A stretch of 36,917 nt of DNA from an archaeon (GTDB lineage: Archaea > Thermoplasmatota > E2 > UBA202 > JdFR-43), in contig JAJRYN010000097.1 of the NCBI GenBank assembly GCA_024275755.1, forward strand, positions 1 through 36,917, in the 5' to 3' direction. The notes beneath the pieces are model-generated. The model worked only from the letters and a program-made list of their open reading frames with translations. It ran no database searches and was not told the DNA's origin. Position 1 is the stretch's first letter; every line of letters begins with the position of its first letter. The position numbers and the translations under genes are program-made. Shown here piece by piece: positions 1-36,917 of this stretch.

Positions 1-911
1 GAGGTTTGGGAAACAAATTTCTGGATGATTTGAGACAGGCATCATGCTTGATACATATTGTGGATGTATCTGGCTCTACCGATGAGGAAGGCAGGCCGTG
101 CAGCATTGGCAGCCATGACCCAGCAAATGACATAAAATTCCTTGAGGAAGAAATTGATTACTGGATTAAGGGACTGCTTGAAAAGGACTGGCGACGTATT
201 AGCACAAAATGTAAGCTGGAAGGAACGAAAATTGAAAAGATGCTTGCAGAAAAGCTAACTGGACTTGGTATAAAGGAGGAGGAGATAAGAGCAGCTATAA
301 GAAAAACATCTCTTCCAGAAGATGCAACGCTGTGGAAAGATGATGACTTACTCAAATTTGCAACACAGGTAAGGCAGGAATCAAAGCCTATTTTACTCGC
401 ATTGAATAAAGCAGATAAGGCTCCAGAAGAAATGGTGAAAAAATTTGCAGGAGAATATGCCATTCCAACCTCTGCCATGGCCGAGCTCGCTCTGGTTAAG
501 GCAGCAGAACATGGCTATATAGAATATAAGCCGGGAGATTCAGCATTTAGAGTTATTAAGGATATGGATGAAAAGCAGAAGAAAGGCCTTGAATATATAA
601 AAACCCATGTAATGGATAGATTTGGCTCAACAGGGGTGCAGCAGTGTATTGATAAAGCTGTTTTTGATTTGCTCAACCTGATAGCTGTATATCCAGTAGA
701 GGATGAACATAAACTCTGTGATAAAGACGGAAATGTGCTTCCAGATGTATTTTTACTGCCTCATGGTTCAACTGTCATTGATTTGGCTTATAAAGTTCAC
801 AGCGATTTGGCAGAGGGTTTTATAAAAGCTGTCGATGTAAGAACAAAGAAAATAGTTGGTGCAGACTATAAATTGAATAATGGCGACATCATCCATATTA
901 TTGCAAGATAA
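1..911 (+). CDS. Obg-family P-loop NTPase (YchF/DRG-like) with C-terminal TGS domain; 5' end outside the window
   Basis: The frame is open from the window edge (codons from nt 3 read G-L-GNKFLDDLR, an Obg/YchF-type motif). It has an NKAD G4 box and a C-terminal TGS-like segment GSTVIDLAYKVHSDLAEGF...GDIIHIIAR. Stop TAA at 909-911. Confidence 0.8.
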   Translation, partial: GLGNKFLDDLRQASCLIHIVDVSGSTDEEGRPCSIGSHDPANDIKFLEEEIDYWIKGLLEKDWRRISTKCKLEGTKIEKMLAEKLTGLGIKEEEIRAAIRKTSLPEDATLWKDDDLLKFATQVRQESKPILLALNKADKAPEEMVKKFAGEYAIPTSAMAELALVKAAEHGYIEYKPGDSAFRVIKDMDEKQKKGLEYIKTHVMDRFGSTGVQQCIDKAVFDLLNLIAVYPVEDEHKLCDKDGNVLPDVFLLPHGSTVIDLAYKVHSDLAEGFIKAVDVRTKKIVGADYKLNNGDIIHIIAR

Positions 912-912
912 T

Positions 913-2583
913 TCATTTCTTCTTTAATTCTATAATCACAATTGTTCCCCTCGGCTTATTATCTTCAATGTGTATAGAGCCGCCATATCTTTCAATAATT
1001 TTTCTTACAATGTATAACCCCAAGCCCGTTCCCTTTGTCTCTCCATAACTGAAACGTTCCTCGAATACATGCTCTTTTATTTCATCAGGTATTCCTTTTC
1101 CATAATCTGCAATATGTATTCTGCAGATATTGTCCTCGCTTTCTATTTTCACATCTATTTTGTCTGTTTTTCCGTGGGTAATGGCATTTTTTATAACATT
1201 CTCTATAACAGAGTATATTGCATCATCAGCCATTACAATTCCATCCCCTTTTATATTAAAATCTAAGTGATAATTTTTGAGGATATTTTCTATAATCTCC
1301 CTTATATTATATTCCTTTAACTCTTTGCCAGATGCCAGCAACGCCTCCAAATCCTTCATGCGATGTATCATCTGAATGCTCTTTTCTACTCTTTTAATCG
1401 CTTTGTCCAAGGGATGTTCATCCTTCTCTTCTAGATATAGCTCCAGAGAACCCTGGATGATTTGCAAATCAGTAAGGATATCGTGTCGCATGATTTTGTT
1501 TATCAGTTGCAACTCCTCATTAAGTTGTTTTATTTCTTCCTCATATTTTTTGTGCTTGGTTATGTCCCGCAATATAATTAAACGTCCTGCCAAATAACCC
1601 AGTCTATCATGTATTGGGGAGATGTATATGTTATAATAACGCTGTTTGCCTCCTTTATAGAGACAAATTTCTTTATCTTTTACATTCAGATTCTGCAGGC
1701 ATTTGAGCAATTCTTTTTGCGTCGATAAAACTTTTCCTACTGGCTGTGCAATTATCTCGGCCAGAGGATGCTCTATAATCCTTTCTGCAGCAGGATTCAC
1801 ATCGACAATTCTATTTTGCATATCCAGCACAATAACGCCTTCTTCCATATTTTCAATAAGGATATCCCTTGCAATGGGCACAATGTCCAGAAATCTAAAG
1901 CGCAATACTGCCCAAGCAGCAGATAAACCACTTATGAAGAGAGTAAAGGGAGTTAGATCAATGGGAGGAAATGGATTAAAACCAAATATATACAGCATGT
2001 TTCCAATCCAAGGAACTATTGCACCTATTAGCAAGATAGCAATTTGTTTTCTATATAGCAATGAAAAATGAATAAGAGCATAACTCAGCAAAAGTATCGC
2101 AATTAAAAGTAGAGAGTAAGAATATGCAACATTTATCCAAAATCCTATGCCATGTGTCACACTCAATACAGAAAATGCGTCACCTGTTTCTATTCCAATA
2201 TTTTCCCAAACAAGATGATGAAATTCATTTGTCCAAACCAGAAATAAAATCAGAAGAGGCTCAATAGATAATAAAACGTAACAGCGGCGATTAAGCCATT
2301 TTTCCTTTCCAGTGTATTGCAAAGTCAAAATAAGCCATGCTGTTGGAGTAGCTACAATACCGAAATACTGGAACTTTGCCCAGAATATTTTTGCAGATAG
2401 CTCTGCACTTGCTATCTCCATTGCATAGCCGAATGTCCACATTGCTATACCAGCCATGAGCAAAACAAAAGGTAGTATGCCAGCGGAGGGGCGGCTCCGC
2501 CATGCAAAAATTGCGAGTGAAACTGATACAACCACTACTGCGGCAAGAGGGAGGAGATACGGTGTAAATTGCCAGTGCATCAT
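913..2583 (-). CDS. Sensor histidine kinase: N-terminal ~7-TM module, PAS, DHp, HATPase_c
   Basis: 556-aa ORF with about seven hydrophobic helices in the first ~230 aa. PAS-like MEEGVIVLDMQNRIVDVNPAAERI; H-box KIMRHDILTDLQII. ATPase boxes VIENVIKNAITHG, IADYGKGIP and GTGLGLYIVRKI. Confidence 0.85.
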   Translation of the reverse strand: MMHWQFTPYLLPLAAVVVVSVSLAIFAWRSRPSAGILPFVLLMAGIAMWTFGYAMEIASAELSAKIFWAKFQYFGIVATPTAWLILTLQYTGKEKWLNRRCYVLLSIEPLLILFLVWTNEFHHLVWENIGIETGDAFSVLSVTHGIGFWINVAYSYSLLLIAILLLSYALIHFSLLYRKQIAILLIGAIVPWIGNMLYIFGFNPFPPIDLTPFTLFISGLSAAWAVLRFRFLDIVPIARDILIENMEEGVIVLDMQNRIVDVNPAAERIIEHPLAEIIAQPVGKVLSTQKELLKCLQNLNVKDKEICLYKGGKQRYYNIYISPIHDRLGYLAGRLIILRDITKHKKYEEEIKQLNEELQLINKIMRHDILTDLQIIQGSLELYLEEKDEHPLDKAIKRVEKSIQMIHRMKDLEALLASGKELKEYNIREIIENILKNYHLDFNIKGDGIVMADDAIYSVIENVIKNAITHGKTDKIDVKIESEDNICRIHIADYGKGIPDEIKEHVFEERFSYGETKGTGLGLYIVRKIIERYGGSIHIEDNKPRGTIVIIELKKK

Positions 2584-2643
2584 GATTTAATTGATTTTTG
2601 ATATTAAGATTTTCGGAAATTTCTGCTGGATATTAAGGTAAAG

Positions 2644-2653
2644 ATATATAAAA
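2644..2653 (+). promoter_or_regulatory. TATA-like box for the Sm-like gene (probably leaderless transcript)
   Basis: ATATATAAAA is centred ~25 nt upstream of ATG 2673, with no Shine-Dalgarno in between. The same spacing recurs at other operon-first genes in this window. Confidence 0.35.
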
Positions 2654-2672
2654 TAGAAGTATATTCCTTTTT

Positions 2673-2888
2673 ATGGTATTGCCCATTGATTTGCTAGAAG
2701 TCAGTTTAAATAGAGATATTTCTTTGCTGCTCAAAGACGGCAGGATATTAAATGGGAAACTGATTGGCTATGATCAGTATATGAACCTGGTTTTAGATGA
2801 TGCAAGAGAAGAAAAGGAAGGGGGAGAAAAAAGATTGGGCAGAGTTGTTGTAAGAGGTAGTAATGTTGTGAGCATAGCCATTGTCTGA
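2673..2888 (+). CDS. Sm-like (LSm) archaeal RNA-binding protein
   Basis: 71-aa ORF with Sm1/Sm2 signatures LLLKDGRILNGKLIGYDQYMNLVLDDA ... RLGRVVVRGSNVVSI. Confidence 0.9.
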   Translation: MVLPIDLLEVSLNRDISLLLKDGRILNGKLIGYDQYMNLVLDDAREEKEGGEKRLGRVVVRGSNVVSIAIV

Positions 2889-2926
2889 TAAATAAGTTTT
2901 TAAGTTTATTTACAATTATCTTTAAA

Positions 2927-3676
2927 ATGAAGGATATTAAGTCAGGAAGAAATTTATTGCTTCTATTCATGGCAGTAATTATAATTATAATTGTCATAAT
3001 AGCTGCTCCTTTTGTATATCAGAATTACAAAAAGGTTCTGAATCCAGTACATGATAAAGACGGAGATGGTGTGCCTGATAATGAAGATGCTTTTCCTAAT
3101 GATCCAAAAGAATGGAGAGATAGCGATGGGGATGGCATAGGAGACAATGCAGATAATGATGATGATAATGATGGCATTTTGGATAGCCAAGATTATCTGC
3201 CATATAATGATGGTGCAATAAAGGTAGAGATTTACAAGATAAGGGTAAAAGATTATTTGGTTCTGAATCAACAGATAGCAAAAATATACGCTAAAATATA
3301 TATCGATGACGTAATGTATGTTTTGCCAGAGGAAGGTGTAAAAGAAATTCCCATTGATGAAGATGTTACTGTAAACTGGAGTGTAAAACAAAATGTGGAT
3401 GATAGTATCGGCTATCACACAATAAAAATCGAGTTATATTACAAGGATATTCTCAACAGAGACAAACCCCTTGACATAAATGGAGAGGATGCTGATAAAG
3501 AAACAGGAAAGGCACTGACCATAAACTATTATATAGGAAACAAAGTAGGCCATCAGTATCCGGAGGGAGGGACATATAAGGTTTCTGACGGAAGCGAAGA
3601 TGGTAACAGCGGATTGTTTAATGAAAAGGATGCAAGAATTTATTTTAGAATTGTAACAGTTGATGCAAAAGCCTGA
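2927..3676 (+). CDS. Membrane-anchored protein with thrombospondin type-3-like Ca-binding Asp repeats and an uncharacterised C-terminal domain
   Basis: N-terminal signal anchor LLLLFMAVIIIIIVIIAAPFVY. DxDxDGxxDxxD-type repeats DKDGDGVPDNEDAFPNDP and DSDGDGIGDNADNDDDNDGILDSQD. The remaining ~170 aa has no motif I recognise. Confidence 0.65.
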   Translation: MKDIKSGRNLLLLFMAVIIIIIVIIAAPFVYQNYKKVLNPVHDKDGDGVPDNEDAFPNDPKEWRDSDGDGIGDNADNDDDNDGILDSQDYLPYNDGAIKVEIYKIRVKDYLVLNQQIAKIYAKIYIDDVMYVLPEEGVKEIPIDEDVTVNWSVKQNVDDSIGYHTIKIELYYKDILNRDKPLDINGEDADKETGKALTINYYIGNKVGHQYPEGGTYKVSDGSEDGNSGLFNEKDARIYFRIVTVDAKA

Positions 3677-5098
3677 TTATTTTACAAGCTTTGCCAACGC
3701 TCTTATCATTTCTTTTTCTCTTTTACTAAACCCAAATTTTTGCCATTCTACCTTTTTCGGTTTCTTCTTTTTCTTGAAGATATCTATAACATTTCCATCA
3801 GTATATGATGGTAATGGCAAATTCATTGAATGCAAAACAGTAGGCATAACATCCATTACGCTTGCATTTCTATCCCATTCCTTAATTTCCTTTCCATAAG
3901 CCATGAAAATGCCGTACTTTGAATGCTCTCCTTTGAAGTGGAATTTACCTGGCTTTTCCAGCACCTTTCCAAAATTCAACAGATCCATTATTGCATATCC
4001 TTCTTTCAGTTCAGCCACCAGATAACTTATGCCATCTTTGCCATACATTTCATGCAGCTTCATTATCATCTTGCCATCATCCTCAAAAGAATTAATTAAC
4101 CCAATGATATCTTCTTTAATTTCTTTCTTGCATATTATTGCCCTCGAGCTGGAAGAGAGACAAAATGCCGCTGATTTTTCAAAATCTATCATCTTTTCCT
4201 TAAAAGCAATTGAAAACAACAATTTACGCATGAAGGGAAGGTGGGTGAAGTTTTTGGGCATATGATAGAGAAGTCTGGTAAGCATTTTTCCTATTATGAG
4301 CGATGATGGCTTTTTATTTGCAACAACATATCCTTTTTCATAAAGTAAATTGTTCAAAAAAATGTTCTTTTTTATGCCATAAAAGCCATGATCAGATACA
4401 ATAAAATAATTGGCTCTGAATTTTTCTGTTATTTTTCCTATCTCTTCATCAACTTTTTTATATACTTCAAACACCTCTTCTTTATCCCATAAAAAATGCT
4501 GCACCAAATCTGTAGCCCTATAAACAATCATGCCAAAATCCCAGTCAAAATTCTTCATTAATTTTATGGCTGCTTTTGTTCTACTCTCTATCCATTCATA
4601 AAGTATTTTTTTAACCTTCTCTGGATTATAATATGCTGCCATTCTTATTGGCAAATCATCCACAATCAAATGTTCCATTTTGTAGTCGGCAAGCATCTTT
4701 TTTATTTCCTTGGGCTCAACAAAATTCTCATTTGGGGGCGTTAATAAGCCCGAGATGATAACGCCGTTCACTCTCTCTGGAGGATATGTAACAGGCACAT
4801 TTATCACTATACTTCTTTTTCCTATATCACTGAGTAAATTCCAGATTGCCGGCATGCGGCGATGACGGGATGAAACAACCTTTACGCCATTATCAAAATA
4901 AAAGAAATCATATATGCCATGCTTTTCTGGCGTCACACCTGTAACAATGCTTGTCCAAGCAGGAGCAGAAGATGGGGGCAGCGTGGAAGCAAGCTTACCG
5001 TAACATGAATAAAATTGCTGTAATGTCGGCAGTTCATCAATCCATTTTTCAATGAACTTTGGTTCAGCGCCATCTATGCCTATTACAATGCCCCTCAT
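3677..5098 (-). CDS. Type I phosphodiesterase / nucleotide pyrophosphatase family protein (alkaline-phosphatase superfamily)
   Basis: 473-aa ORF. GIDGAEP and PPSSAPAWTSIVTGVTPEKHGI match the NPP nucleophile region (compare [22 protein letters not shown]). A later FIVSDHGF matches the metal-site SDHG motif. Confidence 0.8.
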   Translation of the reverse strand: MRGIVIGIDGAEPKFIEKWIDELPTLQQFYSCYGKLASTLPPSSAPAWTSIVTGVTPEKHGIYDFFYFDNGVKVVSSRHRRMPAIWNLLSDIGKRSIVINVPVTYPPERVNGVIISGLLTPPNENFVEPKEIKKMLADYKMEHLIVDDLPIRMAAYYNPEKVKKILYEWIESRTKAAIKLMKNFDWDFGMIVYRATDLVQHFLWDKEEVFEVYKKVDEEIGKITEKFRANYFIVSDHGFYGIKKNIFLNNLLYEKGYVVANKKPSSLIIGKMLTRLLYHMPKNFTHLPFMRKLLFSIAFKEKMIDFEKSAAFCLSSSSRAIICKKEIKEDIIGLINSFEDDGKMIMKLHEMYGKDGISYLVAELKEGYAIMDLLNFGKVLEKPGKFHFKGEHSKYGIFMAYGKEIKEWDRNASVMDVMPTVLHSMNLPLPSYTDGNVIDIFKKKKKPKKVEWQKFGFSKREKEMIRALAKLVK

Positions 5099-5343
5099 TC
5101 TATTTTGTATACTTTATCTCCTTCTCTTACCCTGTCAATCACCTTTACGCCTATTTCATCTCCGGGTTTTGCCTCCTCTATTTTCTGCCTGTTTATCTCC
5201 ATTGATTCAACAATTTGCTCGAAATCTGTTGTTGCTCCTCTAATACGAATTTTATCCCCAACTTTTAGACTGCCATTTGTAATTTTTATTGCTGCTACCC
5301 CTATTTTCGAAAAATAATGTTCAACATATCCTATTTCCTCCAT
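5095..5343 (-). CDS. Small EF-Tu domain-2-like beta-barrel protein ('translation elongation factor-like')
   Basis: MEEIGYVEHYFSKIGVAAIKITNGSLKVGDKIRIRG...PGDEIGVKVIDRVREGDKVYKIE resembles a stand-alone GTP_EFTU_D2 barrel. The stop overlaps the downstream ATG (ATGA at 5095-5098). The ORF is open up to ATG 5415, adding 24 hydrophobic residues, so the start is uncertain. Confidence 0.55.
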   Translation of the reverse strand: MEEIGYVEHYFSKIGVAAIKITNGSLKVGDKIRIRGATTDFEQIVESMEINRQKIEEAKPGDEIGVKVIDRVREGDKVYKIE

Positions 5344-5447
5344 GATAGTAATATTAAAAGCATTATTTATGAATTTGGAAATGAGCATCGTAATTAATAG
5401 CAGCCTTATGTTCATTTTTCTCTAATCTCACCAGACAAAAGATGTAA

Positions 5448-5455
5448 TTTATATA
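5448..5455 (+). promoter_or_regulatory. TATA-like box for the SBP-histidine kinase gene
   Basis: TTTATATA is centred ~25 nt upstream of ATG 5476, with no SD. Confidence 0.35.
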
Positions 5456-5475
5456 GGATTTGTTTTTTAACAATA

Positions 5476-7053
5476 ATGAAGAGAGTCGTCACGATTCTTA
5501 TCTTCCTTCTTTTTCCCTTTTTAATTCAGAATTGCATGGCTGAGGTTATTGTAGCTGGAATTGACGAAAATTATCCTCCTCATGAATTTGTTGAGGATGG
5601 AGAAGTAAAAGGATTTAATGTTGATGTGATGGAGGCGATTGCTCTGGAAATGGACAGAGAAATTATATTTAAACCAATGGTATGGCATAAAGCTATGGAA
5701 GCATTAAAAAACGGGAGTATTGACATACTTTGCATGGCAGCTTATGAAGAAAGAAAACAATATTTTGATTTTAGCGAACCCATTCTTGATTTAAAACTAG
5801 CGATTTTTGTGAAGGAGGAAGTAACAGGAATAACAAATATAGAAGATTTAGCAGGACATAGCGTGGCTGTTCAAAAAGGAGATATAGCAGAAGAAATTCT
5901 GCAGGAAAGAAATATCAATGCATATATAGTTGAAACGGGTAGTCAGGATGATGCTCTAAAACTTGTTGCAAACGGAGACGTAACTGCATTCCTCGGAAAT
6001 TATTATACAGGCGTATATCTCATTCACGAGCATGATTATAGAAATATAAAGGTAATCGGAGAAATGTTAACCATAGGGCAACGTGTTATTGCAGTGAAAA
6101 AGGGAAATGATGAACTGCTGGCAGATATAAATGCTGCTATAAATGCTATAAAGGCTTCTGGAGAATATGATAGGATATATGAAAAGTGGTATGGTATGCC
6201 TGTTTATGTTGAAAAGAGATTGCCTCAATGGATAGTGTATTCCATTCTTGGCTTGTTTGGCTTAATAGGAATTGTTTTCATCATGCTGAGCTTATGGAAC
6301 AGAACACTGGCAAGGAGGGTTGCTGAAAGAACTGCTGAATTGCAGGAGTATAAAGATAATCTCGAAGAAAAGGTAAGAGATAAAACAACAGAAGTGAAAG
6401 CATTGACATATGCTCTCGCCCACGATTTAAAAGCTCCGTTGAGGAGTATACAATCTTTTACTTTTATTCTCTCAAATGAATATGTCGATATTCTGGATGA
6501 GGAGGGGAAAGATGCTCTGAAAAGAATAGTTTCAGCGACAAAAAGAATGGAGATATTAATAAATGATTTGCTGGAATATGGAAGAATTGAAAGAAAAGAC
6601 GTGGAAAAGACGAATATTGACATGAATGAGCTGGTTGAAGAAATTATAAAAGAAATGGAGGAGTTAGTCAGGGAGAAAGACGCTGAAATAAAAATTTCGG
6701 AGTTACCATGCATAAAATCAGATTATGAAATTTTGAAAAGAATAATGACGAATTTAATTCATAATGCTGTTAAATTTGTGGAGAAAGAAAGAAGGCCGAT
6801 GGTCAGAATATACAGCAAAGGAAATGACGCGGTCAAAATATTTGTGGAAGATAATGGTATAGGAATTCCAGAGGAGTATCAGCAAAAAATTTTTGAGTTA
6901 TTTGAAAGGTTGCATGGAAGAGAAGAGTATGAGGGTACTGGCATTGGTTTAGCCATGGTTAAAAAAGGAGTGGAAAAATTGGGAGGAAAAGTTGGTGTAA
7001 AATCTGTGCCAAATAAAGGCAGTATTTTCTGGATTGAGTTGCCAAGAATATGA
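5476..7053 (+). CDS. Sensor histidine kinase with extracellular family-3 solute-binding (amino-acid-binding-like) domain
   Basis: Signal peptide, then an SBP_bac_3-like region (VAGIDENYPPHEF...KGFNVDVMEAIA...IDILCMAA...YDRIYEKWYG). One TM helix IVYSILGLFGLIGIVFIMLSL. HisKA H-box LAHDLKAPLRSI; HATPase boxes LIHNAVKF, EDNGIGIP and GTGIGLAMVKK. Confidence 0.85.
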   Translation: MKRVVTILIFLLFPFLIQNCMAEVIVAGIDENYPPHEFVEDGEVKGFNVDVMEAIALEMDREIIFKPMVWHKAMEALKNGSIDILCMAAYEERKQYFDFSEPILDLKLAIFVKEEVTGITNIEDLAGHSVAVQKGDIAEEILQERNINAYIVETGSQDDALKLVANGDVTAFLGNYYTGVYLIHEHDYRNIKVIGEMLTIGQRVIAVKKGNDELLADINAAINAIKASGEYDRIYEKWYGMPVYVEKRLPQWIVYSILGLFGLIGIVFIMLSLWNRTLARRVAERTAELQEYKDNLEEKVRDKTTEVKALTYALAHDLKAPLRSIQSFTFILSNEYVDILDEEGKDALKRIVSATKRMEILINDLLEYGRIERKDVEKTNIDMNELVEEIIKEMEELVREKDAEIKISELPCIKSDYEILKRIMTNLIHNAVKFVEKERRPMVRIYSKGNDAVKIFVEDNGIGIPEEYQQKIFELFERLHGREEYEGTGIGLAMVKKGVEKLGGKVGVKSVPNKGSIFWIELPRI

Positions 7054-7106
7054 AAGAAGCAACTCGCATTGCTTGATAGACACAGTCAATTGTCAATTGT
7101 GAAAAA

Positions 7107-7114
7107 TTTAAATA
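7107..7114 (+). promoter_or_regulatory. TATA-like box for the REC/PAS/GAF gene
   Basis: TTTAAATA lies ~27 nt upstream of ATG 7139 and is preceded by the tandem GTCAATT repeat at 7085-7098. Confidence 0.3.
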
Positions 7115-7138
7115 GAACCTCTATTATATTTGTATATT

Positions 7139-10100
7139 ATGATGTTCCTTATTATTGATGATGAACCTGATGATAGAAAACTAGCCATAAGGTATTTAAA
7201 AAAGGAATTTCCTGATGCAGAATTTATTGAAATTTTTACCCAAAAACAATTTTATGATGCGCTTGAGGAAAAAAATTTTGATTTTGTTATTACTGATTAT
7301 CAGTTACACTGGGCAAATGGTATAAAAATTTTGAAGGAAGTAAAGAAAAGAAATCCTTTTCTGCCAGTTATAATGCTCACTGGCACAGGGACAGAAGAAA
7401 TTGCTGTGGAAGCATTAAAAGCTGGCTTAGATGATTATGTCATAAAGACTCCGGAACATTTCATGAAGTTGCCAGCAGCAGTAAAAGTTGCAATAGAAAA
7501 AGCGAAAATAAATCAACAGGAAAAAATGCTTGCCTCAATTGTGGAAAATGCAAAGGAGGCGGTTATAAGTGTGGACGAAAACGGAAACATAATATATGCT
7601 AACAAAGCAATCGAAGAAATTTTTGGATGGAAAAAGGAAGAAATTATAGGTAAGCCAGCATCGATTTTTGCCATCGATAAAAAAGAGCAGGAAGAACAAC
7701 TTGACGAAGCAATAAAGAAGGGAGGAGGAAAATTTGAGACGGTAAGGAAAGATAAGCATGGGAATGAAATCCCTGTTTTACTCACCATCGTTCCATTTAG
7801 GGATGAAAAAGGTAACCTACTTTTTTCGTCTGAAATAATGAGGGACATTCGAGAATTAAAGGAATATGAAAAAAGAGTAGAACATTTAAATGAGGTTTTA
7901 AGGGCCATAAGAAACGTAAATCAACTTATCACAAAGGAGAAAGGAGTTGATAGATTATTACAGGAAACCTGTAAAACTTTATTTAAAATAAGAGGATATG
8001 AGGCCACATGCATTTCACATAGAGATAACATATATATAGCAGGAAACAAAAAAGATTATGAGGAATTGCTGAAATATATTAAAGAAAAGGAAATAGAAGA
8101 TGAAATAGAAAGAGAAGGTAAAAAATTACTATATCAATTTAAAAATAAATATCTGCTTGCTCTACCCCTAATAAAAAATGGGGTTCAAGGAATTCTATAT
8201 GTTTTGCGTCCAAAAAAATTTGACGAAGAAGAAATCCGTCTCTTAAAAGAAGTTGGTCAAGATATTGCTTTTGCAATTCACTCGATTGAGTTGGAAAAAG
8301 AATTAAGGGAAGAAAGAGAGATGGTAAATGCAATTTTATCGGCTTCTCCAGTTGGAATTGGCTTTTCAATTAACCGCGCTATTGGATGGGCTAATGAAGC
8401 AATGTATAAAATGGTTGGTTATACACCGGAGGAAACTCTTGGAAAAAGTACTAGAATACTGTATGAAAGTGACGAAGAATATGAAAGAGTTGGTAGAGAA
8501 ATAGAAAAGGCATTTAAAAAAGGGAGGATAGCGGAAATAGAGACAAAATGGAAGAGAAAGGACGGAAGTGTTTTTGATTGTTATCTGCGCATATGCCCGA
8601 TAAACCCAGAAAAACCTGAGGAAGGAATCGTGGTTGTAGCAATGGACATAACAGAAAGAAAAAGACTTGAAAAGGAATTAAAAGAAAGCGAGGAAAGATT
8701 TAGACAATTTTTCGAGAATGCACCTGAATATTGTTACATGGTCTCAACCGATGGTAAAATACTCGATGTAAATAAAAGTGCGTTAAAAGCGCTTGGCTAT
8801 AAAAAAGAAGAACTTGTTGGAAAATCTTTATTTGTAATTTATTCACCTTCCTCACGGGAAAAAGCCAAAAAATTGTTCATGAAATGGAAGAAAACAGGAA
8901 GATTGAGAAATGAAGAATTAAAAATAATAACTAAAGATGGGAAAGAGAGAACAGTTTTACTGAGTGCAGATGCGGTGAGAGATGAAAAAGGAAATATTAT
9001 CCATTCTATCTCTATCCAGAGAGACATCACTGAATTGAAAGAGATGGAAGATGCCTTGAGGGAGAGTGAGGAAAAATACCGCACTCTTGCGGACAACGCT
9101 CCAGCGGGTGTTTTTATTGTTTACAATAGGGAAGTAATATATCTAAACAAAAAGGCGGAAGAAATGTTAAGAAGAGAGGAGGATGCTAAACATTTATATG
9201 TCATGTGGAAAAAGGATGGAAAACTGCCAATTGATGCTTTTTTTAACTTATGGAAAAAGGAAAAAAGAGAGAAAATAATGAGTGTCTTCGAAAAAGGCTT
9301 GAAAGGAGGAAAATTGAACACTGCCGAATTAAAAACTTCTGGTAATAGGCATCTTCTATTCTACATAACAGGTATAAAATACAAAGGTGAGGATGCACTG
9401 CTAGGCATTGTCCAAGATATTACAGAGTTAAGAAAAACAGAGGAAAAATTAAGAGAAAGCGAAGAGAAATTTAGGAGCCTAGTTGAAAATGCCGATGATG
9501 CAATTTATATTATTGCCTCTGAAGGATTCGAATATATAAATCCAGCATTTGAAAAACTTACTGGTTACAGTAGGAAAGAGATATTGAGTAAAGATTTCAA
9601 TTTCTGGAATTTGATACATCCAGAAGATATAGAACTTATAAGAAAAAGAAGGAAGGCAAGAATTAAGGGCGAAAAGATAGCTGGGAGATATGAATTTAGA
9701 ATAGTAACAAAAGACGGAAAAATAAAAAATGTAGAATCTTCAACAGTTCCTTTAGAAAAAGGAAGAACCCTTGGGATCATGAGAGACATTACCGAAAGGA
9801 AAAAAGCTGAAGAAATGATAAGAAAATTATCTGATTTGCACTATGTTATAGGCATGAGTATAAACAGGAGTAGCACAATCAAAGAATTGTGTGAAAATAT
9901 ACTGAAGCATATAAGAGAAATAATTGAAATTGATCATACAAATATATTCATTTATGAGGAAGAAAATAACATTTTAAAGCCAATTGCCCACTATGGCTAT
10001 CCTGAAGATTTTGCAAAGAGAGTGATGAAAAGTTATATGGTGGATGAAAAGCAACCATGGGAAGCAGTTAAATCGTTTTTAGAGAAAAAAGAGAGATATG

Positions 10101-10537
10101 TAAAGGATTTGAAGAAGCACAAGCCATTGTCCTTTAACTGGGACTTATACAGAAAATATGATGCTACTGAACTCTATACACTTCCTCTCATTACAAAGAA
10201 TAGGGTATATGGCATATTACAGGTTTTGAATACTTCCAGTAATCCGTTGACGGAGGATAAAAGAAAATTACTCAAAAGCATAGCAGAAGAAATTGCAGCA
10301 GGAATTGCAAAAATAAAGGCAGAGGAAGAAACAAGAAGGGCATTGGAGCAAGAAAGAGAGTTTAAGTTGAGAGCAGCCCACTATTTCTTCAATCCAATAG
10401 CCATTGCAAAAGGATATCTCGAATTGATACTGGAGGAAGAAGGCGAAAATGAAAAAATATTAAAAGCTATTGAGGCTATAAATAGAGTAGAAAAGGTAGT
10501 TAAAAATGTTACACAAAGGGGTGAGATAGTTGAATAA
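7139..10537 (+). CDS. Multi-sensor signalling protein: REC, ~5 PAS and 2 GAF-like segments, C-terminal DHp-like His module, no HATPase_c
   Basis: REC residues: IIDDEPDD, VITDYQL, MLTGTG, YVIKTP. There are five recurring PAS-end linkers (DITERKRLEKELKESEERFRQF, DITELKEMEDALRESEEKYRTL, DITELRKTEEKLRESEEKFRSL, DITERKKAEEMIRKL, DIRELKEYEKRVEHL). The ORF ends AAHYFFNPIAIAKGYLELIL..., a HisKA-like H-box, with no N/G1/G2 ATPase boxes. The ORF is open from TTG 7130; ATG 7139 fits the TATA spacing. Confidence 0.85.
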   Translation: MMFLIIDDEPDDRKLAIRYLKKEFPDAEFIEIFTQKQFYDALEEKNFDFVITDYQLHWANGIKILKEVKKRNPFLPVIMLTGTGTEEIAVEALKAGLDDYVIKTPEHFMKLPAAVKVAIEKAKINQQEKMLASIVENAKEAVISVDENGNIIYANKAIEEIFGWKKEEIIGKPASIFAIDKKEQEEQLDEAIKKGGGKFETVRKDKHGNEIPVLLTIVPFRDEKGNLLFSSEIMRDIRELKEYEKRVEHLNEVLRAIRNVNQLITKEKGVDRLLQETCKTLFKIRGYEATCISHRDNIYIAGNKKDYEELLKYIKEKEIEDEIEREGKKLLYQFKNKYLLALPLIKNGVQGILYVLRPKKFDEEEIRLLKEVGQDIAFAIHSIELEKELREEREMVNAILSASPVGIGFSINRAIGWANEAMYKMVGYTPEETLGKSTRILYESDEEYERVGREIEKAFKKGRIAEIETKWKRKDGSVFDCYLRICPINPEKPEEGIVVVAMDITERKRLEKELKESEERFRQFFENAPEYCYMVSTDGKILDVNKSALKALGYKKEELVGKSLFVIYSPSSREKAKKLFMKWKKTGRLRNEELKIITKDGKERTVLLSADAVRDEKGNIIHSISIQRDITELKEMEDALRESEEKYRTLADNAPAGVFIVYNREVIYLNKKAEEMLRREEDAKHLYVMWKKDGKLPIDAFFNLWKKEKREKIMSVFEKGLKGGKLNTAELKTSGNRHLLFYITGIKYKGEDALLGIVQDITELRKTEEKLRESEEKFRSLVENADDAIYIIASEGFEYINPAFEKLTGYSRKEILSKDFNFWNLIHPEDIELIRKRRKARIKGEKIAGRYEFRIVTKDGKIKNVESSTVPLEKGRTLGIMRDITERKKAEEMIRKLSDLHYVIGMSINRSSTIKELCENILKHIREIIEIDHTNIFIYEEENNILKPIAHYGYPEDFAKRVMKSYMVDEKQPWEAVKSFLEKKERYVKDLKKHKPLSFNWDLYRKYDATELYTLPLITKNRVYGILQVLNTSSNPLTEDKRKLLKSIAEEIAAGIAKIKAEEETRRALEQEREFKLRAAHYFFNPIAIAKGYLELILEEEGENEKILKAIEAINRVEKVVKNVTQRGEIVE

Positions 10538-10967
10538 AAAAATATTGATTATAGATGATGAGCCCGACATGCACGAATTGCTAAAGGTACATCTAAACAA
10601 AATCGAAGGCGTTGACATATTAAGTGCATATTCTGGAGAAGAAGGAGTGAAGATATATAAAGAGCTGCATGAAAAAGGAGAAACTCCTGCCCTGGTTATT
10701 ATGGATTTGAACTTATCAGGAAAGGAAGATATTGAACTTATAGATTTGCATAAGGATGGGATGGATGAGAAACTGGATGGTGTGAGGGCTACAGAACAAA
10801 TTCTGAAAATAGACCCTAAAGCAAATATATGGGGTTATACAGCATGGTTTGATACAGACTGGGCAGAAAAGTTAAAGGAAAAAGGAGCAAGAAAAATTTT
10901 TGGTAGAGTCACTCCATTTAAAGAATTTGCAAAAATGGTGAAAAAGTTTCTGGAGGAGGGAGAATAA
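10530..10967 (+). CDS. Stand-alone response-regulator receiver (atypical: insertion after the phospho-Asp, Arg at the conserved Lys position)
   Basis: ILIIDDEPD, LVIMDLNLSG, WGYTAW. TTG start overlaps the upstream stop by 8 nt. A ~18-aa insert KEDIELIDLHKDGMDEK precedes LDGVRATEQIL. Confidence 0.75.
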   Translation: MNKKILIIDDEPDMHELLKVHLNKIEGVDILSAYSGEEGVKIYKELHEKGETPALVIMDLNLSGKEDIELIDLHKDGMDEKLDGVRATEQILKIDPKANIWGYTAWFDTDWAEKLKEKGARKIFGRVTPFKEFAKMVKKFLEEGE

Positions 10968-10969
10968 AG

Positions 10970-11458
10970 CTATCTCTTGTATCCTATTTTTCTTAAAAAT
11001 TCTTTTCTTTCTTTTTTATCTTCCTCGCTTTCTACTCCTTTGCTTTTATATCCGTCTACTACACCAACTATAGCTCTACCAATCTCTTCACCAATTTTCG
11101 TCTCATAAATTAAAACTTTTGTTGGATTGGCGGTAGCACAATATATTCTGCATACTTCTGGCACATTCTTTATCGCATTTAGTACATTTATTGGATAACA
11201 GTCCTTCATAAAAATTATAAAGGCGTGTCCCGCTGAAATTTTTTCTGCATTTTTTATGGCGAGCTGTATCATCCCTTCATCATTTCCATCATATCTTATA
11301 AGGCATTTGCCAGAAGCCTCACAAAAAGCTATACCAAATTTTGCATTTGGTACATTTACCATGGCTTCATACAAATCTTCGACACTTTTAATAAAATGAC
11401 TTTGCCCTAGAATAAAATTTATTTCTGGTGGCTTCTCTATTTCCACTTCCTGTATCAT
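10970..11458 (-). CDS. Adenosine-specific kinase family (DUF355/PF04008-like) protein
   Basis: From memory it matches this family: [54 protein letters not shown], and the ending FLRKIGYKR. Start chosen at MIQEVEIEK; the ORF is open to 11515 but that version would overlap radB. Confidence 0.55.
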
Positions 11459-11498
11459 GTTTTTAAATAAAAAAGAAAAATTTAATGATTGCGCTATG

Positions 11499-12149
11499 TT
11501 ATTCAATTCCATCATTAGTTATAAAAAAATTGATGGTTCTGCCTGCTGGTATGCTTCTGTGCTTAAGGAGTATCGCCTTCCTTTCTTCTTTGCCATTTTT
11601 ACTTCCCACCTTCTCCACCCTTATAATTGTTTTTGCAATGTGGTCCATGCTTCTTCCAGCAAACGGCTTCACTTCATCCCCTGCAGAATAAACTTGGCTT
11701 GTTATTATAACAGGAATATTTTTCTTTCTTGCCTCTATCTGCAAGGTTACAAGCTGCTTTGTTAAAGAGCGTGTAGCCATCGCTTCATCTTCATTCATTT
11801 CAAGGCGATAAAATAAATTTGCACTATCAAGGATAATTAAGCCAGCATCAATTTTAACTGCTTTTTCCACCATTTCCTCCTGTTCTTTTAAAGAAAATGG
11901 AAAGAAAAAAAGGATTTTCTCCAGCTTCTTTTTATCTTTAATCACCTGTAAAAGCCTTTCCTTAGAGACGCCTTCTGTGTCAATATATACAACTTTTTTT
12001 CCTTCTTCCACACAGCTTCTCGCAGCCTGAATGCATATGTTTGTTTTTCCTGTTCCCCCCTCACCATATATCTCTGTAACTATGCCTGCCTCTATACCTC
12101 CATTCAAAAGCTTATCTAAAGAGCAATGCAACGGCAATTTCTTTTCCAC
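11499..12149 (-). CDS. radB: RadB (RecA/RadA paralogue)
   Basis: [26 protein letters not shown] (Walker A), LIILDS (Walker B), [34 protein letters not shown]; colinear with Pyrococcus-type RadB. GTG 12149 lies 5 nt after the upstream stop. Alternative start TTG 12173. The ATG 12266 version overlaps the upstream gene by 113 nt and is unlikely. Confidence 0.8.
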
Positions 12150-12153
12150 ATTC

Positions 12154-12660
12154 TTAATATCGAAGCATCTCAAAAACTTTAGGAACGATAACTTTCTCTT
12201 TCTCTCCCACTCTCTCCGTTTTTCCCTCAATATAAAGATATGCTGTATAAGCTGCAAGATATGCATCTAACTCATGCTTATTTCTTGCTTTTACACCTAT
12301 CTTCTCTGCCATCTTGCGCCAGTCTTTCTCATATATGCCAAGAATCTTGGCAGTTGCAGTAGGAAAAACTTCTATTACTTCTGCATCTATTTCTTCGACA
12401 ATTTTGCCTGCCCTCTTCACAAGCAATTTCATCGATGGCATGGTAGGTGGCATCGCCCCATATTTCTTGAGGACTATATCTGCTTCTCTTATTCTGATTT
12501 TTTTCATAAGAGGAGCATCTATCGCCACAATTTTTGGTTTTGCTTCATTGATAGCTGTTAATATTTCCTCGTCATTATGAAAAGTGAAAAGAAAGATGTC
12601 ATCACCTATGATACATACTCCTGTTGGATTTTTTGGTAAGGCTGCCAGATCAATGCCCAT
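12154..12660 (-). CDS. DUF429-like predicted nuclease (RNase H fold)
   Basis: MGIDLAALPKNPTGVCII, IVAIDAPL and HELDAYLAAYTAY fit the DUF429/COG2410 pattern as I recall it. The ORF is open to GTG 12696, so the start is uncertain. Confidence 0.55.
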   Translation of the reverse strand: MGIDLAALPKNPTGVCIIGDDIFLFTFHNDEEILTAINEAKPKIVAIDAPLMKKIRIREADIVLKKYGAMPPTMPSMKLLVKRAGKIVEEIDAEVIEVFPTATAKILGIYEKDWRKMAEKIGVKARNKHELDAYLAAYTAYLYIEGKTERVGEKEKVIVPKVFEMLRY

Positions 12661-12751
12661 TACTCTATAATTAATTTTGGGCTTCCAGTCAATCACATAA
12701 TCATATGCAAACGTAGTTTAAAAAACTAAAAATTTAAAGGGAAGAAGGGTG

Positions 12752-13900
12752 TTAATTCTGCTCGACTCTCTCTGCCACTATAATCTCTTCTGTTTCTGCC
12801 TTTGGCAAAGCGTTCACCCATTCGTTCAGTCTCTCAAATGCGTGTATCTTTGGAATGCTCTTGGCTTCTCTTGGGCCAGGCATTTTCATGTAGAACGCAT
12901 TTACTGGATATATTGTTCCATACTCTTCTCTATCAATTGCAATTTTTGCAAGGCGAATTAAATCAACTATTAATCCCGCCAGTGCTGGGCTGTCATTTAT
13001 TCTTGCATTTATTATCCACTCATCTTCTGCTCCATTGAATGAAGTATATGAAATGTGCATTGAAACAAACTTTTTGTCACCCAATGGTTCAAGGTATCCT
13101 GTAGGCTTGATATAGTGTGGCACATCATAGCCGAGTATATCTTCAACTATTGAGCTTTTTGTTACTTCCTTTGCCAAGTTTCTCTCTGGCTCTGTTAGTG
13201 ATAGAAAATCAGTGTTGCCGCCAATATTGAACTGACAAATGCTGTTTATTCTTCTCCTTCTTTCTCTCAAATGCTCTAAAATGTCTGCTGTCAGAGGTGT
13301 GGCTCCACTTGCGCCGTCGTCGCCAAAAAGAACTGTGTTGGTTTCCTTTGCGAGTTTTACCATCGCTGGATCATTTGCCAGGGGAGTAGGTATACAGTTT
13401 ATGAAAGCTGTTGGTCTCTCATACTGAGCTACTGAATAGAAGTATAGCTGTGCTGGTGAAATTCTGTCCACATCATTTTTTCTTATGGCTCTTTTCACTT
13501 CTCTCACATCCATGAAAGGCTCTGCTCTTTCTGTTGTTATCAGATTTACAAATATTTCAATGTCTTTTTTGCTATATTCATCTATGAGTTTTCCAACAAC
13601 TTCCTCCAAGTCTATCTCTTCGCCGCTTCCTCTATAATCTCTGTATCCCTCCTTGATGATGTAATCTCTTTCGAAGTTTATATTTCCGTCCCAGTACTGC
13701 CTGACCACCTTGGATAGTTTATTGCCAACTTTACTCCTATCTATATCAAATGCTGTAACAATCTCTATGTCCTCAATGTTTAATGGAAGTGTATCAGCAA
13801 GAGGTACTCCTTCATAACCAATCTCTCCCTTCTTGATTCTCTCCAAGCCAACATTCAGGATGGATGCAACATAGCCCTGTCCAAATATGGCAGTCCTCAT
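12752..13900 (-). CDS. myo-inositol-1-phosphate synthase family protein
   Basis: N-terminal Rossmann-like FGQGYVASIL. FINCIPTPLAND and FGDDGASGATPLTADI parallel the archaeal MIPS segment GNDGKTGETL. QFNIGGNTDF is also present. ATG 13900 is preceded by GGGAGGTGG. Confidence 0.8.
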   Translation of the reverse strand: MRTAIFGQGYVASILNVGLERIKKGEIGYEGVPLADTLPLNIEDIEIVTAFDIDRSKVGNKLSKVVRQYWDGNINFERDYIIKEGYRDYRGSGEEIDLEEVVGKLIDEYSKKDIEIFVNLITTERAEPFMDVREVKRAIRKNDVDRISPAQLYFYSVAQYERPTAFINCIPTPLANDPAMVKLAKETNTVLFGDDGASGATPLTADILEHLRERRRRINSICQFNIGGNTDFLSLTEPERNLAKEVTKSSIVEDILGYDVPHYIKPTGYLEPLGDKKFVSMHISYTSFNGAEDEWIINARINDSPALAGLIVDLIRLAKIAIDREEYGTIYPVNAFYMKMPGPREAKSIPKIHAFERLNEWVNALPKAETEEIIVAERVEQN

Positions 13901-14030
13901 TTTTACCACCTCCCTTTATTAATCAAAAACAATCTGGCAAAGTTGCCTGAAAAAATATATAGGACGTTATATTTAAATTTAACGCCAGCTTTTCTTCTCT
14001 TAACACTTTCAGCAAGTTTTTCATGTTTTT

Positions 14031-14684
14031 CTAAAATAGTTTGCTCTGTTTCATTTCATTTTCGATATTTTTTATTGTTTTCCAGCTCTTTCTTGTATGA
14101 GGTGGCAAATCATTAAATTTTTTTATCCACTCTTTAATGAATGTGATGGTTCTTTCATCACTTGGATATCCACTTCCAAGAGGTAATCCAAGCTTTGTCT
14201 CCAGTTCTTCAGCAATCTTTTTGATTCTTTCGTCTCTTTCAACTTTGGCAATTATGGATGCTGCCGAAACAACGGCATATTTGTCATCTGCACCATGCTC
14301 ACAAATTATCTGGCAGTCATGTTTAATTAATTCCTGTATCGTTTTTTTGAATTCTTCCTCATTATTGCTTGCCGCATCTATGTAATAAATGGATGCTTCT
14401 CTTTTATTTGCGAGTTTGGCAAAAATATATGCTTCAAGCTGATTCATCGTCATTGTTTTGCGCAAATTGTCTATATCGCTTGCATCCACAACAACATATT
14501 CATGATAAAAATTCTTCTTAATATATTCTGCAAGTTTTTCCCTCCTTTGCTTTATCAATTTTTTTGAATCCCTCACCTTTGCTTCAAGCAACTTCCATTC
14601 CTCTTTTTTATCAATCCATACAGCTGCCACAACCATTGGTCCAATTACAGGACCGCGCCCTGCCTCATCTATCCCACATATCAT
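14031..14684 (-). CDS. rnhB: Ribonuclease HII
   Basis: MICGIDEAGRGPVIGPMVVAAV (catalytic DEAGRG), YIDAASN, SAASIIAKVERD, LGSGYPSD. Confidence 0.92.
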   Translation of the reverse strand: MICGIDEAGRGPVIGPMVVAAVWIDKKEEWKLLEAKVRDSKKLIKQRREKLAEYIKKNFYHEYVVVDASDIDNLRKTMTMNQLEAYIFAKLANKREASIYYIDAASNNEEEFKKTIQELIKHDCQIICEHGADDKYAVVSAASIIAKVERDERIKKIAEELETKLGLPLGSGYPSDERTITFIKEWIKKFNDLPPHTRKSWKTIKNIENEMKQSKLF

Positions 14685-15814
14685 TTTATCACAATCTCTC
14701 CATATTTTCCTCCGCCACCCGGCAGAATTTCTATTCTTCCTTCTCTGAATGCTTCTATTGCATCTGCGATGGCAGATGGTGCAACTTTTCTTATTTTTTT
14801 AATATCAACATCAAGTAATATTTCTATCTCATTGCCTATCTGAGTTAATTCCTTCCATCTTCTGATAACAATGCTTGCTTTGCTATCTGTTCCCAAAGCT
14901 TCGCCAATTATCTCTGCCAGTGGAATTAAATGAAGATATTTTGGTCTACTCTCAGGATGCACAGCATGTTGATAGGAAGCAAGTTCATCCACTCTATCTT
15001 TAACGCCCTTTTTTATTATCCCGTTGCAGTGGCACCTCCATCTCATTTTTTCTGCCTCTTCTTTTTTATACTGACGATAGCATGAAGTGCATGCTGTTCT
15101 GTTGTACTTTCCTTTCTCTGGAGGAAAACCCACGTTTAACGCAATGCCATTATTTAAGATTGCCTTCCTTATTTCATCCCATGTTATCTCATTTAGCTTT
15201 ATTCTATTGAACTCTCTTCCAAGGCGATGGGGCGAATAAGAGTGGGCATCAGAATTTGTTAAAAAAGGTATGTCATGCAGCTCTTTTATTCTATCTGCAT
15301 AATCGCTGTCTGCACTCAAGCCAAGTTCAATGAAATCTGGCTTCTTGCCATAATAATCAAGCACGGAATCAAAATAGGCGTACAAGGAGGTCCATGGGGT
15401 AAAGGCATGAGCTGGTCCAATTAAAGCATTCGCCTCTTTTGCCATCTGTAAAATTTCCGCTCCATCCAGCATTATTTTGGGGCGACCATCCTCATTTATA
15501 TTGGACGAATATTTTTTAACCCTCTCCTTAAAATCGTCGGCAGCATAAAAATCAGGAAATAAAAGCAAATGATGTACCCTGTTTTTGTCCTCAACTTCCG
15601 CACTTAAAACAAAATGTATCCCATCCGCTTCTATGACATCACCTGTGGCATATTTTTTAATTTCTCTCTGCCATGCTGGGTGTAAACAATCACCAGTTCC
15701 CACAACATGCAACCCTTTTTTCTTGGCACCATCTGCTATTCTTTTTAAATCGATTTTATCTGATGTTCCCCCTGAAAAAGGAGAATGAATGTGAAAGTCA
15801 GCGTTAACGAGCAT
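14681..15814 (-). CDS. endoQ: Endonuclease Q-like PHP-domain nuclease with Zn-ribbon
   Basis: ADFHIHSPFS, VGTGDCLHPAW, VEDKNRVHHLLLFP, GPAHAFTPWTSLY, LGLSADSDYAD, NSDAHSYSPHRLGREFNR, C..C...WRCHCNG, GIIKKGVKDRVDEL and PGGGGKYGEI are colinear with Pyrococcus EndoQ as I remember it. The stop overlaps the rnhB ATG by 4 nt. Confidence 0.8.
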   Translation of the reverse strand: MLVNADFHIHSPFSGGTSDKIDLKRIADGAKKKGLHVVGTGDCLHPAWQREIKKYATGDVIEADGIHFVLSAEVEDKNRVHHLLLFPDFYAADDFKERVKKYSSNINEDGRPKIMLDGAEILQMAKEANALIGPAHAFTPWTSLYAYFDSVLDYYGKKPDFIELGLSADSDYADRIKELHDIPFLTNSDAHSYSPHRLGREFNRIKLNEITWDEIRKAILNNGIALNVGFPPEKGKYNRTACTSCYRQYKKEEAEKMRWRCHCNGIIKKGVKDRVDELASYQHAVHPESRPKYLHLIPLAEIIGEALGTDSKASIVIRRWKELTQIGNEIEILLDVDIKKIRKVAPSAIADAIEAFREGRIEILPGGGGKYGEIVIK

Positions 15815-15853
15815 AATGAAAAAATTTTATATTATAAAAAATGTTGGGGGATT

Positions 15854-16918
15854 ATGAAAGCCAGGAAATTCGGTTTATTGGTGGTGATGCTCCTGCCTCT
15901 TGTGGGAGCAACAAATTTTGAGATAAGTATAAACGATAAGCAAGGAGATGTATCGAATCCGGATGTGGATATAGTGAAGGCATGGACGACTGTGGAAGGA
16001 AGCTATTTAGTATTTCACGTAAAGGTTGCAGGAAAGATAAATGAAGCATATAGCTACACCTTTACAGCTTATACAGGCGGTGTGAATAAGGCAGGAGTAA
16101 TCTTTCAGAGTGGAACAGCATATTATAGTGGAGATTCTTCGGGAGGAATAGCAGAATACAATGTAGATGGAGATACACTCAGCATAAAGGTTCCATATGG
16201 CGTATTTTCCTCATGGGACGATTTCAGTTTCTCAGTAATAGCGAATGATAATGCAGGCACAATCGATTATGCAATTGCTAGCGATATGGGAGGAGATAGC
16301 GGAGACGAAGGAGATACTGGAGGCCATGGCGATACAGATCCTGCTAAAGAAACACCAACTGATACAAGCATAAGCGTAAAGATAACCAATGTTGAATACA
16401 AATTCGAGAAGGTGGATAATGGACAAAAATGGTATGTGAAAGTGCTCATTGAAGGTACAACAAGTGGTGTGGATCATGTTTCACTCTGCTATGTAATCTA
16501 TTACAAGGATGGCACATACGATGTTACGGAATGGATGAAAGGGCCATTTGAAATACAGCCAGGAAGTTTCTTTGGCAGTGAAATAATCAAATTTATATTT
16601 AATTCTACAGAAGGAAACTGGAATAAATGGAAATTTGAATTAGAGGCAAAATATCCTGTAACTGAACCAGATTATCAGTGGGTTGAAAAAGAAAAGGAAG
16701 TAGATAGAGTAGTCATCTACGCCAGAGCCTTCAAAGATGCAGCTGAAACAAAATGGAATCAGGCAAAATATGAAACAAAACCAACATTTACGTCAAATGG
16801 AGCAGAATATACAATAAGTGGAGAAGAAACAGAGGGAAAGAAAGGTATATCTGGTTTTGAAATAGCTTTTGTCTTTGCTGCTATAGTGGCTGCTCTGTTT
16901 ATAATAAGGAGAAAATAA
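15854..16918 (+). CDS. Secreted surface protein with acidic linker and C-terminal SGF+TM+RRK anchor (PGF-CTERM-like)
   Basis: Signal peptide MKARKFGLLVVMLLPLVGA; linker DMGGDSGDEGDTGGHGDTDPAKETPTDTS; C-terminus GISGFEIAFVFAAIVAALFIIRRK. The ORF-track start (15785) would overlap endoQ, so ATG 15854 is preferred. Confidence 0.6.
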   Translation: MKARKFGLLVVMLLPLVGATNFEISINDKQGDVSNPDVDIVKAWTTVEGSYLVFHVKVAGKINEAYSYTFTAYTGGVNKAGVIFQSGTAYYSGDSSGGIAEYNVDGDTLSIKVPYGVFSSWDDFSFSVIANDNAGTIDYAIASDMGGDSGDEGDTGGHGDTDPAKETPTDTSISVKITNVEYKFEKVDNGQKWYVKVLIEGTTSGVDHVSLCYVIYYKDGTYDVTEWMKGPFEIQPGSFFGSEIIKFIFNSTEGNWNKWKFELEAKYPVTEPDYQWVEKEKEVDRVVIYARAFKDAAETKWNQAKYETKPTFTSNGAEYTISGEETEGKKGISGFEIAFVFAAIVAALFIIRRK

Positions 16919-16934
16919 TCTCTTCCATCTTTTT

Positions 16935-17759
16935 TTATTTTATTCCATATTTTTCCACTATTCCTTTAACCCAGTTTGGAAGAACAAAAGATGCAGCGTG
17001 TAAATCTGGATTGTAATGATATGTTTTTATTTTCCTTTCTTCGTATCTTGATTTTATAAGTTCACCATCTATTTTTAATTCCTTGTGAGATGCAATCAGA
17101 AAACTCCACATGCCTGAAGGATAAGATGGCATGAAAGAAAGATATATTTTTCTCCATGAAAAGACTGAGGAATTTTGTAGTATTGCTTCAAAATATTGCT
17201 GCTGTGTAAAAGGCGATTGACTTTGCGTAACAAAAATGTCGCATATTTCTGCACATCTGGAATAGAATTCTTTTGAAATTAATGGTTTGCTAACGGCATC
17301 GGGATCACTTCCATCTACTATAATTACATCAAATTTTTCCTCGCAATTTTTTATGAACTCTATTCCGTCCTGGAAAATAATTTCCACCCTATCATCTTCC
17401 AATGCGCCTTCATCTATTCCAATGTATTTTTTGCATATCTCCACCACATCTCTGTCTATTTCAACCATTTTTATTTTATCAGGCTCATGTTTCAGTGCCT
17501 CTCTTGCTGCTCCTCCGTCGCCTCCACCTATTATGAGTATTTTTCTTGGTTCAGGATGCAAAAGTAAAGGAACGTGCACAAGCATTTCATGATAAAATTT
17601 TTCATCAGCCTCGCTGAACTGAATTTTTCCGTCTAAGACAAGCATTTTGCCTAAAGATGTGGAAAAAACTTCTATTTTCTGTAAGCCCTCTTTTTCCAGT
17701 ATTTTTTCCCCTTTAACCATAAAACCTGTGCCATTATGCCTTTCAACAAACCATTCCAT
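16935..17759 (-). CDS. speE: Spermidine synthase (aminopropyltransferase)
   Basis: LVLDGKIQFSEADEKFYHEMLVH, ILIIGGGDGGAAREALKH and DVIIVDGSDP are typical SpeE motifs. Confidence 0.85.
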   Translation of the reverse strand: MEWFVERHNGTGFMVKGEKILEKEGLQKIEVFSTSLGKMLVLDGKIQFSEADEKFYHEMLVHVPLLLHPEPRKILIIGGGDGGAAREALKHEPDKIKMVEIDRDVVEICKKYIGIDEGALEDDRVEIIFQDGIEFIKNCEEKFDVIIVDGSDPDAVSKPLISKEFYSRCAEICDIFVTQSQSPFTQQQYFEAILQNSSVFSWRKIYLSFMPSYPSGMWSFLIASHKELKIDGELIKSRYEERKIKTYHYNPDLHAASFVLPNWVKGIVEKYGIK

Positions 17760-17766
17760 AAGTTCT

Positions 17767-18789
17767 TCACCTTCTAACAGGATTCCCTATTTGCTTTCTG
17801 GGATAGCCAACTGGCAATGGCTTATTCCATATTTTTTCATCCTCTATAACAGCATTTTTTCCTATTTTTTCTCCTTCGCCCACAACAACATTCTTTAGCC
17901 TAGCGTTTTCCTCAATGATGCAGTTATCAGCGACAATGCAATTTTCCATTCGAACATTTTTTTCTATAACACAGCCATCATAAATTATACATGAGTTAAG
18001 CATGACCCCTTCATGAATTATACATCTGTCGCCAATGGTGCTTTCTCTCAATTTTCCTTTAATTTCGCTTTTTCCAGCAAAATATTTCAGTCCTTTCTTT
18101 TTCAGTAATACCCTCGTAGCTTCTATATAGCTACTGTGCCTTCCCACATCAATCCAGTAGCCATCAAAAGTATAGCCATAAAATGGCTTTCCATCATCAA
18201 TGATTTTTGGAAATACTTCCATTTCCATTGAAACAAATTTTTTTGGTGGTATGTAATCCAAAACTTCTGCTTCCATACAATATGCTCCAGCATTTATCAA
18301 GTTGCTTGGCGCTTCATGGCGAGGTGGCTTTTCAACAAATCTCATTATTCTTCCATCTGGCTGAAGATCAACGACGCCATATTCCTCAACATTCTTAACA
18401 GGCCATAAAGATATGGTAACAAATGCTTTCTTTTTCATATGATACTGAATGAATTTGCGCATGTTAAGCGAAGAGATGATATCGCTGTTTAAAACAAGGA
18501 ATGCACCATCTATATATTTCTCGGCATTTTTAACTGCTCCTGCTGTGCCAAGTGGCTTCTCCTCCTTAACAACCATTGCGTTTATTCCATTTTCATCAAA
18601 ATACTCCTGTAACTGCTCATTTTTATAATTGGCGGCAACAATAACCTCGACACCATTTGGTAATGCTTCTATTAAATAACTGATCATGGGTTTGTTGAGC
18701 AATGGCAGCATGGGCTTTGCCTTTGTATAAGTCAAGGGAGCTAACCTTGTCCCATAGCCACCCGCCAGTATTATTGCCTGCATGGTCAT
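17767..18789 (-). CDS. Sugar-1-phosphate nucleotidylyltransferase (NTP_transferase plus left-handed beta-helix C-terminus)
   Basis: AIILAGGYGTRLAPLTYTKAKPMLPL, PLGTAGAV, EKP. C-terminal hexapeptide-like repeats (IGDRCIIHEGVMLNSCIIYDGCVIEKNVRMENCIVADNCIIEENARL). Lies 7 nt upstream of speE. Confidence 0.8.
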   Translation of the reverse strand: MTMQAIILAGGYGTRLAPLTYTKAKPMLPLLNKPMISYLIEALPNGVEVIVAANYKNEQLQEYFDENGINAMVVKEEKPLGTAGAVKNAEKYIDGAFLVLNSDIISSLNMRKFIQYHMKKKAFVTISLWPVKNVEEYGVVDLQPDGRIMRFVEKPPRHEAPSNLINAGAYCMEAEVLDYIPPKKFVSMEMEVFPKIIDDGKPFYGYTFDGYWIDVGRHSSYIEATRVLLKKKGLKYFAGKSEIKGKLRESTIGDRCIIHEGVMLNSCIIYDGCVIEKNVRMENCIVADNCIIEENARLKNVVVGEGEKIGKNAVIEDEKIWNKPLPVGYPRKQIGNPVRR

Positions 18790-18829
18790 AGAATAAATAA
18801 GGATTTAAATAGATTGCATATTAACGAGC

Positions 18830-20110
18830 ATGCAGGAGGAGGGTTATTCCATCCAACCAGCAAAAAAAAGAATTTTCACCTTTTTTGACCTCTTTGCCAT
18901 ATGGCTTGGAGCTGGCATTAGTATTGCTGAATTCTGGGCTGGCGCTTTGCTAACCCCTGCTTTACCATTTCTTCACGCTATCCTTGTCATAATTATCGGA
19001 CATATCATAGGAAATTTGGTTATGGCTGCAATAGCTATTCCAGGCTATCAGACAGGACTGCCAACAATGGTACTGGCGAGAGGAGCTTTAGGAATCAAAG
19101 GCTCCTTTCTGCCTTCAGGGTTGAATTATTTACAGCTCATAGGATGGACTGCTATAATGCTGATAGTTGGAGCAAAAGCAATGGATGTTGTTTTTCATGG
19201 CTATTATTATGTATGGATTGTTCTTCTTGGCTTAATAGTGACAGCATGGGCTTTTGTCAGCCCCTCCATATGGGAAAAGCTGGAGAAGGTGGCTGCTGCT
19301 CTGCTTCTTGCTCTAAGCATATGGCTCACATATGTAACGCTAACAAGATTTTCCATGGAAGAGCTTTTTCATTATAAGGCAACGAAAGAAATTGGCATAA
19401 TGCTCGCCTTGGATTTAGTTATTGCCATGCCTCTTTCATGGGCCCCCTTGATTGCTGATTATGCAAGATTCAGTAAAAGCAAAGGAATAGCTTTCTGGGG
19501 GACTTACATTGGCTACTTCATTTCTAGCAGCTTATTCTATTTCATAGGAAGCTTAACCAATGCCGCCATTGGAGAGGCAGATCCGATAAGCATAATCGCC
19601 TCCTATGGTATAGGAATTCCGGCAATGCTCATAATAATGTTTTCCACAGCAACAACAACATTTCTTGATGTTTACTCTGCTGCAATAACATTCAAAAATA
19701 TAAAGCCCGCCGCCAGCGCAAAAAAGCAGATTGTTATAGTTGGCTTAGCTGGCATAATAATTGCTTTGCTATTACCAATGGAAAAATATGAGAGTTTCTT
19801 GCTGTTAATAGGAGGAGCATTTGTTTCTTTAACTGCCATAATGATTGCCGACTACTTTATCATAAAGAAAAGATATGATGCAGATGAATTGCTGAAGGAG
19901 GGAGGGAAATACTGGTACAAGAACGGATATAACTATAAAGCCATTGCAGCATGGATTATTGGCTTTGTCTTTTACATCCTGCTAGCTTTTGAAGGGCTCA
20001 TTGGATACACAATTCCTCTCTTTTCCTCATTTGGATATTTTGTTGGCTCATCCATCCCAACTTTCTTGCTCACGTTTGCTCTGTATTCATTAATGAGCAT
20101 GAAAGGATAG
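18830..20110 (+). CDS. cytX: NCS1-type permease, candidate hydroxymethylpyrimidine/thiamine-precursor transporter (CytX-like)
   Basis: 426-aa ORF with ~12 hydrophobic helices. The position immediately upstream of thiC-thiDN suggests a pyrimidine-moiety transporter. The family call rests on overall look plus context only. Confidence 0.6.
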   Translation: MQEEGYSIQPAKKRIFTFFDLFAIWLGAGISIAEFWAGALLTPALPFLHAILVIIIGHIIGNLVMAAIAIPGYQTGLPTMVLARGALGIKGSFLPSGLNYLQLIGWTAIMLIVGAKAMDVVFHGYYYVWIVLLGLIVTAWAFVSPSIWEKLEKVAAALLLALSIWLTYVTLTRFSMEELFHYKATKEIGIMLALDLVIAMPLSWAPLIADYARFSKSKGIAFWGTYIGYFISSSLFYFIGSLTNAAIGEADPISIIASYGIGIPAMLIIMFSTATTTFLDVYSAAITFKNIKPAASAKKQIVIVGLAGIIIALLLPMEKYESFLLLIGGAFVSLTAIMIADYFIIKKRYDADELLKEGGKYWYKNGYNYKAIAAWIIGFVFYILLAFEGLIGYTIPLFSSFGYFVGSSIPTFLLTFALYSLMSMKG

Positions 20111-20181
20111 ATTGCTGCTATTCATCGGTAACATTCTAAATTTCAGCGAAAATTATTCATATAAGGGCAAATTTACCAACG

Positions 20182-21468
20182 ATGACTTTAATGGAGGAGG
20201 CAAAAAAAGGTATAATTGGCAGGGAAATAAAGGAAGTTGCAAAAGCGGAAGGAATAGACGCAGAAATTGTAAGGAGAAGGGTAGCTGCTGGAAAAGTTGT
20301 TATTCCTTGCAATCCAATTCATTCTCCTAAGCCTTTAGGAATAGGAAAAGGATTGCGTGTCAAAGTTAATGCAAATATTGGCACTTCGAGAGAATATATA
20401 AATATTGATGAAGAGGTAGAAAAAGCAAAGGTTGCTATAGAAGCTGGAGCCCACGCTGTAATGGATTTATCTACTGGTGGCAACCTGGATGAAACAAGGA
20501 AAAGATTGCTTGAAGTTGTGAATGTGCCTTTTGGAACTGTGCCAATATATCAGGCTGCTGTGGAGGCAATAAAAAAGCATGGAGCAATTGTTGATATGAG
20601 CGAAGATGATATGTTCAATGCTTTTGAAAAACATGCTAAGCAAGGTGTTGATTTTACCGTCGCCCATGTAGGCATTACAAAGGAGAGCGTTGCCCGCCTT
20701 AAAAAACAGCATCGTCTCATTCCAATGGTTTCACGTGGCGGCTCAATTCACATGGCATGGATTATTCATAATGGCGAGGAGAATCCGTTGTACAAAAATT
20801 TTGATTATTTGCTGGAAATAGCAAAAGAATATGACTTAACTTTAAGCTTGGGAGATGGCCTGCGTTCTGGCGCAATTCATGATTCAAATGATAGGGCTAA
20901 GCTACAGGAACTGTTAATAATAGGTGAACTCGTTGAAAAAGCAAGAGAAGCTGGCGTACAAAGCATGGTTGAGGGGCCAGGCCATATGCCATTAAACCAT
21001 ATTGAAGCAAACATAAGAATAATGAAAACTGTAACAAAAGAGGCTCCTTATTTTGTTCTTGGTCCTTTAGTTACAGATATAGCTCCTGGTTATGATCATT
21101 TTGTAGGCGGAATAGGAGGAGCAATAGCTGGCTATTATGGAGCTGATTTCTTATGCTATGTTACTCCAGCAGAACATCTTTGCCTGCCAAACGTGGAAGA
21201 TGTGAGGCAGGGAGTAATAGCAACCCGTATCGCCGCTCATGCTGCAGATTTAGCAAGAGGCATAGATTTGGAGATTGATAGAGAATTTTCCGAGGCAAGA
21301 AGACAGTTAAACTGGGAAAAGATGTTCAGCTTGTGCATTGATGCAGAAAAAGCAAGAGAATACAGGCAGAAGAGATTGCCAGTTGAAGAAATTAAAGCGT
21401 GCTCAATGTGCGGGAGATTTTGCGCAATTGAAATTGTTGAAAAATATTTAGGTGATGAAAATGTTTAA
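20182..21468 (+). CDS. thiC: Phosphomethylpyrimidine synthase ThiC
   Basis: [58 protein letters not shown] and C-terminal CSMCGRFCA (Fe-S cluster motif). Confidence 0.93.
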
Positions 21469-22780
21469 GGCGTTAACTATAGCTGGAAGTGACAGCGGAG
21501 GAGGAGCTGGCATAGAAGCTGATTTGAAAACATTCGCCGCTTTTGGCGTGCATGGGATGGCTGCTATAACTTCTGTTACAGCTCAGAATACAATTAGCGT
21601 GGAAGCCATTCATGATTTGCCCCCCGCGATGGTAAAAAAGCAGATTGAATGTGTGGCAAAGGATATAGGCGTGGATGCTGCAAAAACTGGCATGTTAAGC
21701 AATGAAAAGATAATAAAGGCTGTTGCTTCAGCCATCACCAAATATGATTTTCCTGTCGTCGTTGATCCAGTGATGATTGCAAAAAGCGGCGCCTATTTGC
21801 TTAAGGAAGATGCCATAGACACTTTTGTTAGATATATCGTTCCTCTCGCTTATGTTATCACCCCAAACAGGCATGAGGCAGAAAGGCTTAGTGGCATCAA
21901 AATAAAAAGCAAAGAAGATGTGAGAAAGGCTGCAAAGGAAATCAAAAAAATGGGGGCTGAAGCGGTGATAATAAAAGGTGGTCACATTGGCAGGAGTGCA
22001 ACTGATTTGTTATATTACAAAAGAAAATTTTTTGAATATAAAGGCAAAAGAATAAAAGGCTGTACACATGGTACTGGGTGTAGTTTTTCTGCTGCTATAA
22101 CGGCAAATCTAGCAAAGGGTTACGAGCTTAAAGAAGCAGTTAAAATAGCAAAGGAGTTTATTACAACAGCCATTCAATATGGTGTAAAAATTGGGCACGG
22201 GCATTGCCCTGTCAATCCCAATGCATGGCTCGCCATTGCAGCAGAAAGATGGAGAGTATATGAGGAATTGAAGAATGCGGTAGATTTGCTCGTCAACATG
22301 GATATTGTCGATTTCATTCCCGAAGTTGGCATGAATTTTGCCTATGCTTTGCCTTATCCATATGCCAGAAGTATGGAAGATGTTGCAGCAATAGAAGGAA
22401 GAATAGTTAAAGCAGGGAAAAAAGCAAGGGTTGGAGAAATAGCATTTGGAGCTTCTCGTCATCTAGCAAAAGCTGTTCTGAAAACAATGGAGTATGATAA
22501 TGCTATAAGAGCTGTTATGAACATAAGATTTGATAGAAAATTAGTGAATAAGGCAAAGAGGAAATTCATCGTTTCCTTCTATAACCGCCAGGAAGAGCCT
22601 CTAGAGATAAAGGCAAAAGAAGGAGCTACAGTCCCATGGGGGATTGAAACAGCGATAAAAAGAATTGGCAAAGTTCCAGACATTATATATCATGAAGGCG
22701 ATGTGGGCAAAGAACCGATGATTCTGATTTTCGGAAGGAATCCAAGAGAAGTGCTTAAAAAGTTCGAAATGCTGAGATAA
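21461..22780 (+). CDS. thiDN: Bifunctional HMP/HMP-P kinase (ThiD) fused to archaeal thiamine-phosphate synthase domain (ThiN)
   Basis: ThiD part: [61 protein letters not shown]. An additional ~170-aa C-terminal domain fits archaeal ThiDN fusions. GGTGA lies 5 nt before ATG 21461; the ORF is open from GTG 21452. Confidence 0.85.
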
Positions 22781-22816
22781 ATCGGAATGTTTTTAATTTT
22801 GCCCGGATAGCAGAAC

Positions 22817-23260
22817 ATGTACATAAGTGTTATTGGCGGAGAGCATTGCAGTAAAGAAATTTATGAAATGGCAAGGGAAGTTGGAAGAAGAATAGCAGAA
22901 ATGGGAGCAGTTTTAATAACAGGAGGAAGAGGCGGCGTCATGGAAGCAGCCTCCAAAGGAGCAAAGGAAAAAGGCGGCACAACAATAGGCATCCTTCCAA
23001 GTGATTCGAGGCAAGAAGGAAATAAATATCTGGATTATGCAATAGTAACTGGCATAGGCTATGCAAGAAATGTTCTGGTTGTTCTGAATGGAGATATTAT
23101 AATTGCTATCGATGGCCATTATGGTACACTATCTGAAATTGCATTTGCTCTTGAATTTGGAAAGCCAGTGTATGGCTTAATGAGCTGGGAAGTAGGCATT
23201 AAAAACTTCAATAATGTGGATGAGCTATTCGAAGAAATAAAAAGGGATTTGGCAGAATAA
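22817..23260 (+). CDS. TIGR00725/LOG-like (SLOG, 'lysine decarboxylase-like') protein
   Basis: ISVIGG, LITGGRGGVMEAASKGAKEKGGTTIGILP, GIGYARN, AIDGHYGTLSEIAFAL. Confidence 0.75.
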   Translation: MYISVIGGEHCSKEIYEMAREVGRRIAEMGAVLITGGRGGVMEAASKGAKEKGGTTIGILPSDSRQEGNKYLDYAIVTGIGYARNVLVVLNGDIIIAIDGHYGTLSEIAFALEFGKPVYGLMSWEVGIKNFNNVDELFEEIKRDLAE

Positions 23261-23308
23261 TATGTACATTTTCAGCAAATAGCATTCTCCCCCATTTCAT
23301 TAACCACA

Positions 23309-23713
23309 TCATCTTATCACCATCCTTCCTACAAGATATTCTTCAATTATTTCCTTAAATTTTTCAAAACCTATAGAGCGTGGAATAATCAATTTTGCTC
23401 CTGCATCCAGTAGTTTTTTCGCTTTTTCTGTTCCATAAAATGCTGTGAAGCCAAATATAATTGCATCCTCATCAATCTGTAAAATCTCCTTTGTTGCTTC
23501 TATACCATCTTTAAATGGTAAGCCGATATCCATTATCACAATGTCTGGTCTTTTCCCACTTTCCATTAAAACACTGTATTTTTTAACGGCTTCAATGCCA
23601 TCAGATGCAAAAAATACCTCTATGCCAATAGAGGAAAGATGCCTTCTAATTAAATCCTGAATGAATTGATCATCTTCCGCAACTAATACCACACCTAGTG
23701 ATTTTGATAGCAT
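23309..23713 (-). CDS. Stand-alone response-regulator receiver (Arg at the conserved Lys position)
   Basis: VLVAEDDQF, IVIMDIGLP, FGFTAF, LIIPRS. Confidence 0.8.
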   Translation of the reverse strand: MLSKSLGVVLVAEDDQFIQDLIRRHLSSIGIEVFFASDGIEAVKKYSVLMESGKRPDIVIMDIGLPFKDGIEATKEILQIDEDAIIFGFTAFYGTEKAKKLLDAGAKLIIPRSIGFEKFKEIIEEYLVGRMVIR

Positions 23714-23749
23714 AATGCTATCAAAATAAAAAAGAGTATATAAACCTTT

Positions 23750-24085
23750 CTATTTCTTATTAGCCTTTTTTCTTGCCTTTAATTCAGCCTTTATTTTCTT
23801 TTTTTCTAATTTCAGTTTCTCTTTCTCGGCAATAAATTTCAATTTTTCTTTCTCCAAATCAACAGGCAACTCTTTTTCAGCAATAAGAGCATGACTATAT
23901 CTATAAGTCTGCAGTAAGGCAATTAGAATATATGCAACAAGAATAAAGATAACAGGCAGTGAAATTATGTTGGGGATAAAAACAAAATATCTTATTGCGA
24001 GAAATACCGAAAGCAAGCCTAGGCCAGCCCATGCATGATGCCGATACCACTCATATTTTTTTCTGCTAGACAAGCTTTCCACCAT
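23750..24085 (-). CDS. Small 2-TM membrane protein with Lys/Glu-rich coiled-coil tail
   Basis: TM helices AWAGLGLLSVFLAIRYFVF and LPVIFILVAYILIALL. Tail: EKEKLKFIAEKEKLKLEKKKIKAELKARKKANKK. Its ATG lies 20 nt inside the upstream HerA-like gene. No family recognised. Confidence 0.5.
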   Translation of the reverse strand: MVESLSSRKKYEWYRHHAWAGLGLLSVFLAIRYFVFIPNIISLPVIFILVAYILIALLQTYRYSHALIAEKELPVDLEKEKLKFIAEKEKLKLEKKKIKAELKARKKANKK

Positions 24086-25415
24086 GTAATGTCTCTCTTG
24101 GTCTTATTTCAACAAAAATCGGCGCCGCCAGTGGCAAACCAGCTACGATGGCTATGCCTACAGGTAACATTTGAATTTCATCAGCTGCTTTTGCATCCAA
24201 GCCTTCGACGCTTGCTACTATCGCTTTCAAATCGTTTGGATTTGTTGTCTTTAATATGATATGGGTGTTGCATTGAGAGAGTACATTTTTATCGACACGC
24301 GCTGCTCTCTGGCTTAATATGGCAAGTCCCATTCCAAATTTTCTTCCTTCTGAGGCAATTGTTCTTATTATATCCCCAGCAAAACTTTTCCCCTGCCCTC
24401 TCTCTGGCGCATATCTGTGAGCCTCCTCTATGACTATCAAAACAGGAGGAATTGCACCATTTTTTCTTTCCTCAAAAATTTTTGTTAATAGTATGGCAAC
24501 TAAAATTTCCTGAATATATGGCGGTACTCCTCTCAAATTAATTATGGAACATCTCCCTTTTCTAACAATCTCACCTAATGGCGTATAATTTACAGAAAAC
24601 AAATTCATTGAAATAATTTGTTCTATCTGAGGAATCAAATTCCATTTTGCATTGCTCTTTGCATCTCTTATTCCTTCAAGAATGTCCTTGAGCAAATAAA
24701 TTTTCTTTTCTGTCGCTTTCTTATATGCTTCATATAAAACACCTTTTTGCTGTGATGTGGCATTTGGCAGCAGATTCAGCAAATCTTGGAATGAGAGGTT
24801 TGTTTCGTCAAGATAAAGAGGTATTGCCTCCCTGTTTTTACTGCAAACTGGGGCAAATTCGTAAACATTTTTTGTATAGCCTTTTGGCCTTATACCAAAT
24901 CTTCTCATTGCCGCCATATCATTTTTATCCAGATTCGGCCTTCTCAAAGAAACATATTCTCCATGTGGGTCTATTATGACAATAGGGATATTTCTCTTTA
25001 TAAATTCCTCTGCTATTACACCCATTGTATAACTTTTGCCACTCCCGCTTTTTGCGAGAATGCATAAATGCTTCTGAATGAGGATGTCAGGAGAAAGATA
25101 GACCCTTACACTTGAATCTTTAATGACACCAACATATATGCCATCCTCACCTATTCCCAGGATTTTCTTAGCAAACTTCTCATCTGCTCTATAAACTTTA
25201 CTCCCTATCTTGAAGGGACTTCTCGGCATATATCGCCTGCTTAAAGAACCTATAACATTTGCATATGCAAAGGTTCCGTTGCTCATCTGCTTTACTTCCC
25301 ATATTTGAGCTAAGATATCATCTACTCTCACATAATCATGCTTCCTGACATCCTTCTCAGTCCTGAAAACAAATGATGAAGTGGTGCTCTCCTTAATTTC
25401 TCCAATTTCCTCCAT
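24066..25415 (-). CDS. HerA/FtsK-superfamily ATPase (DUF87-like, HAS-barrel plus P-loop)
   Basis: N-terminal barrel-like region. Walker A ILAKSGSGKSYTMG, IIDPHGEY, Walker B VLIVIEEAHRYAP, and EGRKFGMGLAILSQR (Arg-finger region typical of HerA-like proteins). Confidence 0.8.
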   Translation of the reverse strand: MEEIGEIKESTTSSFVFRTEKDVRKHDYVRVDDILAQIWEVKQMSNGTFAYANVIGSLSRRYMPRSPFKIGSKVYRADEKFAKKILGIGEDGIYVGVIKDSSVRVYLSPDILIQKHLCILAKSGSGKSYTMGVIAEEFIKRNIPIVIIDPHGEYVSLRRPNLDKNDMAAMRRFGIRPKGYTKNVYEFAPVCSKNREAIPLYLDETNLSFQDLLNLLPNATSQQKGVLYEAYKKATEKKIYLLKDILEGIRDAKSNAKWNLIPQIEQIISMNLFSVNYTPLGEIVRKGRCSIINLRGVPPYIQEILVAILLTKIFEERKNGAIPPVLIVIEEAHRYAPERGQGKSFAGDIIRTIASEGRKFGMGLAILSQRAARVDKNVLSQCNTHIILKTTNPNDLKAIVASVEGLDAKAADEIQMLPVGIAIVAGLPLAAPIFVEIRPRETLHGGKLV

Positions 25416-26188
25416 TATCCTATATATCTCAAATCTTCTTTGCGTTCTTTTTCCGCCAATGTTTTCTCAAGATTTCTTATCCTGTCTGTAATTTTTTTGA
25501 CTTCTTCCGCCTTCTCGTCCAGTCTGGCAAAGCTTATCTTTATGCCTAGCATCTTTGTCAATACCTTTATCACTTCTCTCGCTGAATTTGGATCAACTAT
25601 ATAGCCAGATGTTTCACCCATTAAACACGCTCCTCTCAAGCCACGTAGCATGCCAAGGCCAAGCAATAAGCCGGATGCTCCAATGATTCCCCCTCCTTCT
25701 TCTCCTTTGAATATCACGCCATATTTTTTTAATTCTTCAACTATTTCCGGATGAGTTGCAGCTCCAGTGACACGTGGTTTCTCAACTTCCATGCCTATTC
25801 CATAGCCCCCTAGTGTATAAATCATGCTTGCTCCAAATTCTTCTGCTATATCTAAAACGGCTTCTGCAAGAATATACTGTCCTTTGGGACTCATTCCCTG
25901 AAAATCGCCTGTGAGTATAATTAAATCCTTTCCTTTCCTTGACCTTTTGTAATATAACTCATTCTTAACAAGCCTTATTGTACCATCTGCATTCACAAAT
26001 ACCTGTGGAGGGAAATCAGTGGAATATATTTCTGCAAATTTTTTTGCTTTAATTTCATCTATCAAATGCTCTGCCGCCAGCTTGCCGACATTGCCAACGC
26101 CTGGCAGCCCTTCTATTAACACAGGCTCTTTCAGCTTAGGCTTTTCGAAATAAACAACAGTTGCCTCCTTAATTCTTATTTTTTCCAT
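25415..26188 (-). CDS. PAC2-family protein (proteasome-assembly-chaperone-like, COG1938)
   Basis: [32 protein letters not shown] and GASGLLLG fit the archaeal PAC2/PbaA-B pattern. TAA shares 1 nt with the downstream ATG. Confidence 0.75.
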
Positions 26189-26337
26189 TTTCTTTCCTCC
26201 TTTTTCAACATCCTCCTATATTTTCCATACTTATCCTGTGGAGAGAAGCGAGGCGGTTCCTTTTTATATGCCCTCTCTCCACAAACAGGGCAGATATCCT
26301 TTAAAGTATATCTCTTGCATTTATAACAGTATTTCAT
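26176..26337 (-). CDS. nop10: H/ACA RNP protein Nop10 (hand-found, below ORF-track cut-off)
   Basis: [46 protein letters not shown]... has a Zn-ribbon plus the [14 protein letters not shown] signature. Its ATG overlaps the aIF2alpha stop (ATGA), and its stop lies 13 nt inside the PAC2 gene. Confidence 0.85.
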
Positions 26338-27113
26338 TTTAATTCTCTCATGAATTTTGCTGTGCCGCCGTGCTTTTTAATATACTCTATACTTTTTTCT
26401 ACCCTAGCTTTCAATTCCTTTTCTGCTGACTTATAATCGGGGGCTTTTACTTCTATTCTGTATAAAGGCGCTGATATGTATCTAACCTCTATTTTAATTT
26501 CATCCTTCTCACCTTCTATCATTTCCAGTGCTTTTTTGATATGCTTTATTCCATCAGGCAAAGGACAAGTCATCTCAACATATCCCTTTATTTCAACATA
26601 TGGAACCGCAATGTTTTCCTTTGCTATTTCCACAAAAACATCAATCCATTCGCCGCTGAAACCCTCTTCTTCCAGAACTTTTTCTTTTCTGGCTGCCTCT
26701 TCAAAAGCAGTATACAAACTTCCAAATTTTTTAATTAACTCATAACCAAATTTTTCGAAACACTCTTCAAGAGTGAATCCGACTCTTTTCCCCACCATTT
26801 CAAGCAACTTCTTTGCCTTCTGCTCATTTTTCCACTGTTGTATTTTTTCTCTTCTCTGATGCTCATTAACTCTTTTCAAAGATAAGTCAACATATCCTTT
26901 AGATGGATCAATGTCCATTACCTTGCAGACTATTCGCTGTCCCTCTCTAACATGGTCTCTGATATTTTTAACCCATCCTGGGGCTACTTCTTTTATGTGT
27001 ATGAATCCTCTCTTACCTGGATATTCTTCAAGCTCCACAAAAGCCCCAAATCCCTTTGCTTTAGTTACAGTGCATACAACTAGCTCCCCTTTTTCTGGTA
27101 AATCTTTAAGCAT
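26334..27113 (-). CDS. eif2a: Translation initiation factor aIF2 alpha subunit
   Basis: The S1 domain ([47 protein letters not shown]...VDLSLKRV) followed by helical and alpha-beta domains is typical of aIF2alpha. Confidence 0.92.
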
Positions 27114-27279
27114 GTCTCAATTCCTCTAATATTTCCGCCTTTATTTTCGCCTTCCCGCCTGTGGGCTCTGCCAGCAAAGTGCCACATATATGACATCTCA
27201 CCTGCATGCTTGCCTTGCTAAAAATGATCTGCTCATTATTGCAATCCTTACATTTTACTTTATAAAACGGTGATGCCAT
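27106..27279 (-). CDS. rps27e: Ribosomal protein S27e
   Basis: [46 protein letters not shown] has the C4 zinc-ribbon S27e signature. The longer 27438 start would overlap L44e. Confidence 0.9.
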
Positions 27280-27283
27280 CTCA

Positions 27284-27562
27284 TCACCTCTTGAATTCGA
27301 ATCTTTTAGCTCTAACGCCCTTCTTCTGGTGAGCTTTTCCACATTCCTTACATCTATAACGGAGGAAAACTCTTTTCGTGGGCTTTTCTCTTCCCTCTGG
27401 CTTCGGACGTGGATAGCCGCCGTAGCCAGATGTAACACGCCTAAATCGGCGCTGTCCCCACTTTAGCTCTGATGCTTTCTTTTTCTTTACTCTTTCTACT
27501 GCATGCTCTGTATGATGCTGGCAGTATGGGCAATATGTTTTTATCACAGGCGGTCGAATCAT
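27284..27562 (-). CDS. rpl44e: Ribosomal protein L44e
   Basis: [20 protein letters not shown]...[12 protein letters not shown]...[27 protein letters not shown]-like box lies ~24 nt upstream of ATG 27562. Confidence 0.9.
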
Positions 27563-27582
27563 GAGATGAAAATAAACAATCA

Positions 27583-27592
27583 TATATAAAAA
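27583..27592 (-). promoter_or_regulatory. TATA-like box in the 36-nt divergent region between rpl44e and the DUF504 gene
   Basis: TATATA core (ATATATAAAA on the + strand) is ~24 nt from rpl44e ATG 27562. Being palindromic, it could serve both directions. Confidence 0.3.
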
Positions 27593-27598
27593 TGGTGG

Positions 27599-27841
27599 TT
27601 GATTTTGAATAAAGTGAAAATAGCGGATTTACTCAACAAGCTTAAGTGGGATGAAAAATATGACTTCAGCAAAGTTAGGATATATTATATAAGCAGAGGA
27701 ATGGTAGATGACACTGATTTTATCACGGGAAATGACATAAAAAGTCTGGGAAAACTTTTCATTGAAACTGAAAGAGGATATATTCCGTATCACAGAATAA
27801 TAAAAATAGAATATGAAGGAAAGAAAATTTATGAAAGGTAA
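27599..27841 (+). CDS. DUF504 / MJ1316-like small protein
   Basis: ~78 aa: [24 protein letters not shown]...[17 protein letters not shown] fits the DUF504 pattern. Start ambiguous: TTG 27599, TTG 27605 (GGTGG lies 6 nt upstream) or GTG 27614. Confidence 0.6.
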
Positions 27842-27853
27842 GGCAAAGTAGCT

Positions 27854-28009
27854 TTATTCCTCCTTCTTGAATTCTGTATAGCCGCAGTTGCCACAGCTTC
27901 TCCTGTCTTTGTGCTCTGCCATAAAAACGCCGGGCCCGCACTTTGGACATTCCTTTCTTTTCCTTACCAATTTTCCATCGACTATTTCATAAAGCTCTCT
28001 CTTATTCAT
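27854..28009 (-). CDS. rps27ae: Ribosomal protein S27ae (hand-found)
   Basis: [51 protein letters not shown] carries the CPxCG...FMA.H.DR..CG.CGYT signature. Its ATG lies 8 nt inside the S24e 3' end. Confidence 0.85.
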
Positions 28010-28337
28010 TTGCCTCGCCTCCTGCTTCTGCCTGCTGCTGTTGCTGAGGTTGCTCCGCTTTCTTTCCGCCTGCCTCCCTTTTTAGGATATAATCTTCTTC
28101 TATTCTTCTTGCCACCTCTTCTGATGGATATACCTTCGCATAAACTCTTGCCTGCATCATTCCAAAAAAGGGCTCTATTTTATGTATTACTATGTAGCCA
28201 CTGAGTCCCAGCGCGTTTTTCAGTTCTTCTTTAATTTTTTTCCTTGGCGGTGTTGCTCCTTCATACTTGACTATGCACTCTATCTCTTCCCTTTCGAGTA
28301 GCTTATTTTCTCTCCTCTTTTCTACTTCTATCTCCAT
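28002..28337 (-). CDS. rps24e: Ribosomal protein S24e (with Gln/Ala/Glu-rich C-terminal tail)
   Basis: [35 protein letters not shown]...[13 protein letters not shown] is typical of S24e. Tail: [20 protein letters not shown]. Confidence 0.9.
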
Positions 28338-28339
28338 TT

Positions 28340-28819
28340 TTACCCCTCTATTTCTTTAAGGAAATTTTCCACTTTCTTTCTTTCCTCTTCTCCCACTTCA
28401 ACCACTACCATTCCCTTAGATGGCAGGCCATATATTACTGTTGTGCTGTCTGGAGCAAGATATATTGCTGGTAGGGCAGCCAAATCTTCCTCGCCTTCAA
28501 CTTCTATCAGTATCGGTTTATCCTTGGCATATGCCGTGGCTATTGCATTCCAAAGCTCTCTTGTTATCATCCCAGCAGGATTCCTGACTTTTATTATTTC
28601 CTCAGCATGAAATCTTTCCCCTTTATATTCCTTTCTCTCAATTTTGTAATCAATGACAGCAATATCTGGAGTTATTCCATTTTTCTGCAAAACCATTGTA
28701 ACCATGTCACCCACGCTAACCACCTTTCCCTTTATCTCTCCCTTGCTTATTTCTTTAACAACCTTGCCAAGCGGCTTTCTTAACTCTTCTTTTTTCTCAT
28801 CTGGCAACACATACATCAT
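28340..28819 (-). CDS. DUF359 family, archaeal GTP-dependent dephospho-CoA kinase-like
   Basis: LRKPLGKVV, VVSVGDMVT, TPDIAVIDYKIERK, IEVEGEEDLAALPAI. It occupies the conserved position between spt4 and rps24e. Confidence 0.75.
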   Translation of the reverse strand: MMYVLPDEKKEELRKPLGKVVKEISKGEIKGKVVSVGDMVTMVLQKNGITPDIAVIDYKIERKEYKGERFHAEEIIKVRNPAGMITRELWNAIATAYAKDKPILIEVEGEEDLAALPAIYLAPDSTTVIYGLPSKGMVVVEVGEEERKKVENFLKEIEG

Positions 28820-28992
28820 CTAACCTTCAATGCATATTTTCCTGGCATTTTTATTTTCATTTTTTCTGCAATCTGTGAATTTTTGGGGTCGATAACTATA
28901 AGATACCCCTGCCATCTTTCTGATGTCGGCTCTCCACAATACGGACAGATGCTCTTATTTGTAAGTACGTGGCATTTTCTGCAGGCCTTCAT
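28816..28992 (-). CDS. spt4: Transcription elongation factor Spt4 / RNAP subunit E'' (hand-found)
   Basis: MKACRKCHVLTNKSICPYCGEPTSERWQGYLIVIDPKNSQIAEKMKIKMPGKYALKVR has a Zn-ribbon plus W.G..iv.dP..S.iA signature. ATGA overlaps occur at both ends. Confidence 0.85.
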   Translation of the reverse strand: MKACRKCHVLTNKSICPYCGEPTSERWQGYLIVIDPKNSQIAEKMKIKMPGKYALKVR

Positions 28993-29552
28993 TTCTTCTC
29001 CTCCTTCTTCTCCTTATCCTTTTCCTTCCATTCTTCTTTTCCCAACCCAGGCTGGCGCATTGTCAAGCCTATCTTGCTTTCTCTTGGATTCATTTCATTT
29101 AATGATACAGTAACTATCCTCACCCTTATTTTATCTCCTACTTTGAGTGATTTTTTTGTTTCTTTGCCTTCCAATCTCTTGTTTTCCGTATCAATAACAA
29201 CCTTATCATCCATAATCTGGCTTTTATGAAGTAAGGCATCTAAAGGCCCAATATGGCAGAAGGCACCAAAATCAACTATATCACAAACAATAGCATCAAC
29301 AACCTCATGCATTTCTGGTTTGAAGGTCAATGCTTCAAATTCCACCTGCTGATATATTGCCCCATCTCCATGTAGAATATAGCCCTCTCCTATTCTTTTG
29401 ACATCTCTTGTGAGAACTATTAAGCCGTATTCTTTGTTCATTGTCCCCTCAAAAGTTTCCTTTACTATTTTTTCACTAACCTCGTCTAAATCTTCACCGA
29501 TATAAGCAGGAGGAATCCGTATTGTGTTTTCCATTTTAACTAGATAATACAT
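28989..29552 (-). CDS. rpoE: DNA-directed RNA polymerase subunit E' (Rpo7)
   Basis: MYYLVKMENTIRIPP......EGYILHGDGAIYQQVEFEALTFKPEMHEVVDAIV..VDFGAF, followed by the S1-like LKVGDKIRVRIV. Confidence 0.9.
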   Translation of the reverse strand: MYYLVKMENTIRIPPAYIGEDLDEVSEKIVKETFEGTMNKEYGLIVLTRDVKRIGEGYILHGDGAIYQQVEFEALTFKPEMHEVVDAIVCDIVDFGAFCHIGPLDALLHKSQIMDDKVVIDTENKRLEGKETKKSLKVGDKIRVRIVTVSLNEMNPRESKIGLTMRQPGLGKEEWKEKDKEKKEEKK

Positions 29553-29605
29553 GCGTTGGAAATATTCTATTGCTTATAAATATTTTTAATTTGATAATAC
29601 ATGCT

Positions 29606-30835
29606 TTAGGGCTTTAATTTTATGGTTTCTCTCACAAGCTTCTCTATTCTCCTCAAACTCTTTTCAATAGCTTGGAGTTGTTTTCTCTGTTCTTCTGATA
29701 ACTCGCCATACTTTTCTTCTCCAAGTAGATGGAGATACCCTTGGGCTATGGAAAGAGGATTGAGGAAAAGATGTGCAACTCTTTCTGAAAAGATCTTTCT
29801 CAACCCCTTTTCTTCTTCTTTGGAATGGAATGCAAGAATGCTGATTTTCCCACCTTCTCTCTCCATTCCTGTAAATCTTCCATAAAGTATATGATGTACA
29901 CCGTAGCCATCTACAAATTCAAATTCCACTTCCTCGCTTTCGCTCCCCATAAATATTCTTTCATTTGCCTCCTTTATTTTTTCTCTGTCTTTTGCAGCAA
30001 CAAATTCTGTGAATAATTTTCCTTTCATTTCTTCCATCTCATATCCAAAATTTGCTTTTATGTGCTCATTTGCACTTTTAACTCTCCCCTCTTCATCAAG
30101 TATGACAACATTTATAGGTATATTATGCAGGATTTTTCTTAATGGCAATAATTCCTCTTCCATAAGGGTAGACGGTAAAAATGGTATGCTGTCTATTTTC
30201 AATAACAGTTCTCTGCATCTTTTAATGCCTATTTCTGCAATGTTTATTTCTCTTTTAGCTTCGATAACTTTCTCTGCAAACTCTTTTCTGCTTATTTCCT
30301 TAAGCAACCTTTTCCCAGATAGCTCTACCAATTCCTTCCTCAATGTTATTATTTTTGTCTCCAGATCATTTATTCTTTTAATCAATGCTTCCTTCAATAG
30401 TAACACTTCCTCAACGTATTTTCTTACTTCCGGATATTTCGCTTCTATCGCTCTATATAACTCATCCTTGCTGGCCCCATGCAAAAGAGATTCATGCACA
30501 TCCGGCAATTTGGTTTTTGCCTCCAGTTCAGCCACAAGTTTCAATCCTTCTGAATACCATAATGGAGCGAAAATTAATCCTCTTCTGGTTTTTTCAAATG
30601 CGTCTGAAGGAAAATAAAATGTTTTACCCATCTCATCCTCAATTTCGTATCCTATTTCCTCCCCCAAACTATTTCTCACTATCTTCTTCACAACCCCTAC
30701 TCTTTCTCCTGTATCCTCAAAATAGACAGGTAAGCCAATAATTCTCCTCTCTTTCCGTCTAGATGCGTCTATCCAGAATCTTATTTTCCTTTTGATAGAT
30801 ATGAAGAATTTCCGGATTGTCCAATAGATGCTCAT
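29606..30835 (-). CDS. Cytoplasmic sensor-like protein: PRC-barrel-like N-terminus, coiled coil, PAS, C-terminal DHp-like His module (no HATPase_c)
   Basis: The PRC-like call for IIGLPVYFEDTGERVGVVKKIV...TFYFPSDAFEKTRRGLIFAP is tentative. PAS: INVVILDEEGRVKSANEHIKANFGYEMEEMKG. Ends VAHLFLNPLSIAQGYLHLL...LQAIEKSLRRIEKLV. ATGA overlap with the upstream peptidase gene. Confidence 0.7.
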   Translation of the reverse strand: MSIYWTIRKFFISIKRKIRFWIDASRRKERRIIGLPVYFEDTGERVGVVKKIVRNSLGEEIGYEIEDEMGKTFYFPSDAFEKTRRGLIFAPLWYSEGLKLVAELEAKTKLPDVHESLLHGASKDELYRAIEAKYPEVRKYVEEVLLLKEALIKRINDLETKIITLRKELVELSGKRLLKEISRKEFAEKVIEAKREINIAEIGIKRCRELLLKIDSIPFLPSTLMEEELLPLRKILHNIPINVVILDEEGRVKSANEHIKANFGYEMEEMKGKLFTEFVAAKDREKIKEANERIFMGSESEEVEFEFVDGYGVHHILYGRFTGMEREGGKISILAFHSKEEEKGLRKIFSERVAHLFLNPLSIAQGYLHLLGEEKYGELSEEQRKQLQAIEKSLRRIEKLVRETIKLKP

Positions 30836-32427
30836 ATGTCACACACCTCCAGCAAAGCAGCGGGATCGATTTTTTCCCTCACACGATGCAGTACTGCCAC
30901 AAACGCCATCATTGACATAAAGTTTACTGTGAAAAGAATAATAATCAAAATAAAAGATATGGAAAGATATTGCATGAAGAGGATAAATGCCCCATCCCCC
31001 AAAAAGAGCATCATTCGGGCTGCAAAAACAAGAGATAAGATGGATGAGGAAATTAAGGAGGCGAAAGCAAACTCGTTTTTAAATCTACAGCCTAAGTGAT
31101 ATAAGAGAATAGAAATAACCATGGAAGAAACAAATGCCGTTAGAAAGAGATTTCCTATTCCATCAAAAAGAAGTGGAATGAAAATGATGGTGATCAATGG
31201 GATAAAAATCGCCTTTTTGTTAATCGTGTCTACCCATAGTAGCATATTTCTAATCTTTTCTCCTGCTTTATTAATTTTGTTTTTTATCGCGGCAAAACCA
31301 CGATGTAAGAAAAGGAATCTTGGATAATGTCTCATTGTAACAGCAGGCATATACGCCGCTGTCAAATGGAACTTTTCTATAATTATTGAAGAAAATATGA
31401 GTAGCAGGAGTGTAATGAATGACATTATAAGCGATGAGAGTAACGAGGAAAATAGGACACACATCCTCGGATTTATATTATAGAAGTATTCAATAACTTT
31501 TTCTGGAAGCAGCATCCAGTAAGGAGACGAATAAACAAAAACCTTTCCTCTGATTTCTTTAGCATATCCTACCCCAATCTCTTTTCTTTCCCCACTTTTA
31601 ATAGCAAATATATTGCTATCCAGTGTTATATTCTTATTTCCTTCTGCAAAAACTATTCCCCTTACAGGAAGCAAGGAGGGATTGTACACTGGGATGCCAG
31701 CCACAACCCTGTTTTTATGTTCTTCAAGGGTAATGCTATCGTATGCAAAAAAAGATGTTAGCAGCAGAAAAGGAATAAAAAAGGAGAAAATGTATCCCAT
31801 CATCTTTTTGGCTGTTATTTTTTCAGGGCCAAAAATCAATTCATGCAGCTTTTCTTTCAAGCTTTTGCCATTTGGAAGCCATATTATAAGATACGCCATC
31901 AAAATGGTTAGGAAAAATATAAAGGGAAAAAATATTAGATAATGTATTGCTGGCTGCGGTTTGCCCCAGTTAATCGGAGTGGCCATTTTGTCGATAGCTT
32001 TTTGCAAATAAATCCAGAAATAGCCGACGAAAGGTATTTTCAATGGCTGGCTACCAATCATTATTGCTTTTCCATAAAGATTTCTTTCAGATACCATAGG
32101 CTCAGGTATATGTGGACCTGCCTGGTCTGTATAGTTGTTCGCATCTCCTTTTGTAATAAGTTTTCCATCTTTAATGTCGATGACTCTATGAATGATGAGA
32201 TTGCCATAAACACTTTTATAGACAACTATATCGCCTTCTTTAACATCATCGATTTTACATGGCATCCAGATTACAATGTCCCCCTCATGTAAACTCGGTT
32301 TCATTGAGGAAGAGGAAATAATATTCATTGGATAGGGCACTCCATTAAATATGGTGATAAACCTTGTTATTATAATGAGGAACACTGCAATGAAAGCAAT
32401 GTTTCCTATCACTTTTTTCATGTTCAT
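30832..32427 (-). CDS. SipW/Sec11-type (S26B) signal peptidase I fused to a ~380-aa polytopic membrane domain
   Basis: N-terminal TM, then ISSSSMKPSLHEGDIV (Ser box), GNLIIHRVI (His box) and ITKGDANNYTD (GDxN box). About 8 further hydrophobic helices and a ~90-aa soluble insert follow. ATGA overlaps at both ends. Confidence 0.8.
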   Translation of the reverse strand: MNMKKVIGNIAFIAVFLIIITRFITIFNGVPYPMNIISSSSMKPSLHEGDIVIWMPCKIDDVKEGDIVVYKSVYGNLIIHRVIDIKDGKLITKGDANNYTDQAGPHIPEPMVSERNLYGKAIMIGSQPLKIPFVGYFWIYLQKAIDKMATPINWGKPQPAIHYLIFFPFIFFLTILMAYLIIWLPNGKSLKEKLHELIFGPEKITAKKMMGYIFSFFIPFLLLTSFFAYDSITLEEHKNRVVAGIPVYNPSLLPVRGIVFAEGNKNITLDSNIFAIKSGERKEIGVGYAKEIRGKVFVYSSPYWMLLPEKVIEYFYNINPRMCVLFSSLLSSLIMSFITLLLLIFSSIIIEKFHLTAAYMPAVTMRHYPRFLFLHRGFAAIKNKINKAGEKIRNMLLWVDTINKKAIFIPLITIIFIPLLFDGIGNLFLTAFVSSMVISILLYHLGCRFKNEFAFASLISSSILSLVFAARMMLFLGDGAFILFMQYLSISFILIIILFTVNFMSMMAFVAVLHRVREKIDPAALLEVCDI

Positions 32428-33791
32428 TTTGTTATCACCTCCACCATAATATAGTCTGTATCAATTATGGAATAAATGGTCCACACCCATATTCTCCTTG
32501 TATAAGAGTTCTGCTCCACAAGCAAAATCAGTTTTCCATTACGAATATAATTTGATGAATTCAGTACATATGCTTCCAATGTATCCTCACTAGCTACACT
32601 GTTCATGACCAATGCATCATATTTGCTTGCGGTATAATTCCACAAAAATATGGTTGCGCCTGGCGTAAGTAAATGTCTTCCTCTTCCATTCCATAATATA
32701 TGCAATAGTGCAATTTCATCAGAGCTTTCATTCAAAGTGAGGACAAAGCGATGTGCCGCATAGAAACCTCTTGCTGCTATATCGGTTTGGAAGGTGCCAT
32801 CATCATAGAAAATATTCTGATATTGCAAGGAGGTAAATTCAACAGAGGGAGTGTCATTGGTGGAAGGTGGAAGTGCATCTACCTCCCATCTATATGCATA
32901 TCTATCTACTCCTGCATTTGTAGAGAAGTCGTATATACTAAGTATATCAGATATGCTTTCATTGGTGACGTATATGCCAGCTTCATCTGTTGCTATTCTG
33001 TAAAAGTTGCCTCCTGTCGAATAGTCATTTATACCCTTTAAATCGAAAAGTATTATTTTCCAGTTTCCGGACAGCATGCCACTTACAGCAAAAACATCCC
33101 ATGTATTGTTTGATGATGCAACAAATGTGCCATAAAAACTGCCAGAAGGGGAATATACCAATGCTGCAATATAATCTCCATCATATATTGCAAAACTGAA
33201 GTTGCCATCGGAAGGAATTTCGTATGTTTCATATGCAGAAAAACCTGCCCCTCTTCCAAGAATCATTGCATCATTACTCCCATAATAATTGCCGGGAGGA
33301 GAATATCCTGGATAAAGCGATGACTGACTTTCATTCATAAAAATTCTATCTGTTACAACTATTTCTAGCCCATAATAATTCCCATTGACATATCCCCAGG
33401 AATCTTCAATTATTTCTATTGTGTAATTGCCATGAGCGCTTGAAAAGTTAAAATAATTCCATGTATCAGAGGATGTTGCATAAGAATCGATAATAACACC
33501 TGTTGAATTATATACTCTTATTCTGAGTCCATCTCCATCATATATTCCTATGCTAACCTCGCTATTCAGCGCTGTGAAGTGGTAAGAATGAACTTCATTT
33601 ATCTTTCCCTCTCTAGCAATTGTAGCAGAAAAATCGCCTCTGAAACGCACAGCATATGTAATTGGAATGGAAAAAATATAATTGGTTCCCAACACTGCAT
33701 TTTCATTTGCAAAAAGACGGGATGAAAAAAAGCTACTACAAAATAATAAAATAAGAGAAAGGATGGCAATGGTTGCCAACTTTTTTTTCAT
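32424..33791 (-). CDS. Secreted protein with two duplicated beta-sandwich (PPC-like) modules and an uncharacterised C-terminal domain
   Basis: Signal peptide MKKKLATIAILSLILLFCSSFFS. Internal repeat aa ~67-146 vs ~187-267 (IGIYDGDGLRIRVYNSTG...ATSSDTWNYF...GNYTIEI vs FAIYDGDYIAALVYSPSG...ASSNNTWDVF...GNWKIIL). More than 10 N-x-S/T sequons. Confidence 0.65.
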   Translation of the reverse strand: MKKKLATIAILSLILLFCSSFFSSRLFANENAVLGTNYIFSIPITYAVRFRGDFSATIAREGKINEVHSYHFTALNSEVSIGIYDGDGLRIRVYNSTGVIIDSYATSSDTWNYFNFSSAHGNYTIEIIEDSWGYVNGNYYGLEIVVTDRIFMNESQSSLYPGYSPPGNYYGSNDAMILGRGAGFSAYETYEIPSDGNFSFAIYDGDYIAALVYSPSGSFYGTFVASSNNTWDVFAVSGMLSGNWKIILFDLKGINDYSTGGNFYRIATDEAGIYVTNESISDILSIYDFSTNAGVDRYAYRWEVDALPPSTNDTPSVEFTSLQYQNIFYDDGTFQTDIAARGFYAAHRFVLTLNESSDEIALLHILWNGRGRHLLTPGATIFLWNYTASKYDALVMNSVASEDTLEAYVLNSSNYIRNGKLILLVEQNSYTRRIWVWTIYSIIDTDYIMVEVITK

Positions 33792-33871
33792 GGTAGCGTC
33801 AGCAGCGCCGCTATAGCCGCCAGTATAATTGCAATGGCAAGCAGCAGCAGTATCTTCTTTCTAAGCCCCAT
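33788..33871 (-). CDS. 27-codon ORF encoding a single hydrophobic helix (MGLRKKILLLLAIAIILAAIAALLTLP)
   Basis: It exactly fills the only gap in the operon. Its ATG shares a base with the upstream TAA (TAATG) and its TGA overlaps the downstream ATG (ATGA). No homology evidence. Confidence 0.4.
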   Translation of the reverse strand: MGLRKKILLLLAIAIILAAIAALLTLP

Positions 33872-34524
33872 TACGTTTCTGCCTTAAACTGGAATTCTAT
33901 CGAGCCAGTATATGTTGTGCCTTTTGTTGCCCCACTTGTATCTATGGAAATCTGCACCCAGACAAAATCTGTTGAGCCATTTATTGCAGACGGTGTGCCA
34001 GCAGCATATCTGATATTATCATCTGTATCCCAAGGTGTGGAAGTTGTTTCCATTGTTGAATTATCCATATCTCCTGTATCAAGAATCCAGTAGCCCTGCG
34101 ATGCCGAGCCATCCCAGATTAAGAGCCTGGCGGTTGCGGCTTCGCCTGTTGCGTCAACAGTTGGATCGGAGTGGAGCCATATTCTTATGAAATTTGCTCC
34201 TGTTCCGCTCACCGATACACCTGTAATATTTACAGGGAAACCTTCTTCATTCACTATTGCAAATGCTGCAGTATATGTCTTATTCATTCCCTTAGGTATG
34301 TCTCCAAATTTGATGGTCATTGTCGCCGTATTATTATCCTCTATCCTTAACAGTCTTCGTCCATCTGTAGAATTATCCATTGCAACAAATCTTATGAACC
34401 CGTTGGATGGATGAACAACGCTGAATTCATAGCCTATTGTTATTCTCGCATACTGTGTTGCAACGGCTGCAGACAGCACTGCCACTGTTATTCCTATTAG
34501 CAATACCTTTTTTCTTACATCCAC
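33871..34524 (-). CDS. Secreted TasA/camelysin-like (tentative) beta-rich protein
   Basis: GGAGG lies 8 nt before GTG 34524 (ORF open to GTG 34542). Signal peptide VRKKVLLIGITVAVLSAAVATQYA. Six N-x-S/T sequons. The C-terminal strand GTTYTGSIEFQFKAET resembles the TasA end YQGNSIKLQFSFEATQ. It sits in an operon with a SipW-type peptidase. Confidence 0.55.
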   Translation of the reverse strand: MDVRKKVLLIGITVAVLSAAVATQYARITIGYEFSVVHPSNGFIRFVAMDNSTDGRRLLRIEDNNTATMTIKFGDIPKGMNKTYTAAFAIVNEEGFPVNITGVSVSGTGANFIRIWLHSDPTVDATGEAATARLLIWDGSASQGYWILDTGDMDNSTMETTSTPWDTDDNIRYAAGTPSAINGSTDFVWVQISIDTSGATKGTTYTGSIEFQFKAET

Positions 34525-34630
34525 ATTAATCCCCTCCAGCACCCATTCAAGGCGGAATATATAATATTTTTGAAATTTTTCGATGTTAGTAAAAACTTTT
34601 TTAATTTGGCTTAATTATTTTTTAAAGAAA

Positions 34631-34642
34631 TATTATATTTTA
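34631..34642 (+). promoter_or_regulatory. TATA-like box for the LuxE-like gene
   Basis: TATTATATTTTA is centred ~23 nt upstream of ATG 34659. The palindrome CCAATATTGG lies between it and the start codon. Confidence 0.3.
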
Positions 34643-34658
34643 TACCAATATTGGCAAC

Positions 34659-35924
34659 ATGAACCGTTTATTAAATAGGCTAAAGGAAATATTTTACCTT
34701 CCCCCCGAAAAATGGAAGGAAGTGGATAAACTTATCTATGGACTGGATGACTATTATCTTTACGACTCGAAGAAAATTCAGGAAAGCAGATTTAAAGCAA
34801 TAAAGGAAGCTTTTTTGCACCACTACACAAATAATCTGTTTTATCACAAATATTGCAAGGAAAACAATGTTACTCCAGACGATATCAAAAGCGTTGACGA
34901 CTTCAACAAAATTCCTCTGATTCCGGACAAGTTCTTTAAAGATTATCCGGACGAAGATCCAAGAAAATTATATGAATGGCTCTATAAAATTTCCTCAGTT
35001 GATATAGGAACTTATGATTTCAATGGAAAGAAACTCCAGGACTTCCTAGTATGGGCTGAGAAAAAGCTAAATGGCATTGTTACTCATTCTTCTGGCACAA
35101 CAGGAAAATTCAGTTTTATGTTCAGAGATGAGGTAACAAGAAAGAGGATGTTTTATTCTGCAGATAAAATTTTGCTGTTTACAATATACCCCCCAGCTGA
35201 TGATGCCCATATAATATATCCTGGGCCCATAAAGACTCATTTAACTATGGGGAGATGGGTTGCAGAAGGAACAAGAATATTCGATGAAAATCATCGCCAT
35301 TTTCTGACAGAAAGGCCGCTCAGCATTGATATAATAAGGATAATGTCTGGACAGGTTAATGGAATGGGGGACAAATTGAAATTGATGGTGATAAAGAAGG
35401 CCATGCACAAAGGACAGCTCAAGCTATTGAAACTTTTAGAAGAAATGGATAAAAAAGGCAAGCAAATTTACATGATTACATTTCCCTTCCAGTTATATGA
35501 TTTGATGAAAATAATGGAGGAACAAGGTGTTTATCTAAACCTTGGAGAAAGCAATTCAGTTATAATAACAGGAGGTGGATGGAAAATACACGAAAACATA
35601 AAGATATCATCAGCAGAAATGGCGAAGAAGATAGAGGAATTTTTCGGTATAGAAACTAACAACTACAGAGATGTTTATGGAATGTCTGAGATGAATGGCT
35701 TGGCGTTAGATTGTGAAGCAAGATACAAGCATTTCCCTCCATGGATTCATCCAATAGTGCTTGACGAAAATTATGAACCTGTTTCATATGGTGAAGAAGG
35801 AAGATTTGCTTTTCTGGATCCGGCTGCCAATAGTTATCCAGGTTTCATAATCACTGGGGACAAGGTGAAACTTATGGAAGCATGTCCAGAATGTGGAAGA
35901 GAAGGCATCGTGATAAAGGGATAA
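34659..35924 (+). CDS. LuxE-like acyl-protein synthetase / adenylate-forming enzyme, terminated by TAA before its conserved C-terminal tail
   Basis: Colinear with Vibrio LuxE as recalled: AFLHHYTNNLFYHKYC, IPLIPDKFFK, THSSGTTGKFSF, VIITGGGWK, HFPPWIHPIVLDENYEPV, DPAANSYPGFIITGD. Confidence 0.8.
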   Translation: MNRLLNRLKEIFYLPPEKWKEVDKLIYGLDDYYLYDSKKIQESRFKAIKEAFLHHYTNNLFYHKYCKENNVTPDDIKSVDDFNKIPLIPDKFFKDYPDEDPRKLYEWLYKISSVDIGTYDFNGKKLQDFLVWAEKKLNGIVTHSSGTTGKFSFMFRDEVTRKRMFYSADKILLFTIYPPADDAHIIYPGPIKTHLTMGRWVAEGTRIFDENHRHFLTERPLSIDIIRIMSGQVNGMGDKLKLMVIKKAMHKGQLKLLKLLEEMDKKGKQIYMITFPFQLYDLMKIMEEQGVYLNLGESNSVIITGGGWKIHENIKISSAEMAKKIEEFFGIETNNYRDVYGMSEMNGLALDCEARYKHFPPWIHPIVLDENYEPVSYGEEGRFAFLDPAANSYPGFIITGDKVKLMEACPECGREGIVIKG

Positions 35925-36002
35925 ATAAGCAGGATGGCTGGAGCAGAAGCCAAAGGATGTGGAAACTTAATGCGCGAACTAATGGTTGAGGGAATGAGGT
36001 GA
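35925..36002 (+). other. In-frame 25-codon continuation after the TAA, encoding the LuxE-type KGC tail
   Basis: ISRMAGAEAKGCGNLMRELMVEGMR then TGA, in the same frame as the upstream CDS. It parallels the LuxE C-terminus ...RRVNTRTQKGCALSL. Confidence 0.6.
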
Positions 36003-36006
36003 TGAG

Positions 36007-36917
36007 ATGGGATGGCTGAAAGAGAGAGTGGATTTGGGAGATATTCCTCCGATGCCTCTTATGAAGAACTTTCTAAAAACGCTGGGTCCTCTTTCATATG
36101 TTGTAGCCAGAAACCCAAAGGCTGTAGCAAGGAACCTAAATGCATGGAAAAAAAGGCTAAGCCTTTCAAAACCTCCATGGGCACATATTGAAGATGAGAG
36201 TAAATATGACAGCACAAAAATGCTGAGTAAAGAGGATTTCAAGGATTTGCCACCAATCAGCAATGAAAAATATCTTCGCCCAACCCGTCTCTGCCCCTGT
36301 GACTCGCCAGAAATAAGGGCGATGGCAAAAAAACTCGGCGCTTATGAAAAAGAGCCAATTGAATACGCCAAATCCATATTTTATTTTGTTAAGAATCAAA
36401 AATATCTGGTGTTCAAGCCAATGGTTGGTGCAGTGGGAGTGCTCAAAAGTAAAGGAGGTGTCTGCCTGGATCAGATGTCTCTTCTAATTGCTCTGGCAAG
36501 AGCCGGAGGTATAAAAGCAAGGTATAGGCTTTATGCTTTTGTTCCAACACGTGAAATGGCTGATGTCATGCTTAATGAAGACCCCATATTAAGAGAGACA
36601 TATGAACTGCTCGGATTCCTTGATTCCCTGCACGGATGCGCAGAATTATATGTGGATGGGGAATGGATTCAGCTTGATCCGACTTTTTCAGATGAGTTGG
36701 AAGCAGGGATGGGTCTGCCAGTAGCTGAGTTTGGGGAGGAGCCGACATGGAGAGTTAGACTACCGGAAAGAGACATAGTGTTCGAGGGATTTCCCGTATT
36801 TTTCAGGAATCTGCTCACAGGAATGGCGTTTATGCTGAGAAATACTGTGGATAGTGTAAATGCAAAACTTGATGAGGTCAGAGAGAAAGGAAGACAAATA
36901 TTGAAGGAAATAGGAAA
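36007..36917 (+). CDS. Transglutaminase-like cysteine protease-fold protein (3' end outside the window)
   Basis: ATG 36007 is preceded by AGGTGA and the frame stays open to the window end. Cys motif KGGVCLDQMSLLIALARAGGIKARY; His/Asp motif HGCAELYVDGEWIQLDPT. Not in the ORF track because no stop is reached. Confidence 0.8.
   Translation, partial: MGWLKERVDLGDIPPMPLMKNFLKTLGPLSYVVARNPKAVARNLNAWKKRLSLSKPPWAHIEDESKYDSTKMLSKEDFKDLPPISNEKYLRPTRLCPCDSPEIRAMAKKLGAYEKEPIEYAKSIFYFVKNQKYLVFKPMVGAVGVLKSKGGVCLDQMSLLIALARAGGIKARYRLYAFVPTREMADVMLNEDPILRETYELLGFLDSLHGCAELYVDGEWIQLDPTFSDELEAGMGLPVAEFGEEPTWRVRLPERDIVFEGFPVFFRNLLTGMAFMLRNTVDSVNAKLDEVREKGRQILKEIG

Follow-up and report, generated by a model that had tools for sequence, protein, structure and literature searches.

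A Conserved Thermoplasmatota Operon with an Enlarged Signal Peptidase, Probably for a Glycosylated Surface Fibre or Adhesin

Five translationally coupled genes on the minus strand (29606-34524) of an archaeal DNA stretch of 36,917 nucleotides (the window) form a conserved operon whose product is probably a glycosylated surface fibre or adhesin, made with the help of an enlarged signal peptidase of its own. We put at about 0.55 the probability that it is the Thermoplasmatota version of the signal-peptidase-linked, donor-strand surface-filament loci (TasA/SipW of Bacillus, tafi of haloarchaea, and AbpX/AbpA of Thermoproteota), with an unusual set of partners. This reading draws on gene structure, conservation of gene order, the identity of the peptidase, a shared N-terminal motif, and fold class.

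Operon Structure and Conservation

The initial annotation described five chained minus-strand ORFs, and its coordinates and junctions proved correct: ORF1 and ORF2 meet in TAATG, and ATGA forms the ORF2/ORF3, ORF3/ORF4, and ORF4/ORF5 junctions. The longest frame of ORF1 starts at GTG 34542; position 34524, also GTG and not ATG, is the likelier start because GGAGG precedes it by 8 nt and homologues start with MDVRKK or MDIRKK. The AT-rich TATA region and GGAGG site proposed for the operon are likewise present: the intergenic region upstream of ORF1 is 79% A+T and contains a putative TATA-like box, TATTATATAT (34557-34566, minus strand), and the GGAGG, a predicted ribosome-binding-like site, reads from 34537 to 34533. 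GGAGGTG precedes ORF4 and likewise ORF5.

The order ORF1, (ORF2), AF_1625_C protein, ORF4, ORF5 recurs in relatives, being kept in 16 of 20 loci, all from Thermoplasmatota MAGs, that have ORF1 identity of at least 43% and at least 5 kb downstream. Two other layouts join ORF1 and ORF4 (ORF1-ORF4-PRC protein and ORF1-AbrB-like-giant protein-ORF4). Across 87 loci, each ORF4 match has an ORF1 homologue upstream, in the same orientation; 31 of the 34 loci with distant ORF1 paralogues (33-43% identity) have no ORF4 nearby.

The Putative Major Subunit

ORF1 (33871-34524, minus strand; 217 aa from GTG 34524) encodes a putative major secreted subunit, an acidic, predicted N-glycosylated β-sandwich protein. 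Its basic and hydrophobic N-terminus, six N-x-S/T sequons, and Thr/Asn-rich character (27% T+S+N) were recognized at the outset and hold up; the mature pI is 4.5, and the C-terminal end is GTTYTGSIEFQFKAET. The signal peptide (34447-34524), MDVRKK plus a hydrophobic region, ends in the family-invariant ATQYA, with putative cleavage after AVA or after QYA. Residues 27-37 (RITIGYEFSVV; 34414-34446) are alternating-hydrophobic and constitute a candidate donor strand. The family, which no Pfam model covers, is confined to Thermoplasmatota; its members have a median of nine sequons, a pI of about 4.6, and no Cys. Several paralogues occur per genome, partly in tandem, as is usual for pilins.

An AlphaFold model of ORF1 (pLDDT 84 overall) is least confident at residues 27-37 (pLDDT about 48-62, versus >80 in the core). 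Its top Foldseek matches are donor-strand pilins: FimA (E 6e-4) and, as the best archaeal matches, Pyrobaculum AbpA (7UEG; E 1e-3), a comparison suggested by the initial annotation, and the Sulfolobus thread Saci_0406 (7PNB; E 1.3e-3), both with probability 0.97. The scores are weak (TM-scores 0.27-0.40, E-values only about 1e-3), and ORF1 differs from AbpA and Saci_0406 in that TM-scores reach only 0.33-0.40 and sequence similarity is absent. AbpA pili and Saci_0406 threads are glycosylated and assemble by donor-strand complementation. Profile searches of Pfam, NCBIfam, and PDB returned no known pilin family for ORF1, and hhalign against TasA, DUF1102, and AbpX gave probabilities of only 0.3%-11%.

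Assignment of ORF1 to the TasA/camelysin family, also proposed initially, failed every sequence test. It is very improbable that ORF1 is a genuine, highly divergent member (PF12389) and that the operon is directly orthologous to tapA-sipW-tasA. Between ORF1 and TasA, the best local hhalign matches are colinear and fall on hallmark segments of the TasA family (ORF1 residues 74-113 with TasA 52-87, the NLKPGD / N-x-G stretch; DFVWVQISI...IEFQFKAET with DFDQVQMEI...LQFSFEATQ), and the T-(Q)-Y-A motif of ORF1 is similar to G-T-[FWY]-A. However, all hhalign probabilities are below 1%; the C-terminal strand singled out as TasA-like does give the best local match to TasA, but an insignificant one (0.6%). 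The Peptidase_M73/TasA model (PF12389) finds no match in ORF1 and 84 other family members, yet readily detects TasA-like proteins of Haloferax, and TasA structures are missing among the top 50 Foldseek matches. ORF4 also scores only 39 bits against the SipW equivalog model (cut-off 190 bits).

A Shared N-Terminal Motif

ORF1 and the variable protein encoded after it both carry A-x-Q/E-Y-small as an N-terminal motif, with a Y-x-F-S-V strand behind it. When the 1825 ORFs of all loci were scanned for [AGST]x[QE][YFH]-x4-8-[YFS]x[FY][STGA][VI] in the first 70 residues, 73 matched; all 73 are ORF1-family proteins or products encoded just downstream of one, and no unrelated ORF matched, a test of specificity that is partly circular because the pattern was composed after the sequences were seen. 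ORF3-like N-termini score weakly with the HMM (E 0.3-3), and the motif of the ORF3 in this window, ANENA, is degenerate and does not fit the pattern. The motif is similar to the cleavage site and donor strand of TasA (GTWA before the cut, AFND after it) and of AbpX (LTYA before, QWSETLSLSATI after); hhalign aligns exactly this region of ORF1 with AbpX (E 0.0027, probability 11%).

A motif specific to the ORF1 family and downstream proteins would also suit an N-terminal sorting system, analogous to the C-terminal signal common to exosortase/archaeosortase substrates, in which each ORF1-family or large variable protein is a surface glycoprotein in its own right, either an adhesin or a component of the envelope, and ORF4 cuts their common signal, with no polymerization. 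The giant partners found in relatives (2180-4680 aa, with DUF2341, Gly_rich_2, and Laminin_G_3) are adhesin-like rather than pilin-like, many ORF1 paralogues are orphans, some with long C-terminal extensions, and the likeness of ORF1 to pilin structures is weak. Against this, a pure cleavage signal would make the conserved alternating-hydrophobic strand after the motif superfluous; every top fold match is a donor-strand pilin; the model has low confidence at the N-terminal strand, as in predictions of self-complemented pilins; and the nearest relatives of the ORF4 peptidase serve filament loci. We regard such a sorting system as somewhat unlikely.

An Enlarged Signal Peptidase

ORF4 residues 1-155 (31963-32427, minus strand) comprise TM1 and an extracellular S26 (archaeal/ER-type) signal peptidase domain of TafD type. 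The complete Ser/His S26B peptidase seen initially at the start of ORF4 is confirmed: when aligned to human SEC11A/C, SSSM, IIHRV, and KGDANNYTD coincide with its Ser, His, and Asp motifs, these motifs do not vary among 22 orthologues, and the protein passes NCBIfam TIGR02228 (81 bits versus a cut-off of 51.85; E 7e-23). The domain bears the TafD-type signatures TDQxG..EP and GKAIxIGxxPxxIP, and hhalign matches it (probability 99.2%, identity 32%) to a Halocatena signal peptidase whose gene sits between DUF1102 and DUF5305 genes, a TafD-type locus. Residues 156-531 (30832-31962, minus strand) are a family-specific extension consisting, in order, of TM2-TM3, a second extracellular domain of about 90 aa with invariant NP and YSSPxW, TM4, a basic cytoplasmic loop, and a bundle of 4-5 TM helices, with a conserved C-D-[IL] at the C-terminus. 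Searches with this membrane extension (roughly 375 residues) matched nothing.

ORF4 could instead serve the whole cell as its signal peptidase I, unusual in its membrane domain, co-transcribed incidentally with abundant secreted proteins and having no dedicated substrates. It scores above the cut-off of the generic equivalog model for archaeal signal peptidase I, and the window and the loci, a tiny portion of each genome, showed no second S26 gene. This is nonetheless quite unlikely: ORF4 always lies directly downstream of ORF1-family genes, in three layouts, the putative substrates have a private motif in common, and the domain has TafD-type signatures, not just generic ones.

Micro-Protein, Secreted Partner, and Cytoplasmic Protein

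ORF2 (33788-33871, minus strand) encodes a 27-aa single-pass membrane micro-protein, MGLRKK plus 19 hydrophobic residues. The initial proposal of a transmembrane peptide stands, its position and character being kept in 13 related loci, in none of which it is annotated.

ORF3 (32424-33791, minus strand), a secreted protein of 455 aa, is a putative tip, cap, or adhesin partner. It consists of a signal peptide, a degenerate ORF1-like N-terminal motif and strand, two duplicated β-sandwiches (mutual identity 27%, E 8e-6), and a C-terminal AF_1625_C domain (PF27237; residues 283-455, 32427-32945, minus strand), which is the conserved part of an otherwise variable second-gene product. The earlier description as a double β-sandwich captured the duplicated pair and missed this third conserved domain, for which no pilin-specific match was found. 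In the ORF3 model, mediocre in quality (pLDDT 68, alignment of five sequences), the N-terminal segment is disordered and three β-sandwich domains follow, for which the matches are CBM/CUB/collagen-binding-like.

ORF5 (29606-30835, minus strand) is invariably encoded directly after ORF4. Domain searches agree with the cytoplasmic PRC/PAS/DHp protein first proposed: its 409 aa contain a PRC-barrel, a coiled coil, PAS, and HisKA (DHp) with a conserved H-box His, and no HATPase_c was detected. The invariant pairing of ORF4 with a PRC-barrel protein, the retained phospho-acceptor His, and, in relatives, an adjoining receiver protein plus a histidine kinase and response-regulator pair could point to a transmembrane signalling device in which ORF4 is a regulated protease, its action on ORF1 or ORF3 is sensed or controlled by ORF5, and the secreted proteins have no structural part but act as ligands or sensors. 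That is hardly credible, since the ORF4 peptidase domain is a signal peptidase and not a site-1/site-2 protease, ORF1 is multi-copy and predicted to be glycosylated, the partner proteins are adhesin-like and highly variable, and tafi and AbpX loci commonly carry regulators as passengers.

Comparison with Known Surface-Filament Loci

Clusters for tafi (Tat-fimbriae) or taf-like structures occur in Haloarcula, Natrinema, Thermococcus, and Archaeoglobus (PMC11821415, PMC12337348). Cells from which tafD was deleted form no tafi, and their TafA stays unprocessed (PMC11821415). Like these clusters, the operon encodes one or more small secreted subunits, a tip-type protein that is larger and variable, a regulator, and a dedicated signal peptidase that has extra TM helices as well as a second extracellular domain, and whose peptidase domain is homologous to the TafD type; donor-strand assembly is proposed for both. 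In contrast to tafi, ORF1 is not TafA/TafE or DUF1102, the loci analysed lack DUF5305/TafG and DUF1102, the export signals are Sec rather than Tat, ORF4 has the additional helix bundle, the host phylum is Thermoplasmatota, and the micro-protein, AF_1625_C protein, and PRC-PAS-DHp protein are not found in taf loci.

AbpX loci of Pyrodictium abyssi and relatives (bioRxiv 10.64898/2026.01.04.697558) also pair an acidic subunit of about 160-200 aa with an adjoining TIGR02228 signal peptidase gene, whose product reportedly has about ten TM helices. Further likenesses are genes for tip and minor subunits, the occasional regulator, and a cleavage site (aromatic at -2, Ala at -1) before an amphipathic donor strand, the sole region that hhalign aligns. 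Significant overall sequence similarity is absent; the AbpX model is described with two Cys, whereas ORF1 lacks the pair, and the acidic residue conserved at mature position 4 of AbpX homologues is missing in ORF1 (I after QYA, A after AVA).

In B. subtilis tapA-sipW-tasA, as proposed here, a major subunit and a second protein with a common signal and N-terminal strand are processed by an ER-type peptidase of the operon, and the annotated gene order on the Haloferax plasmid pHG1 (TasA-family, 207 aa; TasA-family, 484 aa; signal peptidase I) matches the layout here. ORF1 departs from both in failing the PF12389 and TasA profile tests, and SipW lacks a polytopic extension such as that of ORF4. 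Near the ABP operon, no gene for a dedicated peptidase was identified (PMC9245690), and tafD/tafG homologues are missing from the subunit-gene clusters of P. calidifontis and S. acidocaldarius (PMC11821415).

Proposed Mechanism

We infer where cleavage occurs, that ORF1 polymerizes, and what ORF2, ORF3, the extension of ORF4, and ORF5 do. Sec would export ORF1 and ORF3, and the extracellular TafD-like S26 domain of ORF4 would cut both at the shared A-x-Q/E-Y-small motif, liberating an alternating-hydrophobic N-terminal strand (ITIGYEFSVV in ORF1). The acidic, heavily N-glycosylated β-sandwich of ORF1 would then polymerize by insertion of this strand into the next subunit. ORF3, with a strand of the ORF1 kind and no ORF1-like body, may cap or nucleate one end, as proposed for TapA, AbpB, and TafC, and, as an adhesin, may display its variable CBM/CUB-like domains. 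The polytopic extension of ORF4 together with ORF2 could form a membrane platform for the peptidase, on which ORF5 may dock or which it may couple to a phosphorelay.

The TasA/SipW-type module first proposed survives in its secreted small subunit, larger secreted partner, and own ER/archaeal-type signal peptidase, and not in the TasA membership of ORF1. Its partner set, initially thought undescribed, is partly familiar, as enlarged dedicated peptidases, tip proteins, and regulators are known (PMC11821415, PMC12337348, bioRxiv 10.64898/2026.01.04.697558); the literature searched contains no description of the micro-protein, the AF_1625_C partner, this specific polytopic extension, or the PRC-PAS-DHp protein. 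TasA/tafi-type systems have recently been described in other archaea and bacteria, and this operon, so far unannotated, is probably their Thermoplasmatota version.

Operon Organization and Genomic Context

Five genes on the minus strand encode a putative small secreted subunit (ORF1; 33871–34542, or from 34524, by ORF scan), a 27-aa micro-protein (ORF2; 33788–33871), a 455-aa secreted partner (ORF3; 32424–33791), a 531-aa peptidase with a polytopic extension (ORF4; 30832–32427), and a 409-aa PRC-barrel protein (ORF5; 29606–30835). All five lie where the initial annotation placed them, and they are translationally coupled, with one TAATG junction followed by three ATGA overlaps. The GTG codon at 34524, the start already proposed for ORF1, is the likely one, given a GGAGG site 8 nt 5′ of it and the MDVRKK opening of homologues. 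A TATTATATAT box is present at 34566–34557, within a spacer of 79% A+T, and GGAGGTG is also found 5′ of ORF4 and ORF5.

The operon is flanked by housekeeping genes and, beyond ORF1, by a divergent ligase gene. On the low-coordinate side of ORF5, translations at 28989–29552 and below resemble subunit E′ of RNA polymerase, Spt4, and the ribosomal proteins S24e and S27ae. The divergent gene (34659–35924, plus strand), facing away from the operon promoter region, encodes a LuxE-like acyl-protein synthetase/PaaK-like ligase; it was considered as a member of the module and left out because upstream neighbours vary among the relatives examined. Elsewhere in the window, two 377-aa ORFs (14681–15814, minus strand; 15785–16918, plus strand), which overlap divergently at their 5′ ends, are without Pfam matches at E ≤ 1e-5. 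The nearest genome match is the MAG of Thermoplasmatales archaeon JdFR-43 (97% identity).

Conservation among Relatives

Gene order was compared at loci around ORF1 homologues with at least 5 kb of downstream sequence, grouped by ORF1 identity to the window; ORF5 was counted among loci that have ORF4, and proteins with AF_1625_C (the C-terminal domain of ORF3) were counted as well. At identities of at least 43% (20 loci), ORF4 is found on the same strand in 16, ORF5 in 16, and AF_1625_C in 14, so that ORF4 and ORF5 are kept together in 16 of 20, as the initial annotation would have predicted. At 33%–43% identity (34 loci), the corresponding numbers are three, two, and zero. Among the distant loci that lack ORF4, several terminate within giant ORFs; others are true orphans beside housekeeping genes. 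Two MAGs each carry one ORF1 paralogue linked to ORF4 and another that is an orphan, a pattern to be expected of scattered subunit genes that share one processing locus. Recurrent ORFs of 318–328, 368–371, and 584 aa located 3′ of distant ORF1 paralogues were considered as a second partner set and rejected; they are housekeeping genes, and the recurrent downstream ORFs were identified as epimerase, DeoC, FeoB, TFIIB, FtsJ, and MMPL.

Cysteine-peptidase genes lie just 5′ of ORF1 homologues in several relatives (loci L001, 1–1241; L002, 4627–7854; L004, 417–2294; L006, 2514–5213). They belong to Peptidase_C25 (gingipain-like), C1, and C11, some with β-helix domains, and none is present in the window.

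A Signal Peptidase with a Membrane Extension

The N-terminal 155 residues of ORF4 constitute an archaeal/ER-type signal peptidase I of family S26B (TIGR02228, 81.2 bits against a cut-off of 51.85). The Ser/His/Asp motifs SSSM, HRV, and GDAN align with their counterparts in human SEC11A/C and do not vary among 22 orthologues, which bears out the Ser/His S26B assignment made in the initial annotation. The SipW model NF046067 scores only 39.1 bits against an equivalog cut-off of 190. The nearest relatives among annotated plasmids are haloarchaeal peptidases within loci resembling taf, the locus for haloarchaeal fimbriae (tafi). In Halocatena, DUF1102 and DUF5305 genes flank the peptidase gene on either side, and in Haloferax larsenii a DUF5305 gene lies a few kilobases from it. 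An hhalign comparison of the ORF4 family with the Halocatena peptidase gives a probability of 99.2% (E 3e-19) over ORF4 residues 7–153, and the two have signatures in common outside the catalytic boxes (TDQxG..EP and GKAIxIGxxPxxIP). By these comparisons, the peptidase domain can be classed with TafD, the peptidase type of taf-like clusters. Deletion of TafD abolishes tafi and leaves TafA unprocessed (PMC11821415).

Hydropathy places in ORF4, in order, a first transmembrane (TM) helix, the peptidase, TM2 and TM3 with a basic loop between them, an ectodomain of about 90 residues, TM4, a second basic loop, and four to five more TM helices. The extension past residue 155 is conserved end to end in the family (34% identity to a distant orthologue), with invariant NP, YSSPxW, and C-terminal C-D-[IL] motifs. 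It has no Pfam match, and tblastn matches of ORF4 in plasmid genomes are confined to the peptidase domain. The TM helices of TafD itself number four, and its second extracellular domain is Ig-like (PMC11821415); no homology was detected between this type of domain and the second ectodomain of ORF4. For peptidases linked to AbpX, another archaeal donor-strand filament protein, ten TM helices are reported, along with occasional fusion of DUF5305 to peptidases of this kind (10.64898/2026.01.04.697558). Signal peptidases that are enlarged and dedicated to filaments are thus already known, as TafD and the AbpX-linked enzymes show; the AbpX preprint contains no description of the particular extension of ORF4 (10.64898/2026.01.04.697558). 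DUF5305 gave no match at E ≤ 1 in 18 ORF4 orthologues, and no such gene is present in the operon.

PRC-Barrel Partners and a Conserved Micro-Protein

ORF5 consists of a PRC-barrel, a coiled coil, a PAS domain, and a HisKA domain (E 5e-10), which agrees with its earlier description as a cytoplasmic PRC/PAS/DHp sensor. The H-box (A/S)H(L/E)F(L/F)NPL, with its phospho-acceptor histidine, is conserved in 16 orthologues. No HATPase_c match was found in Pfam or NCBIfam, so ORF5 is not a complete kinase; the missing ATPase domain is a family trait, because every orthologue ends a few residues past the DHp domain. In a second layout, in which ORF4 directly follows ORF1, a shorter PRC-barrel gene comes after ORF4, followed by a giant gene encoding PAS domains and coiled coils. 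Because a PRC-barrel gene follows ORF4 in either layout, the invariant pair is ORF4 and a cytoplasmic PRC-barrel protein. The giant protein has 1628 aa in L040 (12754–17637), where it combines PAS domains with long coiled coils and is apparently cytoplasmic; counterpart genes are cut by the locus end in L038 (from about 13545) and L078 (from about 4183).

In some relatives, the PRC-barrel protein is followed by a receiver protein, and a histidine kinase is encoded upstream together with a response regulator. Signalling genes abound in the window, which encodes a HisKA_7TM-PAS kinase (913–2583, minus strand), a solute-binding-domain kinase (5476–7053, plus strand), and a 1135-aa protein with a receiver, four PAS domains, and a GAF domain that lacks an output domain (7130–10537, plus strand); any of these signalling proteins could feed the kinase-less ORF5.

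ORF2 is a genuine conserved gene, predicted to encode a single-pass membrane micro-protein. At 13 loci (L006, L009–L011, L013, L015–L017, L019, L020, L023, L032, and L053), where ORF1 identity is 42%–70%, similar ORFs of 25–28 residues separate the homologues of ORF1 and ORF3; they have the form M-x-x-K-K-K, a hydrophobic stretch of about 19 residues, and Q-[IM]-[KRG]. The gene is missing from the gene calls at L006 and L007, the two loci with gene calls that were inspected. One subclade lacks ORF2 and has a spacer of only 65 nt.

The Small Secreted Protein and Known Filament Subunits

The mature ORF1 protein is acidic (pI 4.5), carries six sequons, and ends in GSIEFQFKAET. The family is small, with 124 clusters in a set of 5.8 billion proteins and, at E ≤ 1e-3, only 167 matching cluster representatives in a set of 1.84 billion; its named members are without exception from Thermoplasmatota-type MAGs, several genomes having two to four paralogues, some in tandem. 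Conserved features include an N-terminal hydrophobic segment closing in a nearly invariant ATQY(A), a TAAFAIVNEE core, WLH, and a C-terminus of the form DFVWVQISI...G.I.F.F.A.T. In some members, long extensions follow the conserved domain (P0115, 385 aa; P0127; P0130; P0133–P0135; P0138, 939 aa), that of P0115 containing a repeat of about 40 residues (…YIYAGG…TVRQYLKSDLSYIG…).

ORF1 was initially annotated as TasA-like, partly on the basis of its C-terminal strand. Neither the protein nor the profiles and members of its family match Pfam, NCBIfam, or PDB sequences. PF12389 (Peptidase_M73) finds no match at E ≤ 1 in ORF1 or 84 other family members, in a library that does detect the TasA-family proteins of Haloferax and Bacillus. 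Two ORF1-family alignments compared by hhalign with a thin TasA-family alignment (seven sequences from Bacillus and Haloferax plasmid genes, that of TasA being verified) give probabilities of 0.3%–0.6%, and comparison of the family with TasA alone gives 0.1%–0.6%. No TasA chain (5OF1/8AUR) is among the top 50 Foldseek matches in the PDB for the ORF1 model. Because the PF12389, hhalign, and Foldseek tests all fail, strict membership in the TasA family is not supported. The local hhalign matches, although statistically insignificant, are colinear: ORF1 residues 74–113 pair with TasA 52–87 (NLKPGD and an N-x-G stretch), and a second match falls on the very C-terminal strand pair that had been singled out. 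Deep homology is possible but unproven. DUF1102, a subunit domain of the haloarchaeal fimbriae, likewise has no Pfam match in the family (hhalign against a DUF1102 protein, 1.7% probability), the top local match being the same N-x-G region; comparison with the AF_1625_C domain is also insignificant.

The AlphaFold2 model of a single ORF1 chain (42-sequence alignment, pLDDT 84, pTM 0.77) has a signal helix, a linker and a self-complemented first strand of low confidence (pLDDT 48–62), and a confident all-β core. Its best PDB matches are donor-strand pilins, namely FimA variants (6e-4), Pyrobaculum AbpA (7UEG; 9.7e-4, probability 0.97), and the Sulfolobus thread (7PNB; 1.3e-3, probability 0.97), but with low TM-scores of 0.27–0.40 overall. 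The same structural comparison bears on the main rival to a filament subunit, a sorting system for surface glycoproteins that do not polymerise: the low TM-scores speak for it, the pilin matches against it, and we regard it as less likely than a filament. A type IV pilin was also considered. There is no [KR][GA] site ahead of the hydrophobic region, and so a class III signal is absent; neither the operon nor any of the 87 loci examined contains a gene for an ATPase, a platform protein, or a prepilin peptidase. This reading was rejected because both the signal and an ATPase/platform gene are missing.

Secreted Partners and a Common N-Terminal Motif

Residues 283–455 of ORF3 are assigned to AF_1625_C (PF27237.1) by precomputed Pfam annotation of the protein and its homologues, and residues 282–455 are 44% identical to that domain in two relatives. 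Homologue searches yielded four proteins for ORF3 and one for its C-terminal domain, and the structural model was therefore built on five sequences. This model (pLDDT 68) has a signal helix, a disordered segment (19–54), and three β-sandwich domains, of which the first two are an internal duplication; the double β-sandwich of the initial annotation corresponds to this pair, but AF_1625_C adds a third domain. Foldseek returned only generic β-sandwiches (CBM, CUB, collagen-binding, and toxin domains), which fit a binding or adhesin role but do not point to it specifically.

Proteins in the second position vary widely among relatives, from a minimal 221 aa (signal, strand, and AF_1625_C) to 770–820 aa with DUF2341. 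A third layout, found in distant relatives (L002, 8854–15572; L004, 8862–16729; also L021, L029, L033, and L035), combines ORF1 with a 59-aa AbrB/MazE-like gene and, after it, the gene for a giant secreted protein; among these giants, one has 2180 aa (DUF2341, Gly_rich_2, and Laminin_G_3) and another 4680 aa, and they carry the N-terminal TQY...GYxFSV motif of ORF1. In L002, an ORF4-type peptidase gene lies 3′ of the giant gene.

Comparison of this N-terminal motif gave the most informative result on ORF3 and its relatives. ORF1 begins with a basic and hydrophobic signal, an invariant ATQYA, and an alternating strand (I-x-I-x-Y-x-F-x-V), and would thus have the putative cleavable signal and amphipathic N-terminal strand of a donor-strand pilin. 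The family consensus after the hydrophobic segment is A-T-Q-Y-A-x3-[VI]-x-[YF]-x-[FY]-x-[VI], and proteins encoded downstream of ORF1 have, for example, LYANQYS....YGYSI, LHATEYA....YSFSI, and LLYGTQYM..KPGYSFSV. A pattern for the first 70 residues, derived from the same sequences on which its specificity was counted, matches 73 of 1825 ORFs in all fetched loci, every one of them an ORF1-family member or the product of the gene directly downstream of one. With an HMM of the ORF1 segment, ORF3-like proteins score weakly and the giant proteins better (E 8e-4); in ORF3 of the window the motif is degenerate (FANENA...NYIFSI) and does not match the pattern.

The motif resembles known cleavage/donor-strand junctions of TasA (GTWA|AFND), its Haloferax relatives (GTFA|LFND), and AbpX (LTYA|QWSETLSLSATI). 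In an hhalign comparison of ORF1 with AbpX (E 0.0027, probability 11%), the match is local and confined to the cleavage site and donor strand. Two putative cleavage positions in ORF1, after AVA or after QYA, are compatible with a small residue at −1.

Comparison with Known Systems and Proposed Function

Chaperone- and usher-free donor-strand filaments (TasA, AbpA, threads, tafi, AbpX, and cannulae) form a class involved in biofilms and adhesion across domains that has been emerging since 2022, and known systems of this kind include tapA-sipW-tasA in Bacillus and tafi (2025). Archaeal TasA homologues were noted in 2022 (PMC9245690), and AbpX filaments in a January 2026 preprint (10.64898/2026.01.04.697558). 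For donor-strand filaments in Thermoplasmatota, literature searches turned up only a passing mention of PF12389 homologues.

The operon's layout is closely paralleled on Haloferax gibbonsii plasmid pHG1 (L088, 5911–10783), where a TasA-family protein of 207 aa is followed by another of 484 aa and a signal peptidase I. In the annotated pHG1 operon, the 484-aa protein has a very acidic tail, a 617-aa hypothetical protein is encoded after the peptidase, and genes for a 7TM histidine kinase and an HTH protein are located upstream. Taf-like clusters have a peptidase of the same TafD type, but the operon in the window lacks DUF5305 (TafG) and subunits of the DUF1102/TafA/TafE type.

We favour, with a probability of roughly 0.55, a filament module of the taf/AbpX/TasA kind with ORF1 as the polymerising subunit. 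The enlarged signal peptidase ORF4, which is likely to be dedicated to cargo of the ORF1 and ORF3 types, would process the major subunit and the variable partner through their common cleavage/donor-strand motif; ORF1 would then polymerise by strand donation, and the variable partner, bearing binding domains, would cap or nucleate the fibre. The operon structure, the synteny, the peptidase identity with its TafD relationship, the common motif, and the predicted fold class rest on direct observation; cleavage, polymerisation, and what ORF2, the ORF4 extension, and ORF5 would do are inferred. A more far-reaching, unlikely variant is an unrecognised machine for assembling chaperone-free donor-strand fibres, in which the peptidase-fused polytopic platform and ORF2 would anchor the growing fibre, perhaps held by the second extracellular domain of ORF4, and the obligatory PRC-barrel/PAS/DHp partner would gate the platform from the cytoplasm. 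Fibre production would in that case be controlled post-translationally from inside the cell, beyond transcription alone.

The partner set was first described as unrecognised. The kind of system is known, but several components appear novel: the family of ORF1 subunits, the class of AF_1625_C partners that have the common N-terminal motif, the micro-protein, the polytopic extension, and the obligatory PRC-barrel partner. For the filament module that we favour, the locus offers testable handles in a private motif of subunit and partner, the unexplained membrane domain to which the peptidase is fused, an overlooked conserved micro-protein, and the PRC-barrel protein that is its invariant cytoplasmic companion. 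Should the fibre prove real, the motif would provide a simple means of listing every cargo in metagenomes, including giant adhesins of 2000–4700 residues. With a subunit family that at present carries no annotation, the locus would extend the donor-strand class to Thermoplasmatota, uncultured archaea that include subsurface and hydrothermal lineages.

Follow-up and report, generated by a model that had tools for sequence, protein, structure and literature searches.

TafD (HAH_0243) is the dedicated signal peptidase I of the Tat-fimbriae of Haloarcula hispanica, where it works alongside general Sec11 paralogues and where both TafA processing and the fimbriae themselves require it (PMC11821415). 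Homologues of TafD have been reported in Thermococcus, Pyrococcus, and Archaeoglobus (PMC11821415; PMC12337348). A comparable enzyme of Bacillus subtilis, SipW of the tapA-sipW-tasA operon, removes the signal peptides of the fibre subunit and the minor subunit encoded in its own operon (PMC9245690). In the eukaryotic signal peptidase complex (7P2P, 7P2Q), extra helices and a lumenal beta-sandwich are provided by separate subunits, namely SPC12, SPC25, and SPC22/23. For the archaeal cell-division scaffold CdvA, a 2026 structural study states that a membrane partner is missing and that the filaments show no membrane binding in vitro (PMC12818579).

The protein described here is encoded by an uninterrupted ORF (30832..32427, minus strand, 531 aa, start ATG) in a window of 36,917 nucleotides, which is the whole stretch of Thermoplasmatota DNA that was analysed, and its gene is the third of a four-gene operon (Table 1). 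The explanation that we favour, and to which we give somewhat better than even chances, is that a peptidase built on the TafD plan would cleave the two precursors encoded upstream, while its C-terminal module would dock the CdvA-like partner encoded downstream.

Table 1. Features of the peptidase operon (window coordinates; AF2, AlphaFold2)
Feature	Coordinates	Strand	Evidence
Secreted 223-aa protein encoded upstream, probably the major donor-strand pilin	33871..34542	-	AF2 pLDDT 87, Foldseek
Secreted 455-aa protein encoded upstream, probably a minor or tip subunit	32424..33791	-	Signal peptide, domain comparison
Peptidase residues 1-28, N-terminal signal-anchor helix, N-terminus cytoplasmic (predicted)	32344..32427	-	Hydropathy 1-32, AF2 3-28
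Peptidase residues 29-150, extracytoplasmic S26B catalytic domain (Sec11/SipW-type)	31978..32343	-	TIGR02228, PF10502, Foldseek
Peptidase residues 158-229, helices 2 and 3 with basic cytoplasmic loop between	31741..31956	-	Hydropathy, AF2, TafD colinearity
Peptidase residues 230-320, Ig-like beta-sandwich ectodomain and juxtamembrane motif	31468..31740	-	AF2, TafD profile
Peptidase residues 321-402, helix 4 extending into long basic cytoplasmic helix	31222..31467	-	AF2 continuous helix 320-400
Peptidase residues 403-512, lineage-specific four-helix membrane bundle	30892..31221	-	AF2, pLDDT mostly 83-93
Peptidase residues 513-531, conserved cytoplasmic C-terminal tail ...REKIDPAALLEVCDI-COOH	30835..30891	-	Conservation 0.63
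409-aa partner encoded downstream, with PRC barrel, CdvA-like coiled coil, PAS, and HisKA but lacking an ATPase domain	29606..30835	-	Pfam, 9s9g profile

Peptidase domain and membrane layout

By sequence and predicted fold, the protein belongs to the Sec11/SipW type (S26B) of signal peptidase I, and it is putatively active. Residues 5-147 match the NCBIfam model of archaeal signal peptidase I (TIGR02228) with 81.2 bits against a cut-off of 51.85, Pfam PF10502 is matched with 25.5 bits (cut-off 22.9), and the catalytic boxes are present: the S-M box holds the Ser, box D has His rather than Lys, and the G-D-x-N box holds the Asp. S41 occurs in all 37 aligned homologues that cover its column, and H80, D95, and D101 are invariant in 42/42 aligned homologues. 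The best PDB folds found by Foldseek for residues ~1-150 are human SEC11C (7p2q, E 6e-5) and SEC11A (7p2p, E 8.4e-5). These results bear out the preliminary description, which had read residues ~1-150 as a full SipW/Sec11-type peptidase. Hydropathy, AlphaFold2, and the three K/R residues that precede the N-terminal anchor helix predict that the catalytic domain lies outside the cell. SipW and Sec11 enzymes are usually about 170-210 aa long and have one or two helices; therefore, the 531-aa protein has about 2.5 times the usual length, and the canonical enzymes are indeed far shorter, as had been remarked. A missed frameshift or two separate genes can be rejected, because a single ORF is found here and in 84 homologues (463-593 aa, 24-92% identity, mostly at least 27%, and 73-100% query coverage), which are full-length; thus, the fusion of a peptidase to a membrane extension that was originally proposed is genuine.

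The hydropathy profile shows eight hydrophobic segments (1-32, 158-187, 209-229, 321-358, 401-420, 423-447, 452-477, and 477-514), and the AlphaFold2 model (mean pLDDT 79) places helices at 3-28, 160-186, 206-227, 320-400, 404-420, 424-444, 450-473, and 480-520. Therefore, the extension has seven membrane helices, and the "roughly eight" first assigned to it hold if the N-terminal anchor is counted; the six helices quoted at that time all lie inside these helices. By charge count, K/R residues lie on the predicted cytoplasmic side of the eight helices, and nine of them belong to the long basic cytoplasmic helix into which helix 4 continues. What had been called a soluble insert of ~90 aa corresponds to a beta-sandwich, an Ig-like ectodomain of ~75-90 aa whose AlphaFold2 strands span residues 229-301, and residues 230-320 also hold the conserved juxtamembrane motif YSSPYW-LLP. 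Small stand-alone proteins consisting of one helix and an Ig domain align to the Ig-like part only, and one of the two that were scanned against Pfam exceeds the ASH and MSP cut-offs.

Judged by profile comparison, residues 1-360 follow the described TafD architecture and residues ~360-531 are new. The two proteins share the same order of elements, namely an anchor helix, an S26 catalytic domain, two helices, an Ig-like ectodomain, and a fourth helix. The family profile aligns with the TafD orthologue of Haloferax mediterranei pHM500 (hhalign 98.8%, E 9e-17, residues 5-360 against 4-372), and the alignment stops at about residue 360. The extension profile gives a moderate match to the C-termini of five TafD orthologues (82%, E 1e-5, 98 columns) and merely 15% (E 0.0017) against a single TafD sequence. 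The TafD orthologues are ~345-385 aa long, have four helices, and end shortly after helix 4, whereas the 531-aa protein has about 170 more residues, which form the cytoplasmic helix, four further helices, and the conserved tail. The extension, which had been treated as one membrane domain, thus falls into two parts: residues ~150-360 correspond to the described TafD plan (PMC11821415), and only ~360-531 are new. The constant companion of TafD, DUF5305 (TafG), is missing at this locus, and no Pfam match to DUF5305 was found in the five cluster ORFs or in 20 larger ORFs scanned elsewhere in the window. The possibility that the extension is a fused TafG was also rejected (hhalign 0.06%, no DUF5305 Pfam match). 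In the gene cluster of the pHM500 TafD orthologue there are also genes for a LamG-domain protein and for a DUF5305 protein.

SipW has the Sec11-type Ser/His peptidase in common with our protein, and the SipW model NF046067 matches it with an E-value of 5.7e-10 but with only 39 bits against a cut-off of 190 bits; SipW, at ~190 aa, has neither the Ig domain nor the polytopic module. The eukaryotic complex likewise shares the SEC11 fold and the Ser-His-Asp chemistry. A likeness of the extension to SPC22/23, SPC25, or SPC12 was rejected, as Pfam and Foldseek gave no similarity.

Secreted neighbours and gene surroundings

The neighbouring 223-aa protein is probably a donor-strand pilin of the AbpA/thread kind, as its predicted fold suggests. 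It has a signal peptide followed by a conserved A-T-Q-Y-A motif, and the top Foldseek matches of its model are AbpA (7ueg, E 3.4e-5), the Sulfolobus thread (7pnb, E 2.6e-4), and the CanA cannulae (9hdi, E 9e-3), with TM-scores of only 0.35-0.41. Its likeness to TasA is one of predicted fold only, through AbpA; no Pfam match to TasA/Peptidase_M73 (E<0.1) was found for the protein, and no TasA model in 18 relatives. At least 124 homologues exist, none of them with a Pfam domain, and all of their source names that bear an organism are Thermoplasmatota or Euryarchaeota MAGs. The 455-aa protein consists of a signal peptide, a variable beta-rich middle, and a conserved C-terminal domain of ~190 aa that is recognised as Pfam AF_1625_C in orthologues, and its relatives range from 221 to 823 aa and carry DUF2341-type inserts. 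Neither secreted protein has a Pfam or NCBIfam match above noise or a sequence match in the PDB. What the two families have in common is limited to a segment that follows the signal-peptide core (A-x-Q-Y...Y-x-F-S, 19 columns, E 4e-4), and a relationship beyond these 19 N-terminal columns was rejected.

The stop of the 455-aa gene overlaps the peptidase start by 4 nt (ATGA), and GGAGGTG motifs are found at both gene junctions that flank the peptidase gene. Together, the operon, the pilin fold, and the common A-x-Q-Y segment support the view that in this clade the peptidase is dedicated to pilin processing. As in the SipW operon, the peptidase is co-encoded with a predicted fibre-type subunit and a predicted minor subunit, and both TafD and our protein adjoin donor-strand pilin genes. 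However, the substrates of the TafD system carry Tat signal peptides, whereas the precursors in the window are apparently Sec-type, with no twin-arginine in either N-terminus when read by eye from the sequence. We propose that the peptidase most probably strips the 223-aa pilin, of the AbpA/thread/TasA kind, and the 455-aa minor subunit of their signal peptides, that cleavage would occur near the common A-x-Q-Y motif, and that it would free an N-terminal strand to be donated to the next pilin subunit. The peptidase and Ig part would then be a Thermoplasmatota addition to the known donor-strand pilus peptidases SipW and TafD, and the taf/ABP family of archaeal biofilm filaments would gain a third lineage, with apparently Sec-type substrates; our literature search turned up no description of such pili from these uncultured Thermoplasmatota lineages.

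The long ORF is present in about 57 GTDB species genomes of Thermoplasmatota, all of them MAGs. Pilin-like genes are not a general companion of the long gene: they adjoin in 21 of the 40 loci with enough upstream DNA, and it is instead a CdvA-like gene that follows directly downstream in 46 of 53 loci. In a more distant clade the peptidase gene lies among housekeeping genes, and therefore it could be the general signal peptidase there. A wider version of this thought, that in these Thermoplasmatota lineages the protein serves as the general (housekeeping) signal peptidase I and that pilin adjacency in one clade is secondary, seems to us rather unlikely. Its extra helices and Ig domain would then play the role of accessory subunits in cis and shape the membrane at the active site. 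This would agree with a TIGR02228 score above the equivalog cut-off of NCBIfam, with the SEC11 of the human complex as best PDB fold, with the ribosomal proteins, eIF2-alpha, and ProRS encoded in the window and in many loci, and with the 19/40 loci that have no pilin-like gene nearby. It would also agree with the finding that, among the best 80 of 135 loci, no carrier MAG has a second, short Sec11, and that the only short Thermoplasmatales form (L064) belongs to a MAG without the long form; however, this genome scan used two family-biased patterns on these best 80 of 135 loci, so the missing short paralogues are weak evidence. The window itself contains no further S26 gene, which says nothing on the rest of the genome. 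On the other hand, one MAG has two long-type copies (L059 and L063), each with pilin-like genes upstream, and the ATGA coupling to the secreted-protein genes, the A-x-Q-Y motif that these proteins share, and the homology of the architecture to the dedicated enzyme TafD (PMC11821415) all speak for a specialised enzyme. Moreover, a housekeeping role finds no sequence or fold match to the eukaryotic accessory subunits, and it leaves the CdvA-like partner unexplained.

C-terminal module and CdvA-like partner

The four-helix module appears to have no relatives outside this peptidase family among 1.84 billion representative proteins, and such a conserved membrane module is the first new element of this locus. 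A search with the extension gave 128 matches in that set; all 31 matches longer than 500 aa that extend beyond the Ig insert carry the module from about residue 120-210, behind an N-terminus of peptidase length, and the shorter matches look like contig-end fragments. Residues 403-512 have no Pfam or NCBIfam match, and Foldseek with the whole AlphaFold2 model found no PDB fold for residues 403-531, only SEC11 and weak Ig-type matches. Mean conservation is highest in the catalytic domain (0.65), followed by the C-terminal tail (0.63), and it is 0.51 in the cytoplasmic loop of the bundle, which holds G-C-R-F-K. The external loops of the bundle are just 3 and 6 residues long and poorly conserved (0.40 and 0.25).

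These values bear on the idea of the preliminary description that the extension itself is a platform on which the co-encoded secreted proteins are exported, assembled, or anchored, which could take the form of a pilus base or an usher-like device. The conserved fusion, the SipW/Sec11 peptidase, and the pilin operon on which it was built all stand, but the new part exposes almost nothing on the outside; with its conserved parts cytoplasmic and its external loops tiny, the module is at odds with a platform for export or for pilus anchoring, and we consider this reading improbable. The Ig-like ectodomain might provide a holding site for a subunit, as weak Foldseek matches to Ig folds such as the Caf1M chaperone (E 0.06) may hint, and the streptococcal signal-peptidase homologue SipA (4n31, Foldseek E 0.017) is needed for pilus polymerisation. 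However, the module is kept in the 19 loci without pilin genes nearby, no similarity to any transporter or usher was found with Pfam, NCBIfam, Foldseek, or the 1.84 billion representatives, and the sources accessible to us describe donor-strand pili of the TasA, AbpA, and cannulae kinds as needing no membrane machine for their assembly (PMC9245690; 10.1101/2024.12.30.630787).

The second new element is the near-constant, translationally coupled pairing of the peptidase with a CdvA-like cytoplasmic protein. The start of the partner gene overlaps the peptidase stop by 4 nt (ATGA), and the gene is missing in six divergent loci; in a reciprocal look-up, both of two partner homologues had a gene of 537-586 aa, the size of the long peptidase, directly upstream. 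Against the CdvA structure 9s9g, the partner profile aligns with an E-value of 1.7e-7 over the PRC barrel and coiled coil (CdvA residues 21-152), including the LIF-P-W-x-EA motif. Pfam recognises PRC in 24 of 33 partner proteins and the CdvA coiled-coil model in 5/33, and the conserved core is the PRC barrel with the coiled coil. This order is shared with Sulfolobus CdvA (PDB 9S9G; PMC12818579), but the C-terminus of the partner is either PAS-HisKA or a short coiled coil, and the partner is paired with a membrane peptidase. No ESCRT-III (CdvB) or Vps4 (CdvC) was found by Pfam in the locus gene tables examined or in the scanned window ORFs. A partner profile search of a 5.8-billion-protein set, in which PAS/HisKA words saturated the candidates and 27 proteins were scored, says little on distribution. 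In the accessible parts of the published descriptions of taf loci, no CdvA-like partner appears, and in our literature search neither the fusion nor any association of a peptidase with a PRC-barrel protein was found described.

That the two proteins form a signalling pair, in which the membrane protein would sense the state of secretion or of the envelope and pass it through its tail to the PRC-PAS-HisKA protein and a phosphorelay, is highly improbable: the HisKA segment of the partner does align to the Pfam phospho-acceptor model, locus L094 has a receiver-domain gene overlapping the end of the partner gene, and the window is rich in two-component genes, but PAS and HisKA occur in just 10-11 of 33 partner proteins, the distant clade has the PAS-like segment on a separate giant coiled-coil protein, and the operon contains no kinase domain.

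Returning to the TafD-plan peptidase with a docked partner, gene order and conservation suggest that the module, through its tail, may contact the PRC barrel of the CdvA-like protein. The module, with its conserved surfaces on the cytoplasmic side, would dock the translationally coupled product and would thereby tie the peptidase and the pilin-processing site to a cytoplasmic scaffold or sensor. If the proteins touch, an extracellular maturation enzyme would be linked across the membrane to a cytoskeleton-like scaffold, and the module would be a candidate for the membrane tethering of CdvA-type proteins, a question of archaeal cell biology. More specifically, we speculate that the module and its C-D-[LI] tail may be a membrane tether for a CdvA-like polymer, which would fix the site of pilin maturation on the cell surface, or that the peptidase may mark a membrane site for the scaffold. 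In this specific form the proposal is unlikely; were it true, a membrane partner would for the first time have been identified for a CdvA-type protein. The tail ends in C-D-[LI] in 42 of the 48 loci that hold the partner gene, and Cys at -3 is found in the same proportion of these loci and in none of the six that truly lack the partner, but this is a hint only, because the pattern follows phylogeny. A variant without the Ig insert (P0159) retains the peptidase, the four-helix module, and the tail.

The fused peptidase and the TafD plan

The peptidase gene is a single uninterrupted ORF starting with ATG, and residues 5-147 of its product exceed the cut-offs of both TIGR02228, the archaeal signal peptidase I equivalog (81.2 bits, cut-off 51.85), and Pfam Peptidase_S26 (25.5 bits, cut-off 22.9); the long peptidase is a member of S26B. 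In the alignment of homologues, S41 is invariant (37/37), as are H80, D95 and D101 (42/42), so the complete Ser-His-Asp set known from Sec11-type enzymes is retained, and Foldseek ranked SEC11C (E 6e-5) and SEC11A (E 8e-5), both subunits in the human signal peptidase complex, as the best PDB folds for the model. Among 5.8 billion proteins searched there were 84 homologues, 463-593 aa in length, with identities of 24-92% (mostly at least 27%) and query coverage of 73-100%, which together with the single ORF rule out an artefact or a split gene. Among the best 80 of 135 loci, with one genome per GTDB species, the long form occurred in about 57 species, all of them Thermoplasmatota MAGs, and in no cultured genome; compared as protein, the window shares 92-93% identity with Thermoplasmatales archaeon JdFR-43 and Thermoplasmatota archaeon S5B3_HD70. 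The preliminary description was thus right about a Sec11-type peptidase at the N-terminus and about its fusion with a membrane domain. It was also right that the extension is polytopic, but of the roughly eight helices counted there only seven belong to the extension, and eight are reached with the N-terminal anchor; the soluble insert it mentioned corresponds to a predicted beta-sandwich.

A hydropathy scan of the peptidase gave eight hydrophobic segments, and an AlphaFold2 model built from 42 homologues (mean pLDDT 79) gave the layout listed in the table. Lysine and arginine cluster in the predicted cytoplasmic parts and number 0 in the short external loops, which is consistent with a topology that has both termini inside and the catalytic domain and beta-sandwich outside.

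Positions of the window genes, the parts of the long peptidase and the giant genes of the distant clade (residue numbers refer to the peptidase; helices, catalytic domain and beta-sandwich from the AlphaFold2 model)
Feature	Position	Mean column conservation	K/R count	Remark
223-aa secreted protein	33871..34542 (-)			first in gene order
455-aa secreted protein	32424..33791 (-)			second
Long peptidase	30832..32427 (-)			third; 531 aa
CdvA-like partner	29606..30835 (-)			fourth; 409 aa
ATGA stop/start overlaps	30832..30835; 32424..32427			both junctions of the peptidase gene
N-terminal anchor helix	residues 3-28			
Catalytic domain, beta-rich	follows anchor helix	0.65		
Two helices	residues 160-186, 206-227			
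Cytoplasmic loop	residues 187-205		4	predicted
Beta-sandwich	residues 229-301			
Very long helix	residues 320-400			
Cytoplasmic helix part	residues 346-402		9	predicted
Four further helices	residues 404-420, 424-444, 450-473, 480-520			
Cytoplasmic loop	residues 445-451	0.51	2	predicted
Two external bundle loops		0.40 and 0.25		3 and 6 residues
C-terminal tail	residues 513-531	0.63	3	predicted cytoplasmic
Giant PAS-like/coiled-coil gene	L004 11004..16853; L005 10885..17052; L034 9004..12075; L036 8942..11872			no Pfam hit on record
Adenylate-forming enzyme	34659..35924 (+)			
7TM-type sensor kinase	913..2583 (-)			
249-aa protein	2927..3676 (+)			
Solute-binding-domain sensor kinase	5476..7053 (+)			
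1135-aa receiver protein	7130..10537 (+)			
Stand-alone receiver	10530..10967 (+)			
Two 377-aa ORFs	14681..15814 (-); 15785..16918 (+)			

Among the closest known systems is TafD, the dedicated signal peptidase I of haloarchaeal Tat-fimbriae. Two reports (PMC11821415; PMC12337348) describe TafD as a four-helix enzyme with an Ig-like ectodomain at its C-terminus, state that TafA is not processed and fimbriae do not form once tafD is deleted, and place two-domain, four-helix homologues in Thermococcus, Pyrococcus and Archaeoglobus beside DUF1102 pilins and the DUF5305 protein TafG. We compared our family profile with a 383-aa TafD orthologue encoded in the Haloferax mediterranei pHM500 cluster alongside a LamG-domain protein and a DUF5305 protein, and obtained a colinear match over residues 5-360 (98.8%, E 9e-17). 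Because the catalytic domain supplies most of this score, the comparison was repeated without it: the profile of residues 151-531 matched that of five TafD C-terminal regions over 98 columns (82%, E 1e-5), spanning the Ig-like domain and a juxtamembrane motif (Y-S-S-P-Y-W-x-L-P versus R-Y-L-L-V-L-P in TafD). This reading of the insert is supported by an exhaustive search of 1.84 billion representatives with the extension profile. The search also yielded some 45 short proteins (131-190 aa) that match only the third helix and the beta-sandwich; one of the two scanned passed the Pfam cut-offs of Ig-like ASH and MSP domains. Residues 1-360 are thus built on the TafD plan. Since the protein shares three of five TafD features but has no TafG partner and eight helices instead of four, it is filed as a variant and not as a plain member.

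The added module and the CdvA-like partner

TafD stops a few residues past its fourth helix, whereas the long peptidase runs on for about 170 residues, for which we found no Pfam or NCBIfam match, no PDB fold match and no likeness to TafG (0.06%). In an exhaustive search of the 1.84 billion representatives, 128 proteins reached E 0.001 with the extension profile. All 31 hits longer than 500 aa that match past the Ig-like insert begin the module at about residue 120-210, behind an N-terminus of peptidase length, and the shorter hits resemble contig-end fragments. One 348-aa protein from this search, P0159, lacks the Ig domain and helices 3-4: behind its peptidase come a single helix, a linker on the cytoplasmic side, then the four-helix module and a tail that ends in DEDCDI. 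The module thus accompanies the peptidase even where the Ig insert is absent. Judged by column conservation, the conserved face of the module is predicted to be cytoplasmic. The tail ends in C-D-[LI]-COOH in most members, including 42 of the 48 loci with a CdvA-like gene (long-peptidase loci L001-L062), and in T/S/G-D-[LIV] in the six loci truly without one; as the ending follows lineage, this is only a hint that it tracks the partner.

The partner combines a PRC barrel and a coiled coil with a PAS domain and a C-terminal HisKA domain; the last of these can be aligned with Pfam's phospho-acceptor model, but the protein has no ATPase domain. Of 33 orthologues, 24 contain the PRC barrel, only 10-11 contain PAS and HisKA, and 5 match the CdvA coiled-coil model of Pfam. 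The family profile matches the solved Sulfolobus CdvA structure over the PRC barrel and coiled coil (E 1.7e-7); the fold elements are thus common to both, but the ESCRT context of CdvA is missing, and for this reason we call the protein CdvA-like and not CdvA. The recent paper on the CdvA structure (PMC12818579) points out that filaments of CdvA fail to bind membranes in vitro and that some unknown tether is required, which makes the pairing with a membrane peptidase worth testing. At one related locus (L094), a lone receiver gene (6194..6586) overlaps the 3' end of the partner gene.

Secreted neighbours and constancy of the neighbourhood

At both ATGA junctions, a GGAGGTG Shine-Dalgarno-like motif lies 8-10 nt upstream of the start, and overlaps and motif together suggest translational coupling of three genes. 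The 223-aa protein has a signal peptide followed by a near-invariant A-T-Q-Y-A. Its homologues number at least 124; none carries a Pfam domain, and wherever the source name gives the organism they come from Thermoplasmatota or Euryarchaeota MAGs. The preliminary description spoke of TasA-like neighbours, a label that holds here for the predicted fold but not for the sequence family: there was no Pfam or PDB sequence match, while the AlphaFold2 model (pLDDT 87) best matched AbpA, a subunit of the Pyrobaculum bundling pilus (7ueg, E 3.4e-5), the Sulfolobus thread subunit (7pnb, E 2.6e-4) and the cannulae protein CanA, at modest TM-scores of 0.35-0.41 and with chaperone-usher subunits lower in the list, and AbpA is an established archaeal homologue of TasA (PMC9245690). 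The 455-aa family has a conserved C-terminal domain of about 190 aa, listed as Pfam AF_1625_C for orthologues, and highly variable middles (member length 221-823 aa, with DUF2341-type inserts in some), as is usual for tip or adhesin subunits. Similarity between the two secreted families is confined to 19 residues past the signal-peptide core (E 4e-4), AVATQYARITIGYEFSVV in the 223-aa protein and LFANENAVLGTNYIFSIP in the 455-aa protein, with the consensus A-x-Q-Y-A/S...Y-x-F/Y-S-I/V; this A-x-Q-Y segment is probably the cleavage site together with a donor strand. Divergent from the pilin gene lies a LuxE/PaaK-like adenylate-forming enzyme gene (PF04443, E 1e-30); at L006, an AMP-binding enzyme and a radical SAM gene are instead found downstream of the partner.

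Profile HMMs were run on all ORFs of 59 loci, with 6-8 kb of DNA read around each peptidase gene. The CdvA-like gene lies directly downstream on the same strand in 46 of the 53 loci with room for it, at gaps between -94 and +68 nt, in nearly all cases between -13 and +40, and is missing from six very divergent loci; in a separate reverse search, both of two partner homologues had a gene of long-peptidase size (537 or 586 aa) directly upstream. A pilin-like or AF_1625_C gene was upstream in 21 of 40 loci, which answers in the negative the earlier question whether the extension always co-occurs with TasA-like neighbours. What holds generally is the pairing of long peptidase and CdvA-like protein; the pilin operon belongs to the clade in which the window falls. 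A distant clade (about 30% identity) has no pilin genes nearby, and there the partner is followed by a gene for 976-2055 aa with a PAS-like start and then a low-complexity coiled coil. Past this gene, on the opposite strand, L004 and L005 have an archaellin-type gene, and L036 has a similar 208-aa ORF at that position as a candidate member of the family.

Proposed role and alternatives

In the window, the intact Sec11-type peptidase shares an operon with the 223-aa protein, a predicted donor-strand pilin, and with the larger 455-aa secreted protein. By analogy, the peptidase likely works like TafD and SipW: it would mature the 223-aa and 455-aa proteins and so expose the N-terminal strand of both for polymerisation outside the cell. 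Inside the cell, the added module may bind the CdvA-like protein, as gene order, translational coupling and the placement of conservation suggest; the purpose might be to hold the site of maturation at a scaffold or, in the clade with those domains, to report to a PAS/HisKA relay. Taken together, we lean towards a TafD-plan peptidase that matures both secreted proteins and carries a module binding the CdvA-like partner. We are more confident of the peptidase and TafD parts, and direct contact between module and partner seems about evenly balanced. Our literature searches found no paper on the fusion or on a link between a signal peptidase and a PRC-barrel protein.

A general signal peptidase would suit the housekeeping gene neighbourhoods and the 19 loci without pilins, but we consider it unlikely in view of the ATGA coupling to secreted-protein genes, the post-signal motif common to both secreted proteins, one MAG with two long-type copies, and the TafD precedent. 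Still more doubtful is the earlier proposal that the extension serves as an export, assembly or anchoring platform, which suits the Ig domain at best; hardly any of the new bundle is exposed on the outside. A purely signalling role of the peptidase/partner pair is very improbable because PAS and HisKA lie outside the conserved core.

The window also holds signalling genes elsewhere: the 1135-aa protein combines receiver, four PAS and GAF domains and has no recognisable output domain, its end is overlapped by the stand-alone receiver gene, and the two sensor kinases lie near these. The sole Pfam match of the 249-aa protein is a thrombospondin type 3 (calcium-binding) repeat. The two 377-aa ORFs, without a Pfam match at E 0.001, lie on opposite strands, and their 5' ends overlap by 30 nt.
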